Assembly: GCA_965215185.1 (NCBI GenBank)
Contig: OZ244034.1
Location: 992,001-1,056,000, forward strand
Source: Acidimicrobiia bacterium
GTDB taxonomy: Bacteria > Actinomycetota > Acidimicrobiia > Spongiisociales > ZC4RG35
Length of the DNA: 64,000 nucleotides
Reading direction: 5' to 3'
A program made the translations under genes and the position numbers. Under the pieces are notes generated by a model. It did no database searches. It was not told the DNA's origin and saw only the letters and a program-made list of their open reading frames with translations. This document shows positions 1 through 64,000 of this stretch, one piece after another; within the stretch, counting starts at the first letter, position 1; each line of letters starts with the position of its first letter.

Positions 1-202
1 AGAAGGCGAGATACTGAGCGACGAGTGGCTCATCCAACCCCAACTCATCGATCAATTGCATCCGCTGTTCGGGCGTGGCTTCTACTGGTAGCAGGACATC
101 CACCGGATTACCGGTCGATTGGCTCAACGCGAATACAACCACGCTGACACCCAGGAGGGTAACCAACGCTTGTAGTGCACGACTTGCTATAACTCTTGTC
201 AT
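1..202 (-). CDS. ABC peptide/nickel transporter permease (DppB/OppB-like), N-terminal part; runs off the window edge
   Basis: Not in the ORF track. Manual translation MTRVIASRALQALVTLLGVSVVVFALSQSTGNPVDVLLPVEATPEQRMQLIDELGLDEPLVAQYLAF matches the typical DppB N-terminus (GNPV, LGLDEPLxxQY). Confidence 0.88.
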   Translation of the reverse strand, partial: MTRVIASRALQALVTLLGVSVVVFALSQSTGNPVDVLLPVEATPEQRMQLIDELGLDEPLVAQYLAF

Positions 203-239
203 TATCGGAGTCTGTCAGTACTCGACGCGGGAGCTAGAA

Positions 240-1631
240 TCACGACTTCATACCTCGAGCCAGATATCTGCCGCTCGGGTTGTCTAACACCTCACCTTCC
301 GATACTGCCAAGTACCCACGCCTCACCACGTACTTTGGGAACCCTCTAGATGTGAGGCCTGTGTAAATCGAGTAGTCCGAGCGACCGTGCAGAGTGTGTG
401 GCCCTATCTCACGGGGTTCCCCCTCAATCGGGACGATCGCAAAATCGGCGTCGGCTCCAACTCGTATGGCACCTTTTCGAGGGAAGAGACCATATGCCTT
501 TGCGGCGTTCGTTGCTGTCAGCTCCGCCAACCTACATATGTCGAACCGACCCGTCTCAATGCCGAGTGCGTACGCTAGCGGAAGTAGGGCCTCCGACGAC
601 GTGATGCCACCGTAGGAGGCGTCGAATATGGCCGGTGTAGCTTGCTTCATAGCCTTCGTGCGAGGTGAGTGATCGCTTGAGAGCAAGTCAACGTGCCCCG
701 CGTCGACGGCGTCCCAGACTGCAGCCACATCCTCACTTCTGCGAAGCGGGGGGCCTATCTTCGCGAGGGAACCGTGCTTGAGAAGGGCGTCCTCCGTCAA
801 TATGAGGTAGTGCGGCTGCGTCTCGCTCCATACCCGTACTGAAGCCGCACCATCCTTGAGCCAAGAGAGCACGCGAACAGTCTCGGCTGCGGACAGGTGA
901 ACAAACAGCAGATCGCAGCCAGTGAGTTCGGCCAGCGCGGCTGCACGGAACATGCCTTCGGCTTCGAGTATTCCCGGCGAGCATCGCAGAAAGCCCTCAG
1001 GGTCAGTCGGGTCGCGTGCGTATTCGATATCGTGGTAGTACTTGGTTGCTCTCCCGTTCTCCGGGTGTATTAGGAGCAGACCATTGTGGGAGGCTACTGC
1101 CACCATCAACTCGACCAGTTCGTCATCTTCCAACATGGCGCCACGCACGTAGTACCCGAGAAAGGCCTTGTATGTGGTTACACCCAACCCGACGCCTGCA
1201 TCAACCACCTCGGTCAGCGGGTCTCCCGGAAGACACAGAGCGTTGATAGCGAAGTCGACCGCAGAATGCTCGGTCCCGAACTGGATTTGATATTTGACGG
1301 TGTCGATCAATCCCATCTCGGGTCCACGACTGACATAGGCTCCGACCGTCGTAACACCGCCCATGAGAGCCGCAGCGGTCGCCTGCTTCAGATCCTCGGC
1401 GAGAGGATCAATCGTGTGGAAACCACCCACCGATGTGTGAACATGCGGATCAACGACGCCGGGTAACACCCATGCTCCGCGAGCATCCACGACCGGACCC
1501 CCGGAAAAGTCAGATCCGATCGACTCGATGGACCCATCGACGACGAGGATGTCTGCGTCGACAACGCCAACTTCTGTCACAACACGGCCACCCTTGATGA
1601 TCACGGTGGCGTCATCCGAATCCCTGGACAC
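240..1631 (-). CDS. Cyclic amidohydrolase (dihydropyrimidinase/hydantoinase/allantoinase-like)
   Basis: LPGVVDPHVH metal motif, GGVTT, YKAF (carboxylated Lys position), VHLS, ETQPHYL, PPLR, SSDHSP, GADAD. Confidence 0.88.
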   Translation of the reverse strand: MSRDSDDATVIIKGGRVVTEVGVVDADILVVDGSIESIGSDFSGGPVVDARGAWVLPGVVDPHVHTSVGGFHTIDPLAEDLKQATAAALMGGVTTVGAYVSRGPEMGLIDTVKYQIQFGTEHSAVDFAINALCLPGDPLTEVVDAGVGLGVTTYKAFLGYYVRGAMLEDDELVELMVAVASHNGLLLIHPENGRATKYYHDIEYARDPTDPEGFLRCSPGILEAEGMFRAAALAELTGCDLLFVHLSAAETVRVLSWLKDGAASVRVWSETQPHYLILTEDALLKHGSLAKIGPPLRRSEDVAAVWDAVDAGHVDLLSSDHSPRTKAMKQATPAIFDASYGGITSSEALLPLAYALGIETGRFDICRLAELTATNAAKAYGLFPRKGAIRVGADADFAIVPIEGEPREIGPHTLHGRSDYSIYTGLTSRGFPKYVVRRGYLAVSEGEVLDNPSGRYLARGMKS

Positions 1632-1649
1632 ATCGAGCGTTGGGCTTGG

Positions 1650-3227
1650 TCATCCGTTCCGCAAGACTCGGCCCGGGAGAGCGCCGGTGTGCTCCCCATC
1701 GTCTATCACGAGGACACCATTGACCATGACGTGCGAAATCCCTAGAGGGAACTGGCGCGGACTCTCCAGGGTTGCCGGCGAGTGAATCTCGAGCGGATCG
1801 AATACGACCAGATCGGCTGCGAAGCCATTGCGCAGAATCCCTCGATCTTGGAGCCCAAGTCGCTGCGCCGGCAGGGAAGTAATTTTGCGAATCGCATCCG
1901 CCATCGACAAAAGCCCTTCGTCACGCACGAGATCACCGAGCACCTTCGGAAACGTGCCATAGGAACGCGGGCTGGGGTAGTCGCCCAAGAGAAGGGCATC
2001 GCTTCCGACCATGCATCTGGGGTGGGCCAGGATTTTCCTGTTGTTCGTGGCGTTGTTGGCGTACAGACCTACCTCTGAGATGCCAAGATTCTCGTCGAGT
2101 AAGAGATCGCATAGGGCATCAAGCGGATCTTTTGCCAGCTCGTCCGCAATCTGGCCGATGGTCATCCCTTCAAGCTTCTTGTTCTGAGGCTTACGAAACC
2201 CGCCCAGGGTGATTCCGTCGCCCGCTCGCCAGCGAGCTGCCCGCGGATCAGTTTCCTGACGCATGCGACTGCGAACCTTCGGATCGCGGAGCCTCGCGAG
2301 AAGGGCTTGCGGCCCACCCTCATGCGTCCATTCGGGGATCATCACCAGAGCACGGCTGCCAGTGTGTACGTACGGGTAGGCATCGAATGTCACATCAACG
2401 CCGTCGGCAGTTGCCTCCTCCACCAGCCTGAGCAAGGGACGGAACTGGCCGTTGCGCTTCCAAGTGCTGGCGAAGTGCGAGACATGGACCGGCACTCCCG
2501 TTCTTCTCCCGACGTCGAGTGCCTCAAGGTTGGGATCGATGAAGCCATCGCCAGATCCGTAACGAATGTGAGTGACGTACACACCTCCCATGTCGCGGAC
2601 AACCTCGCAGAGCGCTGCTATCTCATCCGACGTCGCATAGCTGCCTGGTGGGTAGGTGAGCCCGGTGGACATGCCAAATGCGCCGTCACGCATCCCAGAA
2701 CGCAGCAATTCCAGCATCTTCTTTGCCTCGGAGTCCGAGGGAGGACGGTTATTCCAGCCAACGGACGAGATTCGAAGAGGAGCATTCCCTATGACATACG
2801 CAATGTTGACGGCAACTCGTCGATCGTATTGAGAAAGGTACTCGTCGACGGTGAGCCATTGCGGGTTCTCGGGCAAGTGACCATCTAGGCCCCCGTTGAG
2901 CATCCCCCAGTGACGAAGGTCCTCCGCAGAAAGGAAGGGGGCGTAGGAATTGCCATCAACACCAATCAACTCGGTGGTGACACCCTGGCGCACCTTTGGC
3001 TCGTGCTCCGGATGCTTGAGGATGACCATCGTTGAGTGGGCGTGCATATCGACGAAACCCGGGCACACTATCTTGCCTGTAGCATCGATCACGCGCTTTG
3101 CCTTCAGACTTGAGGTGTCACCCGAGATAAGTTGCACCTTGGCCTTCTCAATGGCAACGGAGGCGCCGAACCAATCTGAACCTGTACCGTCGTAGACTCT
3201 ACCGTTCTTGATGAGAGTTTCGACCAT
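1650..3227 (-). CDS. N-acyl-D-amino-acid deacylase (D-aminoacylase family)
   Basis: PGFVDMHAHS, QGVTTE, GMSTGLTYPPG, THIR, SHF, GSDA, YGTFPKVLG, ADLVVFDP. Start moved to MVETLIKNG, which overlaps the upstream stop (TGATG). Confidence 0.88.
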   Translation of the reverse strand: MVETLIKNGRVYDGTGSDWFGASVAIEKAKVQLISGDTSSLKAKRVIDATGKIVCPGFVDMHAHSTMVILKHPEHEPKVRQGVTTELIGVDGNSYAPFLSAEDLRHWGMLNGGLDGHLPENPQWLTVDEYLSQYDRRVAVNIAYVIGNAPLRISSVGWNNRPPSDSEAKKMLELLRSGMRDGAFGMSTGLTYPPGSYATSDEIAALCEVVRDMGGVYVTHIRYGSGDGFIDPNLEALDVGRRTGVPVHVSHFASTWKRNGQFRPLLRLVEEATADGVDVTFDAYPYVHTGSRALVMIPEWTHEGGPQALLARLRDPKVRSRMRQETDPRAARWRAGDGITLGGFRKPQNKKLEGMTIGQIADELAKDPLDALCDLLLDENLGISEVGLYANNATNNRKILAHPRCMVGSDALLLGDYPSPRSYGTFPKVLGDLVRDEGLLSMADAIRKITSLPAQRLGLQDRGILRNGFAADLVVFDPLEIHSPATLESPRQFPLGISHVMVNGVLVIDDGEHTGALPGRVLRNG

Positions 3228-3457
3228 CAGGTCCCGACCCTCGACAGTGCTGATCCGAGGTGATTCACTACGCGTCCCAGGCTCTCGGCATACGTGGCGA
3301 TATCGCCAGAGTCCATGGGGTAGATTGGATAAGGTCGCCAATAGATGCTAGATCGAGTGTCCCCGCCCGGCAGGACACGTGCGGCTCGCTCCCAGAGCGC
3401 TCGAGACCCGGGGGTGATTTGGCGGTAACGTTCCATCTCTGGAATAGCTGGGCTCAT
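3227..3457 (-). pseudogene. Internally deleted class-III aminotransferase (glutamate-1-semialdehyde aminomutase-like) remnant
   Basis: 76 aa. N-terminus TPGSRALWERAARVLPGGDTRSSIYWRPYPIY is typical of this family and is joined to a C-terminal-like segment PMDSGDIATYAESLGRV; the catalytic core is absent. GGAGG RBS upstream. Confidence 0.65.
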
Positions 3458-3560
3458 CCGACCAGACCTCCTATTCAGGATGGAAAACCTACCTCAATGT
3501 GAGTTGAGGATAGTGGTTCCATGAACTCTTATGTCGACTTTGAGGTAGTCGTTGTGTAGG

Positions 3561-3585
3561 TGAGCCGCCCAGGTTCATCGGAGAG
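3561..3585 (+). mobile_element. Isolated IS3-family terminal inverted-repeat remnant
   Basis: tgagccgcccaggttcatcggagag resembles the IS6110-type end TGAACCGCCCCGG..CCGGAGAC and the end at 9421-9440. Confidence 0.45.
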
Positions 3586-3660
3586 TGTTTGTTCGGGTCC
3601 AGCCGGGTTCACGTCTCGATCTTCTCTGATACTCCGCAGGGCGGATGCGGCCTAGCTGGG

Positions 3661-4803
3661 TCAGGTCTGCTTGGCGCGACTACTCAACTCCACTGCAAGC
3701 GCGAGACCGGCTGCGACAAGCACAAAGCCTGCGGCTGTCACCCACGCGAAACGATATGAGAATTGATCGATCAGAAAACCGAAGAGTGGCGGCCCGATAC
3801 CGCCGCCGACATAGAACCCGACCTGGGTCACCCCTGTGGCACGAGCGGGAGCTTTCAGATTCCTGTCAACTACCGCGTGAGCTAGAAGCCCGGACCAACC
3901 CAAAACCCCCCCGAACGAGATCATGGCCCCGACGAGGACAAGCGTTGGTTGCTCCGTGCTAAGCAGCAAATATCCTACGCTACCAACAGTCAGAAGCCAC
4001 ACTATGCCAATGTAACCTTGGGTTGACCGGCGATCGGCTAACCATCCCCACATGACTCGCATGGCAATAGCTGAAGCACCGCCTGCGGCGAGTAAGAATC
4101 CGGCAGAAGCCGCACCGATGCCCGTTGCGACAGCGAAAGAGACCAGGAAGGCGCTAAGGGCAGACCCGCTGGCCATCGCCAGAATGGTTGCCAATACCAG
4201 CACGATAAGTTCCTTCGGGGGACTGCCTCCGCCATCTTTTGCAGGAGGGTTGCTGAACCCCGTGAATGATTTCGGCAGCCGTGCCCATAGGAGAGTCGCA
4301 CCGCCTGCTGCGATGGCGAAGGCCCAGCGCCAGCCGATGGTCACGGCAACCGTCGGCACCGCTAATCCCGCCAACAAGGCGGCGAGCGGAATGGCAGCGT
4401 GCTTGATGCCTAGTACCGTGGCCCGGTTGCCTGCAGGCACAGTTCGCGTGATGAAGAGATTCGTAGAAGTCTGCGCTAGTGCGAACCCCAGCCCGGTTCC
4501 GATTAGGAAGCCTGCGTACAGGACGGGACTTCTCCCGCCCAGCGCGACACCGACAAGGGATACAAGAGTGAGAATCACAGCCCATCGCATTGACATCGCT
4601 GGGCGTCTTTCGGCAGCTCGGCCCAGTGCTGGCGATGCCAAAGCAGCGCTGACATGGAACGCGCTCAACATTATACCGAATCCAGCAGGACCGAGCCCGA
4701 ATTCGGCGCGTATCTGAACGCCCATGGCACCGGTTAGGTATACCGGTACAGCAGCGAGCGCGACCACGCTTGAGGCGACTGTCGTAACCCGAGCCCGCCT
4801 CAT
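3661..4803 (-). CDS. MFS transporter
   Basis: About 12 hydrophobic segments; motif-A-like GRAAER and GWLADRR; GWRWAF; GFLIDQFSY. Confidence 0.88.
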   Translation of the reverse strand: MRRARVTTVASSVVALAAVPVYLTGAMGVQIRAEFGLGPAGFGIMLSAFHVSAALASPALGRAAERRPAMSMRWAVILTLVSLVGVALGGRSPVLYAGFLIGTGLGFALAQTSTNLFITRTVPAGNRATVLGIKHAAIPLAALLAGLAVPTVAVTIGWRWAFAIAAGGATLLWARLPKSFTGFSNPPAKDGGGSPPKELIVLVLATILAMASGSALSAFLVSFAVATGIGAASAGFLLAAGGASAIAMRVMWGWLADRRSTQGYIGIVWLLTVGSVGYLLLSTEQPTLVLVGAMISFGGVLGWSGLLAHAVVDRNLKAPARATGVTQVGFYVGGGIGPPLFGFLIDQFSYRFAWVTAAGFVLVAAGLALAVELSSRAKQT

Positions 4804-4924
4804 TTAGGCACGGCAGAGGGTACTGTTCGCGGACCCTTCGGGTCTAGTCACGCCGTAGCCGCGACGCCGATTCACGACCGTACACCCTCTTCGTGTGAAG
4901 GTGTCATACCACGCGCCAACGATT

Positions 4925-5740
4925 TCACTCCATGTGGTTGGCGAAATAGATCCGCTCGGCGGTAGCCCCCAAGACCGCGGCCATCTCATCAGCGTTCAGC
5001 AAGCGCCCAAGGTACTCCCGCAGGTACCCGAAGACGTTCGAATATCCTTCCCAATCCGAGCAGCGAGGATGGTCAGAGCCGACCATTACCCGATCCGGCC
5101 CGAAAGCATCGAGGGCCATGTCGATGAAGGGTGGGATAGCGTCAAAGTCATATGGTGGACTGCGGTGAGGGACCGGTCTGGGAACGAACTCGCCGATCCC
5201 AGGCAATTTCAAAAAGACATTGGCGTATCGATTCAGCGCCAGGATCCGCTTGAAGTCAGCATAAGGAGGATCCGGGTCATTGGCGATAAACCCGAGGTGT
5301 TCGATGATGAATGGCATCTGCGGAAAGCGTTCTACCAATCCGGTGTATTCGTCGGACACGAATCCCTTCATGGCATCAGGGCCATGCAAAGCCCACAGGT
5401 CCACCAACATGCCCAACGTGTTCGCCTTCTTCCAAACAGCGAGCGGATCTTTGCCTGCTGACTTCTGCATCGGCGTGAGCCGGACCCCTATCACACCAAG
5501 GCCGGCCCAGTATTCGAGCTTCTCCAGGCAGTCTGGTGCAGAAGTGTCGACAGCGCCCACGATGGCAAACCGCCCCGGGAATCGGTCGGAACACTCGACA
5601 AGATAGCTGTTGTCATAGTTGGTGGATAGCTGAACCAATACAGCTTTGTCGACATCGGCTCGCGCCATCTGGAACAGGAGTACCTCAACCGGTTCAAACC
5701 ATGTATCGAGGACATGGCAGTGGGTATCTATAGTGAGCAT
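4925..5740 (-). CDS. Amidohydrolase family 2 protein (lactonase/decarboxylase-like)
   Basis: IDTHCHV, IIEHLG, VFLKLPG, FGPDRVMVGSDHP, GATAERIY. Confidence 0.85.
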   Translation of the reverse strand: MLTIDTHCHVLDTWFEPVEVLLFQMARADVDKAVLVQLSTNYDNSYLVECSDRFPGRFAIVGAVDTSAPDCLEKLEYWAGLGVIGVRLTPMQKSAGKDPLAVWKKANTLGMLVDLWALHGPDAMKGFVSDEYTGLVERFPQMPFIIEHLGFIANDPDPPYADFKRILALNRYANVFLKLPGIGEFVPRPVPHRSPPYDFDAIPPFIDMALDAFGPDRVMVGSDHPRCSDWEGYSNVFGYLREYLGRLLNADEMAAVLGATAERIYFANHME

Positions 5741-5757
5741 CGGAGTGACTGTTTAGG

Positions 5758-6756
5758 TCACCAGCCCTGCGCGAGGAAGTCAATCAGTGCCTTGTCGGCT
5801 GCGGTATAGAGGCAATCTACCCCTGCATCTTCGTATGCGCGCAGCCGCTCTCTCACGTCATCATCGTCCCCGTAACAACCGATATTCTCTATGATCTCGT
5901 CGGGAACGAGCTTGGACGCCTCCACAATGGCGCTTCGGCTCGCCGGCCAACCGCCCACTACGTCTCGGATTCGATCAGCCAACTCCGGTTCGATTCCGGT
6001 AGGTCCCGCAACGTGTGGTTGCTGCGCGATGAACTGTGTGACGACGACCTTGTCCTGAGCGATGGCGGTCGGCTTGTCGTTTGTAAGGCGAATGGTGCAT
6101 GGCTGCACGATATCTATGTCGTCGAGGCTGCGGCCTGCTGCCTCGGCCCCCACCAGTACCTGTTGAACCTCGTTCCGCGTGGCTTCAACAGTGTGACTGC
6201 TGTTCAGGACCACACCGTCGGCAAGGCGACCGGCCAGTCTGAGCATCTGCGGTCCGACGGCGGCCAAGTAGATCGGAACATGGTGTGGACCAGTTGAACT
6301 GTGGTCGAGGAACACATCATCGAACCGTACATATTCGCCCTCATACGTGACCGGTTCCCTGCGTTCAAGCAGAAGTCGAATCGCTTCGACGTATTCACGG
6401 GCCGCTCGGATAAGTTTGGTCCCGCGGTCAATGCCAACCTTCGTGGCGATCGGATCCCACCATACACCTAGACCGAGAATTATCCTCCCCGGCGCTAGGA
6501 AGTCCAAGGTAGCAAAGGTCTGTGCGATTAGGGCTGGATTGCGAGTCCAGATGGGGAGCACACCACATCCGACCCTGACATTCTCCGTGTTCGCCGCATA
6601 TACGGCCATCGGAGTTATCGCATCACTGGTGAGACGCCCTTCAGCCATCCAAACTGAATCCACACCAACGTCATCAGCGTATTGAGCCAGATCAATATTG
6701 TTGCGAATTCCGGCACCCGGTAGCTTGATTCCGAATCTCTTGGGTAGGTCGTTCAT
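5758..6756 (-). CDS. LLM-class flavin/F420-dependent oxidoreductase (Mer-like)
   Basis: DSVWMAE, TRNPALIAQTFATLD, PGRIILGLG, PIYLAAVGPQMLRLAGRLADG. Confidence 0.9.
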   Translation of the reverse strand: MNDLPKRFGIKLPGAGIRNNIDLAQYADDVGVDSVWMAEGRLTSDAITPMAVYAANTENVRVGCGVLPIWTRNPALIAQTFATLDFLAPGRIILGLGVWWDPIATKVGIDRGTKLIRAAREYVEAIRLLLERREPVTYEGEYVRFDDVFLDHSSTGPHHVPIYLAAVGPQMLRLAGRLADGVVLNSSHTVEATRNEVQQVLVGAEAAGRSLDDIDIVQPCTIRLTNDKPTAIAQDKVVVTQFIAQQPHVAGPTGIEPELADRIRDVVGGWPASRSAIVEASKLVPDEIIENIGCYGDDDDVRERLRAYEDAGVDCLYTAADKALIDFLAQGW

Positions 6757-6793
6757 CAGGCTACGCCTTCTCCGGCTTAGCAGTGACTGGTCG

Positions 6794-8548
6794 TCACGGC
6801 CGGAGGGTCTCGAAGTTCACGGCCGCTATAGATCCGTTGGTTGGTGACCAACTGGCTATCCGAGGACCCTTACCCCAAATCATGTCTGTAGTGGCGATAG
6901 GAAGCACAGCGAAGGTGTCGTAGATCAGATGGACGGCGCTGCCGGCGAGATCGGCTCTCTTCCCAGGGTCAACTTCAGATCGGTATTGACCGTAGATATC
7001 GTCGAGTACAGGATCGCCGAGAGCCGAGTAGAAGCCACCGATATCCTTGCTGATGACCCCGATCCTTAGGGCGTTCTCTGTGGTTGTGCCAGCTGTAACG
7101 AACCAAAGGTGCGTGAAGGGCTCGGTGAAGTACGGAGCCTCGAGGAAATTCGGACGGATAGTGGCGAAGTCTGTGGGCCTCAACTGAGGGCTAAGCCCGG
7201 CTATGCTCCAAAAGGCTGCAACAGCTTCTTGTATCTGCGGGAACTCCGGTGTTGCGCCGAACGCGTATTGGTACATCGTGATCTCTTGGCCGACTAGCCC
7301 CAGATCTTGAATTGCTTGCGCGGCAGCAGCGGGATCGTACACGTATGGCGTCAGGCTAGGGTCGTGCCCTTCCTGGCTCGGAACCGCTGCGAAGCTGGCG
7401 GCTGGTGTCGCTGTCCCCTCAGGGTAAATGGCGGATACGATCGCTGCGACATCAACCGCTTTGATCAGAGCTTCGCGGGCAGCTTGGTTGTTGTAAAAGA
7501 ACTCGGTCTTCCAGGGCATACCAAACGCGAGACTCAATGTCTGGACGCGTTTCGGTCCGGCAATTTCCAGGCCGGCCGCCAACACGTCGGGGGCCGTAAA
7601 CGGGTGCATCAACGCAAGATCGGCGTCTCCGCGCTCGAGCAGAGCCAATCGGCTGGTCGCTTCAGGAGCGAGGATTATGCGAAGAGTCTCGAATCCGGGT
7701 ACCCGGTCAGGGTTCCAATATTCGGTGTTCGCCTTGAACTCGACGAACTCTCCAATGGCGCGATCGCTGAAGACATAGGGTCCGCTTCCGAGAGGATTCG
7801 CGTTGAACCCGTCGGCACCCCCCATTGCTTCCCAATGGTGCTTCGGGATGATGGCAAGAGTGTCATTCACTCTGGTCAGGTCGCGAAGGAACAGGGCGTT
7901 TGGCTCCTTGAAGGTCACTTCGAGGCTGTATTTGCCCGTGACAACGGCAGAATCGAAGTTCTTCTGCATCTTTCCACAGGAGGTGCAGGCAGAGTCCTCA
8001 CCCGCGTACAAGTCGAAACTGAATGCGACGTCCTCAGCGGTAACCTCCACACCGTCGTGGAATGTCATGCCCTCGCGGAGTGTGATCGTCCAAACCTTGG
8101 CGTCCGGGGAGGATTCGACAGCCGTGGCTGCACCGGTTTCGGTCGTCGGGTTTCCGTTCGCATCCATACCCATGAGGAAATCAAAGGAGTTGCCCCAGTA
8201 CAACATGTCGGGGTTTCCGGACCGGGTCGGATCAAGGAGTTCATTGCCGAAGGTTGGAATCGCGACGGTCACGGTCCCTGTGGGCCCAGCTTCCGCTGGG
8301 CCAAGGGTGGTAGACGTTGTTGAAGTCGGCGGCGCGGTCGTTGTTGAAGTCGGCGGCGCGGTCGTCGCAGCCGACTCTGCGGTTGTGGCCTCCGGCGCAG
8401 TGGACGCGGTGGTAGGTGCAGCGGTAGTCGGTGCTTGGGTTTGGGCGGTTGCAGTGGTGGCGGAGGTTGAGGGTGTGTCCGTATCACCGCCTCCACAAGC
8501 AGCGACCATAACCAGGAGTGAGGACAAGAGAGCCAGGTACCGTCGCAT
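6794..8548 (-). CDS. ABC transporter substrate-binding lipoprotein, family 5 (Dpp/Opp)
   Basis: Lipobox VAAC, Thr-rich linker, LREGMTFHDG, GSGPY, FKANTEYW. Confidence 0.9.
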   Translation of the reverse strand: MRRYLALLSSLLVMVAACGGGDTDTPSTSATTATAQTQAPTTAAPTTASTAPEATTAESAATTAPPTSTTTAPPTSTTSTTLGPAEAGPTGTVTVAIPTFGNELLDPTRSGNPDMLYWGNSFDFLMGMDANGNPTTETGAATAVESSPDAKVWTITLREGMTFHDGVEVTAEDVAFSFDLYAGEDSACTSCGKMQKNFDSAVVTGKYSLEVTFKEPNALFLRDLTRVNDTLAIIPKHHWEAMGGADGFNANPLGSGPYVFSDRAIGEFVEFKANTEYWNPDRVPGFETLRIILAPEATSRLALLERGDADLALMHPFTAPDVLAAGLEIAGPKRVQTLSLAFGMPWKTEFFYNNQAAREALIKAVDVAAIVSAIYPEGTATPAASFAAVPSQEGHDPSLTPYVYDPAAAAQAIQDLGLVGQEITMYQYAFGATPEFPQIQEAVAAFWSIAGLSPQLRPTDFATIRPNFLEAPYFTEPFTHLWFVTAGTTTENALRIGVISKDIGGFYSALGDPVLDDIYGQYRSEVDPGKRADLAGSAVHLIYDTFAVLPIATTDMIWGKGPRIASWSPTNGSIAAVNFETLRP

Positions 8549-8618
8549 GATTCAGTTCTCCATTTCGGGATCGCGTCAACCGAACCCTAGCAGCAGCAAT
8601 CGGATCCTGGCTTAACCA

Positions 8619-8740
8619 GATGCTTCTATATTTTACAAATCGATGCTTGATGGCTCTTCGATGCTCCTATGTTTTACAAATCGGGGGTGAGCCAGTGTTG
8701 GTATAGGGTGGCGAGGTGATGCTTCTTTTATTCAAAATCG
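8619..8740. repeat. Three imperfect 23-24 bp direct repeats (gatgctyct..ttttacaaatcg-like)
   Basis: Copies at 8619-8642, 8660-8683 (2 mismatches to the first) and 8718-8740 (more degenerate). Confidence 0.7.
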
Positions 8741-8841
8741 TGTTTTTCGGGGTGGTGGGTGTTTCGGTGTTGAGGTTCCCCCGTTTTGGCTGGTTTTTTG
8801 GTAGGTTTTGGTTGGTTGTGGGGTTGGCGGGTTTCGAGGAG

Positions 8842-9440
8842 TCGGCGTGGACCCGCCGCGCTCCGTAGGTGCCGCGTGATTGTTGGTGTATCTGAGAGAT
8901 GAGGTCGGTAAGCCACGCATGCCGTATGGCACGGGCCGACGGTGGACGGGACCGCCAGTCGTAGAACGCGGACTCTGACACTCCCAGCACCCGGCAAGCC
9001 ACCTGTGTGGACAATCCTTCGGTTCTCATGGTGCGGATCGCCTCGTACCGTCTTTTGGGGACACCACCTTGGCTTTCAACAGCTCAATAGCTCGTTTAGT
9101 CACAGCCAACTCTGTCACCCGACTCGGCGATCCGGTGGCGAGCGGCCTGCAGTTCGGCCTTCTCCACCGAAGTCGGACCCGGCTCCAGACCGCGGTCAAT
9201 CCTGTCTTGACGTCGCCAGTTGCAGATCGTCTGTATCGGACACTCCAAGATCCTCTGACAACGACGCTACGGACCTGCCCGCTGCAAGCAGGTCCAGCAC
9301 CCTCCGACGGAACCGGGCGGACATTTCGATAAGGCATGAAGACCCTCCTCTCTGGGTCCAGTCATACCACCAATTCCAAATATCCCGACTCCGCAAAAGT
9401 GGGGGCACACCTCGCTCTTCGGTAAACCCGGGGCGGTTCA
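8842..9440 (-). mobile_element. Degenerate IS3-family element (frameshifted orfA, truncated orfB, left IR)
   Basis: IR tgaaccgccccgggtttacc at 9440-9421; orfA pieces FRRRVLDLLAAGRSVASLSEDLGVS and ELAVTKRAIELLK; orfB start VACRVLGVSESAFYDWRSRPPSARAIRHAWL...SRGTYGARRVHA. Confidence 0.85.
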
Positions 9441-9459
9441 GAGCATCAAAGAGCCGGTA

Positions 9460-9650
9460 AAGGGGCGGTATCGGATCATGGTCCTGGTGCGAGGCCAGTC
9501 GGAGTTGGTGGCGGAGTATCGCCGGGCCCGGCCGTGTCGTGTGCTGTTGGTGGACGAGACCTCGATCCGCCGCCGGCATCGGTATGTGACCGTGGTTGCG
9601 TGCGGTGGCAGCGGCAAGGTGTTGGCGAAGATCCCAGGCCGAACGAAGCG
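9460..9650 (+). mobile_element. ISL3-family transposase fragment
   Basis: RPCRVLLVDETSIRRRHRYVTVV...GKVLAKIPGRTK resembles the first catalytic-Asp region of ISL3 DDE transposases. Confidence 0.7.
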
Positions 9651-9696
9651 GTCCGATTGGGTCGCGCCTGATGGCTACGCTGAGTACCATCGGGGT

Positions 9697-10698
9697 ATGT
9701 CCGAGTGCAGGTTCGCGGTGGCTCTGCCGAGCAATCACATTAGGGAAGCCATTCCATTGGCCAAGTTGGCGGACGCCGAGTCTGTCGACTCGCTCTGGAC
9801 CATCGAAACGCGGCTGACAGGAGATGCGATCACCCCACTTTCGGTGTACGCAGCCAATACAGCCCGGATCCGCGTAGGTACGGCCGGGCTCCCCATTTGG
9901 ACGCGGCATCCCGCGCTGATTGCTCAGACGTTCGCGACACTTCATGCGCTGGCGCCCGGGCGAGTAGTACTCGGTCTGAGCGCTTGGTGGAACCCGTTAG
10001 CGACTCGCGTAGGTCTCAGCCTAAAGAAGCCTGTTACGGCCATGCGCGAGGTTGTCGAATCGATCCGGCTCCTTCTTACTGCAGAGGGTCCTGTAAGTTA
10101 CGCCGGCGAATTCGTTCGGCTACGGGAAGTTCGGCTGGAGAACCGGGTTGATGATACGCACAAGATCCGTATCTACATAGGTGCAGTGGGCCCTGAGCTT
10201 CTGCGTTTGGCTACCCGCGTGGCGGATGGCATCGTGTTGAACGGCGGTCACACTGTGGCGGCAACGCGCCGCGAGGTTGAGGTCATCCGCGAGGAAGCGA
10301 AGAAGGTAGGCCGCCCCTATGACGAGATTGACATTCTTAAGATGCTGCGGATCCGTGTCGATAACAACAAGGAGAGGGCGATTGCAGGACACAAACCGGA
10401 AGTTGCGCGGTACATTGCCGAACAAGCTCACATCGCCCGGTCCTCTGAAGCTGATCCTCGGCTTGTAACCCGTCTAAGATCGATGATGTCCTGGCCTTCA
10501 TCCGAGAGGGAGGCCATCAGGGCGGCTGGCTTGATCCCCGATAGTCTCGTCGAAAGCCTCGGGTGTTACGGTGACCACCAAGAAGTGTGCGCAAGGATCC
10601 GTGAGTACATGGCGGCTGGAATCACGATGCCTCTGCTCGTACCCGATAACATCACGTATATGCGCCGAGCAGTAGACCTGATGTTGGAAGGCTGGTGA
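9697..10698 (+). CDS. LLM-class flavin/F420-dependent oxidoreductase
   Basis: Likely start MSECRFAVALP; TRHPALIAQTFATL, PGRVVLGLS, IYIGAVGP..RVADG; paralogous to 5758-6756. Confidence 0.88.
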   Translation: MSECRFAVALPSNHIREAIPLAKLADAESVDSLWTIETRLTGDAITPLSVYAANTARIRVGTAGLPIWTRHPALIAQTFATLHALAPGRVVLGLSAWWNPLATRVGLSLKKPVTAMREVVESIRLLLTAEGPVSYAGEFVRLREVRLENRVDDTHKIRIYIGAVGPELLRLATRVADGIVLNGGHTVAATRREVEVIREEAKKVGRPYDEIDILKMLRIRVDNNKERAIAGHKPEVARYIAEQAHIARSSEADPRLVTRLRSMMSWPSSEREAIRAAGLIPDSLVESLGCYGDHQEVCARIREYMAAGITMPLLVPDNITYMRRAVDLMLEGW

Positions 10699-10780
10699 GA
10701 TGATGTATTCACGCTGCGCACCGCGCCGGAATAGTACGGTCGACTAGCCATCCACGGACGCCGTACCGAAGAGCACTGCT

Positions 10781-11737
10781 GTGCTTGAAGTCACCAACCT
10801 TCAGGTCCATTTCACAACGAGGCAGGGAACCGGGCGAGCTGTCGACGGTGTTTCCTTTAACTTGGAGCGAGGCGAGACGTTGGGGTTGGTCGGCGAGTCG
10901 GGATGCGGTAAGAGCATCACCGCCCTCTCGATCATCGGGCTACATCCGAGGCCTGCCTCAAGGGTTGTTTACGGTGAGATAGAACTGGATGGGGAGTCCA
11001 TTCTCGCGCTTTCGAAGCGGGAGATGCGTAAGGTTCGAGGAGAACGAATTTCGATGATTCTCCAGGATCCCTTGACGTCGCTGAATCCCGTTCTCACGAT
11101 TGGCAAGCAGGTGGGCGAGCCGCTGCGGCTCCATCGCAACATGGACAGGTCGGCGTCGCGCAATCGGGTGATCGAGTTGCTCCGTCAGTTACACATCCCC
11201 GGACCCGAGTCGAAGCTCGATGATCACCCCCACCAGTTCAGCGGTGGAATGCGTCAGAGAGTGGTGGGTGCGATCGCGTTGGCCGCAGACCCTGATCTGC
11301 TCATTGCGGACGAACCAACCACCGCGCTGGATGTTACGCTCCAGGCTGCCTTTCTCGCTCACCTAAAAGCAATACAGAGAGCGCGAGGTCTTGCGATTCT
11401 GTTCATCACTCATGACTTCAGCATCATCGCCAAGATGTGTGATAGGGTGGCTGTCATGTACGCAGGAAAGATCGTTGAGACTGGACCCACGGCTGAGCTG
11501 CTCTCCTCTCCAGAACACCCTTACACGCAAGCGCTCCTTGAATCCGTTCCGTCTGTCGACCGGGGCAGAAAGCGGCTCAACTCCATCGGGGGGAGTCCAC
11601 CGTCTATCTATGATCTGCCGAAGGGATGCACGTTTGAACCGCGATGCTCCTACGCCATGGACCGCTGCCGAGAGTCCTATCCTCTTCAATTCGACATCGC
11701 CGACGATCACTCAGTGAGTTGTTGGCTGCTGGAATGA
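10781..11737 (+). CDS. Oligopeptide/dipeptide ABC ATPase (DppD/OppD-like)
   Basis: [36 protein letters not shown]. Confidence 0.93.
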
Positions 11738-12753
11738 ACCCCCCCGACCCCATCATCGGCGTTAGAGAACTCAAAAAACACTTTCCAATTGGTAGTGGAA
11801 CTCTGTCGCCGCGGAAGGAGAGGAAGTTTGTGCGTGCTGTAGATGGTGTGACGTTCAACCTCTATGCACAAGAAACCTTGAGCCTGGTTGGCGAATCCGG
11901 ATCAGGAAAGACGACCACTGCTCGCATGATCCTCCGACTCATCGCCCCTACGTCCGGCCGTGTCGTCTTCGAGGGGGAAGACGTGGCGAAGTTACGGGGC
12001 ACCAAGCTAAGACACTATCGAGCATCGGTTCAGGCGGTGTTCCAGGACCCCTGGAGTTCTCTCAATCCCCGCAAGCGAGCTGAATCGATCATCGCTGAAC
12101 CGATAGTCATCAACCAACCGTTGCCAAAGGCGGAGCTTCAGGTTCGTGTTGAGGAGCTTCTTGCGGCCGTAGGGCTCGGTCCCACTGTCATGAGGCATTA
12201 CCCGCATGAGTTCAGTGGTGGAATGCGTCAGCGCATTGCGGTTGCCCGTGCACTCGCGCTCAATCCATCCGTTATCATCCTCGACGAGCCCGTCTCAGCA
12301 CTCGATGTCTCGATCCGGGCGCAGATCATGAACCTCCTCCGTGATCTCCAAGAGAGCTTCCATATATCGTATCTACTCATCGCTCACGACCTCGCGACCG
12401 TCCGCTATCTGAGCGACAGAGTGGCTGTGATGTATCTCGGACGACTTGTAGAGGTGGCTCCTTCAGAAGAGCTATTCGAGAACCCGCTGCATCCTTATAC
12501 CCAGGCGCTAATTGCTAGCTCACGATCGACGACAATGGTAGATGAAGAAGCAGCACGTCTTCTGGCTTCCGACATCCCGTCGCCTGTTAAGCCCCCTTCC
12601 GGCTGTGCCTTCTATGCCCGCTGTCCGGTCTCGGTAGCAGCAAGAAGCGACGACCCAATCTTCTACAAAAGAACCGTAACCGAGAGACCAGAGCTCATCG
12701 AAGTCCGGCCTGGTCACCTGGTAGCCTGTCATCAATTCGATCCCAAGGATTGA
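11734..12753 (+). CDS. Oligopeptide/dipeptide ABC ATPase (DppF/OppF-like)
   Basis: Start MNPPDP overlaps the upstream stop; [43 protein letters not shown]. Confidence 0.93.
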   Translation: MNPPDPIIGVRELKKHFPIGSGTLSPRKERKFVRAVDGVTFNLYAQETLSLVGESGSGKTTTARMILRLIAPTSGRVVFEGEDVAKLRGTKLRHYRASVQAVFQDPWSSLNPRKRAESIIAEPIVINQPLPKAELQVRVEELLAAVGLGPTVMRHYPHEFSGGMRQRIAVARALALNPSVIILDEPVSALDVSIRAQIMNLLRDLQESFHISYLLIAHDLATVRYLSDRVAVMYLGRLVEVAPSEELFENPLHPYTQALIASSRSTTMVDEEAARLLASDIPSPVKPPSGCAFYARCPVSVAARSDDPIFYKRTVTERPELIEVRPGHLVACHQFDPKD

Positions 12754-13337
12754 GAGGATGTCGGTGGAAGAGGTTCTTTTTGACTTGTGTACTCACTGTT
12801 CAGCAGTCGGTATCCTCAGAAGTTCTGGCCGCTACGTTGAGTGACGATCGTAGGCCCGTTAGGAATAGACGACCGACAACGACTACTACCAGATGCGGAG
12901 TCTACGTTCAGGGGTCACGACACTCATGTCTGTGGAGCCAAGTCCGCCAGGGGAGCGAGGGCATCAATATCAGGCACTACGTCGACTATTACGGGTCCGG
13001 TTCAACTCAAACGCTCTTTCCAATGCTGGGCCGATTGTACCGGGCTACTCGACACGAATACCTACGGCGCCTATATCACCCGCGAGGCGAGCGAAATCGA
13101 CGTCTGAGGATACTCAGAGCTCCTTCGCTTGCTCCGTCTGTGTGCCATAGTATGCGCGGTCGAAACCACGCTTTGATTGATTACCAGAGCGATTAGTGTT
13201 GACCACCGTTACTGTGTCAATACCCGATCCGACAGCGCTCCTCGAACGAAACTCGCTGTGCCATAATAAAACCCACCTCCACCGTGTGGTCGCTTGTACT
13301 TCACGACCAATAATGGCCGATCACGAACGACCACCGG

Positions 13338-13643
13338 TGGAGCTACCCGGGTTTGGTGGTACCCCACTTTGGTGGAGTCGGGTTATTTGAATTGGTGGTG
13401 TGACTGACCCGAAAGGAGTCTTCATGCCTTATCGATATCCACCCGAGTTCCGTCGCAGGGTGCTCGACCTGTTGGCAGTTGGTAGGTCGGTAGCGTCGTT
13501 GTCAGCGGATCTGGGGGTGTCTGATCAGACGATCTACAACTGGCGGCGCCAAGACCGAATCGACCGCGGTCTACAACCCGGTGCCACTTCGGAGGAACAG
13601 GCCGAACTGTGGGCCGCTCGCCGTCGGATCGTCGAGCTGGAAA
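13338..13643 (+). mobile_element. IS3-family left end and orfA, interrupted by IS110
   Basis: IR-like ggagctacccgggtttggtgg; orfA from 13424 MPYRYPPEFRRRVLDLLAVGRSVASLSADLGVSDQTIYNWRRQ (HTH) breaks at ..ELET; homologous to the copy at 8842-9440. Confidence 0.85.
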
Positions 13644-14865
13644 CCACTCATACTTGTAAAGGCCTCTAGGCCGGGGCGGGTCTGACCCTTACGAAACCTG
13701 GCCTTGTGTCTTTAGTTCGATCTGTCGGCCTGCTTTCCGGCCTGGAGGCGCAGCATTCCTGACTGGGACGGGATGTGACCTGATAGGAGCCTTGCTTCTC
13801 CACCACCGTGAGTGGCCTGCCCACCCGCCCCGGGTCAGGGAATACCAGGCGATTCTATCCCCAAAAGGAGAAAAGGGATCATGTCAGAAGATCGTAAGGT
13901 TGACATTTGTGGTGGGGTTGATACCCATCGTGATGTTCATGTGGCTGTGGTTGGTTGACACCGCCGGGCGGGTCTTGGGCTCGGCGCCGTTCACAGCCGA
14001 CTATGAGAAACTGGGCGACTGGTTACAGTCCCACGGCAGCGTGGTCCGAGTTGGGGTGGAGGGCACCGGTAGCTACGGCGCTGGCCTGGCCCGCCACCTA
14101 ACCAGAGCCTGTGTCAAGGTGGTGGAGGTGAACCGTCCCAACCGGCAGCTGCGCCGCTTCAGGGGCAAAACCGACATCGTGGACGCTGAGAACGCCGCCC
14201 GGGCTGCTCTCAGTGGGCAGGCCACCGCCCAACCCAAAAGCGGTGACAGACCAGTCGAGGCGATCAGAATGCTGGGGGTGGTCCGTCGTTCGGCGATCAA
14301 AGCCCGCACCCAGACCATCAACCAACTACACGCCCTGGTAGTGACCGCTCCCGAGCAGGTCAAACACCAACTCGGGGAGCTAACCCCCAAAGACCGCGTC
14401 AAAGTCTGTGCCGCTTTTCGTCCCCGCCCAGATGACACCACCATCGCCTATGCCAAACAAGCGCTACGCATCCTGGCCCGCCGATATCAGACGCTCACCA
14501 CCGAAATCACAGAACTCGACACCCACATCAACCGTCTCTGCGTCCGAGCCAACCCGGCACTGTTAGCCACCCCAGGGATCGGCGCGGACACTGCCGCCAC
14601 CCTACTGATCGCAGCCGGTGACAACCCCCACCGCCTGCACTCAGAAGCGTCCTTCGCCGCCCTGTGCGGCGCCAGTCCCGTCCAGGCGTCCTCGGACAAA
14701 CCATACGGCACCGGCTCAACCGCGGCGGGAACCGCCAAGCCAACAACGCTTTGTGGCGCATCGCCATCACCCGCATGAGCTACGACCAGACCACCATCGC
14801 CTACGTCCAAAAACGCCAAACGGAAGGCAAAACCCGCCGGGAGATCATCCGCTGCCTGAAACGCA
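13644..14865 (+). mobile_element. IS110-family element with frameshifted DEDD recombinase, 3'-truncated
   Basis: ATG 13881 MSEDRKVDICGGVDTH, then in other frames GVEGTGSYGAGL, GKTDIVDA, GIGADTAA, SEASFAALCGASPVQASS and HRLNRGGNRQANNALWRI..REIIRCLKR; at least two frameshifts. Confidence 0.9.
13665..13845 (+). ncRNA. Candidate IS110 bridge RNA in the 5' non-coding end
   Basis: Lies in the ~235 bp non-coding leader; contains segments matching the element end and the insertion flank (see findings); ccggggcgggt pairs with acccgccccgg. Boundaries approximate. Confidence 0.6.
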
Positions 14866-14945
14866 CTCAACCGTTGCTGTACTGCCCCGACCAGCCCGTC
14901 AGCCGAGCGCAAATGGCCTCGTTCATAATCAGATCCCTTCCCTAA
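14866..14945 (+). pseudogene. C-terminal SLH-domain remnant fused to the truncated IS110
   Basis: QPLLYCPDQPVSRAQMASFIIRSLP* matches the SLH-type motif (FCP...TRGQMA) seen in the 16944-19820 protein. Confidence 0.6.
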
Positions 14946-15258
14946 ACATCAAAATGCCCCCTACCCGAGTAAGGGCATTCGCACACGGAAACCGATGCCC
15001 TAACCGATCTCGCCTTTCGAGTATGGACAAAACTGGCACCCGATACACATCACCAGCACCGGCAGAGCACCATTCTCTATGGGTTCTACGCGGGCGAAAA
15101 CAGCCTGCCCTCCTGTCCCTTCTGCGAAAACACCTGCCAAATACAACCCGGGAATGCTGGCAGGGACTAGCCAAACACCGGGTCAGAAGCCACCTAGTGA
15201 TAGGCCTGACCAAACACGGCGTCGGCATTAGACGAAAAGTCCTGATCGTCCTAATGGG

Positions 15259-15705
15259 ATGAAGTCTCTGAGCTGGGGTTTCGCTGCTTTGCTATCTGCT
15301 GTGGGCAGAAAGCTCGCCTTTGGACATATCTCTTCTAGATACGACACAACGCGGGTACCTCGGGCTACTCTGGGGGCCCCTTGGTGGCGGAAGCGTGGCG
15401 GCGGGACAATGTTCACCCTCGCAAGGAAACTGATAAGTATGAACACTGAAAACACGATCGACACAATCGCTGTGGGGGAATGTCTCCGTGTTGATTGTCC
15501 TCAATGCGCGGCGTTGGACGCGCTTCAAGAAGCGTATGTAGAACTGGCAAAGGTGGGCACCCTCGAGGAAGTTGCCGACTGGGCCTGGCAGAAGACCGAA
15601 ACCTTTGAAATTGTCGCGTTGGCAGCAACAGCCCAGAGTGTCAAAGAACCTGGCAGCCGGTGTGCCGCAGGTCTCCAGGAGGACACATCAAGAATCCATC
15701 CCTAA
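15259..15705 (+). CDS. Hypothetical protein; start uncertain, possibly MNTENT
   Basis: Open frame with a CxxC (DCPQC); no family recognised. Confidence 0.25.
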   Translation: MKSLSWGFAALLSAVGRKLAFGHISSRYDTTRVPRATLGAPWWRKRGGGTMFTLARKLISMNTENTIDTIAVGECLRVDCPQCAALDALQEAYVELAKVGTLEEVADWAWQKTETFEIVALAATAQSVKEPGSRCAAGLQEDTSRIHP

Positions 15706-15785
15706 ACAGAACCAAGCCACCCCTTCACTGTTACCCGATCCCCCGTCATGGTCGTAGGGGCTTCTCTTGAAATGAAACGCCCGCA

Positions 15786-15960
15786 GTGTTAGACCACAGT
15801 GTGTTGCCCTCCTATCAGGGTGACAACCTGGTAAATCTGGTGGCTGAGTTGGAGATTCCTCTCACTGGGCAATCTGCCACCACAGGGCGCAGTTCGGAGT
15901 TGGCTGGTCTGATACCGGACAAACGCAACTATGTAATGGTCGTTTTCGATGGCCTGTCAA
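15786..15960 (+). pseudogene. Alkaline phosphatase / nucleotide pyrophosphatase family N-terminal fragment
   Basis: LPSYQGDNLVNL...NYVMVVFDGL resembles the family N-terminus up to the first metal-ligand Asp; similarity then stops. Confidence 0.5.
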
Positions 15961-16130
15961 CTGTCTGGCCATCTGTCAATCTGAGGATTCGATGTCCCGA
16001 AACAGGGATATCGTCTGTTTTAATACCGGAAAGGTGGTCTACGACTGCGAACTCTTCCTTTGTTGGTTAGACCGACGTTGACTGGTCTTCTATTACGTGA
16101 ATATGACGCTACCCTATTCTTTGGTATGCC

Positions 16131-16769
16131 TTGGAGTCCGAGTTCTGCCAGTGTGGGGGATCCCGGGTGAAACCTCGCCAACCCGCGTTGCCCGGTGCTT
16201 TCAAAGGCATATGGGCGATAGTTGCCGGTCCCTCTCGGGTTGCGGCGCTGTGTCTGGCTGGAGCGTTGGTCGTGTTTTTGGGTTTCCCAGCTTATGCCCA
16301 GAGCGGCGTAGAGACGTTGGCTCCTTCTAACCTCAACGCGGCGATAGTGGATGGTGGGGTCGTTTTGAGTTGGTCGTCTCCGGTCCAGGACGCCGCTTCC
16401 GTGACGGGCTATGAGATTCTGCGGCGGCGTCCAAGGGAGGGGGAGGGCACCATGCTGGTTCTGGTGGCGGACACCGGTTCCACCACTACCACCTATTTGG
16501 ATGCCACGGCGAACCAGCCGGGGGTCCGGTACAAGTACCGGGTCAGGGCGCTTCGTGGCAGCGTGAAAAGTGCGAGGTCCAACTACGCCCGCGTTGACCT
16601 GCCCGAGGATGATGATAGGTCTATCAGATCTGACGGCAGGGCGGTTGACGGGTTGGGCGAGGTTACGGCCGCGGGGAACGGGACTTGTCCGGGAGGGGGG
16701 TTTGACCCGGTGGCGACTGCGGTGACGATCGACAGCGTTCCGGTGGTGGTGCGGTCCAACTCGCGTTGA
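16131..16769 (+). CDS. Signal peptide plus fibronectin type III domain; probable N-terminal part of the downstream surface dikinase-like gene
   Basis: Hydrophobic leader ending AYA-Q; APSNLNA, VLSWSSP, VTGYEILRR, TTYLDAT, YKYRVRA; the frame ends inside a tandem duplication. Confidence 0.75.
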   Translation: MESEFCQCGGSRVKPRQPALPGAFKGIWAIVAGPSRVAALCLAGALVVFLGFPAYAQSGVETLAPSNLNAAIVDGGVVLSWSSPVQDAASVTGYEILRRRPREGEGTMLVLVADTGSTTTTYLDATANQPGVRYKYRVRALRGSVKSARSNYARVDLPEDDDRSIRSDGRAVDGLGEVTAAGNGTCPGGGFDPVATAVTIDSVPVVVRSNSR

Positions 16770-16895
16770 CCTGCCCGAGGATGATGAGGTCTATCAGATC
16801 TCGTTGACGGGTTGGGCGAGGTTACGGCCGCGGGGAACGGGACGCTGACCCGGTGGCGACTGCGGTGACGATCGACAGCGTTCCGGTGGTGGTCG
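16590..16895. repeat. Imperfect tandem duplication (about 170 bp plus a deleted second copy)
   Basis: cgcgttgacctgcccgaggatgatga...gacagcgttccggtggtggt occurs twice; the second copy has several short deletions; ggtccaact microhomology at the junction. Confidence 0.85.
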
Positions 16896-16943
16896 GGTCC
16901 GGTTGGAGTATTTCGTGTTGTATGCGCCTCGGATGCTGATGCG

Positions 16944-19820
16944 GTGTCCTGGGAGATCCCGGTGGCGGTGGTGCGGGGCGAGGCCGGCACGACCACTTTG
17001 GTCGAGAACGTGGAGGCGCTGCCGGTGGAGCGCTACCGGGTGGAGAAGTATCTGGTCTCTGACCCCGCCGACGTCGACGGCGACTGCGTCGACGACATAA
17101 CTGAGTTGGGTGATCCTGTGGGTATGAGCCCGGTGCATTCCGCCCCCTCGATCAGCTTCAGCGACGGCGTGGCGTCGATACCGGACCTGGAGACGTTCCT
17201 GCAAACGGCACCATTCCGTGACTCGGTGAATACTTCGCTGACCCACGCGGTCGCGGATTCCAAGTTCATACTGCTTGACCGCAGCAGCGAACGCCCGGGC
17301 CTTGTTTTCATCAACACCCACACTCACAAGACCCATGCGGAGTTCTATTACGCGACGGGTCTCGGGCGATCGGAGGACTTCCATGGGAATCTCCACTACG
17401 ACGCACGACTGGTGGCGCCCGACGGCAGCCTCGGGGCGTGGTACCTGTGGATCAAGAGCCGCCTCACCTTCACCGAGATGGACCGCATCTATGCGTTGGT
17501 GGCTGCGAGCACGCAGGCGCTCGACAACAACGTGTACGTCTTCATTCCCGCCTACAAGCTGGACTGGTTCGAAACTCAGCGACAGCAATATGAAGCGTCG
17601 CGGATAGATGTCGTGTTCCACGACGACCTCTCGCCCGATGCTCGCATCGATTTCTTGAACCCAGGCGTGGGGTACGGGCGGCTGCGGGTCATGGATCCCG
17701 ATGGTCGACCCCACCCTCGCGAGGTTGTGATCTATGAGGCTGTGCCAAACGAGCTGCCCCGCGTCGCAGGGATCATCACGACCGTGCGACAGGCGCCGCT
17801 GTCGCATGTGAACCTGCGCGCCGTCCAGGACGGCCTTCCTAACGCTTATGTCCGCGACGTGCTCGACGATCCCGACGTTGCGGCCCTCGTGGGCGGGTTC
17901 GTGCGCTATGAGGTGACCGAGTCCGGATGGTCGCTGCGCGCCGCCACACCAGATGAAGTCGACGAGCATTACGAGTCGGCGAGGCCGTCGCAGGCGCAGA
18001 CACCGCAGCGGGATCTGTCGGTCACGTCCGTCACACCGTTGAGCGATGTGCACTTCGAGGATTGGACCGCGTTCGGGGTCAAGGCCGCCAATGTGGCGGA
18101 GTTGGGCCGGCTCGGGTTCACGGCGGGGACGGTGCCCGAGGGGTTCGCGATCCCATTCTACTTCTATGACGAGTTCATGAGGGCCAACGGGTTCCACGCG
18201 CGTGTCGACGAGATGCTGGCCGATCCCGACTTCCAGGCGGACTTCGACGTCCAGGACGACATGCTCGACGACCTGCGCGAGGACATCGAGGACGCGGACT
18301 CGCCCCAGTGGATCATCGACGCGCTCACCGAGATGCACGCGACGTTCCCTGCCGGGACATCGCTGCGGTACCGGTCGAGCACCAACAACGAGGACCTGCC
18401 GGGATTCAACGGCGCAGGACTGTATGACTCCAAGACCCAGGATCCCGACGAGACCGCAGACGACGGCATCGACAAATCCCTCAAAGGCGTGTTCGCCAGT
18501 CTCTGGAACTTCCGGGCCTTCACCGAACGCGACTTCCATCGCATCGACCACCCGTCGGCTGCGATGGGCGTGCTGGTGCATCCCAACTACTCAGACGAGC
18601 TGGCCAACGGCGTCGCCGTGAGCTTCGACCCGTTCTACGACCTCGGCGGACTCAGCCGGTACTACGTCAACACACAAGTCGGCGAAGATCTGGTCACCAA
18701 TCCCGAGGCGCGCTCGGTGCCCGAGGAACTCCTGCTGATTCCCGACGGCGGCTACGTCGTGCTGTCCACCTCCAATCAGGTAGTCCCCAATGAACTGCTC
18801 ATGAGCGACTCGCAGATCACGCAGCTCACGCAGCATCTCACCACCATCCACGACCACTTCGAGGCGCTGTACCGTCCGGCGGCCGGCGAGCCGTTCGCCA
18901 TCGAGATCGAGTTCAAGATCACCGCCGAGGACATCCTCGCCATCAAGCAAGCCCGCCCCTGGGTATTCAGCGACGCCACCGAAACCACCACGACGACCAC
19001 CACCACCACTACAACTACAACTACAACGACAACTACAACTACAACAACCACCACCGGCGGAGGAGGGGGCGGAGGTGGAGGATCGGGAGGGGGAGGCGGC
19101 AGCAGCGGAGGGGGTGGGGGCTTTGACGGAGGGGGTGGTGGAGAGGAGCCTCTCAGGGCATCGGAACTCTTCCAAGATATAGACACTCTTCCCCCGGGAG
19201 TGTGGTACGAATCGGCGGTCACGTGGATGATCCTTCACAAAGTCACCTCCGGATGTTCCACCACTATGTTCTGTCCCGACGCCAACCTCACCCGCCAACA
19301 ATTCGTCACGTTCCTCTGGAGAGCAGCCGGCCGACCCACCCCCACCTACCAAGGATCAGAAGCCTTCACCGACGTAGCAGAAGGGATCTACTCGGACCAG
19401 GCCATCGGCTGGGCGGTCTCCAACGAAATCACCGTGGGATGCACCCCAGGCACCTTTAGTGATCCCGACTGGAAGTTTTGCCCAACGGATCACGTCACCA
19501 GGGGACAAATGGCCACCCTCCTCTACCGGCACGTAGAAGCCGACTATGTTGGCACAACCCTCCCATACACCGATGTGCAACCAGACCGATACTACGCGGA
19601 AAGCATCACCTGGCTCACCGACTTCCAAATAGTCCCCGGATGCGGACCAAACCTGTTCTGCCCCAACCGAGACAAATAGTCCCCGGATGCGGACCAAACC
19701 TGTTCTGCCCCAACCGATGACGCCACCCGCGCCGAAGCAGCACTCTTCATCAACGGAATAGCCATCCGACCCCACACCTGGGGACCAGGAAACACCAGCT
19801 TCATACCCCAACCAAACTAA
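16944..19820 (+). CDS. Surface protein with phospho-His swivel-like domain, PEP/pyruvate-binding ATP-grasp (PPDK_N) domain, Thr/Gly linker and SLH repeats; C-terminus frameshifted at 19679
   Basis: VAGIIT..PLSHVNLRA, FGVKAAN, VPEGFAIP, RYRSSTNNEDLPGFNGAGLYDS, VFASLWN, EIEFK..KQARP; poly-T and poly-G linker; FCPDANLTRQQF, FCPTDHVTRGQMA; the natural tail DATRAEAALFING..QPN* ends at 19820. Confidence 0.8.
18977..19140 (+). repeat. Low-complexity poly-Thr / poly-Gly linker
   Basis: acc/aca/act codon run followed by a ggn codon run. Confidence 0.9.
19626..19717. repeat. Tandem duplication with 47-bp period
   Basis: caaatagtccccggatgcggaccaaacctgttctgccccaaccga starts at 19626 and again at 19673. 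Confidence 0.92.
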
Positions 19821-20671
19821 ACCAACCAAAACGACACCCCAAGCACCAACCACCAGGAGAGAAGTTCGGGTTCTCCGTGTGTATCGCCATGCCACACGGG
19901 TCCGACGGTGGGGTGAACGATCTGCCCGGGACATATAGGGCTGGGGGGTTCTTGGACTGTCCGGTCTAGGTTCCTCCTTATCTAGGGATCAAAGATGACC
20001 CTCTCCTTGATGGACGGCTCTCCAGTGTGCCGGGGCCCCGCCATCTCTCATCAGAAACATAGTTCTTCGTTGTCAGTTTCCAATGTGGGCGCATCAACAG
20101 CATTGGCACGACAAGCCGAGGGCATGGTGGGGAGTATTGGGTGTGGAGTTGATGGCATGAGGATGGCGAGAGGTCACAGAGGAAGCGGTAAGCGCTGATC
20201 GTGTGGAGGAAAAAGCCGAAACTTCGGCTCCCAGTTTGGCGTTTCCGCAGGGTTCCAAATGTGGAGCATCTTGCTTTCAAATATGGAGCCCCCTCGAAAA
20301 CCCCTATTAAGCCGCAGATCAGGGGTGGTCGCTCATACCCCACATTGTTTCATCCTGTTTCATGATGTGTCATACCGCACTAAAAGCCCAGGACAAAGAC
20401 CAACCTTTTAGAGTCAGAGGCCTTGAAGTATGGCCCCTTTGACTTCCTTGACTTTCCTGAATGCTTCTGTTGGCACACCAGCCGGTTCTGCGGCGGGTTA
20501 GACCTTGTCCCGGTCGAGGACGCCATGAGTTTGAGGGTTTCCTGAGAGACTCTATGGGATCTGGTTCCTTATGGGGTTAGGCGGTTTGGCTTGGTGCAAT
20601 GAGTGGAAGTGCCCAGGACAGCAATCGGGGAATGGAGACCGGGACCTGTTGCGACGGTAATGTGCTGATGC

Positions 20672-21172
20672 ATGAGTGAGACCTTCGAACGTGTCCTCGG
20701 TCTGCGGGCCATCCGTCATTTCCAGGACCGTCCGGTCGAGCGGGAAGACCTCGAGCGGGTGTTAGAGGCAGGCAGGTGGACGGGCAGCTCGAAGAACCGC
20801 CAGAACTGGTCGGTGGTGGTCATCCGCGATCGGGAGCAGATTGAGCGGCTGGCCGGGTGCGGGGACTTTACCAAGCCTGTGCGGGTGGCGCCGGTGGCGC
20901 TTGCCCTCGTCCAGGAGCCGGAGACCTACGAATTCGACACAGGACGCTTGGCGCAGAACATCATGTTGGCGGCCGACGCTCTGGGCATGGCCACCTGCCC
21001 CATCACCCTTCACCGGGACCAGGACGCGGCTCGGGTCCTCGGGTTGCCGCCGGGGTGGCGGTGCCGCTACGCCATCGCGCTCGGATACCCCGCCCCCAAC
21101 GCCCGCCCGGCCCGGTTCGGGGGTCGCAAACCCATCGACGAAATCCTTCATCGGGACTCGTTCGGCCAATGA
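20672..21172 (+). CDS. Nitroreductase family protein
   Basis: RAIRHFQDRPV, LEAGRWTGSSKNRQNW, AQNIMLAADALG, IALGYP. Confidence 0.9.
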   Translation: MSETFERVLGLRAIRHFQDRPVEREDLERVLEAGRWTGSSKNRQNWSVVVIRDREQIERLAGCGDFTKPVRVAPVALALVQEPETYEFDTGRLAQNIMLAADALGMATCPITLHRDQDAARVLGLPPGWRCRYAIALGYPAPNARPARFGGRKPIDEILHRDSFGQ

Positions 21173-22827
21173 CCGCAACCGCTGTCCCGCTGGCCGACGA
21201 GTACTGGGAGTTCCGGCTCGAACACTGCCAGTTCGCCAATCTCGCCCTCGGCGAGTTGAGCCGCCTGGAGCAGTGGGACGATCTCTCGGCGGAGGGAATT
21301 GCGGCCTCCAGGGAGGCTTTCCTCCGGTTCGCCCGCAGTGCGGCCCACGTGGCCGTGGGGGAGGCGTCCGACCGGATACTCGCAGAGACGGTCGCCGCGG
21401 CCGCCTTCATGGATGCGACCGTGACGGTGTGGTGGCCACAACTGCAGGCAGCCAACTCGCAGACCGGGCTGCTGAGCCTGCTGCTTCCGGCGCTCCACCT
21501 CCAGCCGCTGGTCACCGCCGACCACGGCCGCCGGTATCTGGACAAGCTGGGTCGGTTCCCGGGGATGATCGACCAGTTGGTCGACAGGCTGGTGGAAGGC
21601 GCCGCCACCGGAGTTGTCCCCCTCGCCCGCCATGTGCGACAGACCATCGGGCAGCTTGACCTGGTTCTCGCCCGGCCACCGGGCGACGACCCGATCGCCA
21701 CCCAGCCCGCTCCCACCGAACTCGGCCCGGTGGAGGCCTCCCGATGGCGGGCCGCGCTGGTGGAAGGGATCGAGACCGGTGTGCGTCCCGGCCTGGCCAG
21801 CTTCCAGGAGGCATTGCGCGAGGTGACCCTCCCCGCTGGACGCCTCGATAACCAGGCCGGGCTCTGCCATCTCCCCGGCGGTGACGCGGTGTACGGTGAC
21901 ATGGTCAGGGGCCACACGACCCTGGACCTGGAACCAGAGGCGATACACGAGCTAGGCCTGGAGAGAATCGCGTTACTGGAGGACGAGTACCGGCGTATCG
22001 CCGGACCGCTGCTCGGCACCGACGAGGTCACCGACATATACGGCCGCCTGCGCGACGATCCGCAGCTGCGATACACTCGCTCCGAGGATCTGGTGGCGGA
22101 CGCGCTCCGATACCTTGACAAGGCCGCCGCGGCGATGGGCGAATGGTTCGACCCCACCCCCCGGGCGCCCTGCCTGGCCAGCCCCATCGACTTGGGGGCC
22201 ATGGCCTACTACTACCCGCCCACTGCCGACGGTGTGCGACCGGGCCACTTCTTTTTCAACGTCTCCGATCCGACTGCCTGGACCACGTTCCAGGTTCCCG
22301 AGGTGGCCTATCACGAGGGCATCCCGGGTCACCACCTCCAGATGGCCCTGGCCATCGAGAACACCGATATCCACGACATCCACCGCAACTGTTACCTGCC
22401 GGCCTTCGGCGAAGGATGGGGTCTGTACAGTGAGCGGCTCTCCGACGAGATGGGCCTGTACGCGGACGACTGGGAGCGGGTCGGGATGCTCAGCGCCGAC
22501 TCACTGCGGGCTGGGCGGCTGGTCGTGGACACCGGCATCCACGCCCTGGGCTGGTCGCGCAGCAAGGCCGTCGGGTTCCTGGCCGACCACTCGCCCATGT
22601 CGCTTCACGGAATCACCGAGGAGATCGACCGGTACATCGCCTGCCCCGGCCAAGCCCTCTCCTACATGCTCGGCCGCCTCGAAATTGAGGCCCTGCGGGC
22701 CGAGGCCGAAGCCCGACTAGGCGCGGCCTTTGACATCAGGAGCTTCCACAGAACCGTCCTCGGCAACGGCTCGGTCTCACTGAGCAGCCTCCGTTCGATG
22801 GTCGGGGAGTGGTTGGACTCCAGCTGA
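21169..22827 (+). CDS. DUF885 family protein (zincin-like peptidase)
   Basis: Start MTATAVP overlaps the upstream stop; HEGIPGHHLQ, EGWGLYSE, RLVVDTGIH, PGQALSY, FDIRSFH. Confidence 0.9.
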   Translation: MTATAVPLADEYWEFRLEHCQFANLALGELSRLEQWDDLSAEGIAASREAFLRFARSAAHVAVGEASDRILAETVAAAAFMDATVTVWWPQLQAANSQTGLLSLLLPALHLQPLVTADHGRRYLDKLGRFPGMIDQLVDRLVEGAATGVVPLARHVRQTIGQLDLVLARPPGDDPIATQPAPTELGPVEASRWRAALVEGIETGVRPGLASFQEALREVTLPAGRLDNQAGLCHLPGGDAVYGDMVRGHTTLDLEPEAIHELGLERIALLEDEYRRIAGPLLGTDEVTDIYGRLRDDPQLRYTRSEDLVADALRYLDKAAAAMGEWFDPTPRAPCLASPIDLGAMAYYYPPTADGVRPGHFFFNVSDPTAWTTFQVPEVAYHEGIPGHHLQMALAIENTDIHDIHRNCYLPAFGEGWGLYSERLSDEMGLYADDWERVGMLSADSLRAGRLVVDTGIHALGWSRSKAVGFLADHSPMSLHGITEEIDRYIACPGQALSYMLGRLEIEALRAEAEARLGAAFDIRSFHRTVLGNGSVSLSSLRSMVGEWLDSS

Positions 22828-23013
22828 CACCACTGCCTGTGTGGTTTGATCCGGTTTAGGTAATCGTCATCAATGAGGAGTTACTGGAACCTGACAACCA
22901 TCATCACTTCCCACCAGTTTTCCGGGGAGCGTATTTGACCCTGTCGTTCGCCTTCGTGGTACCGGGGAACTGACTGGCAGCAAAAGCAGATCGCCAGAGG
23001 TTTGGAGACCGGG

Positions 23014-24000
23014 TTAGGTTCGGCTTAGCGCCTCCGGGTTGACGACGTTTTGGGGGCGTCCCTGCAAGAAAGCGATCACGTTGTCGACGGCACCCTCATT
23101 CAGCAGATCGATTCCCTCCGGTGTCTGGTCGGCTAGGTGTGGGGTCAGCACCACCTGCTCGCACCCCAGTATGGGGTCGTCCGCGGGCAGGGGCTCGACG
23201 TCGTAGACGTCCAGGGCCGCTCCCGCGAGATGGCCGGAATGCAAGGCCCGCACGAGTGCGTTCTTCTCGACAAGCGCCCCCCGTCCTCCGTTCACCAGAA
23301 GCGCCCCGGGCTTCATGAGCCAGATCTCGCGCTCGCCTATCATCCCGCGAGTCTCGTCGGTCAGCGCAACATGGAGGCTCACCACGTCCGCGGTGGTCAG
23401 AAGCTCATCGAGTGCGACGTAGCGGACTCCCAGCCGCCGTGCCCGTTCGTCCGACGGGTGGAACGTCCATGCCACCACGTCCATCCCAAGCGCGTTGGCC
23501 AGTCTCGCCATCTCAGAACCTATATTCCCGGTGCCGACGACGCCGAGGGTCTTGCCCTGCAGATAGACGTTCTCCCTGCGAGTCCAACGGCCGGACTTCA
23601 GCTCAATCGTCTGGAATGCAGCCCTCTTCGCGGCCGCGAACATGAGGCCGAAGATGTGTTCAGCGACCACCCCGGCAGTCCGTCCGGGCAGGTTGCTCAC
23701 GACCACTCCCATCTCTGACGCCGCCGCCAGATCGATGCTATCGGTTCCGATGGCGCACACCGATATGAGACGCAGCTTCGGCAGCGAGCCCAACATCTCC
23801 GCTCGCCACGTAACCGCCCCGCGCGTGTTGATAATCACCACCGCGTCCCTGGCCCGCTCTACCTTCTGTGCATCGGTGGGGCGGTCTGCGTACACGATCA
23901 CCTCTCCGAACGGCGCCAGACGATCGAGGTGGGGAGAGCCCTGGATCTGTACCGGCTCGTCGCCGGGGACGACAATGGTGAAACGTCCTTCGAAGCTCAT
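23014..24000 (-). CDS. D-isomer-specific 2-hydroxyacid dehydrogenase (SerA-like)
   Basis: GVVGTGNIG, DVVSLH, MKPGALLVNGGRG, AALDVYDVEP, LTPHLA; GGAG RBS before MSFEGR. Confidence 0.92.
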   Translation of the reverse strand: MSFEGRFTIVVPGDEPVQIQGSPHLDRLAPFGEVIVYADRPTDAQKVERARDAVVIINTRGAVTWRAEMLGSLPKLRLISVCAIGTDSIDLAAASEMGVVVSNLPGRTAGVVAEHIFGLMFAAAKRAAFQTIELKSGRWTRRENVYLQGKTLGVVGTGNIGSEMARLANALGMDVVAWTFHPSDERARRLGVRYVALDELLTTADVVSLHVALTDETRGMIGEREIWLMKPGALLVNGGRGALVEKNALVRALHSGHLAGAALDVYDVEPLPADDPILGCEQVVLTPHLADQTPEGIDLLNEGAVDNVIAFLQGRPQNVVNPEALSRT

Positions 24001-24490
24001 TCCAATTCTCCGTTTTTGCTCCACTTCACTTGGGAGCCTCCGGTCGGCAGACTATCGTCACGTCCGCCGAAAAGTCAAGGCGGCACATCGCGGCAAGATC
24101 CGGCCCGGGGTATTATCCGGGCCGCCAATCCGTATCGGAAGGAGATCACACTTTGGAACTGGACCTTCGGACCTCAACTATCCTGTGGTCATTGCAGCCG
24201 TCGTCAACATGTTCGAGAGTGGTGCGAGGAGCAAGCCGAGCAACGCCGCTCTCAAGCCAAAAACTGCGCTAGTTCTTGAGATCTCAATCTCCTCCTAGAA
24301 CGCGCTCCACGGTTCGGGTTCGGCACTTCCTTCGCCCCAGCGTAAGAGATCGATTAGGTGCTGTGAGTGCCCACGGACCCATCCCTTTGGCTAAACGCCC
24401 GCAATCGACATTTTAAAAGCCGCCCCTCCCCAGGTAACCGCACAAGTGAGGGTTACGATAGTTTCTGTCAACCAAATGGAAGGGGCGACA

Positions 24491-26200
24491 ATGAACCTGC
24501 TCAAAAACAGAGTAACCCTTGGCATCGTATTGCTTTTAACTCTGTCGCTGATTGCGGCGGCGTGCGGAGGCGATGATGAGGACACTGCCACCACTGTGGC
24601 GGCTCAGGTAACTCCCACCACTGCCGCTGCCACTACGACAACGGCGGCGCCAGCCGAAGAGGCGCCAGCGCCGGACGACGACATGGCCGACGACGACATG
24701 GCCGACGAGGATATGGCCGACGACGACATGATGGAAGAGGATGCGGATGGTCCCAAGTACGGAGGCGACCTGGTCTTCGCCCGTAACAGGGACAACACCA
24801 CCCTCGATCCCGGAGCCGCGGTTGAGACCGACACCATCTATGTCCTAGACCACATTTTCGAGACGCTGTTTGCCACCAGCGACGATGGCGCCAGCGTGGA
24901 GCCTTGGCTAGCCAGTGGCTCCGAAATCTCCGACGACGGCAAGACCTGGACCGTTACCTTGCGGCAAGGGGTCCTGTTCTCCAACGGCCAGCCGATGACG
25001 TCGACCGATGTGCAGTTCTCTATACAGCGCGCTATTGACGAGGCGGCGTTCGGCTTCCTGCTCTCTGCCATAGAGTCGATCGAGACTCCCGACGACAGTA
25101 CGGTCATCTTCACCACGAGTTTCCCATGGGCGCCGTTCCTCGCCGATCTTTCGGTGTGGGCGGCCGGGATCATGCCCGCCGACTTCGGAGGCATGAGCGC
25201 CGAAGAGTTCTTCGAGAACCCGATCGGCACCGGTCCCTTCATCTTCGACGAATGGGCCCCTGGCGAGTACATCCGGTTGGTAAAGAACCCGAACTACTGG
25301 CAGGAAGGAAAGCCCTACGTGGATAGCGTCACCTGGACCCAGGTTCCGGACGAGAACACCCGCATTCTCCAGTTAGAGGGTGGCCAGGCGCACATAGCCC
25401 AAGGGGTGCCGCTCAACCTGTTGGACTCACTGAACGAGCGGGACAATATAACGGCGGCCACCTTCCCGGCGACCACCGTTTACTGGGTCAGCTTCAACAC
25501 GACCATCGCACCGTTCGATGACGTGCATGTCAGGCGGGCAATCGCCCACGCCATCGATCAGGACGCCATAGCCAACGCTGCGCTGTACGGTCACGGCGGC
25601 CCGGCATGCTCTGTCATCTCCCCGGCTGTGCCCTATCACGATCCCAACACTCCCTGCCTGGAGAGCGACATGGATGCGGCCAGGGCCGAACTGGCGCAGT
25701 CGAGCGTGCCGGATGGCTTCACCGCCGAATACCTGGTTGGAGATCAATCGCCGAACCTGCCCATAGTGGAGATCATCCAGGGGCAACTGGCGCCGCTAGG
25801 TATCGACATAGTCATTCGGTCCATCGATCCGGGCCAGTTGTACTCCACCGTGTCTTCCTTCGACTACGACATAGCGTTCACCGGTTGGACGATGGACATT
25901 CCCGATCCAGACCAGAAGATCTCCTTCATGTTCGATCCGGAACTGGGTGGAGGCGACTCCTACAGCACCGGCTACAACAACCCGGAGATGATCGAACTGG
26001 TGAGAGCCGGCCAGCAAACGTTTGATTCCGACGCTCGAGCCCAGGTCTACGCAGACATTCAGGCGCTCAACGCCCAAGAGGTGCCGTTCATCCCCTTGGT
26101 GGTGCTGGATGCGCCCTTCGCCTGGCGTGACGAGGTCAGGGGCCTGTTGGTGAACCCGGTAGGAAAGAGGCACTTGGAGAACGTCTGGCTCGATCAGTAA
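24491..26200 (+). CDS. ABC transporter substrate-binding lipoprotein, family 5
   Basis: IAAAC lipobox, DDDMA-repeat linker, LRQGVLFSNG, IGTGPF, KNPNYW. Confidence 0.92.
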   Translation: MNLLKNRVTLGIVLLLTLSLIAAACGGDDEDTATTVAAQVTPTTAAATTTTAAPAEEAPAPDDDMADDDMADEDMADDDMMEEDADGPKYGGDLVFARNRDNTTLDPGAAVETDTIYVLDHIFETLFATSDDGASVEPWLASGSEISDDGKTWTVTLRQGVLFSNGQPMTSTDVQFSIQRAIDEAAFGFLLSAIESIETPDDSTVIFTTSFPWAPFLADLSVWAAGIMPADFGGMSAEEFFENPIGTGPFIFDEWAPGEYIRLVKNPNYWQEGKPYVDSVTWTQVPDENTRILQLEGGQAHIAQGVPLNLLDSLNERDNITAATFPATTVYWVSFNTTIAPFDDVHVRRAIAHAIDQDAIANAALYGHGGPACSVISPAVPYHDPNTPCLESDMDAARAELAQSSVPDGFTAEYLVGDQSPNLPIVEIIQGQLAPLGIDIVIRSIDPGQLYSTVSSFDYDIAFTGWTMDIPDPDQKISFMFDPELGGGDSYSTGYNNPEMIELVRAGQQTFDSDARAQVYADIQALNAQEVPFIPLVVLDAPFAWRDEVRGLLVNPVGKRHLENVWLDQ

Positions 26201-26229
26201 CGCCAGTGGTGTAGCAGGCGGCGTGGAAG

Positions 26230-27168
26230 ATGGCCCTCCGGTACTTCCTCCGCCGCCTGCTCAGAATGATCCCGGTGATCGTGGGGATGACGATCATCGT
26301 CTTTTTCATGATCCACCTGGTGCCCGGGGATCCGGCCCGAACCCTGCTCGGACCCCGGGCGCCGGCCGAGGTGATCGAAGCGTTCAACCAGCGGTGGGGC
26401 TTCCACCGTCCCTTGCACGAACAGTTCCTTTCGTTCCTGGGGGGCCTTCTGCAGGGAGATCTGGGCACCTCTCTCAGCTACAACGTCCCGACCACCGAAC
26501 TGGTGTCGGGCCGCTTTACCCCCACCCTGTTGCTCTTGGTCGTCGGTGGGCTGTTCGCCATGGTGATCTCCCTCCCGCTGGCCGTCGCCGCGGCTCTCAG
26601 GGAGGAACGAACGCCGGATCACGTCGTGCGGGTCATCCCGATGGTGGGTCTTGGGCTGCCGGCCTTCTGGGTGGGCATCATCCTTCTGGCGTTTGTCGCT
26701 CTGCGGATCGACTGGCTTCCGGTCGGCGGGTACGGCACGACCTGGCCGGACCGCCTCATCGCCATGATCCTGCCCGGGTTGACCGTGGCGATCGGCATCG
26801 CGCCGTTCACCATCCGAAGCCTCCGTTCGTCCCTGATCGAGGTGATGGAGGCCGACTACATAGCAACGGCGCGCGCCAAGGGTCTGGGCGGCGGTCGGGT
26901 CCTTTGGGCACACGGGCTGCGCAACGCCGTGATTCCCACCGTCACCGTGCTGGCCGTCAACCTCGGCTGGCTGGTGGGCAACACCCTGATCGTGGAAAAG
27001 GTGTTCGCCATTCCCGGCCTGGGCGCCTTGATGATCGACGCCGTCCTGGAACGTGACTTTGCGGTTGTCCAGGGGCTGGCGCTCATATTCGGGCTGTTGG
27101 TGGTGCTGGTGAACCTGCTGGCCGATATGGTGCGGGCGGCGCTCGACCCCAGGGTCCAGCTGTCATGA
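26230..27168 (+). CDS. ABC permease (DppB-like)
   Basis: PGDPA, GDLGTS, DYIATARAKGL, VEKVFAIPGLG, RDFAVVQG, LDPRV. Confidence 0.93.
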   Translation: MALRYFLRRLLRMIPVIVGMTIIVFFMIHLVPGDPARTLLGPRAPAEVIEAFNQRWGFHRPLHEQFLSFLGGLLQGDLGTSLSYNVPTTELVSGRFTPTLLLLVVGGLFAMVISLPLAVAAALREERTPDHVVRVIPMVGLGLPAFWVGIILLAFVALRIDWLPVGGYGTTWPDRLIAMILPGLTVAIGIAPFTIRSLRSSLIEVMEADYIATARAKGLGGGRVLWAHGLRNAVIPTVTVLAVNLGWLVGNTLIVEKVFAIPGLGALMIDAVLERDFAVVQGLALIFGLLVVLVNLLADMVRAALDPRVQLS

Positions 27169-28010
27169 CCGCCCCTTCCCGGTCCAAGTCTCCCAAATTC
27201 GCCATCCGGGGGAGGCGTTCCCGTTCTCTCATCATCGGGTCGAGCCTTCTGAGCGTGATGGTGGCCGCCGCCGTACTGGCGCCCTGGCTGACCCCCTACG
27301 ATCCCATCGCCCTGGATCTGAACTCAACCCTTCAGCCTTCTTCGCTCGACCATCTGCTGGGCACCGATCACCTGGGCCGGGATGTGTGGACACGCCTTTT
27401 GTATGCGGCGCGAATCGACCTTCTGATCGGTGTCGGAGCGGTGATAACCCCGTTCGTGACAGGGACGCTCCTCGGAGCATTGGCCGGCTACTACGGCGGA
27501 AAGGTCGACCTGGTGGTCTCCGCCGCCACCGACATGCTGATGGCCTTCCCCTATTACGTGCTGATCATCGCCCTGGTGTTCTCTCTCGGACCCGGCATCC
27601 CGTCCATCTTCATCGCCATGGCGGTAGTGGCGTGGGTGTCTTATGCCCGGATCGTACGAGGGGAGGTGCTTATCGCCCGCGGCCAAGAATACGTCCTGGC
27701 CGCCAAGACCCTTGGATATAGAGATCTGCGCATCATCATCCGCCATATCCTCCCCAATGTGATCACCCAGCCGGTGACCTATGCCATGTCGGATATCGTG
27801 GTGATCATCGTGGGTGTCGTCACCCTCAGTTACCTGGGCCTCGGCGTTCCCCCGCCCACCGCCGACTGGGGATCGATGATCGCCTCGGGACAAGTGTTTT
27901 TAACCACCCATTGGCAGCTGTCGACCATTCCGGGTTTGGCGGTGGTAATCGTCGGATTGGCCTTTTCGCTAATCGGTGACGGGCTGACTCATAGGCTGCG
28001 TCCCGAGTGA
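27165..28010 (+). CDS. ABC permease (DppC-like)
   Basis: LGTDHLGRD, EYVLAAKTLG, RHILPN, LSYLGLG, DWGSMI, GDGL. Confidence 0.93.
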   Translation: MTAPSRSKSPKFAIRGRRSRSLIIGSSLLSVMVAAAVLAPWLTPYDPIALDLNSTLQPSSLDHLLGTDHLGRDVWTRLLYAARIDLLIGVGAVITPFVTGTLLGALAGYYGGKVDLVVSAATDMLMAFPYYVLIIALVFSLGPGIPSIFIAMAVVAWVSYARIVRGEVLIARGQEYVLAAKTLGYRDLRIIIRHILPNVITQPVTYAMSDIVVIIVGVVTLSYLGLGVPPPTADWGSMIASGQVFLTTHWQLSTIPGLAVVIVGLAFSLIGDGLTHRLRPE

Positions 28011-29002
28011 GCGACACTGTTCTCGACGTACGGGATCTACAGGTGAGACTCTCGTCGCCGCGCGGCGTGGTGCACGCCGTCCGAGGTGTGTCATTTGGCG
28101 TCGAAGCCGGACACACCCACGGCATCGTTGGTGAATCGGGCAGCGGAAAAACGACTCTGCTGCGCGCGATATTGGGGCTGTTGCCCAGCAATGCCGTGCC
28201 CAGCGGCGCCATCACTGTCTCCGGCCACCGCATCCCATTGGTTGGTGGCCGCACCAAGGCGGTCGACGGGGTCAGCATCGTATTCCAAGAGCCGATGACG
28301 GCGCTCAACCCGGTGGTCAGGGTGGGTTTGCAAATCGCCGAAGCTCCCCGTTTCAAGCTGGGCCTGGGACGCAAAGGCGCCCGGGAACGGGCCCTGGAAC
28401 TCATGCGCCAGGTTGGGATCCCCGATCCTGCTCGCCGGTTCGACGCCTATCCCCACGAACTGTCAGGGGGGTTGCGCCAGCGGGTACTGATCGCTATTGC
28501 GCTTTCGGCAAAGCCCAAGATCATTCTTTGCGATGAGCCCACCACCGCGCTGGATGTGACCGTCCAGGATCAGATTCTGAAGCTCTTTCGCCGAATCTCC
28601 GAAGGGACGGGGGTGGCGATTGTCTATGTAACGCACGACCTGGCGGTAGTGGCCCAGACCTGTCGAACGGTCTCGGTGATGTATGGCGGGCAATTCCTTG
28701 AGTCCGGAACCATCGATCAGGTATTCGGACACCCGCGTCATCCATACACCCTTGGTCTGCTCGGCGCGGTTCCCGATGTCAGCCGTGGCCGGACTCCACT
28801 CGTCGCCATACCTGGATCACCGCCCGATCTGGTAAGCCCCGGTGAAGGTTGTCCATTCCGACCGCGCTGCTCGTATGCCCAAGCGGAGTGCGCCGACGGG
28901 CTGTTTCCTCTGAAACGCCTGCACCGCAATCAGTCGACTGCCTGTATACGTCATGATGCGCTGTCTATTCATGCGCCTGTCCCGGAATCGGAAGCATCGT
29001 GA
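28007..29002 (+). CDS. ABC ATPase (DppD-like)
   Basis: [37 protein letters not shown]. Confidence 0.93.
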
Positions 29003-30033
29003 CCGTCCAGCCGATACTCCAAGCGCGTGGCTTGGCCAAGATGTTTTATTCAAGACGCTCTCTGGGGAATGTCATTTTCCGCAGACCGGTGGAGAAGTTG
29101 AGGGCCTTGGAAGGTGTGAGTTTCCAAGTCGCCTCAGGGGAGAGCCTGGGTATCGTTGGTGAATCGGGATGTGGCAAATCCACGCTGGCCCGTTGCCTGG
29201 TTGGACTGTATGAACCGACGTCCGGACAGACGATCTACCAAGGGCGAACGCTTGAGGCGAAACGGTCCCTGTCTGACCGCCGGAAGATTCAGATCGTATT
29301 CCAGGATCCCTACTCCTCGCTCAACGCCCGGATGACAGTTGGACAAGCCCTCCGCGAGGTGCTCCGAGTGCACGGGGTTGTCCCGAAGGATCAGGTGGCC
29401 ACCCGGGCGGTGGAGTTGCTGGATTTGGTGGGTCTGGATTCGGATATCGCCAATGTTTACCCCCGCCAACTGTCGGGAGGTCAACGACAACGAGTGAGCA
29501 TCGCCCGCGCCCTGGCACTGGAGCCCGAGGTGCTGATTGCGGACGAGCCGGTATCGGCGTTGGACGTGTCAATCCAAGCCACCGTCCTCAACCTTTTGGC
29601 GTCGCTTCGAGAGCGCCTTGGCTTGACGCTGATCCTCATCGCCCATGACCTGAGTGTGGTGAGGTATCTATGTGACCGGGTGGCTGTCATCTACATGGGC
29701 CGGATTGTGGAGATTGCGCCCACCGAGGACCTTTTTGAAAACCCACGACATCCCTATACGCAGGCGCTGTTGGCAGCCGCGCCCAGCTTGGAGAGAAGAA
29801 CCCAAGACGATGCCCGGGCAATCGGTGGTGATCCTCCCAGTCCTTTTGACCTGCCGGAAGGGTGCCGGTTTCACCCCCGGTGTCCCCACGCCACCGATCA
29901 CTGCGCCACGGTCCATCCACCACTCGAGAAAGGACCGTTTGGCTCACTTCATCTGGCCGCCTGTCATTACGCATGGCAGGCGCCGGCGACTCACCACACC
30001 CCTTTGTCTCGAAGAGAGGAGAACATTCGATGA
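28999..30033 (+). CDS. ABC ATPase (DppF-like)
   Basis: [38 protein letters not shown]. Confidence 0.93.
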   Translation: MTVQPILQARGLAKMFYSRRSLGNVIFRRPVEKLRALEGVSFQVASGESLGIVGESGCGKSTLARCLVGLYEPTSGQTIYQGRTLEAKRSLSDRRKIQIVFQDPYSSLNARMTVGQALREVLRVHGVVPKDQVATRAVELLDLVGLDSDIANVYPRQLSGGQRQRVSIARALALEPEVLIADEPVSALDVSIQATVLNLLASLRERLGLTLILIAHDLSVVRYLCDRVAVIYMGRIVEIAPTEDLFENPRHPYTQALLAAAPSLERRTQDDARAIGGDPPSPFDLPEGCRFHPRCPHATDHCATVHPPLEKGPFGSLHLAACHYAWQAPATHHTPLSRREENIR

Positions 30034-31226
30034 GCGAAACGTTATTGCGAGGAAGGCAGGTGCTCACCGGAGGGGACGAACCGCCCATTCCCAACGGCGG
30101 CATTCGAGTCCGCGGATCGAAGATTGTGGCTGTCGGGCCGGCGGATGACATCCGGGACCCCGAAGACGAGGTATTCGATTTCGGTGAGGCAACTCTTCTC
30201 CCGGGGCTCATCGATTGCCATGAGCACCTTTCCGGGCACGATCGTTACGCGATCGGCGATCCGAGTGTGGTGGAGCCGGCCATGATGTACGCCCTGGTTG
30301 GCGCCTACCACGCCAGACGGCTTGTAAAGATCGGGGTCACCACCGCCCGGATCCCCGGAGCTCCGGGCCACATCGATTTGATGATCCGCCGCGGCATTCA
30401 AGAGGGTTACCTTCTCGGCCCGAAGATGGTATGTGCGGGGGAGCTCGTTGTCATGACCGGCGGACATGGCTCCATGTGGGGAGCGGAGGTGGACGGTCCA
30501 TGGGAAGCCCGGAAAGCCGCCCGGGCCCAGCTCAAGGCTGGAGCTGATTTCGTGAAGATTGTCGCCTCGGGCGGAGTAGGGATCACCCGGGTCGGGGAAC
30601 GTCCCTCGCAGCCGGAGTTGTCGGTGGTGGAGATGGCCGCAGCCGCGGACGCAGTGCATTCCGCCGACCGCCGGATCACCGCTCACGCCGACGGCGTTCC
30701 CGGAATCTCCAACGCCTTGGAGGCCGGAGTGGATTGCATCGAGCACGGCATCTACCTCAATGCGGATCACGCCAAGTTCATGGCGGACAACGGCGTTGCC
30801 CTGGTGCCCACCCTCTCCACCATGCAGGGCATCTATCACCATGGCCTGGAGTACGGGATGCCCGAGATCTGGATCCCCATTGCAGAAGCGATCCTTGAAC
30901 CTCACCTTGAATCTTTCCGGCACGCCCTCGATGCCGGGGTTCACTTCGCCACCGGCACCGATGGATTCGGCGACATCGTTGACGAAATGATTCTGTTTAC
31001 CACCTTCGGGCTAAGCAACTATCGAGCCCTTCAGTCGGCCACCCGTGATGCCGCCTTGGTCATCTCGCCACATCCGGACTTCGGGGTTCTTGAAGCAGGC
31101 ATGGCCGCGGACGTCATCGCCGTGGATGGTGATCCGATGGATGATCTGGAGGCTCTGCGGTCGGTCCGGTTTGTAATGATCGACGGAGAGGTGTTGCTCT
31201 CCGAGGGTTCAGTAAGAGAGGATTGA
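30030..31226 (+). CDS. Metal-dependent amidohydrolase (Xaa-Pro dipeptidase-like subtype)
   Basis: PGLIDCHEH, TGGHG, GADFVKIVASGG, AHADG, CIEHG, ATGTDG, ADVIAVDGDP. Confidence 0.9.
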   Translation: MSETLLRGRQVLTGGDEPPIPNGGIRVRGSKIVAVGPADDIRDPEDEVFDFGEATLLPGLIDCHEHLSGHDRYAIGDPSVVEPAMMYALVGAYHARRLVKIGVTTARIPGAPGHIDLMIRRGIQEGYLLGPKMVCAGELVVMTGGHGSMWGAEVDGPWEARKAARAQLKAGADFVKIVASGGVGITRVGERPSQPELSVVEMAAAADAVHSADRRITAHADGVPGISNALEAGVDCIEHGIYLNADHAKFMADNGVALVPTLSTMQGIYHHGLEYGMPEIWIPIAEAILEPHLESFRHALDAGVHFATGTDGFGDIVDEMILFTTFGLSNYRALQSATRDAALVISPHPDFGVLEAGMAADVIAVDGDPMDDLEALRSVRFVMIDGEVLLSEGSVRED

Positions 31227-31229
31227 ACA

Positions 31230-32240
31230 ATGGATGTTGGGTTTCCCGAGCTGTTTCGGGCCGCCATGGAATCGGTGCGGCGTTGTCAGGTTCGAGCGGA
31301 TGAGCGGGTAGTCGTCTACACCGATTCCGAAAAGAATCCGGCTGTGGTGGAGGCATGGTATACGGCCGCCTTGGCCACCGGCGCTGACGTGACCTTGATC
31401 CGGGCCACCGCCCGTTTTCCAGAGACCAATCCACCCGATGTTGCGCTCGATGCCATGAGATCGGCCGATATCGTGTTCGATCTGGCCTCCAACACGTGGC
31501 TTTATGCCCCTGGCCTGCCCCCCATCCTGGAGGCAGGCGCCCGGATCTTGCAAGTCCTGGTACCCGAGCGTTCTATCATCGACCGGCCTCCCACCGACGA
31601 CATCCTGTGGAGGGCCGACATCTCAGAACAGCTGACTGCCGGCGGGCAGGAGATTCACATCACCAGTTCCCTGGGGACCGATCTGCGGGGGAGACGGGGT
31701 GACCGACAATGGCATGCCCAGCGGGGCTACGTGTGGGAGTCAGGCCAGTGGGACAGCTACGGGGTATGCATGATCAACTGCGCCCCCGTCGAGGAGACCG
31801 TAGAAGGAGTGGTCTACTTTAATGGCCCGATGATCCTCTTTCCTCAATACTGTTACACGACCAAAACCCCGATCCGTATCGAGGTGGAAGCGGGACGGAT
31901 CGCCCACATTGACACCGACCATGACGAGGCGCAGGTTTTTGATCGCTGGATCCGTCAATTCGACGATCCCAACCTGTATCTGGTAGCCCATCTCGGCTTT
32001 GGCTTCGACCCAAGAGCTGATCTGGAGTCGTTCGACCTCGCCGCTTGGGAGAGTTATTACGGGGGCGTGTTGGTGGCGTTTGGGGCCAACACGGCCCCTC
32101 AACTGGGGGGAAGCAACGCCGCCCAAGGTCATATGGACGGCATTCTTCTGGAGGCCAACTTCACCCTGGACGGTGTCCCAATCATTCAAAACGGCGAGTT
32201 CGTGGAGTCGACCGGGCTACGCTCATCCGGAGGTCTTTAG
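31230..32240 (+). CDS. M29-peptidase-fold protein resembling 2,5-dihydroxypyridine 5,6-dioxygenase NicX
   Basis: Collinear with NicX as recalled: ILEAGARIL, GQWD, FDDPNLYLVAHLGFGFDPRA, GANT, GHMD (His...His-x-Asp Fe triad). Confidence 0.75.
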   Translation: MDVGFPELFRAAMESVRRCQVRADERVVVYTDSEKNPAVVEAWYTAALATGADVTLIRATARFPETNPPDVALDAMRSADIVFDLASNTWLYAPGLPPILEAGARILQVLVPERSIIDRPPTDDILWRADISEQLTAGGQEIHITSSLGTDLRGRRGDRQWHAQRGYVWESGQWDSYGVCMINCAPVEETVEGVVYFNGPMILFPQYCYTTKTPIRIEVEAGRIAHIDTDHDEAQVFDRWIRQFDDPNLYLVAHLGFGFDPRADLESFDLAAWESYYGGVLVAFGANTAPQLGGSNAAQGHMDGILLEANFTLDGVPIIQNGEFVESTGLRSSGGL

Positions 32241-32254
32241 CAGATGATCAGGAC

Positions 32255-33181
32255 ATGACTCAGAGGCAAGGGCGTTCTTCCCTTTACTACGAGGCAAGCC
32301 CCACAAACCGGCCGACTCTTTGGGTGGAGCCGGGTGAAGTGTTCGAGGTGGTCACCCAGATGGGTGGGGGTCCTGACCTCTCGGTGGTGCCTGATGACCT
32401 TCGGGACGAGTGGTCGAGATATCACTCATATGAGGTCGAGCGCGGCAACCCGTCTTCGGGTGCAATCTGGGTACGGGGCGCCAGGCCGGGGCTGGCGATA
32501 GAGGTAGTGATTGAGGCTATGGAACTGGCGCCCGTTGGTTACATCGCCTTCTGGGGGGACAATCCGCTATTTCCAAGGACACCCGTCACGACATCGCAAC
32601 TGACCGCGGCGCGGGTGGTTCGGATCCAAGACGAACGGGTGATATGGAAGGAAGGGTTGGCTATTCGAGCCCAACCCATGGTGGGCATGGTTGCTGTTGC
32701 TCCCGCCTATGAAGCGCAGTCGACTCTTCGGGTAGGGGAGTGGGGGGGAAACATGGATGTGCAGGAGGTTGGCCCGGGCGCCAGAGTGCGCCTGGCAGTC
32801 AATGTCCCGGGCGCTTTACTGCATCTTGGCGACGTTCATGCACTGCAGGGCGATGGCGAGATAGCAGGAACTGCCATCGAAACGGGGGCTCTGATACGTC
32901 TGCGGGTCGAACTCATGGAACGGCCAGCCGAGATGATCTGGCCCCGGATCGTAACACCGACTCGCATCTTGACGGTGGGTTCCGGTCGTCCTGCAGAAAC
33001 GGCTTTCCAGATTGCGGTGAGCGAGTTGATCAAGTGGCTTCATGCCGATTACCGGCTTCAACCCGAGGAAGCTGTTCTGCTTCTCGGTCAGGTTCTGGAA
33101 GCGCGCGCCACCCAGGTAGTTAACCCGACGATCACCTATGTCGCCGGCATCAAGGACGAAATACTGAGGAGACTCTTGTGA
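32255..33181 (+). CDS. Acetamidase/formamidase family protein
   Basis: VEPGE, NPSSGAIWVRGARPG, PMVGMVAVAP, GGNMD, GDVHALQGDGE, AIET. Confidence 0.88.
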   Translation: MTQRQGRSSLYYEASPTNRPTLWVEPGEVFEVVTQMGGGPDLSVVPDDLRDEWSRYHSYEVERGNPSSGAIWVRGARPGLAIEVVIEAMELAPVGYIAFWGDNPLFPRTPVTTSQLTAARVVRIQDERVIWKEGLAIRAQPMVGMVAVAPAYEAQSTLRVGEWGGNMDVQEVGPGARVRLAVNVPGALLHLGDVHALQGDGEIAGTAIETGALIRLRVELMERPAEMIWPRIVTPTRILTVGSGRPAETAFQIAVSELIKWLHADYRLQPEEAVLLLGQVLEARATQVVNPTITYVAGIKDEILRRLL

Positions 33182-33423
33182 AGAGACGCGTTCTCCCCTC
33201 GACTGGGGAGGTCTTTGCCGTGGGTACTCCCTTGACGTTAAGTCACGCCTATGGCAATCTGTTTGTAGCTATTCAGTGTCTACAGTGGATCGATGTCAAA
33301 CAGGGATGAATGCGCCCCGGGGATACCCACACATAGGGACTTCTCCCCGAACAGGACATGCCCATTCTCGGACGTGACCCGCTCATTCGCGGAGGTGTCG
33401 GGCCACCCGGGGGTCACCACCCT

Positions 33424-33906
33424 CTAGTCAGGGTTGTTGACTAGGTGGGTGGCGGCGTTGTCGAAGTGCTCAAACATGAGAGCCCGGATCTCAGCGGGCA
33501 GCGGTCGGCCGGTGCCGTCGGCGAGGATAGCTTCGTCGAGTGAGGCTGTCATGTTTGCCATCCATGCGTCGCGTTCGGCCCAACCGATGGTGAAGGGCTG
33601 GTGGCGCATCCCAAGACGCGGGTGGCCTCGCACCTCGCTGTAACGGGGCGGGCCGCCCCAGTACTGGGCCAAGAAGCCAGCCAGTCGCGTCTTGGAGGGC
33701 CGCAGGTCCCTCGGATACATGGGCCGCAGCAGCGGGTCGCCCTCCACGGCCTCGTAGAAACGATTGACAAGATCGTCGAAAAAGCTCTGGCCTCCCACCG
33801 CCTCGTACACAGTAGGAGGCGCCTTCATCGCCTCTCGCAAAGACCCGCGCAGGGTCACCCCCGCCGGGTGACTCTCTTCGCCATCCATACTGTCAGACTC
33901 ACTCAC
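33424..33906 (-). CDS. Group II truncated hemoglobin (GlbO-like)
   Basis: VYEAVGG, FY..DPLLRPMYP, FLAQYWGGP..YSEVRGHPRLGMRH, ERDAW; the true start may be later. Confidence 0.92.
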   Translation of the reverse strand: MSESDSMDGEESHPAGVTLRGSLREAMKAPPTVYEAVGGQSFFDDLVNRFYEAVEGDPLLRPMYPRDLRPSKTRLAGFLAQYWGGPPRYSEVRGHPRLGMRHQPFTIGWAERDAWMANMTASLDEAILADGTGRPLPAEIRALMFEHFDNAATHLVNNPD

Positions 33907-33957
33907 GACGCTCAGCCTATAAGACTGTTCCCTGTATTGATCACCTCTTAGGCATGT

Positions 33958-34200
33958 CCGGTGTCCTTCCCACAGAGGTGGGTTCCAGGTTCGGTGATAG
34001 GTGGTTGGTGTTGTAGTGAACTGTGGTGACTGTAGGTGCGGAGGAACCTGGTGAGGGTTCTGGAGGCGTTGTGGTTGGGTAGGGCGTTTGTGGGCGCATC
34101 CTTGGAGGAGGGTTTAGCGGAAGCATTCATTTTCCCGTTCGTTTGGGGCGGTGGGGTCTGATCAGTTTGTGGGTGGCGCCGATCTTTGTGCAGTCGTTCT
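33958..34200 (-). mobile_element. Degenerate 3' end of an IS481-family transposase
   Basis: Pieces in several frames: LIRPHRPKRTGK, AHKRP, FLRTYSHHSSLQHQPPI, HLCGKDT, resembling the IS481 C-terminus (RPYRPQTNGK...YNHHRPH...PPIS..NNLCG). Confidence 0.6.
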
Positions 34201-34391
34201 CACGGGGGCTTCCTTTGATCTCGACGGAATGTGTTATCCCCCGAATCGAACCCGGGAGGTCCTCAACAACCAAGCACCCTGTCAACCACATCTATGGAAA
34301 ATATACCTAAAAAAGGAACAGCCGCGGGGCTTCTCAATCAAGCATAATGTTATACTAATTGCGAAGAATTCGGACAGAGAAAGGAACTCAA

Positions 34392-35639
34392 ATGCGGATC
34401 AAGAGAGGACGACTTGTCCCCCGGATAGCGGTGCTGGCTACATTGGCGTTGATAATTGCTGCCTGCGGGGACGACGCAACTACCGCGCCTGTGGCAACCA
34501 CCGCTGCTACTACTGCAGCGCCGGTACAGACTACCACTACTACCGCTGCACCCGTAGAAACTACCGCCGCGCCGGTGGAGACCACGGTTGCAAGTGAAGA
34601 TCCCGGGGTTGCTGAGGCCAAGGCCATCGTGGAGGCTCTCACCGCCGCGCCTTCCTTTGAGTTCGGCGGCCCGCCCATCGAGGTGGGGGACCAATTGCAG
34701 GGCAAACGGATCTATGCGATTGGCAATGGGCTGGAGTTCTTTTTCGTGAAGAACTGGCTCGCTGGCGTCGAGGAAGCTGCCGGGGAACTCGGAATGGAAG
34801 TGACCGCCGTTGATGCTGGCGTAAACGACCCGGTCGGGCTGATTGATCAGGCCGTGGCCCAAGCCTACGACGTAATTCTCATCCAGAGCGTCGACTCCGG
34901 TACGGTGGCGGCGCCTCTCGCAGACGCCAGGGATGCTGGGATCCCGACCATTGAGCTCACGACATCGGATGGACACCTGCCTACTGCTGAGGAAGCCGCA
35001 CGCGGAGTGTTCGGATACGTGTCTTTTTGCTATTCGTGTGCGGGCGCACAAATGGCCGCCTTCATTGTTGCCGATAGCGAAGGAACCGGTACCGGTGTTA
35101 TCTACACAGTGCCAGGTCTGGTGGTGAGTGAAGCTATGGTGACGGCTTTTCAGGCAGAGATGAATCGGCTTTGCTCGGATTGTGGCACCGCTGTCGTAGA
35201 AGCGCCCTTCGCCCAGTGGGGTGACCTGCAGGGTCTCACCGGTACTGCGATCGAAACCTACCTCGACGACGGGCCACTCTATCTCGTTGCGGTGTTCGAC
35301 GCGATGGTCCCCATCGGAGTGGCGGCCACCATTGCAGAGAAAGGTGTTGAGGATCAGGTAAAGATCGTTACCTACAACGGCACCGATGCAGGACTGTCCG
35401 GCGTTGCAGACGGCACCGTCGCCGCCGACATAGGTGGACCTCAGTCGTGGCTGGGATGGGCAACCGTAGATCAGGTTGCCAGGGCCCTGTTGGGCGAGGA
35501 TCCAGCCGCTGATGAGATGCTCCCACATCGGATCTTCTCTGCTGACAACATTGGCGATGTCGACCTGGGTGGCCCCGAATCCGAGTGGTATGGCGGAACT
35601 GATTTCCGAGCTGCCTACCGGGCCCTCTGGGGTATGTAG
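34392..35639 (+). CDS. Sugar ABC transporter substrate-binding lipoprotein (RbsB-like fold)
   Basis: IAAC lipobox, Thr-rich linker, EEAAGELGMEV, DQAVAQAYDVILI, ARDAGIP. Confidence 0.87.
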   Translation: MRIKRGRLVPRIAVLATLALIIAACGDDATTAPVATTAATTAAPVQTTTTTAAPVETTAAPVETTVASEDPGVAEAKAIVEALTAAPSFEFGGPPIEVGDQLQGKRIYAIGNGLEFFFVKNWLAGVEEAAGELGMEVTAVDAGVNDPVGLIDQAVAQAYDVILIQSVDSGTVAAPLADARDAGIPTIELTTSDGHLPTAEEAARGVFGYVSFCYSCAGAQMAAFIVADSEGTGTGVIYTVPGLVVSEAMVTAFQAEMNRLCSDCGTAVVEAPFAQWGDLQGLTGTAIETYLDDGPLYLVAVFDAMVPIGVAATIAEKGVEDQVKIVTYNGTDAGLSGVADGTVAADIGGPQSWLGWATVDQVARALLGEDPAADEMLPHRIFSADNIGDVDLGGPESEWYGGTDFRAAYRALWGM

Positions 35640-35682
35640 TTTGGCTAAGGTAAAAAGCGTGGCCTGAGTCGATAGGAGGGTA

Positions 35683-37221
35683 ATGACAGACAGCCTGCCA
35701 CCGATCCTTGAGGCAAGGGGATTTGGCAAGACGTTCGGTGGCAGGACTGTCCTTCGGGATGCCGAAATGACCATCCATCCCGGCGAAATCCGAGGACTGG
35801 TGGGACAGAACGGTTCGGGAAAGTCCACATTCATCAAGATCCTCTCGGGTTATCATGGCCCCGATGACGGGGCCACCCTCGCAGTAAGGGGACGGCGCGT
35901 AGAGTTCCCCATTTCCCCCGACGAGCCAGCTCGACTGGGCATCAGCTTCGTTCACCAGGATCTGGGCCTCTTCGAGGCAGGGACGGTTCTTGAGAACCTC
36001 TTGGTCGGTCGTTACCAGACACGACCTGCATGGCGGATCTCCTGGCGGCACGAGACTCGCCGAACCCGTCAGTTGTTGGAGCCGTTTGGACTCGATGTCG
36101 ATCCTGCAACCCCGCTGACCAAGCTCACTGAAGTGGAGCGAGCCATCATTGCCATTGCCCGGGCGATGTCCGGGCTTGATTCAAACGGCGGACTATTGGT
36201 TCTCGACGAAGCGACGTCCCGGTTTCCCCGCGACACCGCCTACGCCTTTTTTGACGCGGTGCGGGATGTTGCCGCACGGGGTATGGGAGTGCTCTTCGTT
36301 AGCCATCGCTCCGAGGAGGTGCTGGCACTGACCGACACCATTACAGTGTTCCGTGATGGGGTTGTCGTTGCTGACCGTCCCACTACAGATTTTGACGAGC
36401 AAAACCTGGTCAAAGCCATCCTCGGGTTTTCCCTGGAGAATTTCTACCCCGAGCCCCATCACACGACTCAGGATTTGGTGTTAACGGTCACCGACCTCAC
36501 CGGTCCTATGGTCGACGGGTTCTCCGCTAGCGTCCACCACGGGGAGATCCTGGGTCTCACTGGCCTACTTGGTATGGGCCACGATCTAGTGCCACATCTC
36601 ATATTCGGGTCGATAGTTGCTACCGGCGGCGCCATCGAGATCGGCGGCGCGGTGTACTCGGCGGTCGGGATGACTCCCCGCCGTGCTATGGATGTTGGTT
36701 TGGCGCTGCTGCCCTCGAACCGGCTGCGGGAGGGCGGCGTGGCTGGAGCCTCCGTCGCCGAGAACGTGACACTGGCGATCCTTGACCGATTCCACGTAAG
36801 GGGTTTGTTACGGCGCCGGCGAGAAGAACAGACCGCAGAGCGTATGATGGCCGATTTCAAGGTGGAGCCCGTTGCTGCCGGGCTGCCCCTGGGCACCTTC
36901 AGTGGAGGGAACCAACAAAAGAGCCTTGTCGCCAAGTGGTTCGCTACCCAACCCCGCCTTTTGCTACTCGACGAACCCACCCACGGCGTGGACGTGGGCT
37001 CGAAGAAGCAGATCTTCAAACATCTCAGAGACAGCGCTGAGAGTGGCACGGGTATCGTTATTGCGTCAGTCGAAGCAGAGGATCTTGCCCAGGTCTGTGA
37101 TCGTGTCCTTGTCTTCCGCGACGGTCGGGTAGTGTCTGAGCTTACGGGTTCCAGACTTACTGCGGCAAGGATCCGGCAGCAGGCTCTGATCGGGAATGCC
37201 ACAGCCGCGACGACCTTGTGA
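35683..37221 (+). CDS. Sugar ABC ATPase, two-domain (RbsA/MglA-like)
   Basis: GQNGSGKST, LVLDEAT, VSHR, FSGGNQQK, LLDEPTHGVDVG. Confidence 0.93.
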   Translation: MTDSLPPILEARGFGKTFGGRTVLRDAEMTIHPGEIRGLVGQNGSGKSTFIKILSGYHGPDDGATLAVRGRRVEFPISPDEPARLGISFVHQDLGLFEAGTVLENLLVGRYQTRPAWRISWRHETRRTRQLLEPFGLDVDPATPLTKLTEVERAIIAIARAMSGLDSNGGLLVLDEATSRFPRDTAYAFFDAVRDVAARGMGVLFVSHRSEEVLALTDTITVFRDGVVVADRPTTDFDEQNLVKAILGFSLENFYPEPHHTTQDLVLTVTDLTGPMVDGFSASVHHGEILGLTGLLGMGHDLVPHLIFGSIVATGGAIEIGGAVYSAVGMTPRRAMDVGLALLPSNRLREGGVAGASVAENVTLAILDRFHVRGLLRRRREEQTAERMMADFKVEPVAAGLPLGTFSGGNQQKSLVAKWFATQPRLLLLDEPTHGVDVGSKKQIFKHLRDSAESGTGIVIASVEAEDLAQVCDRVLVFRDGRVVSELTGSRLTAARIRQQALIGNATAATTL

Positions 37222-37237
37222 CACAGGAAGGGTATTG

Positions 37238-38227
37238 ATGGCTGCTTTCCGGGAGACTCCGCCGAAAAACCATCTTGAGTCGCGTGTCCCGGTCTACTTG
37301 AACCGCTATGCGCTTCTAATGGCCTGGATATTGATCATCATCATCTTCGGCATTCTCCAACCTGAATTGTTTCTGCGTCCCCGTAACTTCCTAACCATTT
37401 TCAGCGAACGCTCGATCCTATTGATTCTTACTCTCGGAATGCTGCCGGGTCTGGCCGCCGGTGAGTATGACCTGTCTGCCGCTTCCACGATGGGATTGTC
37501 GTTTGTGGTCCTGGGCTGGCTCAATGTTATCCATGGATGGCCGGTGGCGCCCGCCATTGTCTTGGCTCTCCTTGCGGCTCTTGTCGTAGGAATTATCAAT
37601 GCTCTGGTGATCGTGGTGCTTGATGTTCCCTCGATTGTCGCCACCCTCGGCATGGCCACGTTGCTGGCGGGTACTGCTCTCGGTATCAACAACCTCATTG
37701 TCTCTGGCATTTCGCCGGGTCTTGTCAGTTTCGCCCGAACCAAGGTATTCGGCCTCCAGTTGGTGTTCTTTTACGCTCTGGCCCTTACCTTTGTCCTTTG
37801 GTACGTTTTTGCTTACACACCCTTGGGCCGGTATATCTATTTTGTCGGCGCTGGACGTGATGTGGCGCGTCTCACCGGGATCAGAGTGAACGCGATCCGA
37901 GCCGGAAGCTTGATCGCCGGTTCGGTGATCGCTGGATTGGCCGGTGTGCTCCTGGCAGGACGCAACGGATCGGTTGACCCCAACTTCGCCCCGGGTCTGC
38001 TGCTTCCCGCTTTCGCTGGCGCATTCTTGGGATCTACCACCGTCACGCCAGGCCGCTTCAATGCCTGGGGGACATTCATCGCTGTTTATTTCCTGGTAAC
38101 TGGTATCAATGGTTTGCAGTTGATGAAGATCACCGGGTGGGTGGAGCAAGTTTTCTTCGGGGCTGCCCTCGTCATCGGTGTTGTGTTCTCTCAACTCGCG
38201 GGTCGACGTAGGGTAATGGGGGCGTGA
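37238..38227 (+). CDS. Sugar ABC permease (RbsC-like)
   Basis: GEYDLS, PSIVATLG, TPLGRYIYFVG, ARLTGI, FLGST..G. Confidence 0.92.
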   Translation: MAAFRETPPKNHLESRVPVYLNRYALLMAWILIIIIFGILQPELFLRPRNFLTIFSERSILLILTLGMLPGLAAGEYDLSAASTMGLSFVVLGWLNVIHGWPVAPAIVLALLAALVVGIINALVIVVLDVPSIVATLGMATLLAGTALGINNLIVSGISPGLVSFARTKVFGLQLVFFYALALTFVLWYVFAYTPLGRYIYFVGAGRDVARLTGIRVNAIRAGSLIAGSVIAGLAGVLLAGRNGSVDPNFAPGLLLPAFAGAFLGSTTVTPGRFNAWGTFIAVYFLVTGINGLQLMKITGWVEQVFFGAALVIGVVFSQLAGRRRVMGA

Positions 38228-38394
38228 TGGGTGGGGTTTCGGTGCCCGAACAGACGAATCGGACGCCGGGATCGGCCGAGTCCGACAACATCCCGTGGCG
38301 CGGGACCCGCGGTTAAGACACGGCGGCGCTCTTCTTTACGGCGAAGTTGGCATGGTGTTGACTAGCTCAAAGCGGGCGCCCTCGTCGGTCTGCA

Positions 38395-39612
38395 ATGATT
38401 GCCAAAGGAGGAAACCTGATGCGACGGATCACCGACCCTGCCTCCGAACGGATCCTGGTGGGAGTCATGTGCGGCACTTCCGGAGACGGAATCAGCGTTG
38501 GCATCGTCGGCACTAAGGGTGGCGGGCGGAACCGCCAGGTCAGGGTGCTTCGACATGAAGTCATTCCGTATCCGGCCAAGGCGCGGGAGCAACTCTTTCG
38601 ACTCTTTCCCCCGCAGCGATTCTCTGCCAGCGAACTAGCCGTAACGCACCGCCTCTTCGGTCAACTCATCGGCGATGCCGTTGTGGCCGTCACCTCCCGA
38701 GCCGGTTTTGAGTCCGGCGATATCACCGCGGTGGTCTCCCAGGCGCCAACCCTAATTCACACACCGCCCAAAGGGGGAGAGGACGGTATTCACATCGAGA
38801 TCGGGGAACCCGCGGTGATAGCCGAGATAGTTGGTGTCCCAGTGGTTGCCGACCTCCGCCCAAGCGACGTTGCCGCCGGGGGTCACGGCGCTCCGCTCAG
38901 CGCTTACGCCGACTGGGTATTGTTTGCCCACCCTGTCCGCAGCCGGGCCGTCCAGAACATCGGTGGGATCGCAAATGTCACCTTTCTTCCGCCCGATCCG
39001 GGGCTCGAAGACGTTGTGGCCTTCGACACCGGGCCGGGGAACATGGTGATTGATGCGGTAGTGCAGGCGCTCAGCGGGGGAAAGAAAGCATATGACGAAC
39101 GGGGCGCTTGGGCATCTCGAGGCGCAGTGCATCGGGGTTTGATCGAGTGGATGATGCGTCATCCCTATTTGGCCGGTCCTATCCCCAAGACCAGCGGCCG
39201 GGAGGACTTCGGGCAGCCGTTTGCCGACGAGACCTGTTCCGCCGCCGCCGCGATGGGTGTGAGCGACGACGATCTGGTTGCCACAGTTACGGCATTCACC
39301 GTGGAGTGCATCGCTTTGCACTATGCGCGAGATCTGGAGCCTCGGGGCGGTGTTGACGAGGTGGTGCTCTACGGTGGCGGCGTCCACAATGCAACCCTCG
39401 TCGACATGTTGCGCAGCCGGCTTCACCCAACACCGATCCGGTTCCACGACGAGTTCGGCATCTCCGGTGACGCTCGAGAAGCGGTCACCTGGGTGATCCT
39501 TGGCGATGAGACTCTCGCCGGCCGACCCGCCAACGTGCCCGCTGCAAGCGGGGCTCACCACCAGGTGGTACTAGGCAAGATTGTCCGCGCTAAACCCATG
39601 CAGGATCAATGA
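38395..39612 (+). CDS. anmK: Anhydro-N-acetylmuramic acid kinase family protein
   Basis: GVMCGTSGDG, VVADLRPSDVAAGGHGAPL, QNIGGIANVT, FDTGPGN, PKTSGREDFG, GGGVHN, REA. Confidence 0.88.
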   Translation: MIAKGGNLMRRITDPASERILVGVMCGTSGDGISVGIVGTKGGGRNRQVRVLRHEVIPYPAKAREQLFRLFPPQRFSASELAVTHRLFGQLIGDAVVAVTSRAGFESGDITAVVSQAPTLIHTPPKGGEDGIHIEIGEPAVIAEIVGVPVVADLRPSDVAAGGHGAPLSAYADWVLFAHPVRSRAVQNIGGIANVTFLPPDPGLEDVVAFDTGPGNMVIDAVVQALSGGKKAYDERGAWASRGAVHRGLIEWMMRHPYLAGPIPKTSGREDFGQPFADETCSAAAAMGVSDDDLVATVTAFTVECIALHYARDLEPRGGVDEVVLYGGGVHNATLVDMLRSRLHPTPIRFHDEFGISGDAREAVTWVILGDETLAGRPANVPAASGAHHQVVLGKIVRAKPMQDQ

Positions 39613-40298
39613 CGATCCTGATCGTGGGAGCCCATGCCATGGATGCCGAGATCATGTCCGGCGCGTTCGCTTTGAAGGCAGCTCGGGATGGTCATCGGGT
39701 GGTGCTGTTTCATCTCAGCAGGGGTGAACGCGGCCACCCCACCACCCCGCCCGCCCGGTTTGGTCGACAACTTGAGGTTGAGATGGCCGAGGCGGCTACC
39801 GCCCTGGGTGTCGAGCAACAGTGGAGCGGGCTGCGGGCACCCCTCCCGCACCCGGATGAGGTAGCTACTGTTGTCGCCGCAAAAGTCGACAGCCTCAGAC
39901 CCGCCCTAGTGGTCACCCACTGGAAAGGATCGTGGCATCCCAGCCATCGCCGCTCCCATGATGCGACCGTAGCGGCGCTGGAGCTAACCGGTGGCGGGAT
40001 TCCGCTGGTGTACGCCGAGAATTGTGAAGACCTCAACGGGTTCCGGGTCGACTTATTCGTGCCCATCGACGAAGAGTACGAATCCTGGCTGGCGGCCCTC
40101 CGGTGCTATGAGTTGTTCCGCCGATCGGAACCAAGATCGAAGGATCCCAGCGCCATTCCCTACTGGGCCTATTACACTGCGGCGGCTCGCGTGAGGGGCC
40201 TGCAAGCCAACCTCGACCTGGCGGCGGCTTTCATGCAAGGGTTCGGACCGGCGCCCCCCTCTGGGATGGGCTTTCAACAGTGCCCGCCGACGGGCTAG
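39609..40298 (+). CDS. PIG-L/LmbE family N-deacetylase
   Basis: VGAHAMDAEI, LSRGERG, VVTHWKGSWHPSH. Confidence 0.85.
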   Translation: MTILIVGAHAMDAEIMSGAFALKAARDGHRVVLFHLSRGERGHPTTPPARFGRQLEVEMAEAATALGVEQQWSGLRAPLPHPDEVATVVAAKVDSLRPALVVTHWKGSWHPSHRRSHDATVAALELTGGGIPLVYAENCEDLNGFRVDLFVPIDEEYESWLAALRCYELFRRSEPRSKDPSAIPYWAYYTAAARVRGLQANLDLAAAFMQGFGPAPPSGMGFQQCPPTG

Positions 40299-42355
40299 AA
40301 GCGCCGTAGGATCAGGCTACCTACCCGATCAGGCTCCGCGGCCCAACCCGGTGCGATGACAGTGGTCGAGTCCAACTGCTCCACTATTGCCGGGCCTGCA
40401 ATCCGGTCGCCGCGTCTCAGGTCATCTCGGTTGTACACCGGGGTCTGGACCCATCCTCCACTGTCTCCGAAGAACACCTCCCGGTTTGAATGTGGCGCAG
40501 CTTTTTCACCTGCGGGAAGTTCGGGGAGCTCCGGACGATCCAGTCGGCCGATGCCTGCCACCCGCAGGTTTACGATCTCGATTGGTTCCTCTATGTCGGG
40601 GGCATGCCCATACTCCGCTTGGTGCATTTCCCCGAACAGAAGAGGCACCTCCTCGTGCATGTCCTCTCCGTAGGGGCCCGGTAGCTGCACATTGAGTTCG
40701 TGAGTCTGTCCGACATACCTCAGGTCCATCCCGTATACAACCTTCACGCGCTGGGACTCCATCCCCTCGGCAGCCAGAAGGTTCCGGGCCCGCCCGGCCA
40801 GCACCTCGTATCCTGCGGCCACATCGTCGGGTGTGACCTCATTTCTTGCCCTGAGGAAGGTAGTCACGAAGTCATGTCGTATGTCGGTGAGCAGTAGACC
40901 CAGAGCGGAGGTCACCCCCGGGTTGGGTGGAATCAGCACGGTCGTGATGCCCATTTCGTCGGCGACTTCAGTGGCGTGTAGAGGCCCGGCGCCGCCGTAT
41001 CCGACCATGACGAACTCTCGCGGATCCCGTCCGCGCTCTACCGTTCTCTGCCGTATGGAAAACACAATGTTTGAGACGGCCAGACGCCGGATCCCGTCGG
41101 CCATCGCCACGACCTCAAGGCCCAACGGGTCGGCCACGGTTGCCACGGCGCGGTGAGCTGCATCCGCTGAGAGCGAAATAGCTCCCTGCAGCAGATAGCC
41201 GGGGTTGAGACGACGAAGAACAACGTTGGCGTCGGTCAGAGTTGGTTCGATGCCGCCGCGCTCAATGCATGCCGGTCCTGGATCGGCTCCGGCGCTTTGC
41301 GGACCCATATGGAGCATGCCACCGGAATCAAGCCATGCGATCGTGCCGCCGCCTGCCCCGATGGAATCGATCTCGATCACCGGGTACGACACGGGAGTTC
41401 CGAATTCCAATTCGAAGTCGCTACGGAGATAAGGGTTACCGTTGTGCACCAGGGAAATGTCGGTGCTTGTCCCGCCGATGTCCATTCCGATGATGTTGGT
41501 CATTGACGCCTTCGAGCCGCCGGTGATGGGCGCTGGTTCGGCGTCGGACGCCAAGCCCAGCGCCAACTGCGCCAACACTCCGGCGGCCGGACCGGACCCG
41601 ATGGTGTAGGCCGGGCGTTGGAGGGCGGCGGCAGCAGTCGCCAGACCCCCGTTTGAGAGCATCAACAGCAGGTCGTAGCTGTAACCCTGAGCTCCAAGCG
41701 CCGACTCCAGGCGTTCGAGGTACTTGCTGAGGACCGGTCCGATATACCCGCTGACCACAGTGGTGGACGTGCGCTCGAATTCACGCCACTCCGGCAGAAT
41801 GTCGGAGGACAAGTAAATCGGCAAGCCTGGAAGAGCCTTGGTAATCGCAGACCGTACCGCACGTTCGTTCTCGCCGTTGAGATATGAGTTGATGAAGCAT
41901 ATTGCCAGCGAGCTAACACCTTCCTCGACGAGAGCCCGCGCCTCTGCTACTGCTGTTTCCAGGTCAGGGGTGCGGGTCACCTCTCCGAAGGCGTTGGTTC
42001 GTTCCGGAACCTCCCGGCGCCAACGGCGTAGCACCAGTTCTGGTGGCGGATCCCATTGAAAGTCATAGAGGGCGCCCCTGGTTGTGCGGCGTATCTGGAG
42101 CACATCCCGAAATCCCTGGGTAGTCAACAGACCAGTCGGCGCGCCACCCCGCATGATGACAGCATTGGTGGTAACGGTGGTCCCATGGGCGAATTGCCGG
42201 ACATCATCCATCGATACGCCTGTTTCCGCTACGGCTGCCAGCACAGCTCGCGAGGAATCGGAGGGCGTGGAAAGAACCTTGTGAACGGTCAGCTCTCCAT
42301 TGGACAGCAGTACGAGGTCAGTGAAGGTACCACCGACATCGACGCCGATTCTCAT
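40295..42355 (-). CDS. ATP-dependent hydantoinase/5-oxoprolinase, subunit A (HyuA-like)
   Basis: IGVDVGGTFTD, HGTTVTTN, EFERTST, SGPAAG, DIGGTSTD, GAGGG, SAGADPGP, YGGAGPLH. Confidence 0.93.
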   Translation of the reverse strand: MRIGVDVGGTFTDLVLLSNGELTVHKVLSTPSDSSRAVLAAVAETGVSMDDVRQFAHGTTVTTNAVIMRGGAPTGLLTTQGFRDVLQIRRTTRGALYDFQWDPPPELVLRRWRREVPERTNAFGEVTRTPDLETAVAEARALVEEGVSSLAICFINSYLNGENERAVRSAITKALPGLPIYLSSDILPEWREFERTSTTVVSGYIGPVLSKYLERLESALGAQGYSYDLLLMLSNGGLATAAAALQRPAYTIGSGPAAGVLAQLALGLASDAEPAPITGGSKASMTNIIGMDIGGTSTDISLVHNGNPYLRSDFELEFGTPVSYPVIEIDSIGAGGGTIAWLDSGGMLHMGPQSAGADPGPACIERGGIEPTLTDANVVLRRLNPGYLLQGAISLSADAAHRAVATVADPLGLEVVAMADGIRRLAVSNIVFSIRQRTVERGRDPREFVMVGYGGAGPLHATEVADEMGITTVLIPPNPGVTSALGLLLTDIRHDFVTTFLRARNEVTPDDVAAGYEVLAGRARNLLAAEGMESQRVKVVYGMDLRYVGQTHELNVQLPGPYGEDMHEEVPLLFGEMHQAEYGHAPDIEEPIEIVNLRVAGIGRLDRPELPELPAGEKAAPHSNREVFFGDSGGWVQTPVYNRDDLRRGDRIAGPAIVEQLDSTTVIAPGWAAEPDRVGSLILRRF

Positions 42356-44082
42356 TTGGTCTCTTTATTCTTCATTGATGTTCTGAGATGTTCGGTCAGC
42401 TGGATGGCTACGTCGCCCGTCTCGCTGACTACAACCCCGTATTCCCGGGCGGCGTGCTCGACAGTGACATACCCGTGCCTGACGTCATTGGCCACCAGGG
42501 CCGGATCCCGATTCAGCGGGTCGCCGTACCCGCCTCCTCCGCCGGCGAGAATGGTAACCGTGTCTCCCGCCTGGAGCGGGAACCCAACCGCCTTCAGGGT
42601 GAGGTTTTCTTCTTCGGGTGTGGCGATGTTGCGGATCAATCCATGCTTTGCCCCCGCGCTGCCGCCCAGGACGCCGGGTGGCGGATAGTGCTCTCGGTCG
42701 CCGAGACACGAGAGCCGAACATTGGCATCGACAATGCGGAAGGTTTTACGAGATCCCACCCCTCCCCGATAGCGGCCTGGGCCGCCTGAATCGGGCCAAA
42801 GCGCCCACTCCTCGAAGACAATCGGATAGCGGCGCTCGAACACCTCAACAGGAGTGATTTTTGCGCCGCCTCCATACAACGAGACCAGGCCGGGAGGTCC
42901 ATCCTTGGTGGCCCTCGCTCCGAAGCCGCCCTCGGAATACAGGTAAGCAACGAAGTCGGAATCCTGGTGCTGGCCCCCGATGGTCAGATTGATGAGGTTG
43001 TAGGGGATCCCCACCGCTTGCTCCGGCACAGCTGCGGAGAGGGCTATTAATGCGGCCCCGATCACCTTCTCATACACAGTCGCAGCCATGCTGCTGATCG
43101 CTCTTGGGGGGCGGGCGTTAACTATGGTGCCCTCCGGGGCGGTGATCTGGATTGGCTTGAACACCCCATGGTTCATCGCGATCTCCGGGAAAAGCGACTT
43201 GACGGTCACGTAGACCGCCGACGCGGTGGAGGAGAAGGTGGAGTTTGATGCCGAAAGTGATTCCGGGTCCGATTCTGTGAAGTCGAAGTGCATCGAATCT
43301 CCATCAACTGTTAGCTCTAAGGCAATCTTCTTTGGGAAAGGTCGGTCGAGTGACTCCATGTCAACGAAGTCCTCTCCTTGGTACCGGCCATCGGGAATCC
43401 GGGATATTGCGCTGCGCAGCATCCGCTCTGAATGGGCAATGGCCTCGTCCATCGCCCCGGTAACCTGCTCCCATCCGTATTTGCCTGCGATTTCCTGTAG
43501 TCTCTGCTCCCCGATCCGAGTGGATCCCACCTGAGCCCGCACGTCGCCCAGACGCTCTGACGCGATGCGCATATTGGCTTCGATCACATCAAATACTGCC
43601 AGATTCGGTTCGCCCGCTATATACAACTTCATCGGCGGGAGGCGGAGGCCCTCCTGAAAGTGTTCCCGGGCGTTGGCAACGAAGCTGCCCGGTTCTTGGC
43701 CTCCCACGTCGGCCCAGTGCCCACATACCGCTACGAAAGCCATTAGTTCGCCGCCGCTGAAGACCGGCCGCACCACGCCCACGTCGTTGAAGTGGGTGCC
43801 GCCCACGAATGGGTCGTTCATTATGAACACATCACCGGGGTTGATATTTTCACTGAACCGCTTGAGAATTCCTTGAAGAGAGAACTCAAGCAACGCTACG
43901 AATACCGCCAGGTCCCAGTCACCCTGGGCCACAAGCCGTCCGTGCCGGTCGATGACTGCTCCCCCTATATCGCGTCCCTCGGTGATGACCGGAGAGTAGG
44001 CAGAACGGAAGAGGGCAAGATTCATCTCGTTTACGATGCTCTTGAAGCCGTTGGTGATCACGGGAAGAGTTATTGGATCCAC
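42352..44082 (-). CDS. Hydantoinase B / oxoprolinase subunit B (HyuB-like)
   Basis: GTG start after AAGGAG (VDPITL); SAYSPVI, NDPFVGGTHFND, GHWADVGG, EGLRLPP, DSGGPGRYRGG, GGGGGYGDP. Confidence 0.93.
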   Translation of the reverse strand: MDPITLPVITNGFKSIVNEMNLALFRSAYSPVITEGRDIGGAVIDRHGRLVAQGDWDLAVFVALLEFSLQGILKRFSENINPGDVFIMNDPFVGGTHFNDVGVVRPVFSGGELMAFVAVCGHWADVGGQEPGSFVANAREHFQEGLRLPPMKLYIAGEPNLAVFDVIEANMRIASERLGDVRAQVGSTRIGEQRLQEIAGKYGWEQVTGAMDEAIAHSERMLRSAISRIPDGRYQGEDFVDMESLDRPFPKKIALELTVDGDSMHFDFTESDPESLSASNSTFSSTASAVYVTVKSLFPEIAMNHGVFKPIQITAPEGTIVNARPPRAISSMAATVYEKVIGAALIALSAAVPEQAVGIPYNLINLTIGGQHQDSDFVAYLYSEGGFGARATKDGPPGLVSLYGGGAKITPVEVFERRYPIVFEEWALWPDSGGPGRYRGGVGSRKTFRIVDANVRLSCLGDREHYPPPGVLGGSAGAKHGLIRNIATPEEENLTLKAVGFPLQAGDTVTILAGGGGGYGDPLNRDPALVANDVRHGYVTVEHAAREYGVVVSETGDVAIQLTEHLRTSMKNKETK

Positions 44083-44119
44083 TGGAAGTCTCCTTCCCAC
44101 CTATTGAAAACCCGGAGAA

Positions 44120-44142
44120 TAATGGGGTATAATAGTATATTG
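44120..44142. promoter_or_regulatory. Candidate GntR/HutC-type operator and -10 element in the divergent hyuB/gntR spacer
   Basis: AT-rich gtataatagtatat containing TATAAT; a similar motif (cataatgttatac) lies near 34343 upstream of the sugar-binding protein gene. Confidence 0.35.
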
Positions 44143-44162
44143 TTTCTCTCTCATGGGTTCGA

Positions 44163-44927
44163 ATGGCACGAAATGACAATCTTAAGCTCGGGCCGAAGCG
44201 AGCCAACCGTAGCAAGCCGATCCCACTTTTTCTGCAGGTTGAGCAGAATATGTGTCTGCTTATCGAAACCGGCGAGTGGAGTCCTGGATATCGTCTTCCC
44301 AGTGAGAAGGACCTCGAAGACCTCTACGGGGCCAGCCGAATAACGATTCGGCGAGCACTTAACGACTTAGCCGCCCAAGGCAAGCTCATCCGAGAGCCGG
44401 GTCGGGGAACCTTCGTCCGTGAACCTACCTTGATCGCTGAACCACGTGGGGTTACTTCCTTCACCGAGGAGATGGTCCATCTCGGACTTCGAGCCGGCGC
44501 TCGGGTTCTCTATAGCGGTCTCGAGTCTGCTGATTCGATAACCGCCAGTCGGCTGCGCCTGGAGGAAGACGAACCTGTTGTCGTTATCCACCGGCTCAGA
44601 GTTGCCGATGACAAGCCTTTGGGGATTCAGCGGACTCGGTTACCCGCACAGAGATTTCCCGGACTCCAGGATGCCGATCTGACTGACAGGTCGCTTTATG
44701 AGCATCTTGATGGTGCCTTTGGAGTGACCCCCAGCGAAGCCGACGAGACGTTCCGAGTAGGCAGAGTTGCGGGGGAAGAGGCAAGTTTGTTGGAAGTTGA
44801 GCCAGGAACGTGCGCTTTCTTGGTAGACCGACTCACATTCGACAAAGAGGGTCCATTTGAATTCGTGGAGTCTGTCATGCGTGGCGACCGTTACCGAGTC
44901 CGCCTGGGATTGCGCAGTATCAGCTAA
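44163..44927 (+). CDS. GntR family regulator, HutC/UTRA type (NagR/DasR-like)
   Basis: LPSEKDL, SRITIRRAL, GRGTFV, TSFTEEM, SLYEHL, RGDRY. Confidence 0.93.
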   Translation: MARNDNLKLGPKRANRSKPIPLFLQVEQNMCLLIETGEWSPGYRLPSEKDLEDLYGASRITIRRALNDLAAQGKLIREPGRGTFVREPTLIAEPRGVTSFTEEMVHLGLRAGARVLYSGLESADSITASRLRLEEDEPVVVIHRLRVADDKPLGIQRTRLPAQRFPGLQDADLTDRSLYEHLDGAFGVTPSEADETFRVGRVAGEEASLLEVEPGTCAFLVDRLTFDKEGPFEFVESVMRGDRYRVRLGLRSIS

Positions 44928-44944
44928 ACAAGGAGAAAAAGACA

Positions 44945-45706
44945 GTGAACTCGTTCTTGGAAGCCCTCGGAGGCCTGATCACCAAACTCAAAGACACCCA
45001 GGATGGCCCCATCGACGAAGCCGCTGCCCTGGGGGCCGACGCCATAGCCGGTGAGGGGTGGGTGCATTTTTTCGGAAGTGGCCACTCTGTTATTCCAGTC
45101 CATGAGGCTTTCCCGCGCTATGGCAGCTTTGTGGGGCTGTACCCACTCACGGATCCTCGACTCATGTGGTTCAACGTGCTCGGCCCGGGTGGCGTGCGCG
45201 AACTGCTATGGATGGAACGTGCCGAAGGCTATATCGACAAATACCTCAGCCACCAGCCCCTCGCTCCTGGGGATGTCCTGGTTGTGTTTTCGCACAGCGG
45301 TCGTAACAGCGCACCTGTCGAGGCCGCCATGTATGCCAGGGATCGTGGCCTGTCGGTCGTAGCTGTTACCGCGACCGCCAACCTGGCCCGACCCGCCGGA
45401 CACTCCTCCGGTAAATTCACCGCCGATTTGGCGGATGTGGTCATCGATACAGGCGCCCCGGTCGAGGACGCAGTCGTCACCCTAGCGGGCTGGGGAGTGC
45501 CGTTGGGGGGTGTGTCAACCATCCTGGCCTGCGCAGTAACTGTAGAACTGCTCACACGCATCGCGGCCAAGTTGCTGGATCGAGGGATCACTATGCCTAC
45601 CTTCGTGTCACCGACCGTCCCAGGGGGATCGGTCAAGGGCAACGATGCGGTCTTTGACGCTTTCCGAGAGCGGCTGGACCAAGCCGGTCTTCGGCCTCAG
45701 CGTTGA
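44945..45706 (+). CDS. SIS-domain sugar-phosphate isomerase-like protein
   Basis: FGSGHS, FPRYG, FSHSGRN, HSSGK, DVVIDT. Confidence 0.87.
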   Translation: MNSFLEALGGLITKLKDTQDGPIDEAAALGADAIAGEGWVHFFGSGHSVIPVHEAFPRYGSFVGLYPLTDPRLMWFNVLGPGGVRELLWMERAEGYIDKYLSHQPLAPGDVLVVFSHSGRNSAPVEAAMYARDRGLSVVAVTATANLARPAGHSSGKFTADLADVVIDTGAPVEDAVVTLAGWGVPLGGVSTILACAVTVELLTRIAAKLLDRGITMPTFVSPTVPGGSVKGNDAVFDAFRERLDQAGLRPQR

Positions 45707-45846
45707 TTGGGGGACGGAGTCGGCCAAGGTTGAAGGTGCTGGGTGGGAATCACCAATGAAACCAACTCCCACCAGGATCCCGACATGACTTTTATGTCCC
45801 GTCCCATCCGGCGCTGGACATTTGGGTGGTGTTGTCTTACTTTGCG

Positions 45847-46968
45847 TCAGCGATGGTGGATTTCTTGACCGTCCCGCAGGGTTCGTACCGTGCGAAAGTC
45901 GGCGTCGAGCACCACGACATCGGCGATGCTGAGCGGCACCAAGTCACCGATACCAGGGCGGCCTAGCAGGCGGGCAGGTGTTTCCGTGGCGGCCCGGAGC
46001 GCGGAGACAAACGGTATTCCCAAGTCGATGGTATTGCGTACCGCTTTGTCCATGGTCAATAGGCTGCCTGCCAACGTGCCGTCAGCAAGCTGGGCGCGGG
46101 TGCCGGTGAGGTTTATCCAACGGTCGCCCAACCTGATCCGGCCCCTGCTAGGTCCCCCCGCGGCGCAGATGGCGTCGCTGATCAACGCAATTCGGTGGGG
46201 GGCGACTCGGAAGATCAGTCTCACAATCTCTGGCGCAAGGTGATGGTTGTCCACGATGACAGTCACCGCCGCCCGGTCATCCGTCAAGGCGGCTCCCGGG
46301 ATGCCCGGCGAACGGTGATGAAGGGCGCTCTGGGCGTTGAACAGGTGGGTCACCGCGGTGGCGCCAGCCGCGAAGGCTGCGTGGGCAATATCCGCCGTGG
46401 CGTTGGAATGTCCAATGGCGACCAGTTTTCCGGCTTGGCTGAATACTTTGATTGCCTCCAAGCCGCCAGGAGCCTCCGGCGCTAGGGTTACCCAGCTAAC
46501 CGTTGGATGGGCAGCTAGGGCCGCCACGCGGTCGGGGTCGGGCGCCACTATGTTGGCCGGGTCATGGGCGCCGTGCTTGTCAGGGGAGAGGAAGGGACCT
46601 TCCAGATGGACGCCCACCATCCCGGGGGTGACCTTCAACGCTTCCGTAGCTTTGGCTAGAGCGAGGGAATAGCTGTCCCACGGGAGAGTAATGAAGGTGG
46701 GTTGGAAGGTGGTTACCCCCGTGGCAGCCATTGCTGATCCCGCCTGTTGGTATCCCACCGCATCGGCCTGGGAGAAGTCCACCCCCGCAAAGCCATTTAC
46801 CTGCAGATCGATATACCCTGCCACTGCCAGGTGTCTGCTTCCGTCTGGCGGTAGTCTGACCTCGGTGATCTGCCCATCGGCGATGCTTATGTCACCGCTG
46901 ATTATTTCACCGCCGACCAGCGCCGAATCCACTCCTAGTCGCTGTTTGCTCGCAAGGGGGGTTTGCAT
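45847..46968 (-). CDS. nagA: N-acetylglucosamine-6-phosphate deacetylase
   Basis: GYIDLQVNGFAG, HLEGPFL, GAH, TLAPE, GHS, THLFNAQ, DNHH, ISDA, LAGS. Confidence 0.93.
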   Translation of the reverse strand: MQTPLASKQRLGVDSALVGGEIISGDISIADGQITEVRLPPDGSRHLAVAGYIDLQVNGFAGVDFSQADAVGYQQAGSAMAATGVTTFQPTFITLPWDSYSLALAKATEALKVTPGMVGVHLEGPFLSPDKHGAHDPANIVAPDPDRVAALAAHPTVSWVTLAPEAPGGLEAIKVFSQAGKLVAIGHSNATADIAHAAFAAGATAVTHLFNAQSALHHRSPGIPGAALTDDRAAVTVIVDNHHLAPEIVRLIFRVAPHRIALISDAICAAGGPSRGRIRLGDRWINLTGTRAQLADGTLAGSLLTMDKAVRNTIDLGIPFVSALRAATETPARLLGRPGIGDLVPLSIADVVVLDADFRTVRTLRDGQEIHHR

Positions 46969-46990
46969 GTTTTGAAACCTTACCCTTTCT

Positions 46991-47015
46991 TAGGTGTCCT
47001 TCCCACAGAGGTGGG
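46991..47015. mobile_element. Solo IS481-like terminal sequence
   Basis: ggtgtccttcccacagaggtggg is identical over 23 bp to 33960-33982. Confidence 0.6.
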
Positions 47016-47201
47016 CATCGTTGAGCCCCATTCTGCCCCCAGTCATCAACTCACCAATCAAACCTGTAGAGCTCCCCATTCGGAATGCTTCGAAGTTGGA
47101 AACCTGAGAGGTAGGTCAGAGATTTCTTACACGGCATACAGAGTCGGCTTTTCGGATAGCGGACAGGAGGCAGAGAACCGGCTGCGTTAGAATCGCTCGG
47201 C

Positions 47202-47714
47202 GTGGACCTGCGAAGATACATCCGTGACGTTCCCGATTTCCCGAAAGAGGGCATCCTGTTTCGGGATGTAACGCCACTGCTGGGGGATCCGCCAGCGTTT
47301 CGCTACAGCATTGACCAATTGTGCGTGCACGCGGCTCGACGGGACGCTTCCGTGATCGTGGGCATCGAGGCGCGGGGGTTCCTGTTCGGGGCGGCGATGG
47401 CAGCCCGCATGGAACTGCCGTTCGTGCCGCTGCGAAAACCCGGGAAGCTGCCGGCGGCCCGCTTGTCGGTCGAGTATGCGCTGGAGTATGGCAACAGCCA
47501 ACTCGACATCCACGAGGACGCGCTGTCGGTGGGGAAGCGGACGTATATCGTCGATGATCTGATGGCGACGGGGGGAACGGCGGCCGCGGCCGCGAAGCTG
47601 GTGGAGTTGGCGGGGGGAGAGGTCGTGGGGCTGGGGTTTGTGATCGAGTTGGAGGAGTTGGGTGGGCGGGCGAAGCTTGAAGGCTACGACACTATGAGCA
47701 TTATCCGCTACTAG
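47202..47714 (+). CDS. apt: Adenine phosphoribosyltransferase
   Basis: IRDVPDFPKEGILFRD, GIEARGF, RKPGKLP, YALEYG, IVDDLMATGGT. Confidence 0.96.
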   Translation: MDLRRYIRDVPDFPKEGILFRDVTPLLGDPPAFRYSIDQLCVHAARRDASVIVGIEARGFLFGAAMAARMELPFVPLRKPGKLPAARLSVEYALEYGNSQLDIHEDALSVGKRTYIVDDLMATGGTAAAAAKLVELAGGEVVGLGFVIELEELGGRAKLEGYDTMSIIRY

Positions 47715-47741
47715 GGGCGGCGGTATTTCTTTCCTGTCGGG

Positions 47742-49424
47742 CTAGTTCGCCCGCGCCCTCCTCCGGACTTCGCTGAGCGTGGCGTGCGGGAGCAGCGCCT
47801 CGGGGTCGACCCGCAGATCCAGCACGGCGGGTACGCCAGCGGCGAGTGCCTGCTCGAATGCCGCAGGAAAGTCTTCGGTACGCTCAATCGTTGCGCCGAA
47901 GCCACCGAAGGCCCGGGCGTAGGCGGCGAAGTCGGGGTTGACAAGGTCCGTGCCGCTGGGTCGATCCGGGTAGGTGCGCTCCTGGTGCATTCTGATGGTT
48001 GCGAACATGCCGTTGTTGATCACCAACACGATGATCGCAGCGCCGTACCGCGCCGCCGTGGCCAACTCCTGGGCGGTCATGAGAAAGTCCCCGTCGCCGG
48101 AGAGGGCAACCACCGGAGCATCGGGGCGATAGAGCTTGGCGGCCACCGCGGCCGGCACGGCGTAGCCCATCGCCCCGCTTTGGGGTCCCAACTGGGTCCC
48201 GTACTGCTTGAACCGGTAGTAGCGCTGGAGCCATAGAGCGAAGTTGCCCGCGCCGTTGGTGAATATTGACTCCGGAGGCAGTCGACCGTCCAGGTATTTC
48301 GTCACCTTCCCGAGGTCCAACCCTCCCGGCGCCGGTAGCGGCGACAGCGTCGCTTCGTAGTCGGCGCGTGCCGCCGCAGTCCAGTCCCGCCATGGCGCGG
48401 CGTCGAGGGGCGACATGGTTGAGAGAGCGGCCACCGTCTCCGGAGCCCCTGCGTGGATGCCGAGCGTGGGCCGGTAGACCCGGCCCAACTCGCCTGTGTC
48501 AGGAAGAACATGAACCAGCGTCTGGCGGGGTTGCGGCGGTTCAAGCAACGTGTAGCTACGGGTAGCGGTGTCGCCCAGGCGCGTTCCGATAGCAATGATT
48601 AGGTCGGCGTCGATGATGCGGGCGGCCAAGCTCGTGTCGAGGCCCACGCCGGCGTGACCCACATAGCATGGCGATCGGTTGTCGAGGTAGTCCTGCCGTC
48701 GGAAGGACACCGCCACCGGGAGATTGCTCCGCTCGGCCCACGACGTCAGTGCTGGTCCGCAGTCGGCGTCCCATGTTCCACCGCCGACGATCACCAGCGG
48801 CCGGTTACACCCAGCCAGTAGGGAGCGCAATTCCGCCAGATCCTGTGGGGTCGGCGCTGACCGTTCGGGAGGGGCCGCCACGGGGGAGTCGGGCACCGCA
48901 ACCTCTGCAGCCAGCACGTCCTCGGGCAGCGACACAACCACCGGCCCGGCGCGACCCGCCCGCGCCACCCGGGCGGCCTCGGCAACAACCTCGCTAAGGA
49001 GTTCCGGCCGGTCCACTTCCACTGCCCATTTCGTCAGCGGGGCGAAGAACGCCTCGAAGTTCACTTCCTGGAAGGCACCCCGTCCCCGGTGGGCGGTCGG
49101 GACCTGACCCACGAATAACAGGAGGGGAGTGCCGCTCATATCGGCATTATGTACCGCTACCGAAGCGTGCGCCGCCCCTGGGCCCCGGGTCACGAAAACC
49201 ACCCCCACATCGCCGCGTAACCGGGCGTGCGCTTCGGCCATGATCGCCGCCCCGGATTCGTGGCGGCAGACGACGGTGCGAATCGCCGGTTCGTCGCGCA
49301 GAGCGTCCAACACCGCTAAAAAACTCTCGCCGGGCACTGTGAAGACAGTGTCCACACCGTGGCGGCGGAGTTGATCGACCAGCACCCGCCCGCCGTGACG
49401 CACGGTCGGATCCGAACCCGTCAA
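47742..49424 (-). CDS. Thiamine-diphosphate-dependent enzyme (acetolactate synthase large subunit-like)
   Basis: VPGESFL, RHESGA, TRGPG, GAMGY, GDGDFLM...NN ThDP motif. Confidence 0.9.
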   Translation of the reverse strand: MTGSDPTVRHGGRVLVDQLRRHGVDTVFTVPGESFLAVLDALRDEPAIRTVVCRHESGAAIMAEAHARLRGDVGVVFVTRGPGAAHASVAVHNADMSGTPLLLFVGQVPTAHRGRGAFQEVNFEAFFAPLTKWAVEVDRPELLSEVVAEAARVARAGRAGPVVVSLPEDVLAAEVAVPDSPVAAPPERSAPTPQDLAELRSLLAGCNRPLVIVGGGTWDADCGPALTSWAERSNLPVAVSFRRQDYLDNRSPCYVGHAGVGLDTSLAARIIDADLIIAIGTRLGDTATRSYTLLEPPQPRQTLVHVLPDTGELGRVYRPTLGIHAGAPETVAALSTMSPLDAAPWRDWTAAARADYEATLSPLPAPGGLDLGKVTKYLDGRLPPESIFTNGAGNFALWLQRYYRFKQYGTQLGPQSGAMGYAVPAAVAAKLYRPDAPVVALSGDGDFLMTAQELATAARYGAAIIVLVINNGMFATIRMHQERTYPDRPSGTDLVNPDFAAYARAFGGFGATIERTEDFPAAFEQALAAGVPAVLDLRVDPEALLPHATLSEVRRRARAN

Positions 49425-49675
49425 CCCAGTGGCTCCTCGAGGAACACCCTCGCCCGCGGGCGGATGGGCCGGTCGGCGTGGACGCGGTCGGTGTAAGGGA
49501 ATCTTCGCCTGCCGACGTACTCGATGGGTAGCAGCATTACCCGCACGAGGCCGACTCCTTGGTCACCGACGATTCGGCGTACACCGGCTCGCGGCCGCTC
49601 TTGCACCACTTTGTCGCCCACGAGTTTGCACATACTCTCATCGGCAAACCTCAGCAAGTTCCGGGAGGAGCACTG

Positions 49676-50884
49676 CTAGCGGTTGACTCGGGTGCGGGCT
49701 ACCCAAGCTTGCAGTTGGTCAACGGTTGGCTCCAGCAGGGTTAGTTCGGCGGATGCGGTTCCGGGCAGATCAGGGTCTTTAATCCCTGTCGATGTGCTGA
49801 TGGCAACCGTCAAGCCCGAGGCGCTAGCCGCAATATCGCGAGCTGCCGCAATCGCAACGGCAGACGAGATCTCCACATACAAGCCGTTCTCGCGCCCCAC
49901 TCGTTCCCTTTCGGCCAGATACCTGTCCTGATCGACCGCCGCGGCGTGCCCGCCGGAGCTACGCAGAACATTGAGGCCTTGCCAGTATGCATAGGTGTTC
50001 CCGATGGACCAGGCCGGAGATTCATGCCGTACTACCCGGGTTCGTTCCTGCGAGTTCGGATCCGGATCGGAGAGGGCCTTGGTAAAGGCTGCACCGGTGC
50101 TGGCTTCCGCGGCCACCAGAGCAGGCATCTTTTTAATGAGACCGGATGCGTGCAATTCTTGGAAACCGCGCCCGATTCCGGACAGGACATCACCCTTAGA
50201 GGTGGGGACGACAACGGTTTCGAGGTCGTCTCCATGGTCCCGGGCGAGTTCATAGGCGATGCTCTTGAAACCCTCGTTCCCGTAAGGGTTGCCACCCACT
50301 CGATCATCGGTAAATGCGGCCGGATACCAGCGGAGTTCCTTGACAGCCGCCTTTAACATGCGGTTGCGGTCGGCGGTTGACCGGTAGCCGATGAACGTGG
50401 CGCCGACACCGGCCAGCAGTTTTTCCATCACGGGGGGGATGCCAACGGTGGTCAGCACTATGCATTCCATCCCCGCCCGGGCTGAGTAGGCAGCGGCCGC
50501 CGCTCCGGCATTTCCACTGGAAGCCACCACCACGGTGGTCGCGCCGAGCTCCCGGGCCTTGGTCAGGGCGGCGCTCATACCACGGTCTTTGTGGGACCAG
50601 GTCGGGTTCGCTGCTTCGTTCTTGATCGCCAGCGGGCCGGAGCCCCGATCGGTGTGGAGTGAAACACTGGGTGTATTCCCCTCGCCGAGTGTCACCGGCT
50701 CCACGTGAGAGGCAATAGGGAGGGTTTCCCGCCACTCATAGAGGCCTCCTCGGAAGTTTCCGAGGTCATAGCCGGTGAGGTCCGCTAGGGGAGGGGCCAA
50801 GTTGACGAAGACGCCTTCTTCAGGGCAGACCGCACACCCCTCGTAGCCGGAGCCGGGTTTACCACATCTCGGGCAATGCAGCAT
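49676..50884 (-). CDS. Threonine synthase-like PLP-dependent enzyme (fold type II)
   Basis: N-terminal CPRC..C..C, LGEGNTP, KNEAANPTWSHKDR (PLP Lys), ASSGNAG, EGFKSIAYE. Confidence 0.85.
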   Translation of the reverse strand: MLHCPRCGKPGSGYEGCAVCPEEGVFVNLAPPLADLTGYDLGNFRGGLYEWRETLPIASHVEPVTLGEGNTPSVSLHTDRGSGPLAIKNEAANPTWSHKDRGMSAALTKARELGATTVVVASSGNAGAAAAAYSARAGMECIVLTTVGIPPVMEKLLAGVGATFIGYRSTADRNRMLKAAVKELRWYPAAFTDDRVGGNPYGNEGFKSIAYELARDHGDDLETVVVPTSKGDVLSGIGRGFQELHASGLIKKMPALVAAEASTGAAFTKALSDPDPNSQERTRVVRHESPAWSIGNTYAYWQGLNVLRSSGGHAAAVDQDRYLAERERVGRENGLYVEISSAVAIAAARDIAASASGLTVAISTSTGIKDPDLPGTASAELTLLEPTVDQLQAWVARTRVNR

Positions 50885-51888
50885 CACGCCGGGTCCTTCT
50901 GAGCGATCTCGATGGGGTGCCAGCAGGCATACATGTGTTCCTTCCCTTCCAGTTGGGGTGTGGATGTTTGACACTTGGAGTCGTCACAGCGCTCACATCG
51001 GGGATGAAATGAGCACCCTGCCGGACGCTGCGATGGTTGGGGAGGCTCTCCCTTCAGGGTGGTGCGGGTTCGCTTCTGTGTCTGGTTGACCGACGGTATG
51101 GCGGAGATCAGTGCCTTGGTGTAAGGGTGGCGAGGCTGGCCGAAGACATCCGCCACCGGGCCCTGCTCGACGATACGACCCAGGTACATCACGGCTATCT
51201 CGTCACACACCTGCTCCAGAACGGAAAGGTCATGTGAAACCAGGACAACGGCTACCCCTCGGTCTCGGGCGGCCTTACCTATCAGGGACAGGATCTCCCC
51301 TCGGGTGGATACGTCCAACATCGAGACCGGCTCGTCGGCGATGATCACATTCGGGTCCAGCACCAGGGCCCTGGCAATGGCCACCCGTTGTCGTTCACCT
51401 CCCGACATTTGACTCGGCATCCGGTAGCTGAATATGTCCGGGTCGAGTTCGGCATCAGCGAGGGCGGCTCGAACCCGACGTTCCACCTCCGGTTTGTCTT
51501 TGACTCCCTGTGACTTCAGAGGCTCCGCGACGCTGTCGAAAACGGTAAACCGTGGGTTCAGGGAGTCGTATGGATCTTGGAAGATCAGTTGCACGGCCGA
51601 CCGAACCAGCCGCCACTCTGTCTGGTCGAGTTCGGCCACTTGCATGCCGTGGATGGTGATCGTTCCGTTGCTAACCGGGGCGAGGCCAGTGAGCGCTCTG
51701 GCCAGGGTGGTCTTTCCTGAACCGCTCTCGCCGGCGACCCCAAACACGGTGCCCGGTTGGATCGTCAAATTGATGTCCTGAATGATCTGAACCTGATGCT
51801 TTTTCAGCAGGGTGGACAATCCGCGAGCGGAACTATATACGACTGTGACGTTGCGTACGTCAATTGCGGCGGTTGGGGGGCTACCCAC
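50884..51888 (-). CDS. ABC ATPase (OppF-like); start uncertain (51888 or 51948)
   Basis: [38 protein letters not shown]. Confidence 0.9.
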   Translation of the reverse strand: MGSPPTAAIDVRNVTVVYSSARGLSTLLKKHQVQIIQDINLTIQPGTVFGVAGESGSGKTTLARALTGLAPVSNGTITIHGMQVAELDQTEWRLVRSAVQLIFQDPYDSLNPRFTVFDSVAEPLKSQGVKDKPEVERRVRAALADAELDPDIFSYRMPSQMSGGERQRVAIARALVLDPNVIIADEPVSMLDVSTRGEILSLIGKAARDRGVAVVLVSHDLSVLEQVCDEIAVMYLGRIVEQGPVADVFGQPRHPYTKALISAIPSVNQTQKRTRTTLKGEPPQPSQRPAGCSFHPRCERCDDSKCQTSTPQLEGKEHMYACWHPIEIAQKDPA

Positions 51889-53698
51889 CTGGGGCGTTCC
51901 TGTTTGGTGCTCCCGCTGGTGGCGTTGATGATCCGTGGGCGCTTCCAATCAGCATCCTGGTATACGGGTCTTGGGGGTTGGACACCACCAGATCAGTAGG
52001 CCCGGCTTCAACGACATCACCGTCCTTCATGACTATCAAGGCAGAGCAGGTCTCGGCAACCAGGGCAAGATCGTGGCTCACGATGATGATCGCCGTTCCC
52101 AGTTCCTCACGCACGCGTTCGAGGTCAGCCATAATCTGGTCCTGCACGACCACGTCGAGTCCGGTGGTTGGCTCGTCGGCGACCAGGACCGTTGGCTCCA
52201 GAACCTTGGCCATCGCAATGAGGGCCCTTTGTCTCATACCGCCGCTGTACTGATGCGGGTAGAGCTTGCCGCGAGCCGGGTTGATCCCCACCTGCTGTAG
52301 CGCGGTTGCACACATATCCCTTGCTTCGCTGCGGGTCACATCGCGGTGAACCCGGATCGCTTCGATGATCTGGTTCTCGATCCGTTGCACTGGGTTCAGG
52401 GAGTTCATCGCTGACTGCGGCACGAACGCGAGGTGCTCCCATCGCAGTGAGCGAAGTTCCCGCTCGCTGATTCCATAAAGGTCGCGGCCTTCAAACCACA
52501 GGCGTCCGCTGACGTCCGCGGTTGGGGGGAGTAGTCGAAGAAGGGCGCGAACGGCCGTGGTCTTGCCGGAGCCGCTCTCGCCGACGATGCCGATCATCTC
52601 GCCGGCGTCGAGCCGGAAAGAGATGCCCTTTACGGCCTGAATCTGTTTTTCCTCCGGAGTGCGAGGCTGGTAAGTCACCGCTAGGTTTTCTACGGCAATC
52701 AAGGAATCTGGGGGGCTGCCGTCAACCGAGAGGGACGCGCTTTGTTTCGAAGCCCGCCGGTCGCGGCGGGTAGACATGCCGATGTTGGGACTGTCCGTTT
52801 GTCTGAGGGCACGCTGAATTCCTCGACCGACGCTGTACACCGAGTACATGAAGACCATGAGCGCCAGCCCGGGAAACATCGGCCACCACCACGCCACCCT
52901 CATTCTCTGAGACGTGAAGGCATCGAACATGATGGTGCCCCACGAGAGCGAATCCGGCGGCGCGAAACCGAGGAAGCTCAGAGAAGCCTCTGCCATCACC
53001 GCCTCGGCAATGAGCAACATGCCGTAGACGAGGGTAAGCGCCAGGACATTGGGCGCGATGTGCGTATAGAGCACGCGGCGAGGAGAGGCTCCACCGGCAA
53101 TGGCGGCTTTCACGAAGGTTCGTTCCTTGGTTGTAAGCACCTGGGATCGAATTACGCGTGCCGTGGTGCGCCAGAACAGGAGTCCAATCACCGCTATCAG
53201 GATCAAGTCGGTGCGCCCAACGATTCCCACCAAAACGATGGCGAACGGCAGGAAGGGCAGAGCGTAGGCGGCGTCCGTTGTCCGCATCAGCAGGTTGTCG
53301 ACGCGACCACCGCGAAAACCAGCGATCAGTCCCACGTTGGTGCCTATGAAGACCGCCATGAAGGCGGCGATGGCCCCGACCGTTATAGTCCGCCGGGTTC
53401 CGACGATCAACTGGCTGAGGATGTCGCGACCGAAGTTGGTGGTGCCCATCCAATAGTCTCGTTGCGGTGGCAACAGCCTGGCCAGTTCTCCGTCGGCAGT
53501 ACGGAGTCGCTCCTGCGGATCGTAGGGGGCGATGATCGGGGCAAAGATGGCCACCACCACAATCAGGCCGAAAATGATCAGGCCAACCCGCACGTTATTT
53601 TCTCTCAGCGCCTTTCGGATCGGGCTGGGAGGCCGAGCAACGCGGTTGGAGGAGGTGTGCTCGGCATTGGCGGCGGGGTCGGTCTGACGCTCGGTCAT
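51881..53698 (-). CDS. Fused ABC permease (DppC-like) plus ATPase (DppD-like)
   Basis: N-half GTTNFGRD, HIAPN, EASLSFLG, SWG; C-half [25 protein letters not shown]. Confidence 0.9.
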   Translation of the reverse strand: MTERQTDPAANAEHTSSNRVARPPSPIRKALRENNVRVGLIIFGLIVVVAIFAPIIAPYDPQERLRTADGELARLLPPQRDYWMGTTNFGRDILSQLIVGTRRTITVGAIAAFMAVFIGTNVGLIAGFRGGRVDNLLMRTTDAAYALPFLPFAIVLVGIVGRTDLILIAVIGLLFWRTTARVIRSQVLTTKERTFVKAAIAGGASPRRVLYTHIAPNVLALTLVYGMLLIAEAVMAEASLSFLGFAPPDSLSWGTIMFDAFTSQRMRVAWWWPMFPGLALMVFMYSVYSVGRGIQRALRQTDSPNIGMSTRRDRRASKQSASLSVDGSPPDSLIAVENLAVTYQPRTPEEKQIQAVKGISFRLDAGEMIGIVGESGSGKTTAVRALLRLLPPTADVSGRLWFEGRDLYGISERELRSLRWEHLAFVPQSAMNSLNPVQRIENQIIEAIRVHRDVTRSEARDMCATALQQVGINPARGKLYPHQYSGGMRQRALIAMAKVLEPTVLVADEPTTGLDVVVQDQIMADLERVREELGTAIIIVSHDLALVAETCSALIVMKDGDVVEAGPTDLVVSNPQDPYTRMLIGSAHGSSTPPAGAPNRNAPGG

Positions 53699-54663
53699 GT
53701 CAGACGGACCCTCGGGTCCAGATACGTATACAGGATGTCTGCAAAGGCATTAACCATGATTGCCAGCGCCGCGATCGCCATGAAGGTTCCCTGCATCATG
53801 GGATAGTCGAAGCGGTTGACCGCATCAACTATCTCTCGGCCCATTCCCGGCCAGGAGAAGACGATCTCGATGATCACGGACCCTGCTATGAGGTGACCGG
53901 CGATCGACGGAATAAGGCTGACCATGGGCAATAGGGAGTTCCGCGCGGCGTGGAGGGTGATCCGGGATCGGGAGAATCCCTTGGCATGACCGAACTCGAC
54001 GAAGTCGTCGTTGAGTACCTCGGTCATCGAGGTTCTCATGGTCAGCAGAGGCTCGACAGTGAAGATTGCCGCCAGGATCACCAACGGCAGTATCAGGTGG
54101 GACAGTACGTCGCCTGTGAAGAATCGCTGGAATCCTTCGATACGAGGGGCTCCCGGGGTTGTCATGCCGCCCGATGGGGTGAGCCCCAGCCACAGGCTGA
54201 ACATAACCAGCGCCATCGTGGCGATCCAGAACGACGGCGCCGACTTCACAGAAAGGAAAAACTGTGTGATGAGGCGGTCGATGCGTGAGTGTGGACGCGC
54301 CGCTGTGTACGAGCCCAGCAAGGCGCCGAGGGCAAAGGCGATCAGCATTGCGGGCAGGACCAGCACGGCCGTATTTGCCAGCTTCTCGGCCAGTACCGTC
54401 GACACCGGTACCCGGTAGCGAAAAGACATACCCAGGTCGCCCTGGACCGCATTGGTCAGGTACGACCAGTACTGCACTCCCAGGGAGCGATCTAGTCCGA
54501 AGGACGCACGAATGGAGTCGGCGGCGCTGGCCTCGATCTCGGGTCCGATCAGCACCAGACTGGGATCGCCAGGCACCGCCCGGAACAAGAAAAACGTCAC
54601 GGTGATGACAATCCACAGAGTGAACAACATAACGCCGAGCCGTTTTGTCAGGTACTGGGTCAC
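53695..54663 (-). CDS. ABC permease (DppB-like)
   Basis: PGDP, GDLGMSF, HAARNSLLP, IEIVFSWPGMG, DYPMMQG, LDPRV. Confidence 0.93.
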   Translation of the reverse strand: MTQYLTKRLGVMLFTLWIVITVTFFLFRAVPGDPSLVLIGPEIEASAADSIRASFGLDRSLGVQYWSYLTNAVQGDLGMSFRYRVPVSTVLAEKLANTAVLVLPAMLIAFALGALLGSYTAARPHSRIDRLITQFFLSVKSAPSFWIATMALVMFSLWLGLTPSGGMTTPGAPRIEGFQRFFTGDVLSHLILPLVILAAIFTVEPLLTMRTSMTEVLNDDFVEFGHAKGFSRSRITLHAARNSLLPMVSLIPSIAGHLIAGSVIIEIVFSWPGMGREIVDAVNRFDYPMMQGTFMAIAALAIMVNAFADILYTYLDPRVRLT

Positions 54664-54692
54664 CTAATCCCTCTTTCATCTATTAAAGACGT

Positions 54693-54722
54693 GGGGCAGG
54701 CAGCCGAGTGGCCGCCTGCCCC
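54693..54722. terminator. Stem-loop downstream of the solute-binding gene (partial terminator or mRNA stabiliser)
   Basis: ggggcaggc...gcctgcccc 9-bp perfect stem in the SBP-permease spacer; no clear U-tract. Confidence 0.55.
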
Positions 54723-54755
54723 AAATGCTATTCGGACAACGCTATCGGGCAACGC

Positions 54756-56486
54756 TTATGATGCGCAGAAGCTCATGTCTCGATTGTCCGCATCTGACGG
54801 TGGATAGTAGAGGGTCCCGTCGTCACCGAACACATACCCGGCCGCCTCCAAGTGGGAGCGAGCAGCGTCGACGTCGTATGGGACGGGTCCCACATCGGGA
54901 TTGGCCCACAACGGAGGAGCGATGATCCCCTTGGAGACCGCCGCCACGCCCTCGTACACGATGTCGATCATGTCCTCGGTGGGAACCAGATACGACAGCG
55001 CGATCCGCATGTGCAGGTCGCAGAAGGGCTCGCGCCGCATGTTGTAGTGCAGGGCGTTGACACCGTGTCCGGTGTTGGACTCGATGGAAACTCCCTCGAC
55101 GCCTTCGATCAACGACAACTGGGTCAGGCTGACGAAGTCGCCCAGAACGTCGATTTCTTGGGTCTCGATTGCCGCCAGCAATCCATCCAGACTTCCGAAG
55201 ACCGCCCATATCAGACCTGATGCGGCCGGTGGGCTGAAGTGATCGGTATGTGCCATCAACCGCAGGTCCTCACCGAGTGCCCTCGACTCGAACTTGAACG
55301 GACCGGAGCCAACCGGCTCGTCATTGGCAAAGGCCGACGGGTCATCGATAGCAGACCAGATGTGCTCGGGAAGGATCGGGACCTGTGCCAGCGCCGTGGT
55401 GGCGAAAGCCGCGTTGGGCGCCGAAAGGGTGATCTCCACATTGTTGCCGTCGGCTGTCACCGACTCGACCGGCCCCAGGCGTCCTCCGTACAGCGGGGAC
55501 TCCTTTTCAACCAGGTAGTTGAAGGTGAAGGCCACGTCTTGGCCGGTAACCGCTTCGCCGTCGTGGAAGGTCATGCCGTCCCGCAGCGTCACGGACACCG
55601 TGGCGCCGTCGATGCTGTAGTCCGAGGCCGCCCAGTTGACCAGGTCACCGTCGGGACCGATCCGCAGCAGCGGGTCGTACATGTGAGCGATGGTGACTGC
55701 GGCTTCCGATGTAGCTGCAACGACCGGGTTGAGCGTATCAGCCCCGGACGTGAGGCCGATAACCAGCGGATCAGAGTGGCCGACGGGGGTCAAGCTGATC
55801 GCGTTCCAGAAGTGATAAACGGGCGTTCCCACCGACTTGACGAAGTTCGTCCATTCGGCGCTGTTGTATGCCCCGCCGATCACGATATGGATGAAGGGCG
55901 CCACCGGCTGATGATCGAAGAGCAGTTGCTGCATCTCGTGCACCGCGGCCAGCCGTTCCTCGAAGCTGGTGGCATTGACCTGAGTCTGGTAGAGATCGTC
56001 GTAGGCCGGGTTGGTATAGCCGGAGAGATTGGAGCCGTCTATTACCGCCTTGCCGGTGGTGAACCGGGCCAGGAAGTTCTCCGGATCCAAGCGGTCGGTG
56101 GTCGGGTCGTAGATGATGATGTAGACATCGAAGTCCTTGACCGTGAAGCCACGCCGTCCGAGCTCGGAGCTTTCGAGCGGCTCGATCTCGGCCGGGATGC
56201 CGGCGGCAGTCCACGACTCGGCAATTAGGCGAGCCTGTTCATACCGCGGCGGCCCTTCGGCGGCCGTCTTGGTGATGATCCGCAGCGTCGGCACCGGGCG
56301 CAGTTCCTCAGCCTCCTCCATGGGTGCCTCGGTGGTGGTGGGCGCTTCAGCGGCGGCGGCGGTGGTGGTTGGTGCTGCGGTCGGTGCGGTTTCCTCTTCA
56401 CCGCCGCATGCGGCCGCAATCAGCGCGAAGACGGCGAAATACGCCACCCAGCGGGACCATTGCGGTCTCTTGTATTGCAGGTTCAT
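54756..56486 (-). CDS. ABC substrate-binding lipoprotein, family 5, apparently circularly permuted
   Basis: IAAAC lipobox; family-5 motifs are present but the normally C-terminal block precedes LRDGMTFHDG/GSGPF. Confidence 0.85.
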   Translation of the reverse strand: MNLQYKRPQWSRWVAYFAVFALIAAACGGEEETAPTAAPTTTAAAAEAPTTTEAPMEEAEELRPVPTLRIITKTAAEGPPRYEQARLIAESWTAAGIPAEIEPLESSELGRRGFTVKDFDVYIIIYDPTTDRLDPENFLARFTTGKAVIDGSNLSGYTNPAYDDLYQTQVNATSFEERLAAVHEMQQLLFDHQPVAPFIHIVIGGAYNSAEWTNFVKSVGTPVYHFWNAISLTPVGHSDPLVIGLTSGADTLNPVVAATSEAAVTIAHMYDPLLRIGPDGDLVNWAASDYSIDGATVSVTLRDGMTFHDGEAVTGQDVAFTFNYLVEKESPLYGGRLGPVESVTADGNNVEITLSAPNAAFATTALAQVPILPEHIWSAIDDPSAFANDEPVGSGPFKFESRALGEDLRLMAHTDHFSPPAASGLIWAVFGSLDGLLAAIETQEIDVLGDFVSLTQLSLIEGVEGVSIESNTGHGVNALHYNMRREPFCDLHMRIALSYLVPTEDMIDIVYEGVAAVSKGIIAPPLWANPDVGPVPYDVDAARSHLEAAGYVFGDDGTLYYPPSDADNRDMSFCAS

Positions 56487-56558
56487 TGTGTTTCTCCTTT
56501 AACCAGGATCCGTGAGCATTTGTTGTGGCTGCTCTCAAGGTCGCAGTCATGTGTCGGG

Positions 56559-57806
56559 TTATCTTTGATGGGTGATCTCGTCGGTGGGTTGGGCTGGGGA
56601 GACGGCGGTTGCGATGTAAGAATCGATGTTCTCGTCGAACCGCTCGGAAGCCATGAAATTGACCGAATCTATAGCCTCGACGTGAACGAATGCCTCATCC
56701 AGGAACCGCACTTTACGTTGGAGAGTCTTCTGCACAACTTCTCCAACGGTATGGCCGTCTCCCACTGAGAGTCTCGAGTCGACGCCGATCGAGATGTCGG
56801 AGCGGACACGGTGCCCCATCCACCTCACCTGGCAACTGTTGACGCTGAGCACCCCTTTGACCGAGATCGCGACGCTTTCGATCTCGTCAACCAACTCCGG
56901 CTGGACGGCGTCCATGAGTCGTCCGTAGATGTCACGCGCCGCCGACCACATGACGCGCAGGATCACGATACCCACGATGATGCCTGCGATTGGGTCGGCA
57001 CGTTCAAAGCCCAGCCAAACACCGACCGCACTGGCGGCCACCGCCAACGAAGTGAACCCGTCAGCACGGGCATGACGTCCGTCGGCGATGAGAGCTGCCG
57101 AACCGATCGCCCTCCCGACGCGAATGCGATATAGGGCTACCAGTTCATTGCCGAGAAAACCCACTACTCCAGCGCCAAAGAGCACACCGAGGTGTTCGAG
57201 TTCGCGTGGATTGAAGAGCCGATCAATCGACTCCCAGAGAACCACGACCGCCGATATGAGGATCATCAACACCACAAAAAGCCCGGCAAGATCCTCCGCT
57301 CGGCGATACCCGTAGGTGTAGCGACGGGTCGCTGCCCTCCTCCCCATCCGAAACGCTATGAATAGAGGCACAGCGGTGAGTGCGTCCGAGAAGTTGTGAA
57401 TGGTATCAGCGATCAGGGACACCGAACCGGTGATCAAGACAATCCACGCCTGGATCACCGCGGTCACCATCAATACGGAGAACGAGATAATGAGCGCCCG
57501 GATACCCCGAGCGCTGCTTTCAAGGGCGCTGTCGATTGACTCGGCAGGGTCATGTGAGTGCATTCCGAACAACTCGCTCAATCCATGCTTGATCCCCGAC
57601 CAAAGCGAGTTTTTGGAGTCATGGCTGTGAGGGTGATCATGCCCGTGGCTATCTGCATGGGAATGTGACGACTTCGGGCCGGACTCGCCTAGGGAATGTG
57701 CGTGTGGCTTTTCCTCCGACCCGTTGTCCTTAGCGGACGGGGCGAATAGACCTCCCCCTGATTGAGGGTCGGTGTCGTGTTGGTGATCTGATCCCGTATC
57801 TTCCAC
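56559..57806 (-). CDS. Cation diffusion facilitator (CDF) transporter with His-rich N-terminus
   Basis: SHSHADSHGHDHPHSH, HSHD, SLIADTIHNFSD, YTYGYRRAEDLAG, ADGRHARADG, ADP. Confidence 0.92.
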   Translation of the reverse strand: MEDTGSDHQHDTDPQSGGGLFAPSAKDNGSEEKPHAHSLGESGPKSSHSHADSHGHDHPHSHDSKNSLWSGIKHGLSELFGMHSHDPAESIDSALESSARGIRALIISFSVLMVTAVIQAWIVLITGSVSLIADTIHNFSDALTAVPLFIAFRMGRRAATRRYTYGYRRAEDLAGLFVVLMILISAVVVLWESIDRLFNPRELEHLGVLFGAGVVGFLGNELVALYRIRVGRAIGSAALIADGRHARADGFTSLAVAASAVGVWLGFERADPIAGIIVGIVILRVMWSAARDIYGRLMDAVQPELVDEIESVAISVKGVLSVNSCQVRWMGHRVRSDISIGVDSRLSVGDGHTVGEVVQKTLQRKVRFLDEAFVHVEAIDSVNFMASERFDENIDSYIATAVSPAQPTDEITHQR

Positions 57807-57875
57807 CTTAACTCCCTTAATTCCGAAATTGCGTGCGGACGTTATTGCGACACCTACTATATTCCCATTAGATCA

Positions 57876-57898
57876 CAGTTGCAACTGATAGCAATAAA
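57876..57898. promoter_or_regulatory. Palindromic candidate metalloregulator operator upstream of the CDF gene
   Basis: Perfect 12-bp palindrome cagttgcaactg (57876-57887) within ttgcaactgatagcaataa. Confidence 0.4.
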
Positions 57899-58060
57899 TA
57901 GAAAGATGGCCGCCAGGGGATAGGGATTGGGTGTTGAAAGGACCTCCCTCGCACGAGGTGTCTTGTTGGTGGTCAAGTGCTGTTGCCTTCCAGGAGACCG
58001 CCTCGCCCCCGCCTGGGATGTTCTCGACGCCACCACTCCAGCCACCTTTAGACTGGAGGT

Positions 58061-59344
58061 TTGGTGACAGATTCCAAGCCATTCGACCCGCAGCTACTTG
58101 AGCGGATACGAGAGCGGTTCCATTTCGCAGACCAGGATCCTGTGTCAAGTCGCCGCGTATTCCTCGATGCAGCCGCAGGGTCACTGCGTCTGAAACAGGC
58201 CGTGAGCACCCTGGCCGAGATGAGTCGATGGCCCGACGCCGCATGGCGTCCCAGCCCCGGGTCAATACAGGTGGACACTTCGGTAGAGCGGGGAATGGCG
58301 TCGGTTCGCGAATTCCTCGGTGGTGGCGACCGGGTGGTCATGCCGGCGATGAGCGCGGTACATGCCATTTTCCGTGTCGTTGGGGCCGTGTTGGCTGGGG
58401 GAGGGGGTGACAACATCGTGACCACTGACCTCGATCATCCGGCTGCATTCGATGCAGCGCATTTCTTCGGCCGTCAATTCGGAAAGCAAGTCCGCGTGGC
58501 TCCGCTGGACGCCGCCACAGGCAGGGTATCGGCTTCTAGCGTGCTGGATCTTGTTGATGAAGGGACCGATGGGATAGTCGTCACCCACGCATCGAATGAC
58601 ACGGGCGCGGTGGTGGATTGGGCTGAGATCGCCGCCGGGGCACGTTTGCGAAACCCCGACATGTTCACTATTGTCGACGGCGTCCAGTACGCGGCACACC
58701 GCCCGGTCGATGTCGACCGGTTAGGCGTTGATGCCTACATATTCGCGCCGTACAAAGTGTTCGGTATCAAGGGCATCGGCTTTGGTGTCCTTTCCGACCG
58801 CCTGGCGGCTCTCCCACACTGGAAAATGGAGGGAGCGCCACCCAATTCATGGAAGCTGGGGTCCATGGAGGACGCCACCTACGCCGCCTGGGGCGAGGTG
58901 GTGGACTACTTGGAGTGGCTGGGCGGGGAGTTGGGTGATCCGGCTGATCGTCGCGAAGCAGTGCTAATCGCCATGCAGGCCACTGCCCAGCATGATGCCT
59001 TCCTCCTTGAGCGATTCTGGCGCGGCTCGAATGCCACGCCGGGACTGGCCCACATCCCGGGGGTGCGCACCCACGGAGCATCGGACGGCATTGGGAACCG
59101 CATCTGCATCATGATGCTCAGCTTTGAGGCGGTCGATGCGGACACCGCCGTAAGGATGTATGAGCTATCCGGCATCGGCGTAAGAGTTCGGAACATGGAC
59201 GCGTATTCGGGCCGTGTGCTGACAGCTCTCGGCTGTGGCCCGGTAGTACGAGTGTCGACATGCCACTACACGACGCCGACCGAAGTCGATACATTCTTGG
59301 AGGTCACTGCTGCGATAGCGGCCGGTACCCACCCGTCCCGGTGA
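58061..59344 (+). CDS. Aminotransferase class V / cysteine desulfurase-like PLP enzyme
   Basis: FLDAAAGS, TDLDHP, THASN, VDGVQYAAH, FAPYK (PLP Lys), RVS..HY. Confidence 0.87.
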   Translation: MVTDSKPFDPQLLERIRERFHFADQDPVSSRRVFLDAAAGSLRLKQAVSTLAEMSRWPDAAWRPSPGSIQVDTSVERGMASVREFLGGGDRVVMPAMSAVHAIFRVVGAVLAGGGGDNIVTTDLDHPAAFDAAHFFGRQFGKQVRVAPLDAATGRVSASSVLDLVDEGTDGIVVTHASNDTGAVVDWAEIAAGARLRNPDMFTIVDGVQYAAHRPVDVDRLGVDAYIFAPYKVFGIKGIGFGVLSDRLAALPHWKMEGAPPNSWKLGSMEDATYAAWGEVVDYLEWLGGELGDPADRREAVLIAMQATAQHDAFLLERFWRGSNATPGLAHIPGVRTHGASDGIGNRICIMMLSFEAVDADTAVRMYELSGIGVRVRNMDAYSGRVLTALGCGPVVRVSTCHYTTPTEVDTFLEVTAAIAAGTHPSR

Positions 59345-59476
59345 TTCCGTCAAACATTTCTGACCGGACCGAACTGGACCGGGGCAGCCTTTAAAGGAAG
59401 AGGGTGTGATGGGGTCGGAGCAAACCTATTCATCCCGGTCGATCCAGGCGGGTCTGGGCGGGCGCGCTAGGCGGGG

Positions 59477-60604
59477 TTGCTACCGGTGATCGACTTCGCG
59501 GTTATCGGCGGCGGTATCGCCGGTGTCTCAGCCGCTGCTCACCTGGCGCCACACGGGTCGGTCACTCTCCTGGAGATGGAGGACGCGCTGAGCTATCACT
59601 CAACCGGACGCTCCGCCGCGATGTTCCGCGTCAATTACCAGGACCCCGGTTCCAGAGCATTGGCCCGGGCGAGTCGACATTTTTTGGAGAACCCACCGGC
59701 GGGTTCAACAGACGCTCCTCTTCTGACCGATAGGGGATTGCTGTGGGTGGCGGACGAGAGCCAGAGGCTCGATCTTGAGAGAATCGGACAGGGAGGAGAA
59801 GGTGCGTTAACTGCCGGGCTGATCCTTGTCTCGGCCGAAGAAGTGATGGACATGGTGCCGAAGATGAGGCACGACCGAATAGCGGGAGGTCTCCACGAGC
59901 CAACGGCTCGTGATCTGGATGTGGCGGGTCTCCACCAGGCCTTCGTACGGATCGCCCGCCAGCATGAAGTTGAGATCCGGAGACGGGCGCCGGTCACCGC
60001 CATCGATCGCACACCGGGAGGCTGGATGGTGTCAGGCGACGGATGGCGCATGCGATGCGGAGCGGTCATCAACGCCGCGGGAGCGTGGGGAGATCATGTG
60101 GCAGTCATGGCAGGAGTTGAGCCGATCGGCCTCCAGTCATTTCGCCGGACCGTTTTCATGGTCCCTGGTAGGTCGGACTACGCTAGGTGGCCGATGGTGG
60201 TGGACGCCGACCGACGCTTCTACTTCAAGCCCGACGGCGTCCAACTACTCTGTTCACTCGCCGAGGAGGAGTTCTCCGTTCCCATGGACCCGCGGCCACG
60301 AACACAGGACGTGGCCCTTGCCATCGACCTTATCAACGAAGCCACGACTCTGGGCATTCGCTCGGTCAACTCCGAGTGGACAGGTCTTCGCACTTTCGCT
60401 CCCGACCGCGAGCTTGTTGTTGGCGAGGATCCGGCGGCGCCCGGCTTCTTTTGGCTGGTCGGTCAGGGGGGCACTGGCATCCGGACCTCACCAGCATATG
60501 GGGGTTTACTATCAAGCCAGGTACTGGGCGCCGGGTTGTCCGACGAACTGCTGGGGGCCGGCGTTGACCCGCGCACCACCCACCCGGAGCGCTTTCGCAG
60601 ATGA
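59477..60604 (+). CDS. FAD-dependent oxidoreductase, D-amino acid oxidase/dehydrogenase family
   Basis: VIGGGIAG, YHSTGRSAA, INAAGAWGD, WTGLRTFAPD, GQGGTGIRTSPA. Confidence 0.9.
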   Translation: MLPVIDFAVIGGGIAGVSAAAHLAPHGSVTLLEMEDALSYHSTGRSAAMFRVNYQDPGSRALARASRHFLENPPAGSTDAPLLTDRGLLWVADESQRLDLERIGQGGEGALTAGLILVSAEEVMDMVPKMRHDRIAGGLHEPTARDLDVAGLHQAFVRIARQHEVEIRRRAPVTAIDRTPGGWMVSGDGWRMRCGAVINAAGAWGDHVAVMAGVEPIGLQSFRRTVFMVPGRSDYARWPMVVDADRRFYFKPDGVQLLCSLAEEEFSVPMDPRPRTQDVALAIDLINEATTLGIRSVNSEWTGLRTFAPDRELVVGEDPAAPGFFWLVGQGGTGIRTSPAYGGLLSSQVLGAGLSDELLGAGVDPRTTHPERFRR

Positions 60605-60935
60605 ACAGATGGGAGACGCGTGCCACAGACCCGATCCGTACATGTGGGACACTGGTCGGTCTGCCCCACCGCAAAGGTGTTGATGGTGAGCGAAGTTGGC
60701 GACCACTCCGATAGCATGGGATTGCCGTTCCTGCAATATGATCTGGAAAAACACTCGGGATACCTCATACAGAACCTGCTCCTCTTTGCGAACTCCTGCG
60801 TCGCCCCACCAACTTGCGTTCGCCGGTTTTGACGATGAATGCAGCCCTGGGAGCGGCCGATCCCATCCCCACGAAGACGGATAGGGGGGACGTATCTCCG
60901 GCCTGAACCTCGACACCCTCTCTACGCCGTTTGCC

Positions 60936-61985
60936 ATGGTGACGATCGATACCGTCGAGGCGAACATAGCTGCCATGCACAGACGGCTGGAAGAAGGTCA
61001 AATCAGCCTTCGCCCGCACATCAAGGTGCATCGCATCCCTGAGCTTGGTCGGATGCAGGCTTCGGCGCGTGCCATGGGTATCGCCTGCCAAACCCTTGAT
61101 GAAGTAGAGACCATGGTCGGAGCAGGTTTTGGCGAGATTCTGCTTACCAACTCGCTCGTGGACCGCAAGAAGCTGAGCCGTTTTGTGGGACTGATGTCTC
61201 AGGCGACTTTGGCGATCACCGCAGATTCAGACGAAGCCATCCAAGAATTATCCGCGGTTGCCAGAATCACAGGCCAGAAGGTCTCTGTGTACGTCGAGTG
61301 CGACATCGGGGGCGCTCGCACAGGTTTCGCTGACCCGAGCCTGGCCGCCGCGCTTGCTATCAACATCGCGCAATCGCCGACCCTCAAGTTCGCCGGGCTT
61401 GCCGGTTACCTGGGTGGCAATCCGAATTGCTCCGATATTGACAGCAGCGAGGCGATGCTTGCAGAAGTCGTGTCCCAACTCTCCCGCGCCGGAATCGCTG
61501 TCCCTGCGGTGAGCGTCGGAGGAACGGTGTTTACGATGCGCGCCTGGCCGAACTGTCCGCCGAACACTGTCACGGAAGCCCGACCCGGCAACTACTCGTT
61601 CTACGACGCCACCAAAGTTGAGTACGGACTGGTGACCTATGAAGATTGTGCATTGCGCGTTGTAAGCACCGTTGTTAGTCGGCCGAACCCTACCCGCGCG
61701 GTGCTCGACGCTGGATGGAGGATCCTTTCGAACAACGAGATTCCTAACCAGTCCACCTACGGGCACATCTTGGAGTACCCGCAAGCCCGAGTCATGCGCC
61801 TCTACACGGAGCACGCAGTGGTCGAGCTCCCAGACGGTGGTGAGCAGCCTCGCATTGGAGACCTTGTCACCATAGTCCCGAACTCCTGCGACGGGGTCCT
61901 TGCTTCAGCCAACACGCTGTATGGAATCCGGGGCGATCAAATCGAACAGGCGTGGCGCCTACGTGAGCAGGCGGTTCTGAAATGA
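60936..61985 (+). CDS. D-threonine aldolase / D-serine dehydratase-like PLP enzyme (alanine racemase fold); N-terminus probably extends upstream across a frameshift
   Basis: LRPHIKVH (PLP Lys), VECDIGGARTG, VSVGGT, EARPGNYSFYD, TVVSRP, LDAG, EH, IVPNSC. Confidence 0.87.
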   Translation: MVTIDTVEANIAAMHRRLEEGQISLRPHIKVHRIPELGRMQASARAMGIACQTLDEVETMVGAGFGEILLTNSLVDRKKLSRFVGLMSQATLAITADSDEAIQELSAVARITGQKVSVYVECDIGGARTGFADPSLAAALAINIAQSPTLKFAGLAGYLGGNPNCSDIDSSEAMLAEVVSQLSRAGIAVPAVSVGGTVFTMRAWPNCPPNTVTEARPGNYSFYDATKVEYGLVTYEDCALRVVSTVVSRPNPTRAVLDAGWRILSNNEIPNQSTYGHILEYPQARVMRLYTEHAVVELPDGGEQPRIGDLVTIVPNSCDGVLASANTLYGIRGDQIEQAWRLREQAVLK

Positions 61986-62537
61986 TTTCGCCGTACACGA
62001 ACGAGCACTTCCACTGAGTCCACGGTTTTGTTGCTCTTCATCGGATTTCATTCCATATCGGCCTAGCATTGTCCCCCAAATTCAAGGCAGCAGTCGGTTG
62101 GTCGATCCATCAATATGGGGCCACGGTGTGAAAGACCTTTCCTAAGGAGGCAACATCCACCCATAGTGGAAATCAGATAGCTGACGCCTTCTGCCACAAC
62201 CCCTGCACCAAGAAGTTGACCGGTGTGGCGCGCAGGTTCAATAAGGTTCAAAAATGAGGCACACGCGTCCATGTGTAACTCGACGGCACCGGGCCTGCAA
62301 TCATTCTGACCTGAGACGAGCAAGACATTGATCGCCGGACTTTACACGTGTGTTGGTGAGGGTATTGCTTAGAACACCGAGTGATAGACGCTAACGAAGT
62401 GTGTCGTTCAGCTACCACAGCGGCAAGCGTTCTATCTGAGAACAACCAAAGTAAAAAAACGACACGCAGGGCCTAAGTGGGTATTCTCTAAGCTGGTAAA
62501 TCCGCCTAGCGGAATTCGCTAACTGAAGGGAGTAAGA

Positions 62538-62648
62538 ATGGCAGGACACGACCCGCATGAATGTGACGGCCATGAGCATCATGGGGACGAGCCCGGGCAT
62601 ATGCACGACGACCACGAGTGTGACGGGCACGAACACCACGGACACTAG
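62538..62648 (+). CDS. 36-aa His/Asp/Glu/Cys-rich putative metal-binding peptide
   Basis: Not in the ORF track. MAGHDPHECDGHEHHGDEPGHMHDDHECDGHEHHGH*; RBS gaagggag upstream; hairpin immediately downstream. Confidence 0.72.
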   Translation: MAGHDPHECDGHEHHGDEPGHMHDDHECDGHEHHGH

Positions 62649-62663
62649 CCCTATTTAAACCTA

Positions 62664-62704
62664 AGAGAGGACCCGCTGTCGAGAACAGGGGGTCCTCTCT
62701 ATTT
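62664..62704 (+). terminator. Intrinsic terminator-like hairpin, possibly bidirectional
   Basis: agagaggaccc...gggtcctctct 11-bp stem followed by attt, between convergent genes. Confidence 0.7.
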
Positions 62705-62791
62705 AGCCGCTGTACGCGAAGACACCAGGTTCTTGCCTACTAGGAACGGTCAGGCAAGCCTGTTTTGGCGAGGTTGTGGAGTGGGTTTGGT

Positions 62792-63799
62792 TTAACCCAG
62801 AGGCTTGGAACGCGCAATCAGGTGCTCGACGTGATGGTCCTCAACACAACCTTCGAGTGTCTCCTCGATCTGTAGTGTCACGTGATCAATTTTGTATTTG
62901 TGATGGATAACTTCCGTCAGGTCACGTAACAGTCGCTCCCGGTCTCCCGTGTAGGACGGGTCAATCAAAATGTGGGCAGTGCAGGCCTCGAGACCCGAGG
63001 AAATGGTCCAGACATGGATATCGTGGATCAAGGTAACCCCTTCCACGTCTTCGATGTCACTGCAAAGCCGATAAACGTCTATGTGATCCGGTACTCCTTC
63101 CAGAAGTACCTTGAACACCTTGATGGTCAAGCGCCAAGAGCTGTGACCGACCAGCAGAGCAATCACCACGCTCAGGATGGGATCAACGATGGTCCATCCC
63201 AAAGTGACTATGAGGACACCGGAAATCACCAACCCAACCGACCCGAACAAGTCGGCCATAACATGTCGCAATGCTCCTTCGACATTCATGCTGTGCTTTG
63301 ATGAGCGGTGTAGCACCCAGGCGGCGGCCACATTTACCAACAGACCGAGGGTGCCGATCACTAGCATCAGGCCGCCTTCAATTTCGGGAACATCCTGGAT
63401 ACGGTGATACGCCTCGAACAGCACCCAGGCAGCTATCAACCAGAGGCTTAGAGCATTCAACATCGCTGCCAACACTTCGGCGCGGCGATATCCGAAGGTG
63501 CGTTCCGCAGAAGGGGGGCGTTCGGCCACATTCATGGCGAACAAAGCCAAAGCGAGTGACATCGCATCGGTGATCATGTGTCCCGCGTCCGACAACAATG
63601 CCAGGCTGCCGGACACCACCCCGCCGACTACCTCAGCCAGCATGAATCCCGTAATCAAGATCAGGGCGATGGTCAGGCTGCGTTTACTGGCTCCCCGCAG
63701 ATCATGTGAGTGATGATGACCGTGGTGGTCGTGGCTGGAGTGATTCTCGTGGTCGTGGTTCTCGTGGCTGGCGTGAGGATGAGAGTGTGGCTGTGTCAT
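62792..63799 (-). CDS. czcD: CDF Zn/Co/Cd efflux transporter (CzcD/ZitB-like) with His-rich N-terminus
   Basis: Start MTQPHSH; SLALLSDAGHMITD, TFGYRRAEVLAA, NVEGALRHVMAD, HDIHVWTI, HVTLQIE. Confidence 0.9.
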   Translation of the reverse strand: MTQPHSHPHASHENHDHENHSSHDHHGHHHSHDLRGASKRSLTIALILITGFMLAEVVGGVVSGSLALLSDAGHMITDAMSLALALFAMNVAERPPSAERTFGYRRAEVLAAMLNALSLWLIAAWVLFEAYHRIQDVPEIEGGLMLVIGTLGLLVNVAAAWVLHRSSKHSMNVEGALRHVMADLFGSVGLVISGVLIVTLGWTIVDPILSVVIALLVGHSSWRLTIKVFKVLLEGVPDHIDVYRLCSDIEDVEGVTLIHDIHVWTISSGLEACTAHILIDPSYTGDRERLLRDLTEVIHHKYKIDHVTLQIEETLEGCVEDHHVEHLIARSKPLG

Positions 63800-64000
63800 T
63801 TGTTGCGCATCATCGTAGCACTTGGCAACGCCGCGACAGGGTCTATCTGGCAACGCTCCGCCATGACTTCTGGCAGAAGATCGCATTTGCCTATTTGGGG
63901 CCACTTAACCTTTAAACAAGTGCGGGAGGTTATTTGATTAACAGGTGTTTCGGGAGGCTATTTGACAATGCCTATCAGTACAACCGCTGCCGAGGAGCGA

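Follow-up and report, generated by a model that had tools for sequence, protein, structure and literature searches.

A decayed IS110-group element in an IS3 orfA gene of an Acidimicrobiia bacterium, with a predicted bridge RNA and putatively unequal donor and target cores

An IS110-group element inserted in IS3 orfA

The window, a stretch of 64,000 nucleotides of contig OZ244034.1 from an Acidimicrobiia bacterium, contains a decayed IS110-group element at 13646-14864, which is inserted in the orfA gene of an IS3-family element (Table 1). Homology to IS3 orfA ends at 13645, a position reached by four copies of at least 95.5% identity, and homology to the IS110 paralogs begins at 13637-13646, so that the break noticed in an earlier sequence-only reading of this DNA is real. 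A string check also located every sequence quoted in that reading where it had been placed, among them CTGGAAACCACTCA (13637-13650, spanning the IS3/IS110 break), TACGAAACC (13690-13698), and ATAGGAGCC (13783-13791). Uninterrupted IS3 copies read GGAAACC|GAACTGGCC in four of the six that were read, and the empty IS3 site is GGAAACC|GAACTGG in 4/6 copies. For comparison, we used six full-length paralogs from the same genome and ∼45 relatives from other Actinomycetota.

Table 1. Features of the interrupted IS3 gene and the IS110-group element (positions in the window)
Feature	Position	Strand	Basis or remark
IS3-family orfA 5' fragment (target)	13400..13645	+	Pfam HTH_Tnp_1, E 2e-10; broken after ...GAGCTGGAAACC
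Target-side core CC, left junction	13644..13645	+	Empty versus occupied sites
Left tip, right donor (RD) pentamer ACTCA	13646..13650	+	Start point of all paralogs
-10-like box CATACT	13649..13654	+	Partner -35 TTGACA in intact right ends, 17-nt spacer once joined
Predicted bridge RNA gene as spanned by covariance model R1; hairpin for target binding, then hairpin for donor binding	13661..13843	+	Model and covariation
Target-binding-loop stem, 5' strand	13662..13686	+	Pairs with 13724-13749; compensatory changes in 9 leaders and 70 distinct rows
Left target guide (LTG) TTACGAAACC, left-flank sense	13689..13698	+	Last two bases read target core
Small hairpin (GGC/GUC, 3 bp) between target guides	13700..13710	+	Middle pair GC/UA/AU/CG in relatives
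Right target guide (RTG) and handshake base	13713..13721	+	AGTTC (13714-13718) is reverse complement of GAACT
Target-binding-loop stem, 3' strand	13724..13749	+	Constant GATCTGTCGG... in all leaders; paired to 13662-13686
Donor-binding-loop stem, 5' strand	13756..13779	+	Compensatory changes (helices 5-11)
Left donor guide (LDG) ATAGGAGC, right-end sense	13783..13790	+	Right ends of intact copies are ATAGGAGC-ATC
Right donor guide (RDG)	13809..13817	+	UGAGU reads ACTCA; GG reads target-type core CC; CC at handshake positions
Donor-binding-loop stem, 3' strand	13819..13841	+	Common fold of leaders
IS110-family recombinase pseudogene	13881..14864	+	Frameshifts near 13953 and 14697; stops at residue 332 of ∼408
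Unrelated sequence at truncated edge, 3' tail of repeated gene, outside the element	14865..14945	+	Genome matches

Downstream of the junction, Pfam detected DEDD_Tnp_IS110 and Transposase_20 in broken pieces. In tblastn, residues 8-25, 26-277, and 276-332 of an intact paralog protein (408 aa) matched in frames 3, 1, and 3, respectively, and the match ended at 14864, whereas all six full-length paralogs (6/6) extend beyond this point. The window copy has lost its right end and the final 76 codons, in agreement with the frameshifted recombinase and missing right end described in the sequence-only reading. Beyond the edge, the sequence at 14868-14947 resembles other places in the genome at 80 to 87% and is absent from every paralog. 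Both Pfam domains are present in intact paralogs, for which NCBIfam NF033542 ("IS110 family RNA-guided transposase"; cut-off, 140 bits) gave scores of 210 and 197 bits; intact copies include one of 409 aa at L010:1506-2982 and one of 408 aa in L005; the recombinase of intact copies also has an extra C-terminal helix-turn-helix. In its integrated state the window copy has no -35 box upstream, and its donor-loop stem contains one mismatch (GAC opposite GCC). With two frameshifts, a truncation, a stem mismatch, and no upstream -35, the window copy is a dead fossil.

The natural target of the intact paralogs is ...CACTGAAATCC|GATGAGCC..., and two empty sites of the c9/c10 paralogs, ACTGAAATCC|GATGAGCC, were present in the source genome. 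In a second genome, 17 of 30 fetched sites of this type were empty and 13 were occupied; one recombinase is 100% identical at 8 loci of that genome, and the clade seems to have been active recently. An extra C at left junctions of the c9/c10 type was considered as a base of the element and rejected, because ATCC is already present in both empty sites of the source genome and in 16 of the 17 of the second genome.

The leader and its guide sequences

The leader of the element had been proposed to encode a bridge RNA, and folding and covariance analysis of homologous leaders supports this proposal. In 9/9 leaders, the donor half folds into one common long stem that encloses a loop of ∼40 nt. Covariance model R1 gave 77 hits in 73 related loci and places the RNA upstream of the open reading frame (ORF) in ∼45 related loci. 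In the R1 structure, 94.3% of cells are paired (shuffles, 74.3%), and among 70 distinct rows both sides changed in 32 of the 38 pairs, a count to be read with the bias toward structure of an alignment that was fitted to the model. The stems covary, and in the consensus folds the guides are unpaired and located in loops, including the LTG, LDG, and RDG as they had been read from the single copy. On this comparative basis, the leader at 13661-13843 very probably encodes a real bridge RNA, built from two hairpins that covary. A fold of the single sequence at 13646-13880 (z = -1.77) gave no useful information; in it the guides paired among themselves. The first consensus fold had joined the 5' end and the 3' tail in a long-range stem, which was given up for a version in which the target-loop stem is extended locally, with compensatory changes. 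The RNA lies within the 235-nt left end of the element; after the stop codon, the right end of paralogs measures 17 to 33 nt. In a sister clade of relatives, a homologous RNA is found just downstream of the ORF.

Guides were assigned by the conventions for IS621-type bridge RNAs, in which the left guides (LTG and LDG) address the bottom strand, the right guides (RTG and RDG) address the top strand, and handshake guides follow the right guides on their 3' side, as far as the available parts of these papers describe them (PMC11208160, PMC11208158). In each paralog, the LTG and RTG positions carry that paralog's own flanks. Over 23 distinct guide sets, the match between LTG and left flank averaged 7.83/10 (10,000 shuffles: mean, 4.26; standard deviation, 0.35; maximum, 5.83), and that between RTG and right flank averaged 4.0/5 (10,000 shuffles: mean, 1.52; standard deviation, 0.23; maximum, 2.39). 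These values confirm where the LTG had been placed. With 6/10 bases matching its own flank, the LTG of the window copy is the joint-lowest of the 23 sets, apart from the outlier L043, a relative whose target is unmatched by its own guides (3/10 and 2/5). The LTG fitted the flank best when shifted by one base in 8/23 guide sets.

The RTG is located elsewhere than had been proposed: both earlier candidates (13722-13728 and 13734-13740) fall within the 3' strand of the conserved target-loop stem, and the actual guide occupies 13713-13721. At this revised position, the expected covariation of insertion flanks with the guides was found for the target loop. The reverse complement of the RTG is ATC-GAACT, and GAACT equals the intact IS3 sequence to the right of the break (5/5). 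Its GA (13719-13720) addresses TC, the donor-type core, and U13721 addresses donor position 7 (A). The base before TC covaries between guide and right end, with TTC in L073 and L079/L093/L104 and CTC in L102. Repeated GGCCTG stem motifs, taken as guide ends, were the source of the misreading, and the window is an example of single-copy decoding going astray. Matches of 6/9 or 7 nt in a single copy are weak alone; they are not due to chance, because paralogs and relatives agree.

In the family, the guides of the donor loop correspond to both ends of the element itself; the window copy is without its right end. The earlier placement of ATAGGAGC as a donor guide is borne out, since the same string occurs in the right ends of intact copies. 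Right-end-like sites in the source genome read ATAGGAGCATC in 27/27 cases (among 36 pattern hits), and the right ends of relatives read ATAGGAGC-N-TC in 28/28. LDG and right end change together, to ATAGGGGC in L091/L110 and to GTAGG in L053. The right-end sequence equivalent to the LDG stops 3 nt short of the tip, and in no case does the base after the LDG pair with donor position 7. In their respective loops, both LTG and LDG follow GAC-CN and are placed equivalently. TGAGTGG (13809-13815), likewise recognized in the sequence-only reading as a right donor guide, matches the CCACTCA of the left junction exactly as its reverse complement; the RD pentamer is the reverse complement of the RDG at 5/5 bases in 27 of 31 guide sets, comprising 12 different pentamers, and the RDG matches the left junction at 8/8 bases in 15 relatives. 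From these matches the donor joint would read ATAGGAGCA-TC-ACTCA, and the joined right and left ends of intact copies would read ...GGAGCATC|ACTCA...

Joined ends, core dinucleotides, and strand exchange

Joining the ends in silico also produces a promoter-like arrangement. Right ends of paralogs read TTGACA(ACC)ATAGGAGCATC, and joined ends would give TTGACA-17 nt-CATACT, in agreement with the -10-like CATACT noted earlier. Among the related loci, L065 contains at ∼490-545 one relic head-to-tail joint, ...ATAGGAGCATC|ACTCATACT..., with TTGGCA-17 nt-CATACT. The exact joint motif occurred in 0/301 genomes of the order, at 0 places in the source genome, and once among the related loci examined. 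No joint between right end and left end was found in contigs of four sequencing runs. One joint that seemed to go back to the element was rejected as a circle: beyond the right tip of the element and 15 other letters, the sequence continues in a different copy of the target repeat. An RNA run yielded one 154-nt contig inside the RNA gene of a paralog, a weak hint of transcription. The joined ends may act as a promoter.

The cores of donor and target differ. The donor-side core at the right end is TC in 28/28 relatives, and the core read by the RTG is TC in 30 of 31 guide sets. At the left junction, the second core base (position 9) is C in 30/31 guide sets, and the first is T in 1/31 and otherwise mostly A or C; this first base equals the one specified by the RDG in 28/31. 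An assignment with CA as the core and ATC as part of the target was rejected, because empty sites are without ATC. The comparison thus points to a donor core TC and target cores AC or CC throughout the family, with only C in common; in the window, C13645 is the sole base that target and donor share at the crossover. The prediction of a CC core held for the target side of the window insertion and not for the donor side, and the expectation of a core other than the CT of IS621 was correct.

We consider it very probable that an IS110-group element with donor core TC and target cores AC or CC entered IS3 orfA under its own bridge RNA and has since died there. In intact relatives, the joined ends of a putative circular form would read ...TTGACA ACC ATAGGAGC A TC|ACTCATACT..., with the -35 set 17 nt from the -10, and therefore RNA synthesis would start near 13661. 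The donor loop would hold these ends, the LDG (13783-13790) on the right end ATAGGAGC and the RDG (13809-13815) on CC/ACTCA, and the bridge RNA would direct integration between ...GGAAACC and GAACTGG.... The guides that read the top strand would complement product junctions, the RTG a donor-type TC and the RDG a target-type core, and therefore one C would be common to both partners. The first core base would then act like an extra handshake base. Whether this base is T in donors and A or C in targets by design, read crosswise by the right guides as a third handshake base, with a single shared C at the crossover and products that always show the top-strand pattern, is a question on which we are evenly divided. 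If so, the clade would represent a natural marker experiment for top-strand-determined (copy-and-paste-like) transposition and a programmable recombinase with one C as the sole fixed target base.

An alternative that concerns only the core mechanism keeps the initial proposal for IS621, an ordinary two-base core with exchange of both strands through a Holliday junction. A one-base heteroduplex that is repaired or replicated with a bias would then account for the uniform junction pattern (target base at the left, T at the right), in place of top-strand-only transfer or a one-base overlap. All four guides span two core positions, and the IS621 structures, in the portions of that report at hand, show cuts 2 nt apart (PMC11208158). 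However, unbiased resolution would leave the target base at about half of the right junctions, and T was found in 28/28 relatives and 27/27 ends of the source genome; mainly top-strand or single-strand transfer is also described for other IS110 elements in the accessible text of two preprints (10.1101/2025.10.25.684509; 10.64898/2026.08.31.748434). We regard this alternative as unlikely, while giving it appreciable weight.

Far less credible is the decoding given in the sequence-only reading, which took CC as the core of both partners, ATAGGAG-CC-ACTCA as the donor joint, and TACGAAA-CC-GACAG or -GGAAA as the target, and expected intact copies to end in ATAGGAGCC. This string does occur in the leader (13783-13791), the left junction does read CC-ACTCA, and the equivalent placement of LTG and LDG after GAC-CN agrees with it. 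However, the proposed joint is wrong because intact copies end in ATAGGAGCATC: no right end equals ATAGGAGCC, and TC takes its place in all 27 ends of the source genome and all 28 of relatives. Moreover, the promoter spacer would be 15 nt and not 17, the two proposed right guides do not vary among the leaders and are base-paired within a stem, and IS3 to the right of the break reads GAACT and not GACAG or GGAAA.

That the leader is a mere 5' untranslated or regulatory region, matching its flanks by chance or through carry-over at insertion, has next to no probability: the matches of the window copy are short (6/9, 8 nt, and 7 nt) and Rfam (E-value mode, 13300-15300) returned no bridge-RNA family, only unrelated chance-level matches at E values of at least 2.4, but variable segments follow the flanks in independent insertions with 0/10,000 shuffles as high, carry-over cannot yield right guides that are reverse complements, and the stems covary.

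Comparison with known systems

Bridge recombinases are under development as programmable genome-rearranging tools. Design rules for IS621/IS622 demand that donor and target have the same core, CT or GT, according to the available text of the preprint (10.1101/2025.05.14.653916). With only one C common to its natural donors and targets, the present clade would broaden the range of addressable sites, and its junctions, which would record the inherited strand, bear on double-strand versus top-strand-only transfer. In the texts it covered, our literature search found neither an earlier account in which the cores of donor and target differ nor one of Acidimicrobiia IS110 elements; such elements may be listed in the supplementary tables of PMC11208160, which lay outside the search, and the result is not proof of novelty.

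For CazIS110-1, copy-out and predominantly top-strand insertion have been reported (Sun et al. 2025; 10.1101/2025.10.25.684509, available portions). Such a route would leave the junction pattern of the window family; the CazIS110-1 results are experimental and come from another host, whereas ours derive from comparative sequence analysis. Elements of the IS1111 group (seekRNA type) share recombinase family and guide logic with the window family. In that group, however, the RNA is located in the right end, the left end is short, and the subterminal inverted repeats are long, according to the consulted sections of PMC11208160; in the window element the RNA lies within a left end of 235 nt.

There is close correspondence with IS621/IS622 of the IS110 group (Durrant et al. 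2024; Hiraizumi et al. 2024), as described in the parts of PMC11208160 and PMC11208158 available to us. Like these, the window family combines a DEDD/RuvC and Tnp recombinase with an RNA of ∼180 nt in the left end, between tip and ORF, in which a target loop is followed by a donor loop. Left guides address the bottom strand and right guides the top strand in both, core-binding guide bases are present, a handshake base lies 3' of the right guide, and a predicted -35 in the right end would be complemented by a -10-like box in the left end. In contrast to the CT core that IS621/IS622 have in both partners, the donor core here is TC and the target cores are AC or CC, and the right guides match product cores instead of substrate cores. 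The last 3 nt at the tip are left uncovered by the donor guide, a register that differs from that of IS621. Compared with the published IS621/IS622 consensus, the RNA showed neither a separate 5' stem-loop nor an inner hairpin in the donor loop, and the C-terminal helix-turn-helix of the intact recombinases is additional. The window family is therefore a known kind of system with a variant of the core.

The element and its damage

The leader at 13661-13843 is a true bridge RNA (the guide RNA in the left end of IS110 elements) of known kind, in a dead copy. IS3 homology ended at 13645, to which four copies of at least 95.5% identity from the same genome extended, and homology to six full-length IS110 paralogs of this genome (c2, c3, c4, c5, c9, and c10; 72 to 79% identity) began at 13646. 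Aligned with the intact c5 protein (408 aa), the recombinase gene fell into three pieces in changing frames, all six paralogs ran past the equivalent of 14864 by ∼76 further codons plus a right end, and the window continued there with unrelated repeated sequence. The sequence-only reading, which had called the gene frameshifted and the right end lost, was therefore correct on this point. The truncation joint (14860-14870) read ...CTGAAACGC/ACTCAACC... (slashes mark junctions); its foreign side started with ACTCA, the pentamer of the element's left tip, preceded by a GAAAC-like stretch, and this ACTCA may be chance or a trace of guide-mediated rearrangement. Intact paralogs (L010:1736-2962 and L005:1273-2496) encoded an additional XRE-type helix-turn-helix at the C terminus (residues 351-386; Pfam HTH_31/HTH_3), which lies outside the NCBIfam IS110 model and in the part lost from the window copy, and their stop codons were only 17 to 33 nt from the right tip.

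Features of the window copy, with guides and flanks of its paralogs (LTG and RTG, left and right target guides; LDG and RDG, left and right donor guides)
Feature	Position	Details
Start of IS3-family orfA	13400-13645	HTH_Tnp_1
Hairpin 1	13662-13686, 13724-13749	Paired arms
First variable segment (LTG)	13689-13698	c2 AAACTCAACC, flank CAACTCAACC; c5 CTTGACAAAC, flank TTTGACAAAC; c9 and c10 AACTGAAATC, flank CACTGAAATC(C); window copy TTACGAAACC, flank GCTGGAAACC, 6/10 match
Second variable segment (RTG)	13713-13721	c2 ATCAAGCCA, flank AAGCCA; c9 ATCGATGAA, flank GATGAG; window copy ATCGAACTA, intact IS3 copies GAACTG, 5/5 match
Hairpin 2	∼13756-13779, ∼13819-13841	Paired arms; loop of ∼40 nt with both donor guides
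LDG	13783-13790	
RDG	13809-13817	
Recombinase gene, broken	ATG at 13881	DEDD_Tnp_IS110, Transposase_20
c5 residues 8-25	13899-13952	Frame 3
c5 residues 26-277	13954-14700	Frame 1
c5 residues 276-332	14694-14864	Frame 3

Element ends and guides

Five paralogs terminated in ...TTGACAA(CC)ATAGGAGCATC; in the sixth, c3, c5 was inserted in the right end. Exact ATAGGAGCATC occurred 20 times in the genome, and a second search with the last three bases left free gave 36 matches, 27 of which resembled right ends and were all followed by ATC, the other 9 being unlike right ends. Of six IS3 copies read, four showed the site empty (GGAAACC/GAACTGGCC), and the c9/c10 target was empty at two places in this genome (ACTGAAATCC/GATGAGCC). 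In a second genome, 30 of 40 matching c9/c10 target sites were fetched (L111-L140); 13 held an IS110 element and 17 were empty, 16 of these reading ATCC/GA. Comparison of empty with occupied sites shows that the inserted DNA is ACTCATAC...ATAGGAGCATC, with one C ambiguous and ATC part of the element. The ending ATAGGAGCC, proposed earlier for intact copies, was thus refuted, since the empty sites assign ATC to the element and intact ends read ATAGGAGCATC.

The c9/c10 target (...TCACTCCCCACTGAAATCC/GATGAGCC) was itself the end of another repeat (L111-L140; own genome 2507880 and 2519233), which occurred at least 40 times in the second genome; sequence diverged directly after GATGAGCC. Also in the own genome (e.g., on the minus strand), a second group of related right ends read TTTGGAGATCATAGAAGC-ATC, with ATAGAAGC replacing ATAGGAGC, which indicates a further IS110 subfamily whose tip is likewise TC. 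At L051:2728-2800, two tandem copies of the right end were spaced by 35 nt, both followed by the same flank, AAGAACCCCC.

Aligned leaders were constant save for two short segments, both of which varied with the flanks of each copy, the second as the reverse complement of the right flank preceded by ATC. From the sequence alone, three guides out of four had been read correctly; the right target guide had not, as both candidates for it were invariant across all leaders and part of a stem. Scanning one genome per species gave 80 related loci, mostly from Acidimicrobiia MAGs and some from other Actinomycetota, and a covariance model made from 9 leaders found 77 matches in the 73 loci searched, ∼45 of them directly upstream of a recombinase ORF. 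For a permutation test we kept loci in which a right end was present and 7 or 8 of 8 bases placed the left tip, leaving out rows that fell short on either count, and added five own-genome copies; the 30 rows gave 23 distinct guide sets. Left guides matched left flanks at 7.83 of 10 positions (10,000 shuffles: mean, 4.26; SD, 0.35; maximum, 5.83) and right guides matched right flanks at 4.0 of 5 (10,000 shuffles: mean, 1.52; SD, 0.23; maximum, 2.39). A one-base shift gave the best fit of LTG to left flank in 8/23 sets, including the abundant c9/c10 type, as though the pairing passed over one DNA base close to the core (the two bases at the crossover).

One element (L043:1258-2720) had c2-like guides (AAACTCAACC and GAGCC), yet lay in a c9-type target (GCTGAAATCC/GATGAGCC; matches of 3/10 and 2/5); the RNA of another copy may have guided it in trans, or left ends may have been exchanged. 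A c5-type sub-lineage (left guide CTTGACAAAC; ATAG read by the right guide; own genome 1095993-1098936 [L003, L005] and 2341189; L060:2463) targeted sibling IS110 elements in their right end, between −35 box and donor sequence. The c5 copy lay within the right end of c3, which was itself inserted in the donor loop of a further left-end fragment (1095876).

On the donor side, RDG tracked the left tip, all five bases agreeing in 27/31 guide sets with 12 different pentamers (including ACTCA, ACTCC, ACGCA, TCTCA, ATTCA, ACACA, AGTCA, TGTGA, AGAGA, AGGGA, and AGTGA). LDG (ATAGGAGC), which ends three bases short of the tip, and the right end were both nearly constant and changed jointly (ATAGGGGC in L091/L110, GTAGG in L053).

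In a sister clade (recombinase ∼51% identical, without the C-terminal tail; L075, L077, L081-L084, L086, L087, L089, L090, L092, L094, L097, L099-L101, L103, L105, L106, L108, and L109), the guide RNA homolog lay not upstream of the ORF but ∼10 nt downstream (matches near 2531-2714). In L108 it was directly followed by TTGACA...ATAGGAGC-TC; LTG there matched the left flank, CCCCGTAC. The guide RNA has apparently swapped sides of the ORF among fairly close relatives.

RNA fold and joined ends

The bridge RNA folds into two long hairpins. In the internal loop of hairpin 1, a 3-bp mini hairpin separates LTG (5' side) from RTG (3' side); the hairpin 2 half folded alike in all 9 leaders. Across 70 distinct rows of a model-fitted alignment, which leans towards the model, 94.3% of cells were paired, versus 74.3% in shuffles and 33 to 53% with partners slid by 1 to 3 columns, and 32 of 38 pairs showed both-sided changes. 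The window copy had one stem mismatch (GAC opposite GCC). Stem pairing and its covariation, with the consensus fold, place the guides in loops rather than stems, as the sequence-only reading had expected. At L065:1260-1375, the donor loop was broken by ∼110 nt with a 37-nt direct repeat.

When the right and left ends of a paralog were joined in silico, the result was TTGACA-ACCATAGGAGCATCACT-CATACT, a consensus −35 box and a 17-nt spacer before the −10 box noted earlier; the donor joint of the sequence-only reading, a misreading, would give a spacer of 15 nt. By its sequence, the integrated window copy would lack a suitably spaced −35 box. A relic head-to-tail joint at ∼L065:490-545 (TTGGCA...ATAGGAGCATC/ACTCATACT...) was the sole one in this genome and all loci compared; the joint motif occurred in 0/301 genomes of the order, and no circle joint was found in the assembled contigs of sequencing runs. 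A 154-nt RNA-library contig mapped to L010:1545-1687 plus 10 more letters, inside the c10 RNA gene (1520-1699), a weak hint of expression because such libraries can contain DNA.

Unequal cores and comparison with IS621

The core was tallied over 31 distinct guide sets and proved not to be simply the CC first proposed: at the left junction the second base was C in 30/31, the first was mostly A or C and T in only 1/31, and the right end was N-TC in 28/28. RTG read TC in 30/31. The first core base at the left junction equaled the RDG base in 28/31 and the LTG base in 24/31. The base preceding the donor TC, mostly A, co-varied between right end and RTG (TTC in L073 and L079/L093/L104; CTC in L102), with one unmatched exception (GTC in L057). 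Such co-change is handshake-guide behavior as outlined for IS621 (PMC11208158). From the tally and this co-change, the two top-strand guides, RTG and RDG, also fit product junctions better than substrates at the first core base.

The right junction always kept the donor T (27/27 and 28/28 ends), even where the empty target has C (the IS3 and ATCC/GATGAGCC sites); the inherited junction pattern therefore follows the top strand. That a two-base heteroduplex with biased resolution lies behind this T seems rather unlikely to us. The top-strand pattern fits a one-base overlap; top-strand or single-strand transfer, as reported for other IS110 elements in two preprints (10.1101/2025.10.25.684509; 10.64898/2026.08.31.748434), would also fit. 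The unequal cores make the family, rather than the window copy, of moderate interest.

In IS621, as outlined in PMC11208160, the left guide has top-strand sense and pairs with the bottom strand, and the right one with the top strand; the target-guide layout of the present family is the same.

Follow-up and report, generated by a model that had tools for sequence, protein, structure and literature searches.

Positions 34392 to 46968 of the window, a 64,000-nucleotide stretch of an Acidimicrobiia genome, carry a compact, relocatable catabolic island in which hyuAB, encoding a two-subunit cyclic amide hydrolase, is linked to the gene for an AnmK-family 1,6-anhydro-sugar kinase, and the same linkage recurs in other genomes. 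The cluster quite probably serves the catabolism of a muramic-type anhydro sugar, and we think it likely that HyuAB is functionally part of that catabolism. More tentatively, we propose a GntR-controlled island, HyuAB included, for an exogenous, free 1,6-anhydro muramic-type amino sugar. The first-pass annotation had listed a sugar ABC importer, anmK, a PIG-L deacetylase gene, hyuAB, a HutC-type GntR gene, an SIS gene and nagA in one block, and Pfam and NCBIfam scans found all ten genes:

33960..34314, + strand: IS-element remnant, internally deleted (blastn against full copies)
34343..34355, + strand: conserved AT-rich operator/promoter motif CATAATGTTATAC, 5' of the importer operon
34392..35639, + strand: lipoprotein substrate-binding protein of a CUT2 (ribose-type) sugar ABC importer (PF13407, Peripla_BP_4, 78.3 bits)
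35683..37221, + strand: duplicated-domain ABC ATPase of the importer (PF00005 in two stretches)
37196..38227, + strand: importer permease (PF02653, 91.4 bits)
38395..39612, + strand: AnmK-family 1,6-anhydro-sugar kinase (PF03702, 273.9 bits; NF007148, 396.8, cut-off 387)
39609..40298, + strand: atypical PIG-L/LmbE-family deacetylase (PF02585, 57.2 bits)
40295..42355, - strand: HyuA, ATP-binding subunit of a hydantoinase/oxoprolinase-type cyclic amide hydrolase (PF05378, PF01968, PF19278)
42352..44100, - strand: HyuB, catalytic subunit (PF02538, 538.4 bits, full model length)
44101..44162, no strand: control region between the divergent hyuB and gntR genes; AT-rich motif present again at 44129 as ATAATAGTATA
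44163..44927, + strand: GntR regulator of the HutC subfamily, GntR HTH plus UTRA (PF00392, PF07702)
44945..45706, + strand: UPF0309/SIS_2 phosphosugar enzyme, NagS relative (NF002805, 247.4 bits, cut-off 135)
45847..46968, - strand: NagA-like N-acetylglucosamine-6-phosphate deacetylase (TIGR00221, 224.8, just below the cut-off of 225.65)
46994..47015, + strand: isolated 22-nt end motif of the IS element above, lying 26 nt 5' of the nagA start

The cluster keeps its gene order in different surroundings. A HyuB scan of 185,579 species genomes left 80 loci with HyuB relatives; five of these encode a HyuB of at least 70% identity, each with an AnmK gene beside hyuAB, and the other 75, at 43% identity or less, have none of the remaining cluster genes. 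A metagenome search with the kinase gave 31 loci, of which two matched at 77% identity; both, on near-identical contigs, carry the whole cluster. The HyuB subfamily is rare, and no member without AnmK was found among the five genome loci and two metagenome contigs. A lack of hyuAB-anmK linkage in other genomes, which would have told against the first-pass proposal, was thus not observed. Because four other species-level genomes and the two contigs show the same gene order while the flanking genes change, the grouping is not due to chance. Moreover, a close relative with flanks of 83 to 91% amino acid identity carries the cluster elsewhere on the chromosome. The IS remnant abutting the cluster lacks about 690 bp internally relative to full copies elsewhere, which encode an HTH/LZ_Tnp_IS481 protein (a transposase with IS481-type leucine zipper and HTH domains), and its 22-nt end motif has two exact copies in the window versus 0 expected and four in the genome.

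HyuAB also appears to share regulation with the importer. An AT-rich motif, derived from the same sites to which it was then matched and not separable from conserved -10 promoter boxes, is confined to two sites in each of the five GntR-bearing loci: the importer promoter, where its relative position is constant, and the spacer between hyuB and gntR. At the importer site the motif is a perfect 7+2+7 palindrome in two of the loci (L005 and L006), its degenerate form matched nowhere else within the five, and it is absent both upstream of nagA, a gene whose position varies among relatives, and from the GntR-less variant locus L004 (0 matches). We propose that hyuAB is co-regulated with the rest of the island under GntR control.

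The muramic nature of the sugar is indicated by what relatives of the cluster carry. Canonical MurQ is encoded in two of six locus types (L004 and L006) and D-lactate-dehydrogenase-like genes have been added in three, both of which point to a 3-O-lactyl sugar; L005 keeps a lactate-dehydrogenase-like gene without MurQ. L002, L108 and L109 have an insertion of GlcDE- and GlcF-like genes that separates the permease gene from anmK, and in L005 and L006 the SIS gene adjoins fusions of an FAD oxidase and an Fe-S protein (about 995 amino acids). NagB-II-like genes occur together with NagA in the cluster comparison, a pointer to a 2-acetamido sugar. The earlier proposal of peptidoglycan-type amino sugar salvage is supported in part, as regards the linkage of hyuAB to anmK, a muramic sugar and the family branch of HyuAB; muramic delta-lactam is a possible candidate for the opened ring. 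Since SLT and Amidase_2 gave no family match and one GH3 query gave none, the system looks like scavenging of free sugar and not muropeptide recycling.

Import would be of a monosaccharide, through a lipoprotein-anchored system that is of the CUT2 (ribose-type) class, as its RbsABC-type label had implied. The binding protein starts at the ATG at 34392 and has a lipobox and a Thr/Ala/Pro linker, and the top NCBIfam models for the ATPase are xylose, arabinose and ribose ATPases, each under its cut-off. The kinase, the sole AnmK-family match in the genome, conserves in alignment the residues corresponding to Pseudomonas aeruginosa Asp182, Thr97 and Arg129 (roles taken from PMC10570956, text and supplement) and would open the 1,6-anhydro ring while phosphorylating O6. 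The anmK call needs one correction: the protein belongs to the AnmK family, but its best solved-structure match is a fungal levoglucosan kinase (4.9e-70; AnmK, 1.7e-51 and 1.7e-43).

The PIG-L enzyme would then remove the N-acyl group. The start of its gene and the anmK stop share 4 nt, and the two genes are translationally coupled. The usual PIG-L motif includes an Asp-Asp pair, which is absent here; the motif AHA(M/L)D(A/P)E is kept in five orthologues. The PIG-L subfamily was found in 2 of 401 genomes of the phylum. Deacetylation of anhydro-muramic residues has a likeness in MdaA, the anhMurNAc-specific N-deacetylase of Agrobacterium, and excerpts of PMC10838918 describe de-N-acetylated 1,6-anhydro-muramic termini as natural; MdaA, however, belongs to CE4 and works in the periplasm on the ends of polymer chains, whereas the PIG-L enzyme here is cytoplasmic and coupled to a kinase gene.

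The first-pass annotation had recognized neither murQ nor nagB in the window; MurQ is undetectable anywhere in the 3.12-Mb genome, both by TIGR00274 and by tblastn with a relative's MurQ, and NagB is lacking from the window, with two Glucosamine_iso genes elsewhere in the genome. At other AnmK loci of the phylum, MurQ is adjacent in 13 of 15. The SIS protein is itself not MurQ but a UPF0309 protein that matches the solved structure of SCO4393, the NagS of Streptomycetaceae, at E 2.5e-32. NagS residues H53, S54, R64, E94, S119, S121 and D179, the phosphate-binding serines included, are conserved, whereas two sugar contacts are changed, with E in place of S91 (next to gaps in the alignment) and T in place of N228 (roles from section 13 of PMC12680351, in part). 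The neighbors also differ, as nagS adjoins dmdR1 in Streptomycetaceae, and most UPF0309 homologues of the phylum lack AnmK, HyuAB and PIG-L as neighbors (20 of 20 fetched loci). We consider the enzyme a candidate lyase at C2-C3 of a hexosamine 6-phosphate. With its NagS/MurQ-type acid-base residues kept, it would eliminate the 3-O-lactyl group to leave a glucosamine 6-phosphate-type product and D-lactate, and the chance that it releases lactate is a little short of even. It is no simple substitute for MurQ, as both are present in L006, L158 and L159. Any GlcNAc-6-P would pass to NagA.

Compared with E. coli-type anhMurNAc recycling by AnmK, MurQ etherase, NagA and NagB (excerpts of PMC13691567), the cluster is alike in its AnmK-family kinase with the catalytic Asp, its NagA-like protein and the NagB-like genes elsewhere in the genome, as well as in the MurQ and lactate-dehydrogenase-like genes of its relatives. 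It differs in lacking MurQ, in adding the UPF0309 SIS enzyme, PIG-L and HyuAB, and in uptake by a CUT2 ABC system.

HyuAB falls in the lactam/hydantoin-hydrolyzing branch of its family and not in the carboxylase branch. HyuA best matches solved N-methylhydantoinase (4.4e-132) and caprolactamase alpha (1.7e-115), and HyuB matches N-methylhydantoinase (4.7e-85) and caprolactamase beta (8e-75) ahead of carboxylases (1e-24 to 1e-42). The two-subunit organization and full-length domain matches are those of CapAB caprolactamase, OplAB 5-oxoprolinase and N-methylhydantoinase, a group that also supplies the top NCBIfam matches, but the scores lie far under the caprolactamase equivalog cut-offs (531.8 and 300.3 versus 1000) and, unlike those enzymes, this pair is embedded in an amino-sugar cluster, a setting for which our literature search found no description. 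Agropinic acid, a sugar-linked lactam, is catabolized on Ti plasmids with hydantoinase-like genes. It would be a precedent for HyuAB-type opening of a lactam on a sugar-derived moiety, but it is an opine and not an amino sugar, no AnmK is involved, and the literature search found nothing on such catabolism.

To our knowledge, muramic delta-lactam, which derives from de-N-acetylated, peptide-free muramic acid, is the only cyclic amide in peptidoglycan chemistry, and we know of no catabolic enzyme for it. The lactam or its 6-phosphate would be the only such cyclic amide predicted by the proposed chemistry, arising when neither the amine nor the lactyl carboxylate is blocked any longer, and HyuAB would most likely spend ATP to reopen this stable six-membered ring, much as 5-oxoprolinase clears 5-oxoproline. 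OplAB hydrolyzes delta-valerolactam, a ring of a kind that is highly stable otherwise (excerpts of PMC11033972). In endospore cortex the lactam is made by CwlD and PdaA (excerpts of PMC10838918), and the cluster similarly pairs a deacetylase with a lactamase-type enzyme, although the deacetylase here is PIG-L and not CE4. The idea is attractive and carries real chemical caveats, and we regard it as doubtful that the substrate is muramic delta-lactam or its 6-phosphate. By stereochemical reasoning, a 1,6-anhydro bridge and a delta-lactam can hardly coexist in one sugar, because the 1,6-anhydro ring sets N2 and O3 trans-diaxial, and the cluster has no kinase for a non-anhydro lactam. If the lactam is the substrate, an intracellular origin after de-N-acetylation is more likely than import. 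Moreover, L004 encodes HyuAB, AnmK and MurQ in the absence of PIG-L and the SIS enzyme, a poor fit to a lactam that forms only once PIG-L has acted. Gene identities, conservation, linkage, the common motif and the lack of MurQ were observed directly; the sequence of reactions, the etherase role of the SIS enzyme and what HyuAB acts on are what we infer from these comparisons.

HyuAB may instead be a mere passenger in an otherwise ordinary anhMurNAc/GlcNAc locus, a general hydrolase of lactams, 5-oxoproline or hydantoins that serves nitrogen or amino acid metabolism and stays there only by recent shared ancestry. The genome has 10 HyuB paralogues, the cluster copy included, and the next-nearest HyuAB relatives (about 40% identity) are in an amino acid/lactam context, beside a sigma-54 activator, PxpABC, glutamate dehydrogenase and an aminotransferase. 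The AnmKs linked to HyuAB group in a single clade (100/100 support, with the L004 kinase unsurely placed), consistent with a single origin; the linkage could thus be partly inherited, and all of the linked loci may stem from one ancestor. Only one further HyuAB lies near an AnmK-MurQ pair (L093); it goes with a DUF917 gene, and this HyuAB is absent from the loci of its relatives. The linkage, however, is kept down to 60 to 72% identity of HyuA/HyuB and 46 to 58% of AnmK/PIG-L with changed flanks, and it survives the rearrangement in L004, where the importer genes and AnmK-MurQ flank hyuBA, all on one strand. With the motif common to the importer and hyuB promoters and no subfamily copy found apart from AnmK, we consider a passenger improbable.

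It is distinctly unlikely that the substrate is not derived from peptidoglycan, being instead a pyrolytic or other anhydro sugar (levoglucosan or 1,6-anhydro-GlcNAc) or a hydantoin- or lactam-bearing sugar natural product opened by HyuAB. The kinase's structural match to levoglucosan kinase would suit such a substrate, the sugar contacts Thr97 and Arg129 are common to both kinase types and so do not discriminate, the binding protein has only distant matches to solved ones (best E, 1.9e-7), and L004 adds a luciferase-like monooxygenase, an FGGY kinase, an esterase and BtpA. Against this, the relatives' MurQ-type and D-lactate-dehydrogenase-like genes indicate a lactyl ether, the NagA and NagB-II-like genes a 2-acetamido sugar, and the nearest outgroup AnmK gene adjoins a SpoIID gene. 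Least credible is a NagS-type route. Here dehydration of an N-acetylhexosamine 6-phosphate by the SIS enzyme would give a 2,3-unsaturated product, from which PIG-L or NagA would make an enamine/imine by deacetylation, and HyuAB would activate or convert a downstream carbonyl or cyclic product. The homology to NagS and its retained essential residues favor this route, as does deacetylation of the NagS product by NagA in Streptomyces (section 14 of PMC12680351, in part), and the SIS enzyme, coexisting with MurQ, may act after it. NagS homologues of about 26 to 36% identity outside Streptomycetaceae, about as distant as the enzyme here, however, lacked GlcNAc-6-P dehydratase activity (section 10, in part), S91 and N228 are replaced, no HyuAB-family reaction known to us fits the imine, and HyuAB is nearer to lactamases than to ketone carboxylases. 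We retain the anhydro-muramic proposal with HyuAB as a working member. If that reading of HyuAB is true, the enzyme would represent an undescribed step in bacterial use of peptidoglycan sugars.

The cluster is a selected unit. All ten genes that the first-pass annotation had named were found in place by open reading frames and by Pfam and NCBIfam profiles, and they and their surroundings are as follows.

24446-33181: Opp-type peptide ABC importer, then an amidohydrolase, a 336-aa open reading frame and an FmdA/AmdA-family amidase
33960-34314: insertion sequence (IS) remnant between a globin gene and the importer gene, abutting the latter
34392-46968: the ten-gene cluster, with substrate-binding protein (SBP), ABC ATPase, permease, anmK, PIG-L, hyuA, hyuB, gntR, SIS and nagA genes
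39609-40298: PIG-L gene of the cluster
46994-47015: solo 22-nt IS end, 26 nt upstream of nagA
50884-56486: second Opp-type system, with permease and ATPase fused

The importer is of the CUT2 (ribose) type, every NCBIfam transporter match being far under its cut-off. Its SBP starts at the ATG at 34392 rather than at the TTG of a longer frame and carries a lipobox and, after it, a linker rich in Thr, Ala and Pro; comparison of the SBP with solved structures gave no informative relative (best only E 1.9e-7). Overlaps of 4 nt join anmK to the PIG-L gene, hyuB to hyuA, and the convergent PIG-L gene and hyuA, and 62 nt separate the divergent hyuB and gntR. The regulator is a HutC-subfamily GntR protein (PF00392 helix-turn-helix, 62.8 bits; PF07702 UTRA, 122.3 bits), and the NagA-like protein scores about one bit short of TIGR00221 (224.8 bits against a cut-off of 225.65). 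An Rfam search of 33300-47800 gave no match.

A pattern scan for HyuB in one genome per species (185,579 species) found 419 relatives, 80 of which were kept: five loci at 70-85% identity (L002-L006) and 75 at 43% or less. An AnmK gene adjoins hyuAB in all five of the former, so that the pairing on which the first-pass annotation built its proposal recurs in other genomes; none of the 75 distant relatives has other cluster genes nearby. The entire order, SBP-ABC-permease-AnmK-PIG-L, hyuA/hyuB, GntR and SIS, is kept in L003, L005 and L006, and L002 agrees with them up to the edge of its locus. PIG-L and AnmK protein identity falls to 46-58% in L005 and L006, which, like L004, are labelled as Chloroflexota lineages. 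Four flanking genes of the window were tested and occur in none of L002-L006. Moreover, the flank of L003 matches a region of the host genome about 880 kb away (83-91% protein identity), and therefore the island occupies different sites in close relatives. When metagenomes were scanned with the kinase, two of 31 loci (L108 and L109, which barely differ from each other or from L002) held the whole cluster; the remaining 29 had no HyuAB, and 20 of them had a MurQ-type gene near the kinase. Within the phylum, AnmK occurs in 16 of 401 genomes sampled, host counted, and MurQ lies beside it in 13 of the 15 other loci (within the 20 kb or less fetched).

Two further cases of linkage were considered and set aside. 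One phylum AnmK locus of the 15 (L093) has a distant HyuAB pair near AnmK and MurQ, which we judged a coincidence: the pair accompanies a DUF917 gene, and the sister loci have no such pair. An attempt to show that HyuAB and AnmK became linked separately in L004 did not succeed, the L004 kinase being on a long branch of the tree with unsure placement; a single origin of the link may thus hold. The common phylum AnmK cluster (L093 and its sisters L094-L096) consists of GntR-AnmK with MurQ nearby; L093, the sole one with Pfam annotation, has in addition a gene resembling GHL10-family glycosidases and an ABC importer of the CUT1 type.

The island shows signs of mobility and of shared control. The IS remnant has an internal deletion of about 690 bp, full copies elsewhere in the genome encode an HTH/LZ_Tnp_IS481 transposase, and the solo end upstream of nagA belongs to the same element in the same orientation, the end motif having four exact copies in the genome; thus, the island is bracketed by IS ends. 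A tyrosine integrase lies at the cluster edge in L006. The motif CATAATGTTAT(A/G) is found upstream of the importer gene in all five GntR-bearing loci, as a perfect 7+2+7 palindrome in L005 and L006, and every hyuB-gntR spacer of these loci holds a related ATAAT..(T)ATA element. A degenerate pattern, built from the same sites that it then matches, hit only those two places per locus (mean of 0.56 matches in the shuffled window), and a 12-nt form of the motif hit only those two places in the whole genome. The degenerate pattern had no match in L004, and the motif is absent upstream of nagA. The motif may be no more than a conserved -10 box, yet it links the promoters of hyuBA and the importer.

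The kinase sequence does not discriminate between candidate sugars. The protein matches PF03702 over its full length (273.9 bits; cut-off, 24) and NF007148 at 396.8 bits against a cut-off of 387, with 13 further AnmK equivalog models matched under their cut-offs, and its gene is the single AnmK-family copy in the 3.12-Mb genome. Its FDTGPGN segment aligns to FDCGPGN of structure 3qbw, so that the general-base Asp (Asp182 in Pseudomonas aeruginosa) and the ATP-contacting Asn187 are kept; the roles of these and other active-site residues are those given for P. aeruginosa AnmK in PMC10570956 and its supplement. Among solved structures, however, the fungal levoglucosan kinase (LGK) is the best match (4.9e-70), ahead of two AnmK enzymes (1.7e-51 and 1.7e-43). 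Equivalents of Thr97 and Arg129, which contact the acetyl and lactyl groups, are conserved in the kinase and likewise in LGK, and an attempt to separate 1,6-anhydro-MurNAc from levoglucosan specificity by active-site residues failed because LGK shares the residues listed for AnmK. The nearest outgroup kinase in the tree (L110) adjoins a gene annotated as SpoIID.

The genome lacks a recognizable MurQ. The first-pass annotation saw no murQ in the window, and the search was extended to the whole genome with the same outcome: the best TIGR00274 match, a 613-aa frame outside the cluster, reached 25.3 bits (cut-off, 302), and tblastn with the MurQ of L004 found nothing. The cluster SIS protein instead matches SIS_2 and NF002805 (247.4 bits; cut-off, 135), which makes it a UPF0309 protein and not MurQ. 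Its match to the solved NagS/SCO4393 has an E value of 2.5e-32 at only 115 bits. In the alignment, the essential NagS residues H53, R64, E94 and D179 are all identical and the phosphate serines are kept, but the sugar contacts differ (E in place of S91, next to gaps in the alignment, and T in place of N228). PMC12680351 describes the essential residues and the catalytic importance of S91 and N228, places NagS orthologues at 58.7% identity or more in a dmdR1 neighbourhood, and reports no dehydration of GlcNAc-6-P by homologues from other families with identities of about 26-36%. The cluster protein departs from NagS orthologues in S91 and N228, in identity level and in neighbourhood, its gene lying next to the HutC-type gntR and not dmdR1. 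We dropped the idea that it is a plain MurQ replacement, since canonical MurQ adjoins it in L006 and in two phylum loci (L158 and L159).

Homologues of UPF0309 occur in 47 of the 401 phylum genomes sampled. Among the 20 best loci, a HutC-type gntR is adjacent in 18 and MurQ is present in two, and AnmK, HyuAB and PIG-L are near none. Where annotated, the SIS gene keeps company with ROK kinase, sugar ABC or PTS genes, NagA, and NagB or double-SIS genes, and therefore the family acts on phosphorylated amino sugars generally. A recurrent module combines ROK kinase, HutC-type GntR, UPF0309 SIS, CUT2 ABC importer and a GFO/IDH/MocA oxidoreductase; annotation is complete only for L147, and about 15 similar loci (L144-L157, L160 and L161) have the GntR-SIS-ABC core in common by tblastn. 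One family holds UPF0309 matches in 14 of its 21 sampled genomes. The substrate of the L147-type module may reveal a general role of non-NagS UPF0309 proteins.

PIG-L matches PF02585 (57.2 bits; cut-off, 28.2), and a protein atlas confirmed the family assignment and nothing further. Members of the PIG-L/LmbE family have an N-terminal His-Pro-Asp-Asp-Glu metal/base motif and a later HxxH. The window protein has HPSH but reads AHAMDAE at the former, and all five orthologues (window, L003, L108, L005 and L006) have AHA(M/L)D(A/P)E; one Asp thus appears to have become Met or Leu in each, the residue lost depending on the family motif taken as reference. The subfamily is rare (2 of 401 phylum genomes sampled). 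HyuA (PF05378, PF01968 and PF19278) and HyuB (PF02538 over positions 1-519 of 519) are both full length. Their nearest solved enzymes are N-methylhydantoinase and caprolactamase, with the acetone and acetophenone carboxylases much farther, and they fall under the equivalog cut-offs for caprolactamase CapAB (NF050156/NF050157, 531.8 and 300.3 bits against 1000). The cluster HyuB is one of ten HyuB paralogues, which is a strikingly large set of ATP-dependent cyclic amide hydrolases/carboxylases for a 3.1-Mb genome; on the host contig, paralogues lie at 224-227, 364-366, 398-409, 1183-1188 (three in tandem), 1211-1213 and 2374-2376 kb.

Around the constant core, the relatives vary. In L002, L108 and L109, genes for a GlcD-GlcE fusion and for a GlcF-like Fe-S protein separate the permease gene from AnmK, and the SIS gene is followed by one NagA-like and one double-SIS (NagB-II/AgaS-like) gene. 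L005 and L006 have, after the SIS gene, an FAD-oxidase/Fe-S fusion of about 995 aa, an architecture of the kind found in type-II D-lactate dehydrogenases, and in L006 a canonical MurQ-type gene lies between the two. L004 is rearranged on one strand as importer, luciferase-like monooxygenase, hyuB, hyuA, AnmK (40% identity) and canonical MurQ, and it has no PIG-L, GntR or SIS_2 gene. The L004 array (1074-16367) elaborates the island further: it also holds an FGGY kinase, an S9-type esterase and BtpA, with a DDE transposase at the end. The dehydrogenase-like gene without MurQ in L005 is the best sign, though a hint, that the SIS enzyme can release a hydroxy acid.

Gene content of the six locus types counted (window, L003, L002 group, L005, L006 and L004).
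Importer, HyuAB and AnmK: 6/6
2-Hydroxyacid (D-lactate/glycolate) dehydrogenase-like gene: 3/6
NagA-family gene: 3/6
MurQ: 2/6

A muramic-sugar reading of the cluster is well supported. The host genome has a normal Mur ligase set and one SpoIID-domain gene, and searches of it for SLT-family and Amidase_2 domains (profiles) and for GH3 (one query) found no match; therefore, the host makes peptidoglycan, and these searches turned up none of the classic muropeptide-recycling enzymes. Import of a free monosaccharide by the cluster suggests scavenging. A free 1,6-anhydro-muramic-type sugar would be imported, the AnmK-type kinase would open the ring with 6-phosphorylation, and removal of the lactyl ether and deacetylation would precede entry into GlcN-6-P metabolism. 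Outside the cluster, the genome has two NagB-like genes and a GlcD/E/F set.

Since HyuAB is invariant and apparently co-regulated, the sugar chemistry probably involves a cyclic amide. To our knowledge, the sole such ring in muramic chemistry is the delta-lactam joining N2 to the lactyl carboxylate, which forms only after de-N-acetylation of a peptide-free residue. Anhydro-muramic ends without N-acetyl occur in nature, according to PMC10838918, and PMC11033972 describes six-membered lactams as very stable, the sole mild hydrolysis reported being that by the ATP-dependent OplAB. An anhydro-lactam is implausible on stereochemical reasoning, the 1,6-anhydro bridge setting N2 and O3 trans-diaxial, and the cluster offers no kinase that would act on a lactam lacking this bridge. 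We therefore favour a lactam 6-phosphate that would arise in the cell once AnmK and PIG-L have acted and that HyuAB would reopen for the SIS lyase to complete the route; in the alternative, the cell would take up a lactam made elsewhere. L004, without PIG-L and SIS genes, does not fit neatly with a lactam that follows PIG-L. The predicted lactam-opening role of HyuAB is plausible. The full combination is a tentative and rather unlikely proposal: a MurQ-independent, de-N-acetylating route for anhydro-muramic sugars in bacteria of this clade, in which PIG-L deacetylates, the UPF0309 SIS lyase frees muramic acid 6-phosphate of its ether-linked lactyl group, and HyuAB, as the first muramic delta-lactam hydrolase, spends ATP to reopen a dead-end lactam made in the cell or derived from spore-cortex debris.

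Much organic carbon and nitrogen is present in peptidoglycan sugars, and all MurNAc routes that we know of run via MurQ or the AmgK/MurU bypass. That routes without MurQ are an open question is shown by a 2026 mycobacterial study (PMC13691567). Our literature searches found nothing tying muramic sugars or anhydro-sugar kinases to hydantoinase-family enzymes, and nothing on agropinic acid with hydantoinase, a putative opine precedent. The cluster offers a compact set for testing, with six genes for enzymes, three for the importer and one for a regulator. If the proposed chemistry is true, it would give a physiological role to the widespread non-NagS UPF0309 proteins and a new job to an atypical PIG-L. 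It would also give a sugar substrate to the ATP-dependent lactamase family and, possibly, supply the missing catabolic enzyme for muramic delta-lactam.
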